In this document: positions 1 through 32,000 of the stretch, piece after piece | Layout: each line of letters opens with the position of its first letter | Position numbering within the stretch: position 1 is the first letter of the stretch | NCBI RefSeq assembly: GCF_000709555.1 | Contig: NZ_CP006873.1 | Coordinates: forward strand, 210,001-242,000 | DNA: 32,000 nt | Direction: 5' to 3' | Origin: Candidatus Saccharimonadota bacterium | Lineage (GTDB): Bacteria; Bacteroidota; Bacteroidia; Flavobacteriales; Blattabacteriaceae | Made by a program: the position numbers and the translations under genes | The notes under the pieces: generated by a model | What the model saw: the letters and a program-made list of their open reading frames with translations, nothing else | What the model was told of the DNA's origin: nothing | Databases searched by the model: none

Positions 1-1152
1 GTAGAGAAGGGAAAGGGATATCAAGTAAAAAACATCAATTACTTTGTGCAACTAGCACGAACGAGACCTTGGTCTGCATTGTATATGTCAGCCTTTTATT
101 TTACAAGCATCTCTTTGGGAGCTCTATTCTTTTTAAGTATTCAACATGCTGTCCAAGCTGGATGGCCCATTGTAGTAAGTAGAGTCATGGAAGGAGTTTC
201 TTCATTCTTACCCTTTGGGGGAGTAATTATACTACTTCTTTTAATACTAAATTGTATAGGAGTTATACATATGATACCCTGGATGGATTCTTCTTTCTCA
301 GATCCAAATTCTCCAAATTACGATGAGTTCATTCATAATAAACTACCTTTTTTAAACATTTATTTTTACCTAATAAGAAGTATTCTATATGTAGTGGGCT
401 GGACATTTTTTATGTGTTGTCTTAAATTTATTTCCAAGAAATTAGATTATACACGTAGTGTAAAAGAACATAAGACATTACGTTATGTCTCAGTGGTTTT
501 TATCTTATTTTTTTCCATTAGTTCTATGGTAATGGGTTGGGATTGGATTATGTCTTTAGATCCGTCCTGGTTCAGCACACTTTTTGGATGGTATGTTTTG
601 GGATCTTATTTAGTATCTGGAATTACTGTAATTTCACTAGTAGCGATATTTCTAAATAGTCAAGGTTATCTTCCTTTTTTTAATCATAATCATTTACACG
701 ATTTAGCTAAATATATTTTTGCTACTAGTCTTCTATGGACTTATTTATGGTTTTCACAATTTTTACTCTATTGGTATGGTAATATCCCTGAAGAAGTCAC
801 ATATTTTCTGCATCGTTCAAATCAATATCATTTTATTAACTTTATCATGCTAATTCCCAATTTTTTGTTCCCTCTTTTTGGACTTATCAGTAGTAGATCT
901 AAAAGGAATAAAAAAATCATCGTTATATTAGGATGCATCCTACTGATAGGACATATTATAGACATATATAATATGATTATGCCAGGTAGCGTCGGTGGTT
1001 TTTATGGGTTTGGGATGTCTGAAATCGGTAGTCTACTTTTTGTAGGTGGAGGTTTTTTATTGGTTCTATTACGTGAATTTGGGAAAATGAATTTATCCCC
1101 ACAGGGTAATTTCCTATTCTATGAAAGTGTATTCTATGAATATTCCTTATAA
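1..1152 (+). CDS. actF: Alternative complex III (quinol:cytochrome c oxidoreductase) polytopic membrane subunit, ActF-like ('quinone-binding subunit 2'); 5'-partial at the window edge
   Basis: Frame 1 is open from base 1, with no stop before the GTG at 46, so the gene probably starts upstream of the window. It is a multi-pass membrane protein. Motifs RPWSALY..AGW, GWDWIMSLDPSWFSTLFGWY and LWFSQFLLYWYGNIPEEVTYF match my recollection of flavobacterial ActF. Confidence 0.6.
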   Translation, partial: VEKGKGYQVKNINYFVQLARTRPWSALYMSAFYFTSISLGALFFLSIQHAVQAGWPIVVSRVMEGVSSFLPFGGVIILLLLILNCIGVIHMIPWMDSSFSDPNSPNYDEFIHNKLPFLNIYFYLIRSILYVVGWTFFMCCLKFISKKLDYTRSVKEHKTLRYVSVVFILFFSISSMVMGWDWIMSLDPSWFSTLFGWYVLGSYLVSGITVISLVAIFLNSQGYLPFFNHNHLHDLAKYIFATSLLWTYLWFSQFLLYWYGNIPEEVTYFLHRSNQYHFINFIMLIPNFLFPLFGLISSRSKRNKKIIVILGCILLIGHIIDIYNMIMPGSVGGFYGFGMSEIGSLLFVGGGFLLVLLREFGKMNLSPQGNFLFYESVFYEYSL

Positions 1153-1560
1153 TAAATTGACAGGTAAACATTTAAAAGCCATCGCATATTGTTTGATATG
1201 TTTAAACATAGCTTCCATACCGTTAGCTCGGATAGGAGATAGGAAAGAACTAAGTCCAATTTTTAAAATAAATTCTGGTTCAGAATAAATAATATGGTCT
1301 AAGAAACGTCCAGAATAGATACGTAGCATTAATGCTATAATACCCCGTGGAATAATAGCATCACTGTAGGCTTGAAAACAAATTTTATTTTTTTTTACAT
1401 AGGCATGTAACCATACTCTAGAATGACATCCTAGAATCAATTTATCTTCACTACGTAAATAAGATGGAATTGGTTGAAGTTTTTTACCTAATTCTATTAG
1501 ATAGAGATATTTATCTTCCCAATTGTCAAAAATTGAAAATTCCTCTATGACCTCTTGCAT
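1147..1560 (-). CDS. sufE: Cysteine desulfuration / Fe-S cluster assembly protein SufE
   Basis: The 137 aa length is typical of the SufE family. Motifs W..KY.YLIELGK and LGCHSRVWL (active-site Cys) are present, with SPIRANG near the C-terminus. Confidence 0.8.
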   Translation of the reverse strand: MQEVIEEFSIFDNWEDKYLYLIELGKKLQPIPSYLRSEDKLILGCHSRVWLHAYVKKNKICFQAYSDAIIPRGIIALMLRIYSGRFLDHIIYSEPEFILKIGLSSFLSPIRANGMEAMFKHIKQYAMAFKCLPVNLL

Positions 1561-1582
1561 GCTTTTTTTAAAATAGGCTGTC

Positions 1583-1657
1583 GGGGATGTAGCTCAAGTT
1601 GGCTAGAGCGCTACAATGGCATTGTAGAGGTTGTGGGTTCAATTCCCATCGTCTCCA
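1583..1657 (+). tRNA. tRNA-Ala (anticodon GGC)
   Basis: Hand-folded cloverleaf. Acceptor GGGGATG/CGTCTCC carries the G3:U70 alanine identity pair. D arm is GCTC/GAGC. Anticodon stem is CTACA/TGTAG with loop ATGGCAT. T arm is GTGGG-TTCAATT-CCCAT. Discriminator is A and no CCA is encoded. Confidence 0.9.
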
Positions 1658-1659
1658 CG

Positions 1660-1936
1660 AGACTCCAACCAGAGACGTCATCAAATATTCTGTAGAACGG
1701 GATACACCATAACTACTACCTACGGTGGTGAGTAATCATCTGATCAGGTAGTTAAAGAAAACGGTAATATGAGAATGCTGGGTTCTATTACTTTTAAGCA
1801 GACACGTTTTCCATAAAAAATATTTCCCTAATGCGTATAGCACGCTCTATTGCCTTACGGTGAGTACGAGCGACTAAAAAATACGGGCTACTAAAAAATA
1901 TAATACCCGGACCGTTGGATAACGATTCGGGTTTTT
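1660..1936 (+). ncRNA. rnpB: Candidate RNase P RNA (rnpB), strongly reduced type A; boundaries approximate
   Basis: The intergenic stretch is visibly GC-richer than its surroundings and has no ORF. GATCAGGTA (1742-1750), then AAAG/AAAA, then CGGTAA (1762-1767) parallels the E. coli M1 segment GAUCAGGUAAGGGUGAAAGGGUGCGGUAAG. ATAATACCCGGAC (1899-1911) parallels the P4 3' strand ACAGAACCCGGCU. GGTGAGTACGAGCGA...GGGCTAC parallels CAGUGAGCGA...GGCCUAG. TCCAAC (1664-1669) can pair with GTTGGA (1914-1919) as P1. A T-run lies at 1932-1936. Weak points: the CR-I/P4 5' strand (GTAGAACGGGAT, about 1692) is divergent, and P3 and P7-P9 appear nearly absent. Confidence 0.5.
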
Positions 1937-1960
1937 AATAAAAATATGTTTTCTTTTTAA

Positions 1961-3863
<1,903 letters not shown>

Positions 3864-3923
3864 CGTTAGGTTATTTGATCGAAAAAACATAAAATTATGT
3901 AAATTTTTTATCACAGACAACTT

Positions 3924-4142
3924 TCAACGGTTAAAAAAACAGTTAAATGTCAGTATTAAAATAAATAATCCTATTGATAGGATCCAAGTAGTTTTTTCTA
4001 AAAAATCATTCGGTCGGCGGATCCCGAATATTTGTGTGCTCTTGGGGGTTAAAATTTGAGAACTTTTAGGATTTTGAATCAGAATTATGATCAACAGTAA
4101 AAAAGATATAATGCTAATAAGTATAGTTAAAAATATATACAC
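3924..4142 (-). CDS. secG: Preprotein translocase subunit SecG
   Basis: 72 aa with two TM segments. LIQNPKS...IFG...DFLEKTTW matches the flavobacterial SecG pattern. It has a GTG start and the conserved position upstream of groES. Confidence 0.75.
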   Translation of the reverse strand: MYIFLTILISIISFLLLIIILIQNPKSSQILTPKSTQIFGIRRPNDFLEKTTWILSIGLFILILTFNCFFNR

Positions 4143-4155
4143 GTCGTTAGTTTCA

Positions 4156-5340
4156 CTAAATTTCTATGCTGAATTGTTTTATTTTTCTATAGAGTGTTCG
4201 TTCAGATATCCCCAATTCCTTGGCCACCGTTTTTCTTTTACCCCTATTTCTCTTTAAAGCTTTGCGAATCAACTCTATTTCTTTTTCCTGCAAGGATAGA
4301 GATTTAGAAGCAGTCCGCGGTTCTTTGGATTCATCAATTTCTTCATAATTAGTTTCTAATGAATATTTTTTCCCTGCTGCAGATATTATTTCCTCTTGTG
4401 GATGATCCTGTTTAACACGATGAGCATATTCTGTAGGGCTTCGCATAAGTTTCCATGTGAGAGACTTTAAATCGGTTAAATCCTTACGCATATCATAAAG
4501 CACTTTGTAAAGTAAGTCTCTCTCATTACTCATTTGTCCCGACTCCTGAGAAAGCGTATGTTCAGGAAGATATTCTTTTATGCGTTCAATAGAAACCTCT
4601 CTATCAGACTCTAGAATAGATAGTTGTTCTACAACATTACGCAATTGACGAACATTTCCTGGCCACGGATAATTTTTTACATAACCCATAGCATCACTAC
4701 TTAACTTTATGGTAGGCATTCGGTATTTTTCTGCAAAATACTGTGAAAATTTTTTAAATAATAAACTAATATCTCCTCTACGAGCTCGTAAGGAAGGCAC
4801 ATTAATTTGAACAGTATTGAGTCTATAATAGAGATCTTCTCGGAATCTTCCTTTAGATATCGCCTCAGAAATATTAACATTAGTTGCAGCAATGATCCGT
4901 ACATTTGTTCTCTGTATTATAGAAGATCCTACCTTTAAAAATTCTCCGGATTCTAAAACTCGTAATAGCCGGACTTGCGTGGTAAGAGGTAATTCACCTA
5001 CTTCATCGAGAAATATGGTACCCTTATCGACTACTTCAAAATATCCTTTACGTACACAAGTAGCGCCGGTAAATGACCCCTTTTCATGACCGAAAAGTTC
5101 GCTCTCTATAGTTCCTTCAGGAAGAGCCCCACAATTTACAGCTATATAAGAATGATGCTTTCGCAAGGAAAGTTGATGAATGATCTTCGGAAGAAATTCC
5201 TTTCCTACACCACTTTCACCCATTACTAGGACAGAAATATCCGTGGGAGACACCTGAATTGCCTTTGCTAATGAGCGATTTAGCCCTGGGTCATTTCCGA
5301 TTATTTTGAACCGTTGTTTTATGCTCTGTATGTTTTCCAT
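4156..5340 (-). CDS. Sigma-54-dependent transcriptional activator (AAA+ enhancer-binding protein, Fis-type HTH, no receiver domain)
   Basis: Walker A GESGVGKE, ESELFGHEKGSFTGA (a GAFTGA-type sigma-54 contact loop), Walker B FLDEVGEL, the R-finger region and a C-terminal HTH (ELGISERTLYRKIK) are all present. Confidence 0.85.
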   Translation of the reverse strand: MENIQSIKQRFKIIGNDPGLNRSLAKAIQVSPTDISVLVMGESGVGKEFLPKIIHQLSLRKHHSYIAVNCGALPEGTIESELFGHEKGSFTGATCVRKGYFEVVDKGTIFLDEVGELPLTTQVRLLRVLESGEFLKVGSSIIQRTNVRIIAATNVNISEAISKGRFREDLYYRLNTVQINVPSLRARRGDISLLFKKFSQYFAEKYRMPTIKLSSDAMGYVKNYPWPGNVRQLRNVVEQLSILESDREVSIERIKEYLPEHTLSQESGQMSNERDLLYKVLYDMRKDLTDLKSLTWKLMRSPTEYAHRVKQDHPQEEIISAAGKKYSLETNYEEIDESKEPRTASKSLSLQEKEIELIRKALKRNRGKRKTVAKELGISERTLYRKIKQFSIEI

Positions 5341-5348
5341 AGTGTTTT

Positions 5349-6764
5349 TTAGCTATTGAAAGTCGTCTTTCCTATCAGGGTCGAAGAAGTACAATCTACA
5401 ATATTTACAGTCACAAACTCTCCTATTTTATAGTACTCTTTTGGAAAGACTACTACAGCGTTCTGGGAATTTCTACCAGACCAATGCAAAGTACTTTTTT
5501 TTGATTCTCCTTCTATCAATACTTCCTGAATTTTTCCTAAATGCTTTTTTTTACCTTCATAAGAATGTTTCTGTTGCAAATCTATAATCTCTTGTAAACG
5601 TTTTTTCTTTGTAGAGTCAGGAACATCATCAACCAATCTTTTTGAAGCCGGGGTCCCAGGACGTACAGAATAAGCAAACATATATCCGAAATCAAAGTGC
5701 ACGTATTCCATAAGGCTCATAGTTTGATGATGATCACTTTCTGTTTCTCCGCAAAAACCTGCAATAATATCATGAGATATAGCACAATCTGGGATCAGAC
5801 ATCGTATTTTATCAATAAGTTCTATATATTGCTCGCGTGTATATCGACGATTCATGCGTTTTAATACACGTGTACTTCCAGACTGTACAGGGAGGTGAAT
5901 GTGTTTACATATGTTTGAATAACGGACGATAACTTTTAAAACTTTTTCTGACATATCAGAGGGATTAGAAGTAGAAAAACGAATACGCATTTTAGGCAAG
6001 GCACAAGCTACTAACTCAAGCAAATCCGCAAAGTCTAATGAGGTTTTACGTTGAATTTCTGAAGCTTTATAAAAATCCTTTTTCAGACCACCTCCATACC
6101 ACAAATAGGAATCAACGTTCTGTCCAAGAAGAATAACTTCTTTATATCCTTTCTTCCAAAGATTATTACATTCATTCACAATAGTATGCGGATCTCGACT
6201 TCGTTCTCTACCACGAGTGAAAGGAACTACGCAAAACGTACACATATTATCACAACCTCGAGTAATAGTGACAAAGGCTGTTACCCCGTTTCCTATAAAA
6301 CGAACCGGATTTATATCAGCGTAAGTATCAGATTTCGAGAAAGCTACATTAAGAGCCTTTCTTCCATCTTTAACCTGACGAATCAGAGAAGGAATATCAC
6401 GATAGCCATCAGGACCTACCACTAAATCAACTATTTGTTCTTCCTCAAGTAATCGAAACTTTAGTAGTTCTGCCATACACCCTAAAACACCTATCACTAT
6501 ATAAGGTCTGATTTTTTTTATCGATTGAAACTGTGCCAAACGCATCCTAATAGTGTTCTCTGCTTTCTCTCGGATTGAACAAGTATTAATCAATATAACA
6601 TCAGCTTGTCCTGGATCCGAAGTCTTACTGAAACCTTCATCGAATAATATAGAAGTAACTATCTCACTATCATATAAATTCATTTGACAACCATAACTCT
6701 CTAAATAGAATTTCCGATTTTCCTCAATGTGTAGAGGAGAGATCAAACTAGATTCTACCTTCAT
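5349..6764 (-). CDS. miaB: tRNA-2-methylthio-N6-dimethylallyladenosine synthase MiaB (radical SAM methylthiotransferase)
   Basis: 471 aa. It has the N-terminal UPF0004 cysteine motif (YGCQMN...NTCSIR), the radical-SAM CxxxCxxC motif (GCDNMCTFCVVP) and a C-terminal TRAM-like region. Confidence 0.93.
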   Translation of the reverse strand: MKVESSLISPLHIEENRKFYLESYGCQMNLYDSEIVTSILFDEGFSKTSDPGQADVILINTCSIREKAENTIRMRLAQFQSIKKIRPYIVIGVLGCMAELLKFRLLEEEQIVDLVVGPDGYRDIPSLIRQVKDGRKALNVAFSKSDTYADINPVRFIGNGVTAFVTITRGCDNMCTFCVVPFTRGRERSRDPHTIVNECNNLWKKGYKEVILLGQNVDSYLWYGGGLKKDFYKASEIQRKTSLDFADLLELVACALPKMRIRFSTSNPSDMSEKVLKVIVRYSNICKHIHLPVQSGSTRVLKRMNRRYTREQYIELIDKIRCLIPDCAISHDIIAGFCGETESDHHQTMSLMEYVHFDFGYMFAYSVRPGTPASKRLVDDVPDSTKKKRLQEIIDLQQKHSYEGKKKHLGKIQEVLIEGESKKSTLHWSGRNSQNAVVVFPKEYYKIGEFVTVNIVDCTSSTLIGKTTFNS

Positions 6765-6894
6765 ATCTTTCTTGTGTTTGCAGTTTTTTTTTGAGAACTT
6801 TTCGAATACGCAAAGCTCTTACTGCTATTAATGTTATAATACTATCAACGCAGCATTAAACGTTTGTCCTCTTAAGGAAATAACTATATGCTAA

Positions 6895-8052
6895 CTATAA
6901 TTCTAGCGCATTCTCAATTTTACTCTCCATCAAAATTTCTATAGGATTTTCTAAAATTTCTTTAACAGACACTAGAAATCCCACAGATTCTCTTCCGTCT
7001 ATGATTCTATGGTCATATGACAGTGCTACGTACATTATGGGACGAATCTTCACCTCTCCATTTATGGCCACAGGACGCTCAACTATATTATGCATGCCTA
7101 AAATAGCGCTTTGCGGAGGATTAATAATGGGAGTCGAAAGCATCGAACCAAATACTCCTCCATTAGTAATGGTAAAAGTCCCACCACTCATTTCATCTAC
7201 GGAAATTTTTCCGGATCGGACACGTGATGCTAAACGTTTTATCTCTTGTTCTATTCCTCTGAAGGAAAGTATCTCTGCATTTCTTAAAACTGGAACCATT
7301 AAACCTTTAGGTCCAGATATAGCAATACTGATATCACAAAAATCATAATGTATTTTCTCTTCTCCATCAATCATAGTATTTATATCAGGATATAAATTTA
7401 GAGCTTTTACACAAGATTTTACAAAAAAAGACATAAAACCTAATCCGACACCATGTTGTTCTTTAAATTGTTCTTTATATCGATTTCTCAAACTGAATAT
7501 CTCGCTCATGTCTATTTCGTTAAAAGTAGTAAGCATAGCAGTTTCGTTTTTTACGTTGACTAGACGTTCCGAAATTTTCTTTCTAAGTGCAGAAAGACGT
7601 TCTCTTTGAAATGAACGAGGAGCCCCACCCATCGACGGAATAGCTTTAAGAGCATCTTTTTTGGTAATCCGACCTTCTTTACCAGAACCTAAAATTTGGG
7701 AATAAGAAATATTTTTCTCTGCTAAAATCTTCCTTGCTGCTGGAGAAGGTATTTTTTTAAGTTCATCTGTTGTAATAGGTTTTTCTTCTATTTTTTTTAT
7801 CCGTGCAGACGCATTTTTGTTCAGATCTATCAAGCATACTATATGACCAACTTGTAAGGTTTCTCCTTCCTTTGCTTTTAGAGTTATAATGCCACTTTTT
7901 TCAGCTGTAAGTTCTAAGGTAGCTTTATCAGAAGAAATTTCTGCAATAACTTGATCTTTTCTTACATAATCCCCATTTTTTACGAGCCAGGAAGAGATTT
8001 CGACTTCTGTAATCGATTCACCCGGGGAGGGAATTTTCATTTCCAATATCAT
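6895..8052 (-). CDS. sucB: 2-oxoglutarate dehydrogenase E2, dihydrolipoyllysine-residue succinyltransferase
   Basis: [19 protein letters not shown] marks a lipoyl domain with the DKA lipoyl-lysine motif. A PSBD (SPAARK) is present, and the catalytic domain ends in the SYDHRIIDG motif. Confidence 0.93.
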
Positions 8053-8056
8053 AAGT

Positions 8057-10777
8057 TCATGATCTAAAAACTTTTTCTATAATTTCCTTCTGTGTTTTTA
8101 TAAAATTACTATAAGAACCACTGGCTGGAGAAGCACTTTCATCACGAGATATAATCTCAAAAGGGATGCTTTTTAGTGTATAAGATATGTAAGGCCAAGG
8201 TCCCATGTTTTTAGGTTCTTCTTGAACCCACATCCATCGTTTACATTTTGGGTATTTTTCCAAAATTCTTTTTAATAATTCTTTTTGGATAGGATATAAC
8301 TGCTCTAACCGTATTAGTGCAATATGCATAGATCTAGTGATTTCTTTTTCCTTAAGGATTTCATAATATATTTTTCCTGAACAAATAACTATTTGTGTTA
8401 TTCGTTTAGGATCATCAGTGTCGTCGTCTATGATTGGATAGAATCTATCTGTAGCCAGATTTGCTAATGTAGCAACACATTTAGGATGTCTTAAGAGACT
8501 TTTAGGGGTGAAAATAACTAAGGGTTTTCTAAAAGGAAATTTCATATGTCTTCGTAAAGCGTGATAAAAATTGGCCGGATTAGTACAGTTTAGTATAAAC
8601 ATATTATATCGGCCGCACAATTGAAGATATCGTTCAATACGTGCAGAAGAGTGCTCTGATCCTTGTCCCTCATAGCCATGAGGTAATAACAGTACTAATC
8701 CGTTTTGTATTTTCCATTTATCTTCTGCAGCAGATAAATACTGATCTATAATAATTTGAGCTCCATTGCTAAAATCTCCAAATTGTGCTTCCCAAAGAGT
8801 TAGGGTATTAGGAGAAGCCATAGCATAACCATAATCAAATCCCATTACTCCGTATTCAGAAAGTGGGGAGTTATATATTTGTATAAGACCTTGTCCTACT
8901 CTAAGATGGTTTAGTGTAATATACTTATTTTCAAAATTTTCGGATTTAATTACTGCATGACGATGGGAAAAAGTCCCCCTCTCAACGTCTTCTCCAGAAA
9001 GACGGATATCGAAATTTTCATATAATAAAGTCCCATAAGCTAAAAGTTCTGCCATACCCCAATCAATGATATTACCATTTTTTATCATTTCTTTTCTTTG
9101 GGCTAAAATTTTTTCTATTTTTTTATAGAAATGATAAGTTTTTGGTAAACTGCTTATTATTAAGCCTATTTCTGTTAGTAGTTCTATAGGAAAACTTGTA
9201 TCCATCTCTTTGAATACCTGAGAAGATTGGTCTGGTGAAAAAATATTCCATTCTGAAGGCAAAAAATAATTTAATTGATTTCGCTTCCTATTTTTAGCTC
9301 TTTCATAGCTATTTTCTAGCTTTTTACTCAAATCTTGTTCAATAACTTGAATGTATGCATTATCTATGATGTTTTCTTTTTGTAATTTTTTTTTGTAAAT
9401 ATCTCTAGCGTTAATCTGATTCGCAATAGCCTTATAAAGTGAAGGTTGTGTAAACCTGGGGTCATCTCCTTCATGGTGTCCATATTTCCTATATCCCAAA
9501 ATATCAATAAAAACATCTCTTTGATAATGCATTCTAAAATCGACAGCAAAATGTATAGCGTGAATAACGGATTCTACATCATCAGCATTGACGTGTAATA
9601 CTGGGGAAAGGGTAACTTTTCCTATATCAGTACAATAGATACTAGAACGACCATCTATATAATCAGTGGTAAATCCCATTTGATTATTGACTACTATATG
9701 TATCGTTCCTCCTGTTTTATAACCTTCTAGTTGAGACATTTGCACAATTTCATAAATAAGACCTTGTCCAGAAATAGCAGCATCGCCATGTATAAGAATG
9801 GGTAACAGATGGTTATAATTTTTCTTATAGTAATGATCTATCTTCGCTCTTGCGAGACCTTCTACCACAGTATCTACAGTTTCAAGATGCGAAGGATTCG
9901 GTGCTAGACTTATTTTTATAGATTTCCCATGACGGTTATTTCGTTTTATCGTAGCTCCTAAATGATATTTGACGTCTCCAGAAAAAACTTTTTCATCATA
10001 TTCTTTTCCATCGAATTCGCTAAATATTTCTTCTAAGCTTTTTTTTAAAATATTAGCTAATACATTTAATCTACCTCTATGAGCCATCCCTATAACAAAT
10101 TCCTCGGCTTCATAACAAATCGAGGCATATTCTATAAGCTCATCAACAGCAGGTAACAAAGATTCATTCCCTTCAATAGAAAATCTTTTCTGACCTACAA
10201 ATTTAGTGTGTAAAAAGTTTTCAAATACTACTGCTTCAGTGAGTTTATTCAGTAAGTTTTTTTTTTCTTCAACCGAAAGAGACGGTTTATTCTCATTTTT
10301 ATTAAGCCATTGCTGAATCCAGTAAATATTTTCTGGATTTCGCAAATGTATATATTCTATTCCTATAGATTCGCAATATACAGTCTTCAGATGAGTCAAT
10401 ATATTAGCCAGCGTACAAGGTTCCTTTCCGACAAGTTTTCCAGCTTCAAAAACCGTTTCAAGATCTTCTATCCCAAGTCCAAATTGTTCAATATCTAAAT
10501 TCGGAGAATATTCACGCCTACTCCTAATTGGATTAGTTTTCGTAAAAAGATGCCCACGACTCCGATAGGCTTGGATCAAATTTAAGACCTGGAATTCCTT
10601 CAGAATTTTTTGAGAATCCTTGTTATCATTTCTATTGTAGGTTGCCAAGGCAAAATCAAAACCTTGAAAAAAAGCTCGCCAACTTGGCTCAATCTGGTCT
10701 GGAGTATGAAGATATCTATGATAGAGCTCTTCAATGAGTTTTGGATGAACGGTATTCAGAAAAGAATAACGATCCAT
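8057..10777 (-). CDS. sucA: 2-oxoglutarate dehydrogenase E1 component
   Basis: Length and sequence are typical of SucA ([30 protein letters not shown]). The start was moved to the internal Met (MDRYSFLN...) because the first 18 ORF codons look like read-through. Confidence 0.92.
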
Positions 10778-10833
10778 GAGAAATAAGTATAACTCTTCTG
10801 AGAAGAGAGAATGATTATTAAAATGTAACATTT

Positions 10834-13461
10834 TTAGTTAAAAATAAAACTCTCCACTAACTTTATCGCTTCATTTAACCCAGTAGAATTGTTACCCTTT
10901 GCCATAGCAAAAAACTTCTTACCTCCCCCTTTCCCTTTGATATATGGGGATAATTTTTGAAGAATTTTACAAGCATTTACCCCATGTTCTACAAGATCAT
11001 CAGAGACAGCTATGCAAAGCAGCACGTTATTTTTTTCAGAACGACCAACAACTGTTATTAGTTCTCTATGTTCCCTACGTAATTCTAATGCTATGGTTTT
11101 CATAGCAGTAGGTTCTAGATTTGTTTTTTCATAGATCAACATAAATCTATCATGTTTTTTAGCTTTTGTTAACCATTCTTTTTTTAATCTCTGTATTTCT
11201 CGTGACGTTACAATATTTATTTTTGTTCGTAACTTTTTTATTTCCTGTTGCAATTGTTGTATCGTTTTAATCGGATCGGAGGGATTATGTATTTGATAAA
11301 TAATTTTATTATAATCATCATATATCTTGTTTTGATATCCAATGGCAGTTTTTTCGGTAATTGCTTCTATACGTCGAATACCTGATCCTACAGAAGATTC
11401 TGATACAATTTTGAATAATCCTATTTCTCCAGTTTTCTTTACATGTGTTCCAAAACACAATTCTAACGAGGGGCCAAAACCAATACTTCGCACTTTATTT
11501 CCGTATTTTTCCCCAAATATTGCTACAGATCCTTCTGAAATTGCTGTTTCAAATGGAATGTTTCTACGTTCTCGTAAAGGATAATCTTTAAATATTATAT
11601 CCTGTACCAACATCTCAATCGACTGCAATTGTTCAATACGTATTTTTTTAGTATGAGAAAAGTCAAAACGCAATCTATCAGGCCCTACATACGATCCTTT
11701 CTGAGAAACATGATACCCTAGGACTTTTTTTAGAGCATAATGTAATAAATGAGTAGCACTATGGTTTTTTTCAATTTTCTTTCTACGATTTTTATCTACT
11801 GAAGCTTTGAAAGGTTTTTGGATATTATCAGGAAGTTTTTCTATCGTATGAAGAAAAAGACCATTCTCTTTATAAGTATTTATGATTCGTATTGTATCAA
11901 ATTCATTTTCCAAATAACCACTGTCTCCTACCTGGCCACCTTCTTCCGGTAAAAAAGGTGTTTTATTTAAAACAATTTGATAATAGGGACCTTTAATCGT
12001 TTGCACACGACGATATTGTTGTATATAAACATGAGCATATAAAATTTCATGACCGATAAATTTGTTTTCTTCTTCTACGAAAGAACTATTGAGAATAGTC
12101 CAATCATCATGCTGAATATTCCCATATTTCCGAGCACGTTCTTTTTGAAGAGACATTTCTTTTTTAAAGCCTATTTCATCTATTTTTAACAAATTGTCTG
12201 CAGCAAATAAACGTGAAATATATATAGGTAAACCGTAAGTATCATATAACTCAAATATTTTATCTCCACTAATCTGGTTTTGTCTTTTTTGTTTAGTTTC
12301 TTCAATAAGATTTCCCATTCTGTTTATGCCATGAGTTATGGTATTAAAAAAAGTGCTTTCTTCTGCTTGGACTTGTTCCTCTATCCACTTTTGTTGACGA
12401 ACAAGTTCAGGAAATATATCTCCCATTTCTTGTACAAGAACTTTCACAAGTTTATACAAAAAAGCTTGATTCTGATGTAAAAATTGATATCCATAACTTA
12501 TGGATCTTCTCAAAAGACGACGAATTACATATCCTGGACCAATATTAGAGGGATTTTGTCCGTCAGCAATAGCAAAAGAAATAGCTCTTATGTGATCTAC
12601 TATCACACGAATAGCTATATCTATTTGAGAATTTTTCCCATAATTAACATTGCTAACCGATTCTATTTTTTTAATTAGAGATCGAAAAAGATCAGTGTCA
12701 AAATTTGAAGATTTGTTTTGCAATACTCTGCAGAGTCTCTCAATACCTAGACCAGTATCTATATGACGATTCTCTAATTTTTCAAGACTTCCATCCGATT
12801 TCCTAAGAAATTCTATAAATACAAGATTCCATAGTTCTATGACATCCGGATGATTTTTATTAACAAGATCCTTACCGGAAACAGACTTTTTTTCTTTTGA
12901 ACTACGTAAATCTATATGAATTTCTGAACAAGGTCCACAAGGACCGATAGATCCCATTTCCCAGAAATTTTCTATTTTACCAAAAGAGATAATGCGATTT
13001 TTGTCAATAAATCTTGACCAAAGAAATCTAGACTCCTCATCAGGAGAAATATCATTTTTATCATCACCAGAAAATATTGTAACATATAAATTTTCACTAG
13101 GGATTTTGTAGACCTCAGTAAGAAGTTCCCAAGACCATTCTATAGTCTCTTTTTTATAATAATCTCCAAAAGACCAATTTCCAAGCATTTCGAACATAGT
13201 ATGATGATGAGTATCATGACCGACATCTTCTAAGTCATTATGTTTTCCTACTACTCGTAAGCATTTTTGCGTATTAGCTATTCTAGAATAATGAGGGATT
13301 CTTTGCGAGAGAAAATAATCTTTGAAAGGATTCATTCCCGCGTTTGTGAACATAAGGCTGGGATCATTTTTTATAACAATGGGAGATGAAGGAAAGATTT
13401 TATGATTTTTTTTTTGGAAAAAATTTAAAAAACTCTGTCGGATTTTACGAGAGGTAAACAT
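10834..13461 (-). CDS. alaS: Alanine--tRNA ligase
   Basis: Class II AlaRS motifs are present (FTNAGMNPFKDYF, HHTMFEMLGNWSFGDY, editing-domain HSATHLL). The start was set at the Met of MFTSRKIRQSFLNFF, because the upstream 23 ORF codons run through the tRNA-Ser gene. Confidence 0.95.
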   Translation of the reverse strand: MFTSRKIRQSFLNFFQKKNHKIFPSSPIVIKNDPSLMFTNAGMNPFKDYFLSQRIPHYSRIANTQKCLRVVGKHNDLEDVGHDTHHHTMFEMLGNWSFGDYYKKETIEWSWELLTEVYKIPSENLYVTIFSGDDKNDISPDEESRFLWSRFIDKNRIISFGKIENFWEMGSIGPCGPCSEIHIDLRSSKEKKSVSGKDLVNKNHPDVIELWNLVFIEFLRKSDGSLEKLENRHIDTGLGIERLCRVLQNKSSNFDTDLFRSLIKKIESVSNVNYGKNSQIDIAIRVIVDHIRAISFAIADGQNPSNIGPGYVIRRLLRRSISYGYQFLHQNQAFLYKLVKVLVQEMGDIFPELVRQQKWIEEQVQAEESTFFNTITHGINRMGNLIEETKQKRQNQISGDKIFELYDTYGLPIYISRLFAADNLLKIDEIGFKKEMSLQKERARKYGNIQHDDWTILNSSFVEEENKFIGHEILYAHVYIQQYRRVQTIKGPYYQIVLNKTPFLPEEGGQVGDSGYLENEFDTIRIINTYKENGLFLHTIEKLPDNIQKPFKASVDKNRRKKIEKNHSATHLLHYALKKVLGYHVSQKGSYVGPDRLRFDFSHTKKIRIEQLQSIEMLVQDIIFKDYPLRERRNIPFETAISEGSVAIFGEKYGNKVRSIGFGPSLELCFGTHVKKTGEIGLFKIVSESSVGSGIRRIEAITEKTAIGYQNKIYDDYNKIIYQIHNPSDPIKTIQQLQQEIKKLRTKINIVTSREIQRLKKEWLTKAKKHDRFMLIYEKTNLEPTAMKTIALELRREHRELITVVGRSEKNNVLLCIAVSDDLVEHGVNACKILQKLSPYIKGKGGGKKFFAMAKGNNSTGLNEAIKLVESFIFN

Positions 13462-13484
13462 CACATAAGTTTTATATAGGATTG

Positions 13485-13571
13485 CGGAGAGAAAGGGATT
13501 CGAACCCTTGACACTGTATTCAGTGAACATACTTTCCAGGAATGTGCCTTAGACCACTCGGCCATCTCTCC
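13485..13571 (-). tRNA. tRNA-Ser (anticodon GGA), type II with long variable arm
   Basis: The reverse complement folds as follows. Acceptor is GGAGAGA/TCTCTCC. Anticodon stem is CATTC/GTATG (one U-U mismatch) with loop CTGGAAA. Variable arm is CACTG-AATA-CAGTG. T arm is AAGGG-TTCGAAT-CCCTT. Discriminator is G. Confidence 0.9.
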
Positions 13572-14556
13572 AAGAATTTTCCAATATGCTGATCCCTAAG
13601 GCTTTTCTAACACGTTGTAATGTGATCGTAGCTATTTGTGAAGCACGTTCAGCTCCCAGAGAAAGAATTTTATTTAAAAGTACTTTTTTTTGTATAAATT
13701 CATTGAATTTTTCTCGTTCGTGTTTAAACCTATGTAATAAAAGTTCATAAAGAGCTTGTTTAGCATTCCTATAACCATAACCTCCTGATAGATAATTTTT
13801 TTCCATTTCAATAATTTGGTATTCAGAAGCAAAAAATTTGTAAAAAGTATAAATTAAATCTGTTTCTGGATTTTTAGACTCCTCTAAGGAAAGATTATTG
13901 GTTCGAATATTCATGATTTGCTGGTATAGTTCTTTTTCTTTAGCAAAAAGATTTATAATATTTCCTTTAGATTTGCTCATTTTGTTTCCGTCAATACCTG
14001 GTATATACATCATATTTTTATTAATCATAGGTTCTGGGACAACAAAGACTTCTCCTATTTTACTATTAAAACGCTTGGCTATATCACGCGTAATCTCCAT
14101 ATGTTGGAGTTGATCTTTCCCCACTAGTATTTTTTCAGCATCGTAGAGCAATATGTCCGCTGCCATAAGCATAGGATAGGTAAATAAGCCAGTGTTAATC
14201 TCTTTAATATAATTTTTTTTTTCCTTAAATGAATGTGCTAATTTAAGTCTATGATAAGGGTAAAAACAACTTAAATACCAAGATAATTCAGTTGTCTGAG
14301 GTACATCGGATTGACGATAAAAAATCGCTCTATCAGCATCAAGCCCGCAAGCAAGCCAAGTAGCCAAAACTTGATAGGTATATTCTTTTAATAACTCAGC
14401 ATTTTTAACAACAGTTAACGAATGTAAATCTGCAATAAATAAAAAGGAAGTATAATCAGAGCTATTTGCCAATTGAATAGCTGGAAAAATAACACTCAAT
14501 AGATTGCCTAAATGAGGAATACCAGTGCTTTGGATCCCCGTTAATATTCTGGACAT
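13549..14556 (-). CDS. trpS: Tryptophan--tRNA ligase
   Basis: This is a class I enzyme, with a HIGH-like PHLGN motif and KMSKS. It is 335 aa. The last 23 nt, including the stop, lie inside the tRNA-Ser gene. Confidence 0.93.
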   Translation of the reverse strand: MSRILTGIQSTGIPHLGNLLSVIFPAIQLANSSDYTSFLFIADLHSLTVVKNAELLKEYTYQVLATWLACGLDADRAIFYRQSDVPQTTELSWYLSCFYPYHRLKLAHSFKEKKNYIKEINTGLFTYPMLMAADILLYDAEKILVGKDQLQHMEITRDIAKRFNSKIGEVFVVPEPMINKNMMYIPGIDGNKMSKSKGNIINLFAKEKELYQQIMNIRTNNLSLEESKNPETDLIYTFYKFFASEYQIIEMEKNYLSGGYGYRNAKQALYELLLHRFKHEREKFNEFIQKKVLLNKILSLGAERASQIATITLQRVRKALGISILENSWRDGRVV

Positions 14557-14559
14557 TTT

Positions 14560-15329
14560 TAATATTTTAACGCTTCTTCCCAGAATTTCTTTAGGAATTC
14601 TGACGTTCTTTATTAGAGTGAAGTATTAACTCACTTTTAATTTTAGAAGCATTTTCTGTGGCTTTATGCATAGCCATCATCCGTGATCAAGCATTGCTTT
14701 AAAAATAGCTATTTTTAGGAATTAAATAGTCTAAAAGAGCTTCTTTTGAAGGCTCCATAAAGTAATTAACCTTTTCATCATTACTAGACTTTATAGAGAT
14801 AGGTAATAGTTTTCGGTTTTAAAACCGACTCCAGAATTTTTATATTCACAATATATACTATATGAATAGAACCTTTAAGAAATTCTTCTATTAAAGAATC
14901 ACAGAATATTTCTACCTGATGGTCATAAATCGTATAAAATAGATTAAAATTATGTTATAGTAATTTTTTTTCCTCTGAAAAGGAATAGAGATTTTATGAG
15001 TAATATCTTTAACGATTGCATCATTGAAACTTCCACAAAGTCCCCTATTAGAACTGATAACAATGATTAATTTTGTATTTACAAAAACCTCTTCTAAATA
15101 AATAGAATTAAAATCTGTATTTGAAAAAGTAGACGTCTTCTATTCCTTAAGAATAAGGATAGAATTGTAATATGGCATCTTTAGCATCTTTAGCATCTTT
15201 AGCATCTTTAGCATCTTTAGCATCTTTAGCATCTTTAGCATCTTTAGTTTTTTTAAGTTTAGCTGCAGTAATCTTCATCATAGAAGAAACTGATTGAATC
15301 CGAAAAAGGATTTATTTTAAACTAGGCAC
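14560..15329 (-). pseudogene. atpG: ATP synthase F1 gamma subunit (atpG) pseudogene
   Basis: Hand translation gives an N-terminal VPSLK*ILFRIQSVSSMMKITAAKLKK (compare LKEIRNRI.SV..T.QIT.AMKMVSAAKLKKAQ) with an in-frame TAA and an internal deletion. The C-terminal MMAMHKATENASKIKSELILHSNKERQNS* is followed by a frame change to IPKEIL. There are many stops in between and no long ORF. Confidence 0.75.
15175..15247. repeat. Perfect tandem repeat, 9-bp unit GCATCTTTA x 8 (minus strand AAAGATGCT = Lys-Asp-Ala)
   Basis: The eight identical units were counted directly, at 15175-15246. The repeat lies inside the atpG pseudogene at the position of the ancestral KLKKAQDA segment. Confidence 0.95.
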
Positions 15330-16298
15330 GTCCTTTAATATATTTCTCTTCATGAGAGACTCTTTCAAGCACTTTAGTAAATTTTGTTACATTATTTGAG
15401 GATATTTGTTATTTAAATAAATATTCTTCCTCAAATTCGTGAACCTTATTAAGAGAGTCAACAGATTTCTGGGACCGAGATATAGTATAGCTATTTTATA
15501 AGGATTATTTATCCGTTGTTTTAGAATTTCCACGTTATGTTTACCTTTATTTCTAATATCCATAGTAACAGGATCAAGATTAGAAACAAACTTTTAAAAG
15601 GCTTCCTTCCTTCCTTCCTTCCAGATCACGGAATTGAGCCTGATCAATTTTAAGAGTTCCAGCTTGCTACTACACGGGATCCAGAAATCCCTTCATTAAT
15701 TGCTGCCCCCAGAATTAAACAAATCAATTTATAAAAATATTTGGCCTAATAGAGATAATATTAGTTGGAATATAAGCGTCTACCTCTTGGGTATCGCTGT
15801 CCCCCCTTGAGACATCGTTAAGATTACGGGCTACTTCATCATGCAGAACGTTACAATAAGCGTAGACAGGATTAGCTTCTCGTCCTGGAGTCTTAAAAGC
15901 AAAGAAATTTCACGGTAAGATCATCGGCCTCACGAAAATATTCTACTACGACCGTCTACATTTTTAATGTGTTGCCACTGGCAACATAAAGACAAAAAAC
16001 TGGTGATCATAACATTCCTTCTGATTAAGAATCGTGGTTTGACCTGTCTGTCGTTGGCCCACGTCTAATAGGAATCATAGCATCAATAGCTATAAGACCT
16101 GTTTGTAGAGAGGCTTACGATAGATTAGGAGGTAAGCTAGGTAAGCTATATGTACGCTACGTTGTATCCTTCTAGGATAACCAGGGTGAGTACAATACCT
16201 TTAAGACCAGTATGAAATTCTACTAATTGTCTACTCCATCACCTATTTTAAGTCCCACACCAAATTCTTTTTTCAAGATGGCTAAGATTTTAGATCTA
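15330..16298 (-). pseudogene. atpA: ATP synthase F1 alpha subunit (atpA) pseudogene, heavily deleted
   Basis: Fragments lie in several frames: ILAILKKEF..GVGLKIGDGV, QLVEFHTGLKGIVLTL, LQTGLIAIDAMIPIRRG, a collapsed Walker A QRQTGQTT (16033-16056; GKT changed to GQT with flanking codons missing), AGTLKIDQAQFRDLE, and FVSNLDPVT...VEILKQ. There are multiple stops. The span is about 0.97 kb, against roughly 1.5 kb expected for an intact atpA. Confidence 0.8.
15602..15622. repeat. Tetranucleotide microsatellite (TTCC)5 (minus strand GGAA)
   Basis: Read directly from the sequence. It sits exactly at the ancestral ...RDLE|AF... junction of atpA and shifts the frame. Confidence 0.9.
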
Positions 16299-16475
16299 TC
16301 ATCTAATTGTAAGAGATTCTAGTAGCTTATAAGCTCTTTACTAAGACTCATATCCGCTCAGAGCACCAATAATAGTAGGATCTACTTTCTTCAAGAGAAA
16401 GTCTTTTGTATTTCCATAACTTCATCCAATATTTAAAGGTATAGCCGTGATGATAGTGGCTTCTCCCCTAAAAAA
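16299..16475 (-). pseudogene. atpH: ATP synthase F1 delta subunit (atpH) remnant, C-terminal third only
   Basis: Translation gives ATIITAIPLNIG*SYGNTKDFLLKKVDPTIIGALSGYES**, which resembles the delta C-terminus (..VDPSIIGG..). The N-terminal two thirds are missing. Confidence 0.5.
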
Positions 16476-16492
16476 TTCATGAGTAATAGATT

Positions 16493-16888
16493 TTAATAAA
16501 GAAATTGTCGTCTTGTTTTTGAAGAATCAAGAATATTTCTCTTTTTTTGTTTTGTTTTGTTTTTTTTTTTTAAACGGTAAAGAAGGCATTTTAAGAAAGG
16601 AATAAAAATACCGATTTTTTTTTTTGCTTCTTCACGGATTTTATCACTCATTATCCGAGCTTCTTTTAATAAAAGATCTCGTTCAATACGACTTTCTTTA
16701 ATCCAATTATCTTTTTCAAGATGAAAAAGACGAATTTCTGAACGTACTTTTTGAGCAGCTTCTAGAGAATTATGCAAATGAGTATCACGTTGTTTAATCA
16801 GATTTAATATGGGTTTCCACGCAAATTTTGTAAGAATGAAAAAGAGATGCCAAAAAATAAAACCTATGGAAGGCGTTACTAAATCCAC
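16493..16888 (-). pseudogene. atpF: ATP synthase Fo subunit b (atpF) pseudogene
   Basis: The first ~90 aa are b-like (TPSIGFIFW...KFAWKPILNLIKQRD...LLKEARIMSDKIREEAKK) but the TM helix is shortened. After a 13-nt homopolymer (about 16612-16624) the reading frame encodes low-complexity K/N-rich junk. No frame continues the b coiled coil. Confidence 0.7.
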
Positions 16889-16930
16889 GATATAATTAAA
16901 TAAATTCTCGGTAACCCTATTTTAATATAC

Positions 16931-17005
16931 CTAAAAGGGCAGTACGAAAAGTGATGCAGGAGCACTTTGGTGTCTGCGACCTGTCTGTCTAAGATTAGCG
17001 TCCAT
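16931..17005 (-). pseudogene. atpE: ATP synthase Fo subunit c (atpE) remnant
   Basis: Only MDANLRQTGRRHQSAPASLFVLPF* remains (compare SAMEAIARQPE...ALFAL). The first TM helix and the loop context are deleted. Confidence 0.55.
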
Positions 17006-17010
17006 AGAAA

Positions 17011-17642
17011 TTAAGATGTTTCATTATCTTTTATACCAATAAGGCAACGAAGTCTTATAAAGATTCCTACAAGTTCTATTGGGATTCGGAAAAAACGAAC
17101 GGAGGCATATGGAAAATATGTTTCCAATAAGATCTTTTGGAGGTTATAATTAGAAAGGTAATCAACGATAAAACTAAGGTGGTATTCCCAGTTACTTTCG
17201 TAGCATCCCAATCAGATTGTAGGAGATAAAAAAATACTGTAGGAAAATACAACTTATACATAGGGTTCCCTATGTTTTGAATAGCTAATTCATCTCTGAG
17301 GAACAAAATTAGTGGTTCTCCTGTAAAGAAATAGGACAAAGAATAAAAACAGAACATAAAGTAGCCACAACATTTTTCGTAATGGAGAGATTCAACGGTT
17401 GCTCATTTAGGTGGACCCATCAGCGTCTTGCACAAGACGATAATATTTTCCATCAGACAACCTTTCTTCCATATTTAAACCGAAAGAAAGACACAAAATT
17501 ATAGGTAAAGGAATACTTAGACTTTTCTCTACCCCAAAAGTGCCATTCAGATGAATCTCGGTTCAAGAATTCTTTCTGGATAAGAAACTACAAAACTATG
17601 AAGCACAAAAAAGAGAGAAAAAATAAAAATACTACTTTTCAC
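17011..17642 (-). pseudogene. atpB: ATP synthase Fo subunit a (atpB) pseudogene
   Basis: From the GTG at 17642 the N-terminus reads VKSSIFIFSLFFVLHSF..., a signal-like sequence, then hits a stop. IHLNGTFGVEKSLSIPLPIIL, VTGNTTLVLSLITFLII and PIELVGIFIRLR lie in different frames. The C-terminal helices are missing. Confidence 0.75.
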
Positions 17643-17663
17643 TAATTTGAATCGATCTAAATT

Positions 17664-19118
17664 CTAGAAATTTGGGTTTAAACAAGTAGAACCATCCTCA
17701 TTATCAATCAATGAATATCCAAGATGAAAGAGCTCATTCCGTATCCTATCTGATATATCCCATTTTTTTTCTTTTCGGACTAATTTTCGTATCTCCAATA
17801 GGAGATCTATCAACTTGTGATTAACGGTTAAGTCTGAAGGAATATTAACTCCTAAGACCTCTGTAAGAAAATTTCTCATATTTCTATGTAATAATTGGAT
17901 ATCATAAATATCTAAGAATTCTTTTCCTTTGACAAAAGATTCAATTAAATTACCTGCTTCAAAGAGATGGGAAATTAATTTTGGACTATTAAAATCATCA
18001 TTCATAGCATCATAACACCTCTGGATCCAATCCTTCACATCAAAAGTAGAAAGACCCCGATTTTTTTCTGCTATTAACCTTTTTAAGGTGGTAAAATATT
18101 TCATCAGACGATGAAATCCCTTCTCCGCAGAGAGAAGAGACTGGATTGAAAAATCAAATACACTACGATAATGAGATTGAAGCATAAAAAATCGAATAAG
18201 ATTCGCAGAGAAAGATTTTTCTCCTGTGAAAAGTTCTGAAGGAAGAATTAGATGTCCGCTTGACTTACTCATTTTTTTATCTTTTATAGTCAGGAGATTA
18301 ACATGAATCCAGTATCGAACTGGATTTTTCTCGGAAATGCCCAGAGCTTGGGCTAATTCACATTCATGATGTGGAAACTTTAAATCTATTCCACCACCAT
18401 GTATATCAAAAACATTCCCTAAATATTTTGTGCTCATAGCGGTACATTCTAAGTGCCATCCCGGGAAACCTTTACCCCAAGGAGAATTCCAACTCATAAG
18501 ATGCTTAGGCGATGCTTTTTTCCATAGGGCGAAATCTAGAGTATATCGTTTTTCATTTTGCGCTTTTAAATTACGTGTATTGGCTATGAGATCTTCTATA
18601 TTTCTATGGCTCAAAATCCCGTAATCATAACGTTGGATATAGGATTTTAAATCAAAATAAACAGATCCATTTACTTCATAAGCTAGTCCTTTGTCAATAA
18701 GTTTGACAATCAGTTCTATTTGTTCAAGAATATGACCTGTAGCAATAGGCTCTATATTAGGAGGTAATGTATTTAATACAGAAAGAATATGATGAAAATC
18801 AAGGGTATATTTTTGCGTAATTTCCATAGGTTCTAGACGTTCTAAACGAGCTCTTTTAGAAATTTTATCTTCACCTTCATCTTCAAGATGTCCCACATCA
18901 GTGATATTACGCACGTAACGTACTTTATACCCCAGATATTTAAAATAACGAACTATCAAGTCAAAAAAAATAAATGTACGACAATTTCCTAAATGGATTT
19001 CTCTATAAACAGTGGGGCCGCAAGTATATATTCCAACATGTCCTTGAATAATAGGGACAAAAGTTTCTTTTTTTCCACTAAGAGTGTTGTATATTTTTAT
19101 TTTTTGCTTCATTTTCAT
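17664..19118 (-). CDS. cysS: Cysteine--tRNA ligase
   Basis: 484 aa. Motifs are [15 protein letters not shown] (HIGH-type), GWHLEC and KMSKS. Confidence 0.95.
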
Positions 19119-19211
19119 CTATACTAAGTTTGAGTTACATCATCGATAATTTTTGAAAAAATGCATTTATACAATTTTTAACAGATTACAAAAATTAATA
19201 TAATTAAACAC

Positions 19212-20684
19212 ATGTCATCATTGATCTCAAGAAAAGAAAATTATTCAAAATGGTATAATGAAATAGTTATAAAATCTGAACTCGCTGAAAATTCGGGTAT
19301 CCGTGGTTGTATGATCATCAAACCATACGGTTTCGCTATATGGGAAAAAATGCAATCAGTTCTAGACAAAATGTTAAAACAGACAGGACATGAAAACGCT
19401 TATTTTCCAACATTGATTCCAAAATCCTACCTATCAAAAGAAACGAATCATATGGAAGGATTTGCTAAGGAATGCGCTGTCGTAACACATTGTAGGTTAA
19501 AGAATACACCTGATGGGAAAGAAATAATGTTAGATCCTAAATCAAGACTTGAAGAGGAACTCATAGTGCGTCCTACCTCTGAAACTATTATCTGGGACAG
19601 CTACAGAAGATGGATACAATCTTATCGAGACTTACCTATCTTACTAAATCAATGGGCTAACGTAGTTCGTTGGGAAATGCGAACCCGATTATTTTTACGA
19701 ACTTCAGAGTTTCTTTGGCAAGAAGGTCATACTGCCCATGCTAGCCGAGAAGAAGCTATTGAAGAAGCAAAAAAAATGCTTAGAGTTTATACTAATTTTT
19801 CGGAAAATTTTATGGCGGTACCAGTGATTCAAGGCACGAAAAGTGAGACTGAACGTTTTTCCGGAGCGGAAGAAACTTATTGTATTGAAGCAATGATGCA
19901 AGATGGAAAAGCTCTTCAAATAGGGACTTCTCATTTTCTAGGACAAAATTTTTCCAAAGCTTTTGATGTGAAATTTTCTAAACAATTTGGGGGTAAAGAG
20001 TACGTTTGGGCTACTTCTTGTGGGGTATCCACTCGTTTAATAGGAGCATTAATCATGACTCATTCTGATGATTATGGATTGGTTTTACCTCCCAAACTCG
20101 CCCCTATACAAGTTATTATCATTCCTATTTATAGGAATCACGAACAGCTTAGAATCATTGAAAAATCTGTTACAATAATTAAAAAATATCTTGAAAATCA
20201 TGGAATACGCACAAAATATGACTATCAAAATCATAAAACTCCTGGTTGGAAATTCAACGAATATGAAATGAAGGGAGTTCCTTTACGGATTTCCATGGGA
20301 ATAAGGGAAATTGAAAAAAATCAAGTGGAGTTATTTAGACGAGATACCATGGAAAAACAACTATGTTCACAAAACGAATTTTTGAGATTAGCTCCAAAAC
20401 TTCTAGAGGATATTCAAAATAAATTATATAATCGTGCTTTAAAAAAAAGAAATGCATTGATGTTTCATGTAAATAATTATGAAGATTTTAAAAAAATACT
20501 AGATAACAAGGGAGGATTTATTTCCGCGTATTGGGATGGTACAATTGAAACTGAAAAAAAAATTAAAGAAGAAACTAAAGCAACTATTCGCTGTATACCA
20601 TTAAATTCTGACACTAAAAAAGGATATTGTGTATATTCAGGTAAACCTTCATCAAAAAAGGTTTTTTTTGCTAGATCTTATTAA
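19212..20684 (+). CDS. proS: Proline--tRNA ligase (archaeal/eukaryote-like class II form typical of Bacteroidota)
   Basis: 490 aa. The N-terminus is [12 protein letters not shown], class II motifs are RPTSET..RWE.R...[13 protein letters not shown], and the C-terminal Zn-type domain ends in ..ARSY. Confidence 0.95.
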
Positions 20685-20858
20685 TTTAAGGGTACACGAA
20701 ACCTCGAGAAGACATTAGACTTGGCTACTGGGACTAAAATTATGGGCTTTGGACTTATTAAAGGAAGATCGAATTTTTGGTAGGAGATGAATTATTAAGA
20801 CAAAAAATATTTTAAAAACGGGTGTTAGACCGATATATCTAGATGCCAAGACATACTT

Positions 20859-21338
20859 TTAATGAATTTTTAGAATTTCTAGCACAATTTTATTTCCGTT
20901 AGGGAGTCTAATATTAGAAGTTTCTCCAATCTTTTTTCCTAGTAACCCTTGGGCAATTGGTGTTTTTATAGATATTCTACCTGCGCTTAAATCAGCTTCA
21001 CTTTCAGGAACCAACGTATAAATATGAATTATTCCCTTAGTAATATTTTTTATGTGGACGGTAGAAAGAATAGATACCTTAGAACGATCCACTTGAGAAC
21101 TATCTATCACGCGTGCATGAGAAATTTTTTCTTTTATACGTGCAATACGCATTTCTATCAATTCCTGAGCTGCTTTAGCAGCGTCATATTCTGCATTTTC
21201 TGATAAATCTCCTTTATCTCGAGCTTCAGAAATTTGTTGAGATATTCGAGATCGTTCTACTGTTTCAAGATGTTCAACTTCTTTAATAAGTTTTTTTAAT
21301 CCTTCTTCTGTCAGATATTCGGATTTTTCTATAGGCAT
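20859..21338 (-). CDS. greA: Transcription elongation factor GreA
   Basis: From the internal Met the sequence reads MPIEKSEYLTEEGLKKL...AR.KGDLSENAEYDAAK. The upstream 16 ORF codons approach the tRNA-Glu gene and were trimmed. Confidence 0.9.
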   Translation of the reverse strand: MPIEKSEYLTEEGLKKLIKEVEHLETVERSRISQQISEARDKGDLSENAEYDAAKAAQELIEMRIARIKEKISHARVIDSSQVDRSKVSILSTVHIKNITKGIIHIYTLVPESEADLSAGRISIKTPIAQGLLGKKIGETSNIRLPNGNKIVLEILKIH

Positions 21339-21393
21339 TTTATTTTCTTTAAAAATGGGAATTATAATATTCAGGGGTTCACACATAATGAGT

Positions 21394-21465
21394 TAGCCCA
21401 TAGGGGAATCGAACCCCTCTTTTCAGAATGAAAACCTGATGTCCTAACCGCTAGACGAATGGGCC
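21394..21465 (-). tRNA. tRNA-Glu (anticodon UUC)
   Basis: The reverse complement folds as follows. Acceptor is GGCCCAT/ATGGGCT. D arm is GTCT-AGCGGTTA-GGAC. Anticodon stem is TCAGG/TCTGA with loop TTTTCAT. T arm is AGGGG-TTCGATT-CCCCT. Confidence 0.92.
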
Positions 21466-21467
21466 AT

Positions 21468-21725
21468 TTATTTGATTGCATTTATAGCACTAGCCAACTT
21501 ACTTTTTAAGTTAGCAGCTTTATTTTTATGTATAATTTTCTTCTTAGCTAGTGTATCCAGCTTTGAACTTAAATATGAGTAATAAGACTCAAGGTAATTT
21601 ATATCTCTTGCTTTTTCTATTTCTTTACGAATTTGTTTTACAATTGTACGAACAGTTTTGTAGCTATATCTATTACGTAACCGACGATTTTTATTATGTA
21701 GAATTTTCTTTTTTATATTTGACAT
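21468..21725 (-). CDS. rpsT: 30S ribosomal protein S20
   Basis: 85 aa and basic. The pattern K..L.N...RL.NR..K...RT..K..R is typical of bS20. Confidence 0.9.
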   Translation of the reverse strand: MSNIKKKILHNKNRRLRNRYSYKTVRTIVKQIRKEIEKARDINYLESYYSYLSSKLDTLAKKKIIHKNKAANLKSKLASAINAIK

Positions 21726-21816
21726 GGATAATTTTTTCTATTTACACTTTATAGAGAAAAAAATTTCCCACTACAAAAGTAGATCAAGAAACTTCGTAAA
21801 TCAAAATTATATAAGC

Positions 21817-23067
21817 TTAGTTAGGTTCAGACCACCTTTTTAAGGAAAATCCTAATTGTTTTATATCTCTCCAAAAATTCGGATAAGATTTTTCTACTAC
21901 ATTTGGGTTTTGTATAATCATTGATCTGTATAATGCTAAAGGAGCAAAAGACATAGCCATTCTATGATCATTATAAGTCTGGATTAGTGGTTTCCCATCA
22001 GCATTTTTAAAATTAAAAATCTCTAAGGAATTTTCTGTCATATATGTTCTAACACCTACTTTAAATAACTCATTTTGTAAAGCCTGTAACCGGTCTGTTT
22101 CTTTTATTTTTAAAGTTTCAAGTCCGGTTAATAAACATTTTATTTTTAACCCTGTACAACTTATAGCAATAGTTTGTGCGATATCCGGACATTGATTTAA
22201 ATCACATTCAAAATATTCTGGGAGGTTCCGTGAAGGATCCTTTGTAAGAAAAAGACTATTTTCTTTAAAAGAAGTTTTTACTCCAAAGTAATTACAATAA
22301 ATCTCATATAACTTTTGATCACCTTGCAAACTTTCTTTTTTATAAATGCTTAATTGGATATCTACTTGTTTAGACATTGCAGCTAAAGAATAATAATAGG
22401 AAGCAGAGCTCCAGTCTGATTCAACAAAAAATTTTCTACTAGCAAGAGGTTCAGTTGCTGGGGAGATAAAAACTTCACGGTTATTCCAAAACACCGAAAT
22501 CCCAGCTTTTCTCAACAACTCTATAGTCATAGATATATAAGGTTTTGAAGTTATTTTTTTCTCGAGGTTCAGAGAAAGACCTTTTTCAAAAAAAGCCCCT
22601 ATTAACATCAATGCGCTTATATACTGACTACTAGTATCAGCCCTTACAGATAAGTTTCCTCCAATCAATTTGTTTCCATATATTTTTAAAGGAGGATATC
22701 CTTCGGTTCCTAAGTAATCAATATTAGCACCAAGTTTTCTAAGAGCTTGGACTAAGACTCCTATTGGTCGTTCGTGCATTCTTTTCGATCCAATAAGAGT
22801 GAAAGTTTTGTTAGATTGTATTGTGCAATAAGCTGTTAAAAAACGCATAGCAGTTCCAGCATTTTGAACATATAGGACATTATTAGGACCAAAAAGTGCT
22901 TTATGTAAAATTTTCGTGTCCTTCGCAGAAGACATATTTTCAATATTCAGATTTTTAGGAAAAAGTCCTTTTAAAATAAGTAAACGATTGGATTCACTTT
23001 TGGACCCTCCTATAGTTAGCCTACCACTAAGGCTGGACTCGTCTTTATAAAGTTCAATATACGTCAT
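21817..23067 (-). CDS. aroA: 3-phosphoshikimate 1-carboxyvinyltransferase (EPSP synthase)
   Basis: 416 aa. Motifs are GSKSESNRLLIL, NAGTAMRFL, SSQYISALML and DHRMAMSFAPLAL. Confidence 0.93.
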   Translation of the reverse strand: MTYIELYKDESSLSGRLTIGGSKSESNRLLILKGLFPKNLNIENMSSAKDTKILHKALFGPNNVLYVQNAGTAMRFLTAYCTIQSNKTFTLIGSKRMHERPIGVLVQALRKLGANIDYLGTEGYPPLKIYGNKLIGGNLSVRADTSSQYISALMLIGAFFEKGLSLNLEKKITSKPYISMTIELLRKAGISVFWNNREVFISPATEPLASRKFFVESDWSSASYYYSLAAMSKQVDIQLSIYKKESLQGDQKLYEIYCNYFGVKTSFKENSLFLTKDPSRNLPEYFECDLNQCPDIAQTIAISCTGLKIKCLLTGLETLKIKETDRLQALQNELFKVGVRTYMTENSLEIFNFKNADGKPLIQTYNDHRMAMSFAPLALYRSMIIQNPNVVEKSYPNFWRDIKQLGFSLKRWSEPN

Positions 23068-23155
23068 AATTATTGCGATATATCGGTTTTCGACAGCTAT
23101 GGGGAATTGAAATATATTTTATATTTATGGTTAAAAGTTACATGATATAAAAAGA

Positions 23156-24235
23156 ATGATTATGCAAACACTAAATGAATTAGACCAAGATTGGATGAGA
23201 TGTTTTCAAAAACCGATTATTATATCAGGTCCTTGCAGTGCAGAAAGTCAAGAACAACTGCTGGAAATTTCTAAAAATCTGGACAAGTCTTATGTGAAAA
23301 TTTTTCGAGCTGGCATATGGAAACCTCGCACGAAACCTGGAGGTTTTGAGGGAGTAGGGGAAATTGGTCTAAAATGGCTCCAAAAAGTCAAAGAGGAAAC
23401 AGGAATGATGATTGCTACAGAAGTAGCGAATACTGACCATGTAAAGGCTTCCCTGGCCTATGATATTGATATCCTATGGATAGGTGCTAGAAGTACAGTT
23501 AATCCGTTTACGGTCCAAGAAATTGCTGAGTCATTAAAGAATACAGAAAAAATAATACTTGTAAAGAATCCTATAAATCCTGATTTTGATTTATGGGTAG
23601 GAGCCCTAGAACGTCTTGTAGCTCAGGGAATAAAAAAAATAGGCGTAATCCACAGAGGATTTTCTTATTATAAAAAATCCCAATATCGGAATCATCCCCA
23701 TTGGGATATAGCATTGAATTTCAAAAATTTCTATGGGAATATTCCTATTATATGCGACCCTTCACATATTTGCGGAGAAAGAGAAGGCATTGCTACCGTT
23801 GCAAAACAAGCGTTGAATTTGGAATACGACGGATTAATGATAGAGAGTCACTGTAATCCAGATAAAGCATGGAGCGATTCTAAACAACAAATAACCCCAC
23901 AACAACTTGTCAAAATTCTTAAAAAAATTGAGTTTAGTAAAGAACAAGATTCAAAAAAAACTCAAATAGAAATATTACGTGATAAAATTGATGAACTAGA
24001 TGAGAATGTTCTTTCATTATTAGCAAGTAGATTCCTTTTATCGAGAGAGATTGGCATGCTCAAAAAAAAGCATAATGTAGACATATTCCAACCTAACCGG
24101 TGGAAACAAATAATGGAAAAATTAGAATGTTTTGGGAAAAATGTAGAATTGTCTTCAGATTTTATTAAAGTCTTTTTAGAAATAATCCATCAGGAATCAA
24201 TTCAGATTCAAAATCGTGTTATGCTTGATAGGTGA
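23156..24235 (+). CDS. Bifunctional 3-deoxy-7-phosphoheptulonate (DAHP) synthase, class I-beta, fused to C-terminal chorismate mutase (AroQ)
   Basis: The N-terminal ~260 aa are KDSA/DAHPS-like (ISGPCSAES, FRAG.WKPRT.P..F.G, CDPSH). The C-terminal ~90 aa form a CM helix bundle (LR..ID.LD..VL.LLA.R...S..IG..K). This fusion is common in Bacteroidota. Confidence 0.88.
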   Translation: MIMQTLNELDQDWMRCFQKPIIISGPCSAESQEQLLEISKNLDKSYVKIFRAGIWKPRTKPGGFEGVGEIGLKWLQKVKEETGMMIATEVANTDHVKASLAYDIDILWIGARSTVNPFTVQEIAESLKNTEKIILVKNPINPDFDLWVGALERLVAQGIKKIGVIHRGFSYYKKSQYRNHPHWDIALNFKNFYGNIPIICDPSHICGEREGIATVAKQALNLEYDGLMIESHCNPDKAWSDSKQQITPQQLVKILKKIEFSKEQDSKKTQIEILRDKIDELDENVLSLLASRFLLSREIGMLKKKHNVDIFQPNRWKQIMEKLECFGKNVELSSDFIKVFLEIIHQESIQIQNRVMLDR

Positions 24236-24327
24236 TGCTTTTGATACGCAGGAAAACACTAAGACGCCTTAAAAGACTGTTGCTAGATTTATCGCTTTGT
24301 GGATGAATAATTAACTACTAAAAGTAT

Positions 24328-26442
24328 TTACTTCTTCGGCAGAGATTTATCCTCGTATACTTCAATATAGTCTCCTATTTTGAGAGCATTATAGTTCTTT
24401 ATTTGCAATCCGCATTCATAACCTTTAGAGACTTCTTTTACATCTTCTTTAAATCGTTTAAGAGAAGCTAATTCGCCATGAAATATGACAATACCGTCTC
24501 GGATTAATTTGATTTTAGCAGGACGAAATATTTTCCCGTTAATAACCATACATCCAGCAACGGTTCCTACTATTTTAGGAATATTAAAGATATTACGAAT
24601 CTCAGCAGTACCACATATTTGTTCTTGAAGTTTAGGAGAATACATTCCTTCTATAACGTTAGAAATTTCCCTAATTACATCATAAATAATTGAATATGTA
24701 CGTATTTCAATCTGTTCTCTTTCTGCAATTTTTCTGGCATTAGGAGTTGTTCTAACATTGAATCCTATAATGATAGAATGAGAGGCACTGGCTAGTAAAA
24801 CATCTGATTCAGTAATTTGTCCTACACCTTTGTGAATAATATTTACCAATACTTCCTTTTTAGACAGATTTTTTAGTGCATTCATAATAGCTTCTACGGA
24901 ACCGTCTACATCTCCCTTAAGAATAATTTTTATTTCCTTCCCTGCTACGTTAACGTTAGTTAACGTAACATGCTTATGTATGCGAAGATTGTGCTCTCTT
25001 TGTAATTGTTGTTTTTTTAAAGCCAGTTGTTTAGCTTCCTTATCATTACTGAACACTTTAAATTTATCACCAGCTGTAGGACCACCGTTAAGTCCCAATA
25101 TAGATACAGGTTTTGAAGGACCGGCATTTTTAATGGAATTACCTCTTTCATCGAAAAGGGCCTTAACTTTTCCGTGGAAGATCCCTGCTAATATGTAGTC
25201 TCCAAGTTTGATAGTCCCAGATTGAACAAGGATAGTAGTCATATATCCACGACCTTTATCGAGAGTAGATTCAATGATTGTCCCAGAAGCCATTTTATTT
25301 GGATTAGCTTTCAATCCTAAAAGTTCAGCTTCTAGCCAAACCTTATCGAGTAATTGTTCAATACCTTCCCCTGTTTTTGCAGAAATTTCCTGAGACTGAT
25401 ATTGACCTCCCCATTCTTCTACCAAGATATTTATGTTAGCTAGCTGTTCACGTATTTTATCAGGATTTGCCGTAGGTTTATCTATTTTATTTAAAGCAAA
25501 TATTAGAGGAACTCCAGCTACTTTTGCGTGATTTATTGCTTCTTTGGTTTGCGGCATAACTTCCTCATCCGATGCTATAACAATAATAACAATATCAGTT
25601 ATCTTAGTGCCTCGGGCGCGCATTGACGTAAATGCCTCATGACCAGGAGTATCAAGAAAAGTAAGACATCGGCCGTTTTTTAATTCTACACTATAAGCAC
25701 CTATATGCTGTGTAATTCCTCCAGATTCACAAGATTTAGTATTTCTAACATAATCTAAAAATGACGTTTTTCCGTGGTCTACGTGACCCATAACTGTGAT
25801 AATGGGTGCACGACTATGCAGACTTTCTTTTGGATCTTCCTCTTCCTTCATAACTTTATCTATATCTTCTCCGACAAAATCTATACTGTATCCGAATTCA
25901 TCAGCTACTAGGGGAAGTATTTCTGCGTCTAAACGTTGATTCATTGTTACCATAACACCTAAAGACATACAAGTAGTAATTAATTGTGTGCTAGAAACAT
26001 TCATCAGAGAAGCTAATTCATTTACAGTAATAAACTCAACTATTTGAAGTACTTTTTTAGGTTTTGAATCAAGCGTTTTATTATCTTCTTTTGGTGGTTG
26101 TTTTTTTTTCCTATACTTTAAAAGTGTTGATTTCTTATTTTTTACAGGGACTTTTGAAAAAGTTTCCTTAATTTTTTCTACACGTTGTCTCACATTTTCT
26201 ATTCCACTACGCAAAGTACGTTGCTTTTTTTTATCGGATTTATTTTTTTCAAATTGAGACAGATCTATTTGATCTCCTGTAAATACAGGACCTGGAAGTT
26301 TTTTATATTGTGTTTTTATAGAAATGTCTGTTTTTGATTTTGAACCGTCTGTTTTTGATTTTGATTTTGAACCGTCTGTTTTTGATTTTGAACCGTCTGT
26401 TTTTGAAACTGGTATCAGAGAATCACTCTTTATGTGAACCAT
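24328..26442 (-). CDS. infB: Translation initiation factor IF-2, main ORF lacking the N-terminal IF2_N domain
   Basis: G-domain motifs GHVDHGKT, DTPGH and NKID are present, as are the C-terminal domains. The repetitive Lys/Ser-rich N-terminal linker contains TDGSKSK repeats. Confidence 0.93.
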   Translation of the reverse strand: MVHIKSDSLIPVSKTDGSKSKTDGSKSKSKTDGSKSKTDISIKTQYKKLPGPVFTGDQIDLSQFEKNKSDKKKQRTLRSGIENVRQRVEKIKETFSKVPVKNKKSTLLKYRKKKQPPKEDNKTLDSKPKKVLQIVEFITVNELASLMNVSSTQLITTCMSLGVMVTMNQRLDAEILPLVADEFGYSIDFVGEDIDKVMKEEEDPKESLHSRAPIITVMGHVDHGKTSFLDYVRNTKSCESGGITQHIGAYSVELKNGRCLTFLDTPGHEAFTSMRARGTKITDIVIIVIASDEEVMPQTKEAINHAKVAGVPLIFALNKIDKPTANPDKIREQLANINILVEEWGGQYQSQEISAKTGEGIEQLLDKVWLEAELLGLKANPNKMASGTIIESTLDKGRGYMTTILVQSGTIKLGDYILAGIFHGKVKALFDERGNSIKNAGPSKPVSILGLNGGPTAGDKFKVFSNDKEAKQLALKKQQLQREHNLRIHKHVTLTNVNVAGKEIKIILKGDVDGSVEAIMNALKNLSKKEVLVNIIHKGVGQITESDVLLASASHSIIIGFNVRTTPNARKIAEREQIEIRTYSIIYDVIREISNVIEGMYSPKLQEQICGTAEIRNIFNIPKIVGTVAGCMVINGKIFRPAKIKLIRDGIVIFHGELASLKRFKEDVKEVSKGYECGLQIKNYNALKIGDYIEVYEDKSLPKK
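26326..26406. repeat. Tandem 21-nt repeat (GTCTGTTTTTGATTTTGAACC) x about 3.5, one unit carrying an extra GATTTT
   Basis: Read directly. Units lie at 26326-26346, 26347-26373 (27 nt) and 26374-26394, with a partial unit at 26395-26406. The repeat is in frame and encodes (TDGSKSK)n in IF-2. Confidence 0.9.
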
Positions 26443-26602
26443 CTTTCACTTTTTTGTCTTCTTTAAACTCATTTACTAGTAGTTGATAGGGGGTGGGATT
26501 TATATTAACTTCTATATTTTTTGTTCTGAGAAAGTGTACCACTCTTTGTAAGGATACATTTAATTCTTTCAATATTACTCTTAATCTGATATTATCAGTC
26601 AT
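26423..26602 (-). CDS. Detached IF-2 N-terminal domain fragment (59 codons), in a different frame from the infB main ORF
   Basis: Hand translation gives MTDNIRLRVILKELNVSLQRVVHFLRTKNIEVNINPTPYQLLVNEFKEDKKVKDGSHKE*. The IRL..V.KELN.....V..L pattern is the IF2_N motif. Its ATG overlaps the nusA stop as ATGA. Its stop (26423-26425) lies 17 nt beyond the infB ATG (26442). Confidence 0.65.
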   Translation of the reverse strand: MTDNIRLRVILKELNVSLQRVVHFLRTKNIEVNINPTPYQLLVNEFKEDKKVKDGSHKE

Positions 26603-27831
26603 TTTTTTAATTCTTCTCTTAATATTCGTAAGACATCCAAAATCATTTGTTTCTCTAATTTAGTTTTCTTTATTATATCTTCCAGATCGGAATTTAGGAT
26701 GGATCTCGCTGTAGAAAGGCCTGTACTTTTAAAGTTATCAATTATCCAAGGTTCTATTTCGTCACTAAATTCAGTGAGTTCCACATCCTCCTCAGACATA
26801 AAATCTCTAATAATAACAATTTTATACCCAGTGAGTTTACTTACTAAACGAAGATTTTGTCCATTACGTCCTACGGTTTTAGATACATGATCAGGATGTA
26901 ACGAGACCTTGGCTATTTTATTTTTTTCATCTATCTCAATTTTAGAGATTTTCGCCGGGCTTAGAGCACGAATAATATACAACTGACTATTGTCAGTATA
27001 ATTTATAATATCTATCTTTTCAGATATTAATTCTTTAACAATAGAATGGATACGCATCCCTCTGACTCCAACACAGGCCCCAACTGGGTCAATCCTATCA
27101 TCATAAGATGATACAGCGACTTTGGCTTTTTCTCCAGGAATCCGGACAATGTCTTTTATCGAAATCAATCCTTCAAAAACTTCAGGAATTTCCTGCTCAA
27201 AAAGTTTTTTTAGAAATGCTGTATCACTTCGTGATAGAATAATTATTGGCCTGTTACCTTCTAAGAGAACATTTTTAATTAGAGCACGTATACGACCACT
27301 CTTTCTACTCAAATCGTTAGCCATCTGTTCTTTTTTTGGAAGGATCATTTCATTTTTGTTATCATCACGTATGATGAGATTTTGATTATCACATGTATAG
27401 TGAATCTCTCCGACGATAAGTTCCCCGATTTTTTTGTGAAATTTTTTATAAATAACTGTGTTATAGTATTCTTTACTTTGAGTAAAGATATTTTTTTTTA
27501 AAGAAAGAATAGCCCTTCGACCTAAATCTTTAAGTTCTACTTTTTCAGATACATATTCTCCTATTTCAAAATCAGGCTCTATTTTTTTTGCTTCAGAAAG
27601 TTCAATTTGTTCATTCTCTTCCTCAACAGATCCGTCTTCCACGATTGTACGATTGCGCCATATTTCAAGATCACCTTTATCAGGATTGACTATAATGTCG
27701 AAATTCTTTGAAGATCCAGATTTTTGACGTAAAATATTTCTAATAGCTTTCTCAAGTATAGCTCTAAGAGTAGAGCTATCTATCTTTTTTTCCTCCTGAA
27801 AATTTATTAAGGCCAGATTAATATTATCCAT
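26599..27831 (-). CDS. nusA: Transcription termination/antitermination factor NusA
   Basis: 410 aa with an N-terminal domain, S1 and KH1/KH2 (DPVGACVG..G.RI, VGRNGQN.RL). It sits upstream of infB as usual. Confidence 0.95.
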   Translation of the reverse strand: MDNINLALINFQEEKKIDSSTLRAILEKAIRNILRQKSGSSKNFDIIVNPDKGDLEIWRNRTIVEDGSVEEENEQIELSEAKKIEPDFEIGEYVSEKVELKDLGRRAILSLKKNIFTQSKEYYNTVIYKKFHKKIGELIVGEIHYTCDNQNLIIRDDNKNEMILPKKEQMANDLSRKSGRIRALIKNVLLEGNRPIIILSRSDTAFLKKLFEQEIPEVFEGLISIKDIVRIPGEKAKVAVSSYDDRIDPVGACVGVRGMRIHSIVKELISEKIDIINYTDNSQLYIIRALSPAKISKIEIDEKNKIAKVSLHPDHVSKTVGRNGQNLRLVSKLTGYKIVIIRDFMSEEDVELTEFSDEIEPWIIDNFKSTGLSTARSILNSDLEDIIKKTKLEKQMILDVLRILREELKK

Positions 27832-27897
27832 AGGAGATCACTTTTTATTTTGAAACATGTAATATATGTTTTTTTCACCAAAATGACAAATCCACGT

Positions 27898-28110
27898 TTA
27901 TCTTAACCATCGTGAGTCCGCTCTGGAGCAAGTTATTCTGTAGTGGGTAGGCAGGAAAGAGGCCGTAGAAAACGTGATTGACAACCTGGATAAAATTTTT
28001 ATTATATTGGCTAAGAAAATCGCACGAAACATTTCAATACGATTTAGAATCGGCCCTACCGATATAAGCCCTATCCCTATATATATATAATATATTAAAG
28101 ATTCCATCAA
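27898..28110 (-). pseudogene. Possible truncated or degenerate rimP remnant (very tentative)
   Basis: The position immediately upstream of nusA is normally held by rimP. The 70-codon ORF shows only a faint resemblance (GPILNRIEMFRAI.. versus G..I.DC..VSRAI; LSITFSTAS versus LEVSSPG) and is about half the usual length. Confidence 0.2.
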
Positions 28111-28112
28111 TT

Positions 28113-28202
28113 ATGCCTAACGGAAAAAAAAGAAAAAAGAACAAGATTGCTACACATCAAAGAAAAAAAAAAAGCAGAAAAAATCGACATAAGAAGAAAT
28201 AA
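28113..28202 (+). CDS. 29-aa highly basic peptide (MPNGKKRKKNKIATHQRKKKSRKNRHKKK); resembles the small Lys/Arg-rich peptide conserved in Bacteroidota
   Basis: The ATG..TAA ORF was read by hand and is below the ORF-track size cutoff. The M-P-x-G-K-K-R-K...A-T-H-x-R-K-K...K-N-R-H-K-K-K pattern matches my recollection of a conserved ~30-aa family, annotated in some genomes as AURKAIP1/COX24-domain or THX-like. It contains an A11 run (28163-28173). Confidence 0.45.
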   Translation: MPNGKKRKKNKIATHQRKKKSRKNRHKKK

Positions 28203-28282
28203 TATACTCATTGTTCAGTGAAAGAGTGAATATAACCAATATATAGTGTTGGACTTTGTACTTAAGGATCTTAAAAGACTAA

Positions 28283-29744
28283 ATGAATAAAGAATTAATT
28301 ATACAAACAAATGAGAAAGAGGTAATTGTTGTTATTTTGGAAAACGTAAAATTATCGGAAATACATCGTTACAGCAAAAAAAAAATTTGTTAATTGGGGA
28401 TATCCACATTGGAGAAATCCAAGAAATAGTCCCGGGACTAAATGCTGCTTTTGTGAATATTGGATCTGGTCAACATGCTTTTCTTCATTATCAAGATATT
28501 GGTCCGAAATTAAAATCATTTATAAAATTATTATCATGTCATTATCCAGAAAATGTAGGTGAATTTATTCAAAATGGACAAATAATATTGGTCCAGATTA
28601 CTAAAGAATCTCTTTCAAAAAAAGGTCCTAAACTTACATCAGAAATTTACCTCTCAGGTCGTTATCTTATATTAATTCCTTTCGCAGAACAAATTTTAAT
28701 TTCAAAAAAAATCAAAGACAGAAAAGAAAGAGAACGATTAATTTCTCTTATACAGAGAATAAAACCAAAAAATTTTGGCCTAATTATTCGGACTATTGCG
28801 ATAAATAAAAGAATTCCAACTATTGAAAATGATTTCCTATCTATAACCAAGAAGTGGAAGAATCTCCTAAAATTTTTAACAAAAAAAAATTGACAGCAAG
28901 AATACTACGGGAAAGGGATAGAGCATTATTCATTCTAAAAGATCTTTTTTATGAGGATTTCACATCCATTATTTGTGATGATGATAATCTCTGCGATGAG
29001 ATGGATACCTATATCTCTAGCATTTATCCTAGTAAAACTGGGATTATTAAATATTATCGTGATAAGGAAATCCCTCTTTTTGATAAATTGGGTATTGAAA
29101 GTCAAATGAAAATCTCTTTAGGCAAGCATGTTACCCTAGGTCAAGGAGCTTATCTAATTATAGAACATACTGAAGCATTGCACGTCATTGACGTGAATAG
29201 TGGAATAAACCAGCATAAACAAATAAAATATAAAAATGTCGCTCTTGATGTAAATATTTTAGCAGCTACAGAAATTTCTAGACAATTAAGGTTAAGGGAT
29301 ATGGGAGGTCTTATCGTGGTAGATTTTATAGATCTGGTGGAATATCATCATCGTCAAAAATTATATGAACACCTAAAGATAGCAATGAAAAATGACAAAG
29401 CAAAATCTAAAATTTTACCCCCTAGCAAATTTGGTCTAATACAACTTACAAGACAAAGAGTACGTACTGAATTAAATATAGAAACTTCTGAAGAAAATCC
29501 TTCTAAAAATATAGAAGCGCCGGTTTCATATATATATATATCTAGAATAGAGTCTGTTTTCGAATTTCTTGTAAAAGAAAACATTAAAAAAATTACTTTG
29601 CATACTCATCCATTTCTAGCAGCTTATCTCCAACATGGATGGCCATCCAAACAGCAAAAATGGTTTCTACGATATAAAAAATGGATCAAAATTATTCAAA
29701 GAGATTCATTCAAATATCTTGAGTATCAAATTTTTTATAAATAA
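28283..29744 (+). pseudogene. rng: Ribonuclease G/E family (rng/cafA) split into three frames by two poly(A) tracts; possibly still expressed via slippage
   Basis: Segment 1 (28283 onward) reads MNKELIIQTNEKEV...HRYSKKK. The A10 tract lies at 28376-28385. Segment 2 (28387-28893) contains the S1 domain (GDIHIGEIQEIVPGLNAAFVNIG). The A9 tract lies at 28881-28889. Segment 3 (to 29744) contains the catalytic motifs HVIDVNSG and GGLIVVDFIDL. Adding one A at each tract gives one continuous ~487-aa RNase G. Confidence 0.85.
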
Positions 29745-29756
29745 AATTTTATCTTC

Positions 29757-29787
29757 TGATAAGAACTAATCTTATCATTTTTTTTTT
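29757..29787 (+). terminator. Candidate intrinsic terminator downstream of rng
   Basis: The stem is TGATAAG (29757-29763) paired with CTTATCA (29771-29777), with a 7-nt loop, followed by T10 (29778-29787). The stem is AT-rich and therefore weak. Confidence 0.5.
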
Positions 29788-29870
29788 GCGGGTGTGGTGG
29801 AATTGGTAGACACGCTAGACTTAGGATCTAGTACTGAAAAAGTGTGGGGGTTCGAGTCCCTTCACCCGCA
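29788..29870 (+). tRNA. tRNA-Leu (anticodon UAG), type II
   Basis: Acceptor is GCGGGTG/CACCCGC. Anticodon stem is CTAGA/TCTAG with loop CTTAGGA. There is a long variable arm. T arm is GGGGG-TTCGAGT-CCCTT. Discriminator is A. Confidence 0.92.
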
Positions 29871-30009
29871 CGACAATCATTTTGGAAAAAATGTAATATG
29901 TAATATGTAATATTTGATATTCATAGCACTGATACAATCTGTCTCTATTTTCAGAGTCGTTCTATGAAAAAATTGACAAAAACTGTGCTTGGGTAGTAAT
30001 CTTTTCTTT

Positions 30010-30858
30010 ATGGAATGTCTTAAAATAGCTTTACAAAAATCCGGTAGACTGTATACAGATTCGATAGAACTACTGAAAGATTGTGGTATAGAAATGAATT
30101 TAGGAAAACAGCTTAATACAAAGTCTCTTAATTTTCCAATGGAGATTTTATTTTTACGAGATGATGATATTCCTAAATACATAGAAGATGGAGTAGCTGA
30201 TGTAGGTATTGTAGGGAAAAATCTTATTTTAGAAAAAAAGAAAAATATTAATATTATAGAATATCTAGGTTTTGGCCGTTGTCGTCTATCTATTGCTGTA
30301 CCTGAAAATTTTCATTATACAAGATTAGACGATCTTGACGAAAAACGAATTGCCACAAGTCATCCTACGCTTTTAAGCGCTTTTTTAAAAAAAAGCCAGA
30401 TCAAAGCGCACATTCATCATATAAGCGGATCGGTAGAAATTGCACCGAATATAGGAATATCTGATGCTGTTTGTGATTTAGTTAGTAGCGGGGAAACACT
30501 GTTTATCAACAATCTTAAAGAGATAGAAACTATCCTGGAATCGGAAGCTGTATTAACATCCTATCCACACATGAAATCGTCTAAAAAATCTATTGCGGAA
30601 ATATTATATTGTAGAATACAGGCAGTTAAAAGAGCTAGAACCAATAAGTATCTGATACTCAATGCTACTAATGATAATTTAGAAGAAATATTATCTTGTC
30701 TCTCTGGAAGTCCTACAGTACTTCCCTTAAATAATACTAAATGGATTGCAGTGCACGCTATAATAGAAGAAAGATATCTATGGAACAAGATAGAAAAACT
30801 TAAAAGATTGGGTGCAAAAGACTTATTGGTTCTCCCCATTAAAAAAATGATGATTTAA
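30010..30858 (+). CDS. hisG: ATP phosphoribosyltransferase, long form
   Basis: From the internal Met the sequence reads MECLKIALQKSGRLYTDSIELLKDCGI, and the DLVSSGETL motif is present. About 283 aa, including the C-terminal regulatory domain. Confidence 0.92.
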   Translation: MECLKIALQKSGRLYTDSIELLKDCGIEMNLGKQLNTKSLNFPMEILFLRDDDIPKYIEDGVADVGIVGKNLILEKKKNINIIEYLGFGRCRLSIAVPENFHYTRLDDLDEKRIATSHPTLLSAFLKKSQIKAHIHHISGSVEIAPNIGISDAVCDLVSSGETLFINNLKEIETILESEAVLTSYPHMKSSKKSIAEILYCRIQAVKRARTNKYLILNATNDNLEEILSCLSGSPTVLPLNNTKWIAVHAIIEERYLWNKIEKLKRLGAKDLLVLPIKKMMI

Positions 30859-30892
30859 AAAAAAATAGGAGGTCCTCAAAATATAAAAACTA

Positions 30893-31978
30893 ATGAAAAA
30901 AAAGTTTCTTTTCATTGAAAGAGAGGGGCCTATAATTATAGAAAATCCTACCCCAGTTATTTTCTATCCAGGAGTATTTTCATTTCTTTCACGTATATTC
31001 TCTGAACTCGATTATGAACTAGTCATAGGGACTAATCAAGAGGGACTAGGGACAGAAAACTTTCCAGAAGAAAAATTTTGGCCAAAACAAGAATATATCA
31101 TGAAAACTTTTGAAGGTGAGGGTATTTATTTTTCTTCTGTACATATTTATCGGACTCTGGCAAAAGAAAACGCATATACCAGAAAATCTTGGACTGATAT
31201 GCTTCTAACTAATTATGATATTTCAAATTCTTTTTTTATAGGGGATATAATTACATATGTTCTCTTAGCTCAAAATCTTGGTTGTAAAGCGATATGGATG
31301 AATAAGGAAAATTGTAAGACGAGTCAAGAACTTAACCCTTTGATCTCTTTTGAAACCGTTTTTTGGAACCAAATTTATGAGTATCTTAAATTCGGACTTC
31401 GATGTAACACGAATAGACGTATCACTAATGAAACCGACATCAAAATTTCCCTGCAACTTGATGGTACTGGAAAAACTAATATCCATACTGGGCTCGGTTT
31501 TTTAAATCATATGCTTGAACAGATCGGTTGTCAGGGAAAATTTGACCTAACTATTAAGGTGCGTGGAGATCTACATATTGATGAACACCATACTATTGAA
31601 GATATTGGTCTCGCTCTTGGCGCTACTTTTACTAAAGCTTTAGGAGATAAGAAAGGAATTGTTAGATATGGATATTCTATATTACCTATGGATGATTCAC
31701 TAGCGAAAGTAGCGATGGATCTGGGAGGTCGAAGTCATTTAGTATGGAAGGTAAATTTTGGCATAGAAAAAATAGGTGATGTCCCTACAGAAATGTTTTC
31801 ACATTTTTTTAAATCTTTTTCTAATACAGCACACTGTAATATTCACATCCAAGCTGAAGGAAAGAACGAACATCATAAAATAGAAGCTATATTTAAAGCC
31901 TTTGCTAGAACACTTCATATGATTATCCGCAGAAATATAAATTACTATGAATTACCTACAACTAAAGGAATGCTATGA
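30893..31978 (+). CDS. hisB: Bifunctional HisB: imidazoleglycerol-phosphate dehydratase (C-domain intact) fused to a histidinol-phosphatase HAD domain whose catalytic motifs are degenerate
   Basis: The C-domain carries the IGPD motifs HIDEHHTIEDIGLALG and GKNEHHKIEAIFKAFARTL. The N-domain aligns to E. coli HisB-N, but FIDRDGT is FIEREGP and GDRATD is GDIITY. The CPH...CDCRKP zinc site is IYRT...AYTRKS. Confidence 0.93.
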   Translation: MKKKFLFIEREGPIIIENPTPVIFYPGVFSFLSRIFSELDYELVIGTNQEGLGTENFPEEKFWPKQEYIMKTFEGEGIYFSSVHIYRTLAKENAYTRKSWTDMLLTNYDISNSFFIGDIITYVLLAQNLGCKAIWMNKENCKTSQELNPLISFETVFWNQIYEYLKFGLRCNTNRRITNETDIKISLQLDGTGKTNIHTGLGFLNHMLEQIGCQGKFDLTIKVRGDLHIDEHHTIEDIGLALGATFTKALGDKKGIVRYGYSILPMDDSLAKVAMDLGGRSHLVWKVNFGIEKIGDVPTEMFSHFFKSFSNTAHCNIHIQAEGKNEHHKIEAIFKAFARTLHMIIRRNINYYELPTTKGML

Positions 31979-32000
31979 AAATTGTTATTGTTAAATATTC
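31975..32000 (+). CDS. hisH: Probable start of imidazole glycerol phosphate synthase glutaminase subunit HisH (3'-truncated by the window edge)
   Basis: ATG at 31975 overlaps the hisB stop (ATGA). MKIVIVKY is a typical HisH N-terminus, and this is the expected gene order after hisB. Only 8 codons are visible. Confidence 0.45.

Follow-up and report, generated by a model that had tools for sequence, protein, structure and literature searches.

The window, a 32,000-nucleotide stretch of contig NZ_CP006873.1 (positions 210,001 to 242,000), comes from Ca. Walczuchella monophlebidarum, a symbiont of the scale insect Llaveia axin (genome label LLAX); its AtpF open reading frame has 100% identity to a W. 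monophlebidarum protein. Within it, two minus-strand genes that are intact and full-length by Pfam, trpS on the downstream side (13549-14556) and cysS on the upstream side (17664-19118), enclose a minus-strand interval of about 3.1 kb (14557-17663). This interval is the eroded wreck of a real F-type ATP synthase operon. The longest open reading frame between trpS and cysS has 131 residues, and neither Rfam nor tRNA scans detect an RNA gene within the interval.

In the frameshift-aware alignment, the atp homology runs B-(E)-F-(H)-A-G along the minus strand, with descending coordinates. Both the order B-E-F-H-A-G and the restriction to a single strand agree with the 26 intact Flavobacteriia operons that underlie our profiles; these were fetched through AtpB from metagenomes, and each carries six open genes in about 4.9-5.2 kb. 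Free-living Flavobacteriia, Sulcia, and Blattabacterium have an intact atpBEFHAG operon with the same gene order and orientation. Other candidate references were set aside: the trpS neighborhoods of free-living Flavobacteriaceae (L002-L080) hold only an atpG tail at their edge and are unusable, and L081, in which the atp operon is split into many open reading frames and which is probably a noisy long-read contig, was used in one tblastx search and excluded from the profiles. Two independent assemblies of symbionts from Icerya scale insects, L001 (NZ_OZ034981, Icerya purchasi) and L163 (CP170563), were also compared.

The remnant of about 3.0 kb contains no complete gene and lacks about 2 kb of an original length of about 5 kb. 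In all, its lesions amount to about 22 frameshifts, located mostly away from homopolymers, 4 stop codons, and the deletion of about 40% of the operon length. The original prediction of a canonical gene order with no intact gene between trpS and cysS is thus borne out, as is its span of about 3.1 kb, while its figure for an intact operon (4.5-4.8 kb) was slightly low. The colinear atpB, atpF, atpA, and atpG remnants match Flavobacteriia profiles with E values of 1e-13 to 1e-25 (with our own profiles, AtpB 1.2e-16, AtpF 3.6e-25, AtpA 6.2e-15, and AtpG 1.4e-15) and share 43-63% of their aligned codons with the Flavobacteriia consensus. Pfam searches of the raw frames likewise find the significant atp similarity that had been proposed: the gamma family ATP-synt at 3.7e-17, ATP-synt_B at 6.8e-8, and ATP-synt_ab_C at 4.9e-5. 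ATP-synt_A, OSCP, and ATP-synt_C give zero matches, both in the raw frames and with the stitched AtpB, AtpH, and AtpE pieces. A functional F1Fo ATP synthase needs every subunit gene open and full-length; here, the sole open reading frame is that of atpF, at 131 residues. These observations support the view that the interval is a nonfunctional, eroded atpBEFHAG array in which no subunit gene is intact.

The atpB (subunit a) pseudogene (17053-17559, minus strand) spans columns 57-283 of the 361 in the profile; it contains 5 frameshifts, and deletions remove 63 columns. Half of its aligned codons (82 of 164) are identical to the Flavobacteriia consensus, and a tblastn match reaches 1e-16. The last 78 or so columns, which correspond to the C-terminal helices, are missing, and it is because this conserved part is deleted that Pfam ATP-synt_A does not match. 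A hydrophobic N-terminal open reading frame at 17547-17642 may be the original atpB start. The earlier observation that two AtpB motifs lie in different frames is confirmed.

The gap in which atpE (subunit c) is expected (16892-17052, minus strand) is 161 nt long. The best match within it is 8 codons, 'SMDANLRQ' (16985-17008), which would lie in the c-subunit loop. This match is not significant, since its score of 18.3, compared with a null of 15.4 +/- 2.7, is equaled by 46 of 300 and 79 of 500 shuffles (p ~0.16). The DNA of the gap is homologous to a stretch of L001 that reads 'LGLSVL*AIYRQP' where the consensus has IGGSAMEAIARQP, a similarity that is itself marginal (5 of 500 shuffles reach its score). 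The idea that about 24 codons of AtpE survive is not confirmed in this window, and Pfam ATP-synt_C gives no match either.

The atpA (alpha) pseudogene (15418-16294, minus strand) aligns to columns 7-486 of 525, interrupted by 12 frameshifts and 2 stops and lacking 200 columns, and 177 of its 280 aligned codons are identical to the consensus. Its stitched translation matches ATP-synt_ab_C at 4.8e-11 and ATP-synt_ab at 4.5e-4. The Walker A motif (GxxxxGKT) is not intact; GQRELIIGDRQTGKT has become 'GQRQTGQT', with the loss of 7 codons and the replacement of the lysine by glutamine, so that the collapse of this motif and the presence of stops were correctly foreseen. The atpG (gamma) pseudogene (14600-15329, minus strand) aligns to columns 1-268 of 287 over 218 codons, with 5 frameshifts and 50 columns deleted, and its stitched translation matches Pfam ATP-synt at 6.2e-23. 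As predicted, it has a stop at codon 6 together with internal deletions; there is also one further stop. In addition, atpG contains a perfect 9-nt tandem repeat of 8.1 copies (15175-15247, minus strand), a 21-codon insert that reads (AKD)n.

Between atpF and atpA lies a vestige of atpH (delta/OSCP; 16365-16460, minus strand), which spans columns 109-149 of the 182-column profile ('ATIITAIPLN...VDPTIIG'). It stands in the right place and order, 14 of its 27 aligned codons match the consensus, and the same 9 codons are retained in L001; the N-terminal 108 or so columns are gone. For the earlier statement that AtpH keeps only its C-terminal third, the match is marginal: its score is reached in 4 of 300 shuffles and in 2 of 200 (p ~0.01), hmmsearch with the fragment alone gives an E value of about 0.03, and Pfam OSCP does not match. 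Thus, of the six remnants first proposed, atpB, atpF, atpA, and atpG stand, atpH is marginal, and atpE is not recovered at a significant level.

In L001 and L163, the same operon is found at the same place and is also eroded, but the erosion differs from that in the window. Relative to the window, atpB is more complete in the Icerya symbionts (L001 retains columns ~50-350), whereas atpA and atpG are far less complete. The flanking cysS differs as well, being intact in the Llaveia symbiont but decayed in the Icerya ones. When the window and L001 were aligned globally with MAFFT, atpB and atpF aligned well but atpA and atpG were misaligned, and for this reason, mismatches were counted in local HSPs. 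In the alignable atp DNA, 6.4% of sites differ, and the mismatches fall 18:16:23 on the three codon positions. These counts do not depart significantly from a uniform spread (p=0.50) but do depart from the pattern of intact genes (p=1.6e-6). In the intact neighbors, the share of differing sites is 2.5% at first, 1.0% at second, and 7.0% at third positions. The atp p-distance is therefore close to the third-position value of the neighbors and exceeds their all-site mean of 3.5% by a factor of about 1.8. Because the substitutions are even over codon positions and proceed at the third-position rate of the neighbors, the operon was already dead around or before the split between the Llaveia and Icerya symbionts.

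The alternative that survives best is that each lineage inactivated the operon recently and independently, so that the loss would be in progress rather than ancestral. No unambiguous inactivating lesion common to the window and L001 was found. A frameshift in atpB before 'NEQPLNLS' was considered as a shared lesion, but independent events explain it equally well. Several lesions are clearly lineage-specific, for example in L001, a GAA to TAA stop in atpB and a 2-nt insertion plus a 13-nt duplication in atpF; in the window, an 18-nt deletion in atpF. Furthermore, atpB alone shows mismatches of 4:3:10 by codon position, small numbers that leave room for some constraint on this gene after the split. 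Nevertheless, recent independent loss is unlikely given the uniform codon-position spread over the operon, a divergence that matches the third positions of intact neighbors, and the retention by both lineages of just the same tiny piece of atpH. The original description of a loss "in progress" is misleading: only physical, deletional erosion is ongoing, while function itself, judged from the codon-position spread, was lost around or before this old split.

A second alternative concerns atpF (subunit b), whose 131-residue open reading frame (16493-16888, minus strand; intact length ~165) is annotated by RefSeq as a CDS, "F0F1 ATP synthase subunit B family protein," and could be read as a gene that is still conserved. 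Homology extends from 16616 to 16870 (profile columns 9-99 of 166), and its 85 aligned codons contain neither a stop nor a frameshift. Both deletions in the gene keep the frame, and the Pfam ATP-synt_B score is 33.1 bits (cut-off 28). Since all 131 codons are open and the deletions are net in-frame, residual expression is possible. However, the full-length family cut-offs are failed: the NCBIfam equivalog scores are 76 versus 200 bits and 43 versus 65.5, with only positions 1-97 of 164 matched. Six codons of the membrane helix have been removed, the entire delta-binding end is gone, and so are the partner subunits. The homology ends at a run of 11 A residues (A11; 16615-16625, minus strand), downstream of which lies a run of 12 (A12; 16560-16571, minus strand). 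This is where AtpF had been said to derail after about 90 residues, although at a 13-nt homopolymer rather than at runs of 11 and 12. Past A11, the lysine-rich tail, which may be frameshifted or reflect an in-frame deletion, has no significant similarity to the family, and the C-terminal third is not recognizable. One candidate for an in-frame C-terminus, 'LKKKNKTKQKK' aligned in the same frame with LKEELSNKDKQTK, is weak and lacks significance (57 of 500 shuffles). In both Icerya symbionts, the orthologous stretch has suffered frameshifts, duplication, and stops, and only a 61-residue fragment is left, and the mismatches between the window and L001 show no codon-position bias (5:3:3). A conserved atpF is consequently very improbable; the open reading frame is a truncated remnant, a fragment that has not yet been interrupted.

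The chance that the operon is really intact and that its apparent lesions reflect artefacts of sequencing or assembly, such as homopolymer errors, is close to nil: the atpF homology does stop at A11 with A12 just downstream, and the 2014 genome paper warns that homopolymer frameshifts may not abolish function (PMC3971599), but about 2 kb is missing, the damage includes deletions of tens of codons, stops, and an altered Walker A motif, two independent sister-symbiont assemblies are decayed alike, and the separate MBE 2025 study that produced one of these, aimed at the worry over assembly quality, found all of its genomes degraded (PMC12188211). Assembly error is also very unlikely because the Icerya-symbiont copies are differently eroded. 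Rescue by transcriptional slippage or programmed frameshifting, through which some ATP synthase would still be made, is just as hard to credit: slippage at poly(A) tracts is known to rescue genes in other insect endosymbionts (work cited in PMC3971599) and poly(A) runs are present in the interval, yet most of the frameshifts are not at homopolymers, the interval has physically lost 200 of the 525 AtpA columns, the C-terminal stretch of AtpB, almost the whole of atpE, and two thirds of atpH, the genome reportedly lacks atpD and atpC (PMC3971599), and the substitutions show no codon-position bias.

The best explanation, to which we assign a probability of about 0.93, is that the interval is dead atpBEFHAG DNA that has decayed neutrally since about the time when the Llaveia-type and Icerya-type symbionts diverged, or earlier, in an organism that would make no F1Fo ATP synthase of its own. 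The operon lost its function around or before that split and then evolved neutrally, accumulating substitutions at the third-position rate, small and large deletions, frameshifts, stops, and slippage-type tandem repeats, with separate lineages losing separate pieces. Lacking an F1Fo ATP synthase, the symbiont would draw on host (mitochondrial) ATP, as the literature suggests, and its own substrate-level steps, for example the retained branch from 2-oxoglutarate to succinate, could add to this supply. The dependence on host ATP that had been predicted is also the conclusion of the MBE 2025 study of seven Walczuchella genomes, in all of which most COG category C genes have been lost or turned into pseudogenes, and in which ATP is inferred to come from host mitochondria (PMC12188211).

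The loss of the ATP synthase is already known. The genome paper for W. monophlebidarum (Rosas-Perez et al. 2014) lists atpA, atpB, and atpG as pseudogenes, gives atpC, atpD, atpE, and atpH as absent (Table 2), and describes atpF as "seemingly conserved" (PMC3971599). The sequence analyzed here comprised the 32-kb window and 10-kb flanks, and the absence of atpC and atpD from the genome is taken from that paper. Since the loss was reported in 2014 and placed in context in 2025 (PMC12188211), no new question is opened here. For the same genome and locus, the present analysis adds a marginal atpH vestige and a nonsignificant, position-consistent atpE trace among genes listed as absent, shows atpF to be a stub, truncated and without codon-position bias, where the 2014 paper saw an apparently conserved gene, and places inactivation at about the Llaveia/Icerya symbiont split. 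The comparison with L001 and L163 shows, for the atp locus, the energy-gene decay described in MBE 2025, whose main text gives no lesion-by-lesion account of atp and no timing of its inactivation (PMC12188211). As the lineages keep complementary fragments, reconstruction of the ancestral operon and measurement of deletion rates would be feasible. The locus is a textbook case of an obligate insect endosymbiont that drops its own ATP production for host-dependent energetics, a step toward organelle-like status, and it illustrates that dead DNA vanishes slowly even from a tiny genome.

Elsewhere in the window, sucA and sucB are intact, and the open reading frame at 46-1152, homologous to "quinol:cytochrome c oxidoreductase," is compatible with ActF, a subunit of alternative complex III (ACIII); both had been noted previously. 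W. monophlebidarum also keeps a cbb3 oxidase, NADH dehydrogenase, cytochromes c, and the 2-oxoglutarate to succinate branch, and its ATP synthase is listed as "few subunits" (PMC3971599). A proton-pumping chain is represented by ActF here and by the cbb3 oxidase and NADH dehydrogenase in that report. One rather unlikely suggestion is that in the Llaveia lineage, the respiratory chain and sucAB stayed under selection long after the ATP synthase died, with respiration serving to recycle NAD+ and quinone and to drive Tat/Sec export instead of making ATP; the 131-residue AtpF stub might persist within such membrane biology. The Icerya symbionts also lack sucAB and apparently ActF, and the LLAX copies may therefore simply not have been hit yet. 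Ca. Uzinura diaspidicola, a flavobacterial symbiont of armored scales, is likewise without an ATP synthase (PMC3971599, Table 3). Uzinura, however, possesses neither an ATP synthase nor any part of the respiratory chain, whereas Walczuchella LLAX combines the wreck of the operon with apparently intact respiratory genes.

The 3.1 kb between trpS (13549-14556) and cysS (17664-19118), both on the minus strand and full-length by Pfam, contain no ORF longer than 131 aa. A Pfam search of the three raw minus-strand frames recovers ATP-synt gamma (3.7e-17), ATP-synt_B (6.8e-8), and ATP-synt_ab_C (4.9e-5). Per-subunit profiles were then made from 26 intact Flavobacteriia atpBEFHAG operons taken from metagenomes, which span 4.9-5.2 kb and encode subunits B, E, F, H, A, and G of ~340-400, 63-76, 165, 180, 525, and 287 aa, respectively. 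With these, hmmsearch detects AtpB (1.2e-16), AtpF (3.6e-25), AtpA (6.2e-15), and AtpG (1.4e-15 and 4.7e-13); all significant profile matches lie on the minus strand in operon order, and in this interval AtpE and AtpH give none. [quoted passage not shown] G+C is ~0.30-0.38 across the whole window. The decay of atp in this genome has already been published, and the present result is a correct rediscovery; its refinements are incremental: recognition of atpF as a stub, traces of atpH and atpE, erosion that is complementary between genomes, and an approximate timing.

Lesions were mapped by a frameshift-aware profile-to-DNA alignment, with identity counted against the consensus. The atpB remnant (17559-17053, minus) covers columns 57-283 of 361, with 82 of 164 aligned codons identical, 5 frameshifts, and no stops; 63 columns are deleted and the C-terminal ~78 are absent. 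In atpA (16294-15418, minus; columns 7-486 of 525), 177 of 280 aligned codons are identical, 200 columns are deleted, and there are 12 frameshifts and 2 stops; the Walker A segment GQRELIIGDRQTGKT has shrunk to GQRQTGQT. The atpG remnant (15329-14600, minus; columns 1-268 of 287) retains 93 identities in 218 aligned codons, with 5 frameshifts, 2 stops (the first at codon 6), 50 deleted columns, and a 21-codon insert that is a perfect 9-nt tandem repeat. Pfam recognizes the stitched translations of AtpA (4.8e-11) and AtpG (6.2e-23). These alignments bear out the original prediction that the AtpB motifs it quoted are out of frame with each other (they lie in two different frames), that the AtpA Walker A is collapsed amid several stops, and that AtpG has a stop at about codon 6 and internal deletions.

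The longest ORF (16493-16888) corresponds to atpF, and several results argue against the apparent conservation of this gene given in PMC3971599. Its alignment (16870-16616, minus) has no frameshifts or stops, spanning columns 9-99 of 166 with 39 of 85 codons identical. The ORF reaches 76 bits where the NCBIfam equivalog cut-off is 200, and 43 where TIGR01144 requires 65.5; in the NCBIfam comparison it matches only positions 1-97 of 164. Six codons of the membrane helix, whose residues are still present in the Icerya purchasi symbiont (L001, NZ_OZ034981), are deleted, and the last 40 codons are Lys-rich and without significant similarity. Similarity does end at a homopolymer, as had been noted, but the run is A11 (16625-16615) followed by A12 (16571-16560) rather than 13 nt. 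In both Icerya symbionts, L001 and a second Icerya-host Walczuchella (L163, CP170563), the orthologous stretch is frameshifted, with a 13-nt duplication and stops, and the called product is only a 61-aa fragment. Mismatches with L001 by codon position are 5:3:3.

For atpH and atpE, only the gap expected for each was searched, with shuffles of that gap DNA as the null. The atpH match (16460-16365, minus; columns 109-149 of 182) has 14 of 27 aligned codons identical, no frameshifts, and no stops in aligned codons; one stop lies in a 5-codon insert, and the N-terminal ~108 columns are absent. Its score is reached by 4/300 and 2/200 shuffles, marginally supporting an atpH vestige, helped by the right position and order. 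The best atpE match is 8 codons long (SMDANLRQ vs AMEAIARQ) and not significant, being equaled by 46/300 and 79/500 shuffles; thus, the window does not establish the AtpE remnant of ~24 codons previously claimed. Two different frames of this gap yield equally tempting motif matches. In the homologous L001 DNA, LGLSVL*AIYRQP, compared with the consensus IGGSAMEAIARQP, is reached by 5/500 shuffles, and our reading of the alignments places a deletion in the window where that 21-nt piece would sit. An atpE trace is probably present at this spot.

L001 and L163 carry the atp locus at the same place, differently eroded, which argues that the lesions are not an artefact. In these symbionts atpB is nearly full-length but with stops (141 bits in L001), and a C-terminal piece of atpF is retained; only central scraps survive of atpA, and only the last ~40 codons of atpG. 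As a separate observation, the atpBEFHAG operon of a metagenome contig (L081, ENA ERZ25073217 ctg12820l, 5100-10300) is broken into about ten short ORFs; the contig is either a long-read assembly with many errors or a further case of bacterial ATP synthase decay.

Where alignable, window and L001 atp DNA are 93-96% identical in substitutions, with abundant indels; the p-distance is 6.4% over 1,121 alignable sites. Intact neighbours (trpS, alaS, proS, aroA, groEL) differ by 2.5%, 1.0%, and 7.0% at first, second, and third codon positions. In profile-aligned atp codons, mismatches are 18:16:23, which by this comparison fits a uniform spread (p=0.50) and rejects the intact-gene pattern (p=1.6e-6). 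This even spread and the p-distance indicate that the operon has been in neutral drift for essentially all the time since the Llaveia and Icerya lineages split, a divergence that PMC12188211 places at the base of Walczuchella (Drosicha+Llaveia vs Crypticerya+Icerya). A loss at or before the split is what we infer rather than observe, since no unambiguous lesion common to window and L001 was found and atpB alone (4:3:10) allows a somewhat later loss of constraint. The locus is non-coding wreckage whose neutral evolution is marked by a strong bias towards deletions and by repeat expansions of the slippage type.

Selection on ATP synthesis would have relaxed after the host began supplying ATP. 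PMC12188211 concludes that every Walczuchella is undergoing decay of its energy genes and obtains ATP from host mitochondria; cbb3 oxidase, NADH dehydrogenase, and cytochromes c are present in this genome, and atpC, atpD, atpE, and atpH absent (PMC3971599). Intact sucA (8057-10831) and sucB (6895-8052) agree with the original prediction. The ORF at 46-1152 (+) holds 368 aa, the C-terminal portion of a protein of 423 aa, and some of its flavobacterial homologs are named quinol:cytochrome c oxidoreductase, compatible with the ActF of the original prediction. Alternative complex III has probably already been lost in the Icerya lineage, since no homolog exceeds 72% identity in the protein database even though this includes Icerya-Walczuchella (strain ICSE) proteins. 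Respiration and the 2-oxoglutarate branch may be heading the same way as ATP synthase, because the Icerya symbionts appear to have lost them already. In L001 13741-15772, which corresponds to window 6895-10831, no long ORF covers sucA or most of sucB (~70-73% alignment, many gaps); in the I. purchasi symbiont, decay has also reached what is left of the TCA cycle.

Loss of mismatch repair, recorded in both PMC3971599 and PMC12188211, would promote indels and repeat expansion. The dead atpG, atpA, atpF, and cysS remnants of both Walczuchella genomes contain tandem repeats of 4-15 nt that match perfectly (100%) and reach up to 8 copies (window 15175-15247, the 9-nt atpG insert, and 15602-15622; L001 7157-7272, 8626-8651, 9202-9297, and 9351-9391). 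These repeats resemble products of recent slippage in the unconstrained DNA of a repair-poor genome.

Flanking genes differ as well. The cysS gene, intact in the window, is down to scattered 30-140-nt matches in the Icerya symbionts (L001 6863-7520; L163 2233-2900), whose lineage has lost an aminoacyl-tRNA synthetase. TrpS shares 96% identity with its L001 counterpart and exceeds it by 10 aa, which may reflect loss of the original stop; tRNA-Ser(GGA) (13484-13571, minus) overlaps the last ~7 trpS codons and stop (13549-13551), and also covers the first ATG of the alaS ORF (13530). This ORF (10834-13530, minus) encodes a full-length alanyl-tRNA synthetase of 898 aa, with Pfam matches to tRNA-synt_2c (4e-179), tRNA_SAD, and DHHA1; the 2014 description of the genome (PMC3971599) gives the enzyme as missing. 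In free-living Eudoraea and other Flavobacteriaceae (L005, L009, L012, L013, L019, L020, L022, L065), atpG and trpS are ~10 kb apart and on opposite strands; the Walczuchella linkage is a compacted, rearranged version of this older neighbourhood. Elsewhere in the window, RNase E/G occupies two overlapping ORFs (28387-28893 and 28854-29744, +; Pfam RNase_E_G positions 2-77 and 78-270), a frameshifted gene representing a further pseudogene or else a site of slippage, and a 21/27-nt tandem repeat (26326-26406) lies in the N-terminal region of an otherwise intact infB (IF-2).

Follow-up and report, generated by a model that had tools for sequence, protein, structure and literature searches.

Gene identity and anatomy

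The gene considered here encodes a ribonuclease of the Rne/Rng family and lies at positions 28283-29744 on the plus strand of the window, the whole 32-kb stretch of DNA that was analysed. The window comes from a genome of Candidatus Walczuchella, a flavobacterial symbiont of giant scale insects. The gene is laid out in three reading frames, with the switches falling exactly at a tract of ten adenines (A10, 28376-28385; site 1) and a tract of nine (A9, 28881-28889; site 2), an arrangement put forward in the original prediction and confirmed by direct reading of the DNA. Only five A runs of at least 9 occur on the plus strand of the window and two of these coincide with both frame switches, which is therefore not a matter of chance.

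Segment 1 (28283-28375, frame 0) comprises an ATG and 31 codons (MNKELIIQ...HRYS) which, from their translation and alignment with RNase E, form the N-terminal strand of the catalytic domain. It runs into the A10 tract of site 1, one base short of frame, and frame 0 ends two codons past the tract at a TAA (28391-28393; ...SKKKIC*). Segment 2 (28384-28880) is read one base back from frame 0 and encodes the putative S1 domain and the 5' sensor (NLLIGDIH...KNLLKFLT), with the motifs AAFVNIG at 28444-28464 and GLIIRTIA at 28777-28800. The A9 tract of site 2 follows an AAC, and the segment 2 frame is closed by a TGA at 28891-28893 (...KFLTKKN*). Segment 3 (28890-29744), in the third frame, encodes the DNase-I-like catalytic core and the C-terminal domain (LTARIL...EYQIFYK*), with HVIDVNSG at 29181-29204 and VVDFIDL at 29316-29336. 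Its 3' end is altered by an insertion of ~16 nt (29724-29741, aligned by eye, the start being approximate), and the protein ends ...EYQIFYK* instead of ...EYQILYSDKN*. Taken simply as open stretches, the locus divides into 28283-28393, encoding 36 amino acids (...HRYSKKKIC*), 28387-28893 (...KFLTKKN*) and 28854-29744 (...KKKLTARIL...EYQIFYK*); with stops at 28391-28393 and 28891-28893, it lacks a single uninterrupted reading frame. No terminator-like sites were found in 27800-30000.

Addition of one A to each tract gives a product of 487 amino acids containing ...HRYSKKKNLLIGDIHIGEIQ... and ...FLTKKKLTARILRERDRAL.... Its peptides include EVIVVILENVK in segment 1, NLLIGDIHIGEIQEIVPGLNAAFVNIGSGQHAFLHYQDIGPK in the segment 2 frame, 5' of every start codon, and DLFYEDFTSIICDDDNLCDEMDTYISSIYPSK in segment 3. 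The corrected protein matches the Rne/Rng model TIGR00757 at 338.5 bits (cut-off 325.95) in one match over residues 15-406, with both junctions inside, which bears out the earlier proposal that a single A per site restores the homologous protein; PF10150 is matched at 282.6 bits (cut-off 25.5). Residues 2-409 align with E. coli RNase E in a structure-sequence alignment. The S1 model PF00575 scores 20.2 bits, below its cut-off of 22, and the same region aligns with the S1 part of RNase E. Because the score for the NCBIfam RNase G equivalog NF008689 (255.1 bits) falls below the cut-off of 594, 'RNase G' is used here as a convenience name only, for what is evidently the single short Rne/Rng paralogue of the Flavobacteriales.

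The motifs HVIDVNSG and VVDFIDL are conserved, as had been predicted: IDVNSG and VDFID correspond in the alignment to IDINSA and IDFID of E. coli RNase E, and GLIIRT to GLIVRT. The aligned E. coli positions we take to be D303/N305 and D346, which bind metal, and R169/T170 of the 5' sensor. The original prediction had set the conserved state of rng against shattered atp genes; within the part of the atp region covered by our check this held, with an AtpF fragment at 16493-16888 followed by degraded sequence.

An ancient and invariant tract at site 1

The comparison comprised the window and 12 other Walczuchella loci read as DNA, together with the N-terminus of the protein from the ICPU genome. 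The loci were drawn from several independently generated datasets, namely genome assemblies from different accession series and others built from separate sequencing runs, and the compared genomes diverge by up to about 7% at the DNA level. The window groups with the Drosicha-like loci, with which it has the 3' insertion in common, in a variant form there (...EYQIFYKNNKI*); the insertion is absent in L001, L010 and L011. In the published tree Drosicha is paired with Llaveia, which points to the LLAX genome, from Llaveia axin axin, as the foremost candidate for the source. Counting against LLAX, the 2014 Walczuchella genome paper lists alaS and secG as missing (PMC3971599), and both are present in the window.

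Site 1 reads CAGC-A10-TTT in the window and in 12 of 12 related loci, and the N-terminus of the ICPU protein, MIRNTSLQQKKNF, implies A10 there as well. The length of the tract is conserved in the manner of tracts within intact genes; an intergenic T10 is absent from the relatives. Since site 1 is an identical A10 across related loci, both a sequencing error and a recent origin are excluded. Very recent inactivation, which had been offered as the alternative to rescue, is rejected for this site on the same genus-wide identity together with the purifying selection described below. The shift evidently predates the divergence of the known Walczuchella lineages and has stayed unchanged since. To be read across, it requires one A more in the mRNA or a ribosome that slips by -1 on A-AAA-AAA. 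The homologue cluster taken from a collection of 15 billion assembled proteins holds no read-through (A11) protein at site 1.

Translation from an internal start past site 1 was considered and rejected. In none of the genomes compared is there an ATG, GTG or TTG in the post-shift frame upstream of the site 1 tract, and a TTG just past the tract occurs in the window and L011 only. Of the 23 codons that precede the first conserved GTG of segment 2, six vary, five of them synonymously in the post-shift frame. The stretch after the tract thus evolves synonymously with no canonical start upstream of the tract.

A variable tract at site 2

The second tract has a different history. In the window, AAC+A9 exceeds the length in in-frame relatives by two bases and would be brought back into frame by +1 A or -2. 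The Icerya/Crypticerya clade (L001, L010, L019 and L020) is in frame at this site, its tract being interrupted by a C (A4CA5 or A5CA4). An out-of-frame A11 is present in L011 and L013-L018, that is in L011 and the Drosicha-like lineages, and would be corrected by -1 or +2, both of which are rarer than +1 among homopolymer slippage products (PMC5574713). One subclade therefore has two kinds of shift and the other is in frame, whilst the exact state of the window is found in no other genome compared.

Site 2 is evidently the younger tract, with a length that varies by lineage. Since relatives carry another out-of-frame state, A11, at the same place, the shift there is neither window-specific nor very recent. 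The comparison of tract lengths in relatives, which the original prediction had recommended, thus returns an invariant A10 at site 1 and three states at site 2.

Selection in the corrected frames

With the two single-base corrections, all 487 codons are open and no further stops appear, as claimed originally for the window; the 12 related loci are likewise without other stops or frameshifts. Parsimony changes in rng fall 68/25/101 on the three codon positions. NG86 dN/dS for the whole gene in the corrected frames is 0.20-0.54, much as in its intact neighbours, for which the corresponding ranges are 0.24-0.48 (nusA), 0.19-0.47 (hisB) and 0.09-0.27 (hisG). Over the whole tree, segments 2 and 3 have acquired no stop-creating change against about 10 expected under neutrality (P about 4e-5), and interior indels of rng are all multiples of three (12, 6 and 6/12), compared with only about 30% of intergenic indels. 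In the 93 nt of segment 1, only about 8 changes are counted across 9 genomes, mostly synonymous or conservative in frame 0, and the intergenic DNA directly 5' of it is highly divergent. Together these patterns indicate that rng, as a whole, is under purifying selection in its corrected frames.

Estimation of dN/dS by segment, a further check suggested at the outset, separates the two halves of the gene. Omega for segment 2 is about 0.1-0.3 in all lineages. For segment 3 the in-frame clade has about 0.2-0.3 and the lineages shifted at site 2 have 0.43-0.60; in the latter the ratio of non-synonymous to synonymous changes (N:S) of 55:25 nevertheless departs from neutrality (p 0.03 to 0.0007). At unambiguous lineage-specific sites only, N:S in segment 3 is 33:12 in shifted and 5:15 in in-frame lineages (Fisher p 0.0004); full parsimony on 9 genomes gives 55:25 versus 31:28 (p 0.08). 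The relaxation of constraint on segment 3 in shifted lineages is thus graded as suggestive, because the fuller count did not reproduce the lower p value.

Proposed crossing of the frameshifts

The reading that we favour, with a probability of about 0.65, is that this Walczuchella Rne/Rng gene has two lysine-coding poly(A) frameshifts, an old one at site 1 among them, and is still coding, the shifts being crossed by slippage. Given that the gene has kept evolving as protein-coding on both sides of site 1, a fraction of rng expression would have to cross the shift there. The likeliest route is that RNA polymerase slips backwards on the A10 and adds one A, as in Buchnera and Blochmannia. At A and T runs, single-base insertions are the dominant products of slippage and increase exponentially with run length (PMC5574713). 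In the window, site 2 would need the same +1 correction.

As both corrections would be required, the yield of full-length enzyme should be low, and a low yield fits the weaker constraint on the catalytic half where site 2 is shifted. We infer from the parallels that slippage occurs at the rng tracts, as we do the identity of the slipping polymer, and the window's own copy would presumably still yield active enzyme. The slippage rescue of the original prediction is accordingly upheld in part: the shared A10 and purifying selection strongly favour it at site 1, whilst the relaxed appearance of segment 3 counts against full rescue at site 2.

Alternative readings

It is possible, albeit unlikely, that rng in the window lineage is an early-stage pseudogene in which the shift at site 1 was tolerated, that at site 2 ended the catalytic half, and segment 3 is drifting and has no stop yet. 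On the window branch, N:S in segment 3 is 12:4 (omega 0.6-0.8), which is indistinguishable from neutral evolution, and the relaxation of segment 3 where site 2 is shifted holds against both the in-frame clade and control genes (p 0.0004 to 0.08). The insertion that has altered the 3' end of rng would fit such decay, as would the heavy ongoing pseudogenization of Walczuchella genomes, each with 27-84 pseudogenes according to the main text of PMC12188211. That the window branch has no stop says nothing either way, since only about 0.5 would be expected. However, the A11 form of the site 2 shift is present in L011 and the Drosicha-like lineages, whose segment 3 is still non-neutral at 55:25, and segment 3 in the shifted lineages has only in-frame indels and no stops against about 2.9 expected, albeit at borderline significance (P about 0.05). 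The window moreover keeps 85 of the 94 segment 3 columns that are invariant in free-living homologues, exactly as many as in-frame L001. Segment 2 is strongly constrained in the shifted lineages (N:S 29:29, omega about 0.2-0.3), which would be hard to explain if the enzyme were dead, and a true local pseudogene, cysS in L001, shows many frameshifting deletions.

More doubtful is a reading in which the ribosome does the decoding, by a -1 slip on A-AAA-AAA, or in which recoding is itself selected and site 1 is kept, for example, as a low-level attenuator of RNase G. A ribosomal slip at site 1 would yield the identical protein, SKKKNLL. The heptamer A AAA AAA stands in the incoming frame of both tracts, where a -1 slip gives exactly the homologous protein, and PMC5009743 discusses both ribosomal frameshifting on A runs and the 'correction' of indels at translation in endosymbionts and organelles. 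The invariance of the A10 is also suggestive, an in-frame A11 being one common replication slip away and site 2 having three states in the same genomes. Were the A10 a fixed attenuator rather than a tolerated lesion, which we consider improbable, a genome almost devoid of regulators would thereby hold RNase G at a few tens of percent of its transcript level, and the varying states of site 2 would act as a second, evolving dial, on which the insertion of a C in the window would have turned a requirement for -1 or +2 into one for +1, the commonest slippage product. Against this, no stimulatory RNA structure was found in the 80 nt 3' of either tract, these folding no better than shuffled sequences (z +0.77 at site 1 and +0.07 at site 2). 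The invariance could equally be explained if A9 and A12 were selected against and A11 has not arisen or been fixed in the few, slowly diverging lineages, whose total divergence is about 5%. As to the slipping machinery, RNA polymerase and the ribosome would give the same protein, and the sequence fits both without distinguishing them.

A split gene, with three stretches translated separately by re-initiation on TTG codons at the stops and their products joining to form an active enzyme, is very unlikely. Both breaks do fall at inter-subdomain linkers in the RNase E alignment, and in the window one TTG (28387) comes shortly ahead of the frame-0 stop, while another (28890) overlaps the TGA at 28891-28893. 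Re-initiation at these overlapping codons was nonetheless rejected since they are not conserved: of the 12 related loci, 10 have TTT in place of the TTG after site 1, and nine have TTT as the codon after site 2. In addition, the open stretches of the A11 lineages do not abut but share about 30 nt, segment 1 would amount to a peptide of 36 amino acids, and no split Rne/Rng was found among the homologues searched.

Least credible of all is that the tracts are really A11 and A10 in an ordinary intact gene misread in sequencing or assembly. In its favour, the probable source genome is an Illumina and 454 assembly (PMC3971599), 454 miscounts homopolymers, and the site 2 state of the window is unique among the genomes compared. 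At site 1, however, such an error is refuted by the 12 other loci with A10, which come from several assemblies generated independently. The probable source genome was also covered 1571x, mostly by Illumina reads (PMC3971599), and five or more independent relatives are likewise out of frame at site 2, so that a shift there needs no error.

Relation to known systems

Crossing by slippage, the reading preferred here, has its closest counterparts in Buchnera and Blochmannia, as described by Tamas et al. 2008 PNAS, Wernegreen et al. 2010 MBE, and Williams and Wernegreen 2010 (PMC3017870). From 12 to 50% of transcripts are corrected at long poly(A) runs in these organisms (Tamas et al. 2008, as cited in PMC5009743), and conserved frameshifts without gene decay are known in Blochmannia (PMC3017870). 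Several features are held in common: the bearer lives in an insect as an obligate endosymbiont and has a tiny, AT-rich genome; a lysine-coding A run of 9-11 nt carries a 1-nt indel, the rest of the gene being intact; diverged lineages share the frameshift, and dN/dS is below 1; and in-frame A runs of at least 9 are common in the genes neighbouring rng. On these likenesses, rng is best classed as another of the 'slippage-rescued' genes of AT-rich symbionts. There are also differences. Walczuchella belongs to the Bacteroidota and not, like Buchnera and Blochmannia, to the Gammaproteobacteria; rng is not among the genes named in the available text of PMC5009743 and PMC3017870 (cell-wall genes, a histidine gene, dnaX, dnaG, pth and others); and rng has two tracts, the second with three length states across lineages. 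Moreover, transcript heterogeneity, which was demonstrated experimentally for the named gammaproteobacterial cases, is a prediction for rng.

Within Walczuchella itself, the main text of PMC12188211, in which fragmented genes were screened for tracts >8 bp, flags carB, trpC and mnmE as long poly(A)/(T) pseudogenes that are potentially rescuable, and these resemble rng in both genus and proposed mechanism. That frameshifts in homopolymeric tracts may conserve function was already raised in the 2014 Walczuchella paper (PMC3971599). The main texts of these two papers contain neither the name rng nor the genus-wide A10 identity and tests of selection on rng, and 'ribonuclease' occurs in them solely where genes that more than one genome has lost or pseudogenized are listed.

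Programmed -1 frameshifting and transcriptional realignment, as in dnaX and IS elements (PMC5009743), offer a further parallel, in that a slippery A-rich heptamer is followed by a shifted frame which is the functional continuation. Unlike programmed -1 sites, rng shows neither a downstream stimulatory structure nor any sign of a use for two products. Its shift has the look of a tolerated lesion and not of a designed expression device.

The intact Rne/Rng proteins of other small-genome Bacteroidota symbionts and of free-living Flavobacteriales are 52-65% identical to the corrected protein over the full length, with the same domain order and C-terminal region. They differ in being uninterrupted and without a lysine run at site 1 (e.g. 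...HRQSNDQNFLVGD...), and at site 2 they read ...KKKSPPAR... or similar. Several symbionts with genomes of about 320-345 kb (P0009, P0012 and P0013) have kept Rne/Rng.

Implications for gene content

If rng is functional, Walczuchella retains its only endoribonuclease of the Rne/Rng type, and estimates of 'accelerated pseudogenization' for the genus should leave the gene out. With this case, the reach of conserved poly(A) frameshifts would pass beyond gammaproteobacterial symbionts to one of the Bacteroidota. It also provides a natural comparison between lineages with one conserved shift alone and lineages with a second shift in either of two phases, which could be used to gauge how much selection survives when correct transcripts are in the minority.

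Annotation pipelines and pseudogene counts are inconsistent in how they render rng: it may be given as fragments, entered as a protein that lacks its N-terminus and has an unusual start, or counted among the pseudogenes.

Structure of the rng gene

The gene for an Rne/Rng ribonuclease (rng; 28283-29744, + strand) opens with a stretch of 36 codons, MNKELIIQ...HRYSKKKIC*, which starts at ATG 28283, runs through an A10 tract at 28376-28385 (site 1) and meets its stop codon at 28391-28393. On the same strand, another frame is open from before A10 to 28893 (...NLLIGDIHIGEIQ...KFLTKKN*), running through an A9 tract at 28881-28889 (site 2), and a third extends without interruption from 28854 up to its stop codon (29742-29744). 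Direct reading of the frames thus confirms the original prediction of an RNase G gene that switches frame at A10 and A9. The proposal that one extra A per tract restores the gene also holds: the corrected product of 487 aa scores 338.5 bits with TIGR00757 (Rne/Rng; cut-off 325.95), in one stretch that takes in both junctions, and 282.6 bits with PF10150, with an S1 domain match slightly under cut-off, while the strict RNase G equivalog cut-off is missed (255 versus 594 bits). E. coli RNase E structures align with residues 2-409, and in this alignment the catalytic motifs, as had been claimed, and those of the 5' sensor are retained. By this alignment and the subdomain layout of RNase E, both tracts fall at linkers, site 1 at about residue 35 (N-terminal strand/S1) and site 2 at about residue 205 (5' sensor/next subdomain).

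Tract states across Walczuchella

The window has a G+C content of 33%. The closest protein matches of rng are annotated Candidatus Walczuchella (91% identity), followed by intact homologues from other Bacteroidota symbionts and free-living Flavobacteriales (46-65%). Orthologous loci were taken from the Icerya purchasi symbiont (L001, OZ034981), from the 2025 giant-scale study (L010, CP170565; L013, CP170567; L019, CP170563; L020, CP170566) and from assemblies of further public sequencing runs (seven contigs: L011, L012 and L014-L018); the window is distinct from all of them. A 3' insertion in rng is common to the window and the Drosicha-like loci, and Drosicha pairs with Llaveia in the published tree.

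Every compared locus carries CAGC-A10-TTT at site 1 with an identical frame-0 stop two codons on, and the rng protein of a further genome, ICPU, annotated with an odd upstream start (MIRNTSLQQKKNF...), implies A10 too. The length of A10 is conserved to the same degree as that of A/T runs within intact genes, whereas an intergenic T10 is missing from relatives. Since site 1 is identical in every locus, the compared sequences indicate that the shift is real and arose before the two Walczuchella subclades parted, and the suggested alternative of a very recent inactivation is rejected. Comparison of tract lengths in relatives, as had been advised, finds site 2 in three states. Between T5 and TTG/TTT the Icerya/Crypticerya clade (L001, L010, L019, L020) has 10 C-interrupted bases, AAAACAAAAA or AAAAACAAAA, and is in frame; A11, one base too many, occurs in the Drosicha-like loci (L013-L018) and in L011; and the window has AAC followed by A9, two bases too many.

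Selection on the corrected frames

Pairwise NG86 dN/dS, for which a value near 1 had been held to speak against rescue, lies at 0.20-0.54 for rng, in the same range as for the intact neighbours nusA (0.24-0.48) and hisB (0.19-0.47), with hisG lower. Parsimony changes at codon positions 1, 2 and 3 number 68, 25 and 101. About 10 stops were expected in the parts of the gene after site 1 (~186 changes, with a stop probability of ~0.055 per random substitution) and none was seen; interior indels (12, 6 and 6/12 nt) are all multiples of three, as against only ~30% of intergenic indels in the same genomes. The segment before site 1 is slow to change, and most of its changes are synonymous in frame 0; that between the sites is under tight constraint in all lineages. 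Several independent tests thus indicate that, ever since the site-1 shift arose, rng has gone on evolving as a coding gene in the three corrected frames.

Internal initiation as an account of this coding-type evolution is ruled out, as the shifted frame has no ATG, GTG or TTG upstream of the site-1 tract in any compared genome, a TTG right after the tract occurs in the window and L011 only, and, of the six codons that vary from the tract up to the first conserved GTG, five differ only synonymously when read in the shifted frame.

The segment after site 2 was subjected to a strict count of sites at which one lineage group differs from all others. For the in-frame clade's stem this gave an N:S of 5:15, and 7:2 for the window, 23:8 for L011 and 3:2 for the Drosicha-like stem (shifted lineages versus in-frame clade, Fisher p 0.0004), with no such lineage effect in control genes. 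Because a fuller parsimony count over nine genomes weakens the difference (55:25 versus 31:28, p 0.08), relaxed constraint on this segment in site-2-shifted lineages is suggestive only. N:S in these lineages is still under neutral expectation (omega 0.43-0.60, p 0.03 to 0.0007). Of 94 columns in this segment that show no variation among 20 free-living homologues, nine are altered in the window, the same number as in the in-frame L001. The window's own branch (12:4) fits neutrality and constraint alike. The evolutionary case for rng function is strong for the genus and moderate for the window's own copy. Rescue by slippage is supported for site 1, given A10 in all loci and coding-type evolution, and is plausible, though unproven, for site 2.

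The cysS gene provides a contrast case: an intact 484-codon ORF in the window (17664-19118, - strand; TIGR00435, 415 bits), it corresponds in L001 to a stretch riddled with deletions, many not multiples of three, which is a lineage-specific pseudogene or loss.

In an alignment of window 26599-31978 with its orthologous stretches in L001, L010, L011 and L013-L015, the great majority of Walczuchella substitutions are A:T<->C:G transversions. Among variable sites with two alleles, A<>C and G<>T together account for 87% in rng, 73% in hisG, 93% in hisB and 83% in nusA, with transitions at ~0-13%. The spectrum looks like the 8-oxoguanine type (no mutT/mutM/mutY); the bias goes unmentioned in the main text of the 2025 comparative paper (PMC12188211).

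Possible mechanism of correction

A single additional A would be required at each tract in the window. When RNA polymerase slips backwards on A/T runs, single bases are added at a rate rising exponentially with run length (PMC5574713). In Buchnera and Blochmannia, such slippage is reported to correct 12-50% of transcripts (Tamas et al. 2008, cited in PMC5009743), and Blochmannia has documented cases of conserved frameshifts of this type (PMC3017870). The identical protein would result if the ribosome slipped by -1 on A-AAA-AAA. Folding of the downstream sequence revealed no programmed-site structure after either tract, which is no bar to unprogrammed ribosomal slipping on A runs, since this needs none; the transcriptional and ribosomal routes are inseparable from sequence. 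Full-length enzyme would be expected to be scarce because two corrections are required, and such scarcity would fit the weaker constraint after site 2. The A11 relatives require -1 or +2 at site 2, which are rarer slippage products at homopolymers (PMC5574713), and the window's extra C would shift this requirement to +1. Selection for the extra C is speculation, as A-to-C also dominates among the substitutions found here.

The 2014 genome paper carries a general warning that pseudogenes with homopolymer frameshifts might function (PMC3971599). The 2025 paper (PMC12188211) went through fragmented genes and put forward carB, trpC and mnmE as slippage-rescue candidates; its main text has 'ribonuclease' only in a list of genes that are absent or have become pseudogenes in more than one genome. 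A full-text literature search found no paper joining ribonuclease G, frameshift, endosymbiont and slippage. On this comparison rng is counted as a further case of a known slippage-rescue class, now from another bacterial phylum. The present analysis contributes the finding that site 1 is conserved across the genus, the tests for selection, and the description of site 2 with its three states.

Other genes in the window

Just upstream of rng, a 29-codon ORF (28113-28202, + strand; MPNGKKRKKNKIATHQRKKKSRKNRHKKK) matches the bS22 chain of the Flavobacterium johnsoniae ribosome (7jil_5, E 9e-8). It contains in-frame A8 and A11 runs whose lengths are conserved in L001 and L013, the A11 being the longest A run on the window's + strand. 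A T10 run (29778-29787, + strand) lies between the rng stop and tRNA-Leu(TAG) (29788-29871), directly before the tRNA, and is missing in L001 and L013.

Two genes listed as missing in the 2014 paper (PMC3971599) were found: alaS, for alanine tRNA synthetase (10834-13530, - strand; full-length, TIGR00344, 817 bits), and secG (3924-4142, - strand; TIGR00810, 48 bits). Either that annotation overlooked them or the window comes from another genome. Since tRNA-Ser(GGA) (13484-13571, - strand) overlaps the 5' end of the listed alaS ORF, as well as the 3' end of trpS (13549-14556), the true alaS start must lie further downstream. The AtpF ORF (16493-16888, within 16200-16900, - strand) matches over its first ~91 residues only; the match ends at A11 (16615-16625, T11 on the + strand), followed by A12 (16560-16571), and beyond it lies degraded sequence in which traces of other atp genes are left. 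In infB (24328-26442, - strand), the N-terminal region, especially 26180-26440, shows many indels between genomes, some not multiples of three; called products vary in length between 617 and 798 aa, and L013 (5156-7673) has no infB call at all. This variation fits the IF-2 pseudogenization reported for some Walczuchella genomes (PMC12188211). Finally, a 394-aa ORF (4156-5340, - strand) matches the AAA+ core of sigma-54-dependent activators of the NtrC/PrdR type (E ~1e-93, under equivalog cut-offs), an unexpected regulator in a genome of ~300 kb.

Follow-up and report, generated by a model that had tools for sequence, protein, structure and literature searches.

The phosphatase half of E. coli HisB (HisB-N; structures 2FPR, 2FPS and 2FPU) is a histidinol-phosphate phosphatase of the HAD-IIIA "DDDD" type, with nucleophile D9, general acid/base D11, T13, D134 and a CxH/CxC zinc cap. 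For HisB-N, the roles of the DxD and DxxxD aspartates have been described, as has a lid loop that takes part in substrate binding (PMC9798254). In another HAD phosphatase, Nem1, replacement of either motif I aspartate by glutamate (D257E or D259E) abolishes activity but leaves folding and partner binding in place (PMC13543951). Imidazoleglycerol-phosphate dehydratase (IGPD) is a monofunctional enzyme in most bacteria and in plants and fungi, as exemplified by Arabidopsis IGPD2 (4MU0), in which the roles of individual residues are known (PMC4509728, PMC5828572). In the usual Bacteroidota operon hisD and hisC are located between hisG and hisB (PMC8305728). Portiera, a tiny-genome symbiont of whiteflies, retains most of the histidine pathway, and the last step, histidinol dehydrogenase, may fall to the host (bioRxiv 10.1101/043349). 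Bacteroidota symbionts of scale insects that have small genomes are reported to have lost hisC and hisD repeatedly. For Candidatus Walczuchella, the genome-wide absence of both genes and complementation by co-symbionts have already been published (PMC3971599, PMC11064573, bioRxiv 10.1101/2025.10.31.685726 and PMC12188211).

Analysis of a 32,000-nucleotide stretch of DNA from a scale-insect symbiont (hereafter, the window) was undertaken. The HisB protein encoded at its end is identical to WP_038436235.1/AID37502.1 of Ca. Walczuchella monophlebidarum, from a 309,299-bp contig, and its NCBI/PGAP name is only "imidazoleglycerol-phosphate dehydratase HisB". The gene and its neighbours are arranged as follows.

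30010..30858, forward strand: hisG, ATP phosphoribosyltransferase, long form, 282 amino acids from ATG (PF01634 and PF08029; pN/pS 0.14)
30859..30892, forward strand: hisG-hisB spacer, 34 nt, the site of hisD and hisC in the nearest outgroup and in the usual Bacteroidota operon
30893..31978, forward strand: hisB (hisNB) coding sequence, 361 amino acids plus stop, an intact open reading frame; its TGA and the start codon of hisH share the sequence ATGA
31975..32000, forward strand: hisH start (MKIVIVKY...), read from the sequence; the gene is cut by the window end

In other Walczuchella genomes hisB is followed by hisH-hisA-hisF-hisIE. The rng gene adjoining the his operon is frameshifted. A preliminary description of the window, made from the sequence alone, had pointed out that hisC and hisD are absent next door, which was confirmed: hisG adjoins hisB across the 34-nt spacer, and both genes are missing between hisG and hisB in the six other Walczuchella genomes as well. 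A tblastn search of the window and the six Walczuchella loci with outgroup HisD and HisC proteins for remnants of the two genes returned only noise (E>3). The nearest outgroup operon reads hisG-D-C-B-H-A-F-IE and encodes a HisB with an intact DRDGT motif.

The window protein shares its two-domain architecture and its operon neighbours (hisG upstream, hisH-A-F-IE downstream) with HisB of free-living Bacteroidota (P0004 on locus L004; Chitinophaga/Niastella), to which it is 55–61% identical overall. The free-living proteins, encoded after hisD and hisC, have DRDGT, GDR[I]TD and an intact stretch after motif I, and reach 156–168 bits with the hisB_Nterm model. The window protein, encoded directly after hisG, has instead EREGP, GDIITY and three deletions, and reaches 79.5 bits. 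With the bifunctional HisB model NF003937 it scored 405.2 bits, under the curated cutoff of 443 (P0004, 491.5; P0013, 533.5). In the phosphatase half the following features were located.

30893..31390, forward strand: HAD-IIIA (HisB-N) domain and linker, residues 1–166 (TIGR01261 79.5–82.6 bits against a cutoff of 140; match to 2fpr)
30917..30931, forward strand: degenerate HAD motif I, E9-R-E11-G-P13, replacing D-R-D-G-T (D, D and T in 118/118 Bacteroidota HisB)
30947..30952, forward strand: junction of an 8-residue deletion directly 3' of motif I, where homologues carry P-T-Y-Q-[IL]-D-S-F
31031..31045, forward strand: motif II region T47-N-Q-E50-G, with Thr retained and the neighbouring invariant Asp changed to Glu (D50E)
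31142..31153, forward strand: H-I-Y86-R with D86Y (Asp in 118/118 at the column aligned with E. coli zinc ligand C93)
31181..31189, forward strand: motif III R97-K98-S99, with Lys retained and the invariant Pro changed to Ser (P99S)
31241..31258, forward strand: degenerate motif IV G-D118-I119-I-T-Y122, replacing G-D-R-I-T-D (R in 118/118 and D in 117/118 homologues; codons ATA and TAT)

TIGR01261 (hisB_Nterm) matched residues 4–142 (E=2e-23) with 79.5 bits, compared to a cutoff of 140 and to 155.9 and 167.6 bits for relatives P0004 and P0013. The best solved-structure match for residues 3–140 was E. coli HisB-N (2fpr, E=3e-15). The AF2 model gave TM values of 0.75–0.77 with 2fpr/2fps (Foldseek) and was ill-defined at residues 87–110. 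Little weight was given to AF2 confidence as evidence of foldability, since the model is driven by an alignment of intact homologues. The earlier view of this half as still HisB-N-like with altered key motifs agrees with both matches and with the replacements at invariant columns. Motif I was read as the codons GAA AGA GAG GGG CCT, exactly the ExEGP that had been claimed; its Glu, Glu and Pro codons GAA/GAG/CCT correspond to GAC/GAT/ACC in the outgroup L004. The GDIITY reading of motif IV was likewise reproduced at the coordinates listed above.

The protein was aligned with 118 bifunctional HisB sequences of Bacteroidota. Positions D9, D11, T13, D86, P99 and R119 are invariant in 118/118 of them, D50 and D122 in 117/118, and all eight are substituted in the window: D9E, D11E, T13P, D50E, D86Y, P99S, R119I and D122Y, at columns 97–100% invariant. 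The deleted alignment columns 49–56, also 97–100% conserved in the 118 homologues, are missing from all Walczuchella. Changed or deleted near-invariant columns amount to 17/67 in the N-domain versus 10/97 in the C-domain (Fisher P=0.017). EREGP, GD[IL]ITY and the 8-residue loss after motif I are common to 10/10 Walczuchella HisB sequences, as is retention of motif II T47, motif III K98 and the first motif IV Asp, D118.

In the alignment with E. coli HisB-N, the motif II Thr, the motif III Lys and the first motif IV Asp match the window, while D9, D11, T13 and D134 become E, E, P and Y, and both the zinc cap and the eight residues after motif I, the putative flap, are missing. Judged by these alignments, the domain lacks residues that define catalysis: both motif I aspartates (nucleophile and general acid/base), the Thr of the same motif and the second Asp of motif IV. 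From its position, the deleted stretch presumably corresponds to the HAD squiggle/flap (lid) loop. With T47, K98 and D118 kept, some phosphate binding may persist. Neither E-x-E nor a similar lesion turned up in any other HisB-N, whether among the 118 close homologues or among the best 150 representatives of a 1.84-billion-protein library; the sole oddity, P0242 (IFIYRDGT), is a fragment that carries a frameshift and comes from a GC-rich organism. The genome comparison covered Walczuchella and free-living relatives, and HisB of Uzinura and Brownia, two further symbionts without hisCD, was not among the sequences listed. The Nem1 mutants share with the window the DxDx(T/V) chemistry and the Asp-to-Glu change at motif I (PMC13543951), but they were made in the laboratory in a eukaryotic protein phosphatase, whereas the window changes are natural, fixed in the clade and accompanied by extra lesions in motif IV and after motif I. 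Motif chemistry and the Nem1 precedent thus suggest that the N-domain is a pseudo-phosphatase, a homologue without essential catalytic residues. No mention of a dead HisB-N was found in the literature searched.

The preliminary description had also counted loss of the Cys/His zinc site among the lesions. This argument was rejected, since the comparison is valid for E. coli alone: where E. coli has CxH/CxC, all 118 Bacteroidota HisB have D-R-T...A-P-T, so the missing ligands are a lineage trait that the window shares with its free-living relatives and no zinc site was lost in the symbiont. The "I-Y-R" alignment offered there was, moreover, off by one residue, E. coli C93-P94-H95 pairing with Y86-R87-T88. 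The symbiont-specific changes in this stretch are D86Y and P99S, both at invariant columns.

The dehydratase half has the following features.

31391..31975, forward strand: IGPD domain, residues 167–361 (PF00475, NF002111, AF2 model, pN/pS 0.19)
31532..31534, forward strand: Q214 (H214Q), aligned with Arabidopsis IGPD2 His55, a phosphate-site residue
31580..31603, forward strand: motif D-E-H232-H233-T-I-E236-D, with Mn ligands equivalent to Arabidopsis His73, His74 and Glu77
31865..31885, forward strand: motif N-E-H327-H328-K-I-E331, equivalent to Arabidopsis His169, His170 and Glu173

PF00475 gave 205.2 bits over residues 199–341 (cutoff 27), and the IGPD equivalog model NF002111 gave 252.4 bits (cutoff 231), within the 252–263 bits of the free-living proteins (P0004, 252.0; P0013, 263.0). 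In the AF2 model this half superimposed on IGPD structures with TM 0.94–0.96 and an rmsd of about 1 Angstrom. With Arabidopsis numbering mapped onto the window in the present analysis, equivalents of E21, H47, H73, H74, E77, H145, H169, H170, E173, R99, R121 and K177 were all recognized. The eight Mn(II) ligands and the catalytic Glu are present (E180, H206, H232, H233, E236, H304, H327, H328 and E331) and invariant in 10/10 Walczuchella. In the phosphate cluster (Arabidopsis Gln51, His55, Arg99, Arg121 and Lys177), Q210, R258, R280 and K335 are retained and the His55 equivalent is Q214. Residue 214 is His in 114/118 homologues and in Icerya-type Walczuchella, and Gln in the window strain and its closest relatives. 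The window strain also has R291I, and near-invariant C-domain columns changed total 10. The description of this half as intact therefore stands for the metal ligands and the catalytic Glu, but not for H214Q, R291I and the ten changed columns. Sequence and model together indicate that the IGPD half is probably active. Compared to monofunctional IGPD, the window protein differs by the His55 replacement and by an additional, apparently dead 166-residue HAD domain at its N-terminus; functionally it probably behaves as a monofunctional IGPD.

Selection was assessed by a parsimony count of pN/pS on a tree of seven genomes. The values obtained were 0.14 for hisG, 0.19 for the hisB C-domain, 0.23 for aroG-pheA, 0.29 for hisF, 0.32 for hisA, 0.37 for nusA, 0.42 for infB and, on few sites, 0.59 for hisIE. 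HisG and the IGPD half thus have the two lowest values measured, below nusA and infB. For the hisB N-domain pN/pS was 0.37, an estimate from only 59 substitutions (35 nonsynonymous and 24 synonymous; P=3e-4 against neutrality); after correction for the mutation spectrum it was 0.30 (P=1.5e-5). It is no higher than in nusA, infB or hisH of the same genomes. The contrast in nonsynonymous to synonymous counts between the N- and C-domains was marginal (Fisher P=0.08), and, per site, the N-domain had 2.1 times the nonsynonymous rate of the C-domain (P=0.006). The ratio of N- to C-domain divergence from free-living homologues was 1.15 for Walczuchella, compared to 1.12–1.45 for four reference homologues and an average of 1.43 for free-living pairs. 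Six or seven indel events were counted in the N-domain, all multiples of three, and none in the C-domain within the clade. Later in-frame N-domain deletions inside the clade removed NFPE, K and NAYT, the last adjoining motif III. Through further in-frame deletions the TIGR01261 score declines across Walczuchella strains from 79.5 to 64.9 to 45.6 bits, a trend more suggestive of slow decay than of stable maintenance. At this base composition, 166 codons would stay open by chance with a probability of about 3e-6. We conclude, on a small sample, that the N-domain is not freely drifting and is maintained by selection. In the comparison of the two domains that had been proposed earlier, pN/pS is 0.37 for the N-domain and 0.19 for the C-domain. 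The decay picture implied is incomplete, since purifying selection persists.

Of the nine replacements at invariant sites, seven are single A<->C/G<->T steps, the class that dominates substitutions in the clade. We considered whether the change of both motif I aspartates to glutamate reflects selection to keep an acid. This was rejected: GAY to GAR is one step of the clade-dominant mutation class, and because the mutation spectrum of the lineage delivers the change in one step, it needs no selective explanation.

The proposal that the pathway stops at imidazole-acetol phosphate is partly supported, by the lost HAD residues, the absence of hisC and hisD and purifying selection on the remaining genes; the zinc-site argument is invalid, and the hisCD loss was already known. 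Since the retained genes are under purifying selection (hisG and the IGPD half in particular), a pathway leading to imidazole-acetol phosphate is the natural reading, and the symbiont's own pathway probably ends there. As in Portiera, a tiny-genome symbiont would retain most of histidine synthesis, with completion proposed to lie with a partner. In Walczuchella, however, the pathway would break off three enzymes sooner, with a phosphorylated keto intermediate, and one of the activities would have been lost by inactivation of a domain within a retained gene and not by gene loss.

The likely explanation, in our assessment, is that a needed IGPD has kept a pseudo-phosphatase as its translated N-terminal part, and that the pathway probably ends at imidazole-acetol phosphate. 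A clean deletion would have taken hisD and hisC out of an ancestral hisG-D-C-NB-H-A-F-IE operon. If this loss came first, no histidinol phosphate would have been formed in the cell and selection on the phosphatase chemistry would have ended. The strongly transversion-biased mutation spectrum of the lineage would then have swapped catalytic Asp, Thr and Arg for Glu, Tyr, Pro and Ile, and the eight residues after motif I, the putative flap, would have been deleted. Because the domain is translated as the N-terminal part of the polypeptide that contains IGPD, it could be neither simply dropped nor frameshifted, and only in-frame changes would survive. Purifying selection on the scaffold would most likely act on foldability or solubility of the fusion protein. 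The symbiont would run the pathway from PRPP to imidazole-acetol phosphate, with transamination, dephosphorylation and two oxidations carried out by the co-symbiont or host.

Other readings differ in what they make of the N-domain. It could be a neutral relic without a selected role, persisting since frameshifts or stops would kill IGPD and heading for in-frame deletion. The NFPE, K and NAYT deletions, the fall in hisB_Nterm score among strains (79.5 to 65 to 46 bits), the 2.1-fold nonsynonymous rate relative to the C-domain (P=0.006) and the poor AF2 model at residues 87–110 all fit such a relic. We nevertheless consider it rather unlikely: pN/pS of 0.37 (0.30 corrected) is well below 1 (P=3e-4 and 1.5e-5) and not above nusA, infB or hisH, stop-codon avoidance alone is too little to depress it that far, and the N/C divergence ratio is not raised (1.15 versus 1.12–1.45). 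Purifying selection that continues after catalytic death could also point to a repurposed pseudoenzyme with a non-catalytic job, for example binding of a phosphorylated intermediate, regulation or scaffolding of the IGPD 24-mer, or aid in the hand-off. Phosphate-contacting T47 and K98, together with D118, are kept in 10/10 sequences, and the scaffold diverges no faster than in free-living relatives. However, the putative flap is deleted, a loop that contributes to substrate binding in HAD enzymes, conserved loops are still gaining indels, and the same selection signal is expected if a fused domain merely must not misfold; we find such repurposing distinctly unlikely. Also doubtful is a scenario in which, after loss of hisD and hisC, a pseudoenzyme was selected for IGPD folding or assembly or for binding of a phosphorylated intermediate, with the symbiosis depending on export of imidazole-acetol phosphate across the envelope and the last four reactions done by a partner.

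The step might not be missing at all if Glu9 and Glu11 stood in for the aspartates, or if the domain were a phosphatase with another substrate. Acidic character is preserved at both motif I positions and in D50E, T47, K98 and D118 of motifs II, III and IV persist, and purifying selection continues. Against this, D257E and D259E each abolish Nem1 activity; T13P, D122Y, R119I, D86Y and the eight-residue loss strike further invariant positions; E-x-E is absent from the 118 close homologues and 150 best representatives; Asp to Glu is a one-step product of the mutation spectrum; and the substrate cannot arise in the cell without HisC. Continued phosphatase activity is therefore extremely improbable. 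A last reading takes the whole his operon for a decaying remnant, with histidine coming wholly from the co-symbiont and the dead N-domain as its first visible lesion. HisIE pN/pS is high (0.59, on few sites), hisI omega is reported as the highest among tested genes (PMC12188211), pseudogenes make up 10–27% of Walczuchella genomes, the window strain has H214Q and R291I in IGPD, and the adjoining rng is frameshifted. Yet the six remaining his genes are intact open reading frames (in five complete operons; a contig end cuts hisIE in L086, and the window fits only hisG and hisB), and all IGPD metal ligands are retained. With hisG (0.14) and the IGPD half (0.19) showing the lowest pN/pS measured, decay of the whole operon was rejected as the main reading and is judged very unlikely.

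The general picture, patchwork amino-acid synthesis in scale-insect symbioses, was already established and does not change. In metabolic reconstructions of Walczuchella hisB counts as present, and the gaps listed are hisC and hisD only. A dead phosphatase half of HisB would make the gap one contiguous block of aminotransferase, phosphatase and dehydrogenase. The predicted hand-off would shift to a single metabolite, imidazole-acetol phosphate, a target for metabolomics and for searches in the co-symbiont and host. For annotation, the case cautions that gene-presence tables overrate pathway completeness if one domain of a fusion enzyme is inactivated. It would be a natural example of domain-level pseudogenisation, in which an essential downstream domain protects both frame and scaffold, and in which selection on chemistry can be told apart from selection on foldability.

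The hisB gene occupies the following position in the window:

30010–30858, forward strand: hisG, 34 nt ahead of hisB
30893–31978, forward strand: hisB, a single intact open reading frame of 361 codons
31975, forward strand: start of hisH, which shares an ATGA overlap with hisB

The encoded protein is identical to WP_038436235.1/AID37502.1 from Candidatus Walczuchella monophlebidarum (309,299-bp contig), named by NCBI as "imidazoleglycerol-phosphate dehydratase HisB" only. In a Pfam search, residues 199–341 matched a full IGPD (dehydratase) domain at 205 bits, and none of the HAD families passed the threshold. The NCBIfam bifunctional HisB model aligned to the protein end to end with a score of 405 bits, under the 443 cutoff, and the first 166 residues scored 79.5–82.6 bits with the HisB N-terminal phosphatase model (cutoff 140). 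Among solved structures, 2FPR, the N-domain of E. coli HisB, matched the N-terminal part best (E=3e-15). The gene is, by descent, hisNB. The protein departs from an active HisB-N in motif I, motif IV, the stretch directly after motif I and the curated score, and has the defining IGPD features that were tested. The most fitting description is a HisNB variant with a pseudo-phosphatase as its N-domain.

An alignment was made of the window HisB, its E. coli counterpart and 118 bifunctional HisB proteins of Bacteroidota collected by homology search.

Replacements at invariant sites of the window HisB N-domain: residue; residue in the homologues; codon change where it is a one-step A↔C or G↔T change
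E9; Asp in 118/118; GAC>GAA
E11; Asp in 118/118; GAT>GAG
P13; Thr in 118/118; ACN>CCT
E50; Asp in 117/118; GAT>GAG
Y86; Asp in 118/118; GAT>TAT
S99; Pro in 118/118
D102; Gly in 116/118
I119; Arg in 118/118; AGR>ATA
Y122; Asp in 117/118; GAT>TAT

The preliminary description had read motif I as ExEGP and motif IV as GDIITY; both readings were exact, including the motif I codons at 30917–30931. Directly after motif I, eight residues are deleted, for which the family consensus is P-T-Y-Q-[IL]-D-S-F with each position 97–100% conserved. Judged by position, they would correspond to the HAD squiggle/flap, the lid loop, which in HisB-N and GmhB shuts over the active site and takes part in substrate binding (PMC9798254). 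Two more deletions, of ~5 and ~7 residues, are found further along the N-domain and in the linker. Motif II keeps its Thr (T47, plus N48 and Q49), motif III its Lys (K98, plus R97) and motif IV its first Asp (D118). The reported absence of the zinc site holds as a comparison with E. coli but not as a loss in the symbiont: where E. coli has C93, H95, C101 and C103, the Bacteroidota HisB proteins have Asp, Thr/Ser, Ala and Thr. Zinc-cap absence as a sign of symbiont decay was therefore ruled out; since the cap never existed in this branch, its absence is uninformative on the symbiont.

In HAD phosphatases, the first motif I Asp is the nucleophile and forms a phospho-aspartate, the second is the acid/base, and Mg2+ is held by motif IV aspartates (PMC9798254; PMC13543951). 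The activity of one such enzyme, Nem1, is abolished by D257E alone and by D259E alone, which its authors explain by a strict requirement for aspartate geometry (PMC13543951). In the window HisB both motif I aspartates are replaced with Glu, the motif I Thr with Pro, the second motif IV Asp with Tyr, and the invariant Arg beside the first motif IV Asp with Ile. Judging from these residues and by analogy with characterized HAD enzymes, the N-domain is very likely inactive as a phosphatase. Since EREGP, TNQEG, HIYR, RKS and GD[IL]ITY are common to 10/10 Walczuchella HisB proteins, the putative inactivation would be older than the sampled radiation. Among 150 representatives, the sole other motif I lesion was in P0242, a 311-aa HisB-like fragment with a scrambled C-terminus from a GC-rich organism, in which the nucleophile position is Tyr (IFIYRDGT); a pseudogene with a frameshift, or a fault in the assembly, probably explains it.

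The mutation spectrum was surveyed across the window and the his loci of six other Walczuchella genomes or contigs (L001, L003, L006, L086, L087 and L088). At four-fold degenerate sites of ten genes from seven Walczuchella genomes, 201 changes were inferred, of which 160 were A↔C or G↔T and 16 were transitions. In whole-locus alignments, intergenic DNA included, this class made up 67–90% of all substitutions (275/315 differences between L001 and L087). Polarized singletons comprised 63 A:T>C:G changes, 34 G:C>T:A changes and 16 transitions; the skew was weaker on the terminal branch of the window strain. Of the nine replacements at invariant N-domain sites, seven are accounted for by one step of the same class. 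Reading Asp-to-Glu as a preserved acidic catalytic residue was therefore rejected: such changes are supplied by a spectrum in which this single-step class dominates throughout the clade, and are no evidence of retained acidic catalysis. The class is of the 8-oxoguanine type, and the pattern resembles a combined mutT-like and mutY/mutM-like deficiency. Transversions, mutT, mutY and 8-oxo are not mentioned in the main text of PMC12188211; the bias could bear on the lack of any parallel between GC content and genome size among these symbionts.

The claimed asymmetry between a damaged N-domain and a preserved C-domain was confirmed. At columns at least 97% conserved among the 118 homologues, 17/67 were changed or deleted in the N-domain and 10/97 in the C-domain (Fisher P=0.017), and model scores gave the same asymmetry.

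Scores of HisB proteins with the N-terminal model TIGR01261 and the IGPD model NF002111
Nearest outgroup (P0004): 155.9; 252.0
Chitinophaga (P0013): 167.6; 263.0
Window HisB: 79.5; 252.4
Walczuchella P0002: 64.9; 249.1
Walczuchella P0128: 45.6; 248.2

Residue roles in the IGPD half were transferred from Arabidopsis IGPD2 numbering (PMC4509728 and PMC5828572). This half, described as intact, does retain its catalytic Glu together with the full set of eight Mn ligands (E180, H206, H232, H233, E236, H304, H327, H328 and E331), and four of five phosphate-site residues are kept. Two near-invariant positions are changed. H214Q (31532–31534), at the phosphate-site His55 position, is common to the closest strains, while Icerya-type strains have His. 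R291I (31763–31765) is found in the window strain alone; it could reflect genuine erosion, or the 2014 assembly could contain a sequencing error here. An AlphaFold2 model built from a 48-sequence alignment had a mean pLDDT of 87, with low confidence only at residues 87–110; its C-half matched IGPD structures with TM 0.94–0.96 and its N-half matched 2FPR/2FPS with TM 0.75–0.77. The model carries little weight as a sign of foldability, since it is driven by an alignment of homologues that are intact.

The order nusA-rng-hisG-hisB-hisH-hisA-hisF-hisIE is repeated in the six other Walczuchella genomes or contigs, which include CP170563, CP170565, CP170566 and OZ034981 (Icerya purchasi symbiont), with hisG-hisB spacers of 34–35 nt. 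The noted absence of hisC and hisD beside hisB was borne out by the 34-nt spacer and by tblastn with outgroup HisD and HisC, which found no remnants at Walczuchella his loci. Unlike Walczuchella, the closest non-Walczuchella homologue with context (P0004; 60% identity, GC 39%, 38-kb contig) has DRDGT and GDRITD intact and belongs to an operon ordered hisG-hisD-hisC-hisB-hisH-hisA-hisF-hisIE. This is the usual Bacteroidota order, and all carry bifunctional hisNB (PMC8305728). Genome-wide lack of hisC and hisD in Walczuchella is already published, and co-symbionts keep "some or most" of the genes it lacks (PMC12188211, PMC3971599, PMC11064573); the word "hisB" is absent from the main texts of these papers. 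According to bioRxiv 10.1101/2025.10.31.685726, hisCD loss is recurrent in small-genome Bacteroidota symbionts of scale insects; the text consulted makes no mention of the HisB N-domain state.

Upstream, rng (RNase G; 28387–29744, forward strand) consists of two overlapping ORFs (28387–28893 and 28854–29744) matching different parts of PF10150, which indicates a frameshift; L003 and L086 have a split rng as well, and in L001, L087 and L088 the gene is an intact 460-aa ORF. Elsewhere in the window, alanyl-tRNA synthetase (10834–13530, reverse strand), called missing in the genome paper text, is an intact 898-aa ORF with full tRNA-synt_2c (E=4e-179), tRNA_SAD and DHHA1. Within 14556–17357, ~2 kb (14556–16493) are devoid of ORFs of at least 90 aa and lie beside a short ATP-synthase-B-like ORF (16493–16888, reverse) and an unassigned 93-aa ORF (17076–17357, reverse); possibly an ATP synthase operon has eroded in this region. 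A sigma-54-dependent activator (Sigma54_activat + HTH_8; 4156–5340, reverse) is kept in this 309-kb genome, and a 368-aa ORF at 46–1152 (forward) had no Pfam match.

Selection on the two domains, whose comparison had been proposed in the preliminary description, was estimated from codon alignments of seven genomes with parsimony counts on the tree.

pN/pS of his operon and neighboring genes
hisG: 0.14
hisB C-domain: 0.19 (~20 nonsynonymous, 29 synonymous)
hisF: 0.29
hisA: 0.32
hisB N-domain: 0.37 (35 nonsynonymous, 24 synonymous; binomial P=3e-4 against neutrality)
nusA: 0.37
hisH: 0.39
infB: 0.42
hisIE: 0.59 (few sites; not significantly <1)

The N-domain is thus significantly below neutrality. 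With a spectrum-corrected neutral expectation, the values were 0.30 (P=1.5e-5) for the N-domain and 0.16 for the C-domain. The per-site nonsynonymous rate of the N-domain was 2.1-fold that of the C-domain (P=0.006); on nonsynonymous/synonymous counts the difference was marginal (Fisher P=0.08). The N/C ratio of protein divergence to free-living homologues was 1.15 for Walczuchella, 1.12–1.45 for four reference homologues, and on average 1.43 for free-living pairs. All hisB indels lie within the N-domain and every length is a multiple of three: three deletions are older than the clade, and the indels that arose within it are an extra codon, the loss of NFPE (12 nt) and, in one strain, the loss of NAYT (12 nt) by motif III. 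The chance of a 166-codon open frame at this base composition is ~3e-6, and M136 and L150 are the only start-like codons ahead of the IGPD core. Constraint on the N-domain is relaxed but real: it has apparently lost its chemistry and its loops keep shrinking in frame, yet its scaffold remains protected. Among complete genes measured, hisIE (L001, L003, L006, L087 and L088) had the highest pN/pS, in agreement with the highest omega reported for hisI in Walczuchella (PMC12188211). The infB product (24328–26442, reverse) is 704 aa in the window and 756 and 798 aa in other strains, with N-terminal differences; calls on Logan and ENA contigs were 617–633 aa.

In sum, the N-domain has lost its catalytic motifs, the locus carries neither hisD nor hisC, the other his genes are intact and constrained, and the N-domain remains translated in frame and constrained. 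Loss of hisD and hisC would have left the phosphatase with no substrate and no further need for it. The N-domain would be kept as the N-terminus of the IGPD polypeptide; a misfolded or frameshifted N-terminus would destroy IGPD. The symbiont pathway would then stop at imidazole-acetol phosphate, the remainder being carried out by a co-symbiont or the host. The IGPD half has a low pN/pS, which argues that the dehydratase step is still required and is hard to reconcile with an operon retained only for the by-product AICAR, or as a mere remnant.

Symbionts with split pathways or decayed domains are already well known, and the hisCD gap has been published. What is new is a third missing activity, apparently concealed within a retained gene, whose loss would make the pathway gap contiguous, and purifying selection measurable on a seemingly dead N-domain.
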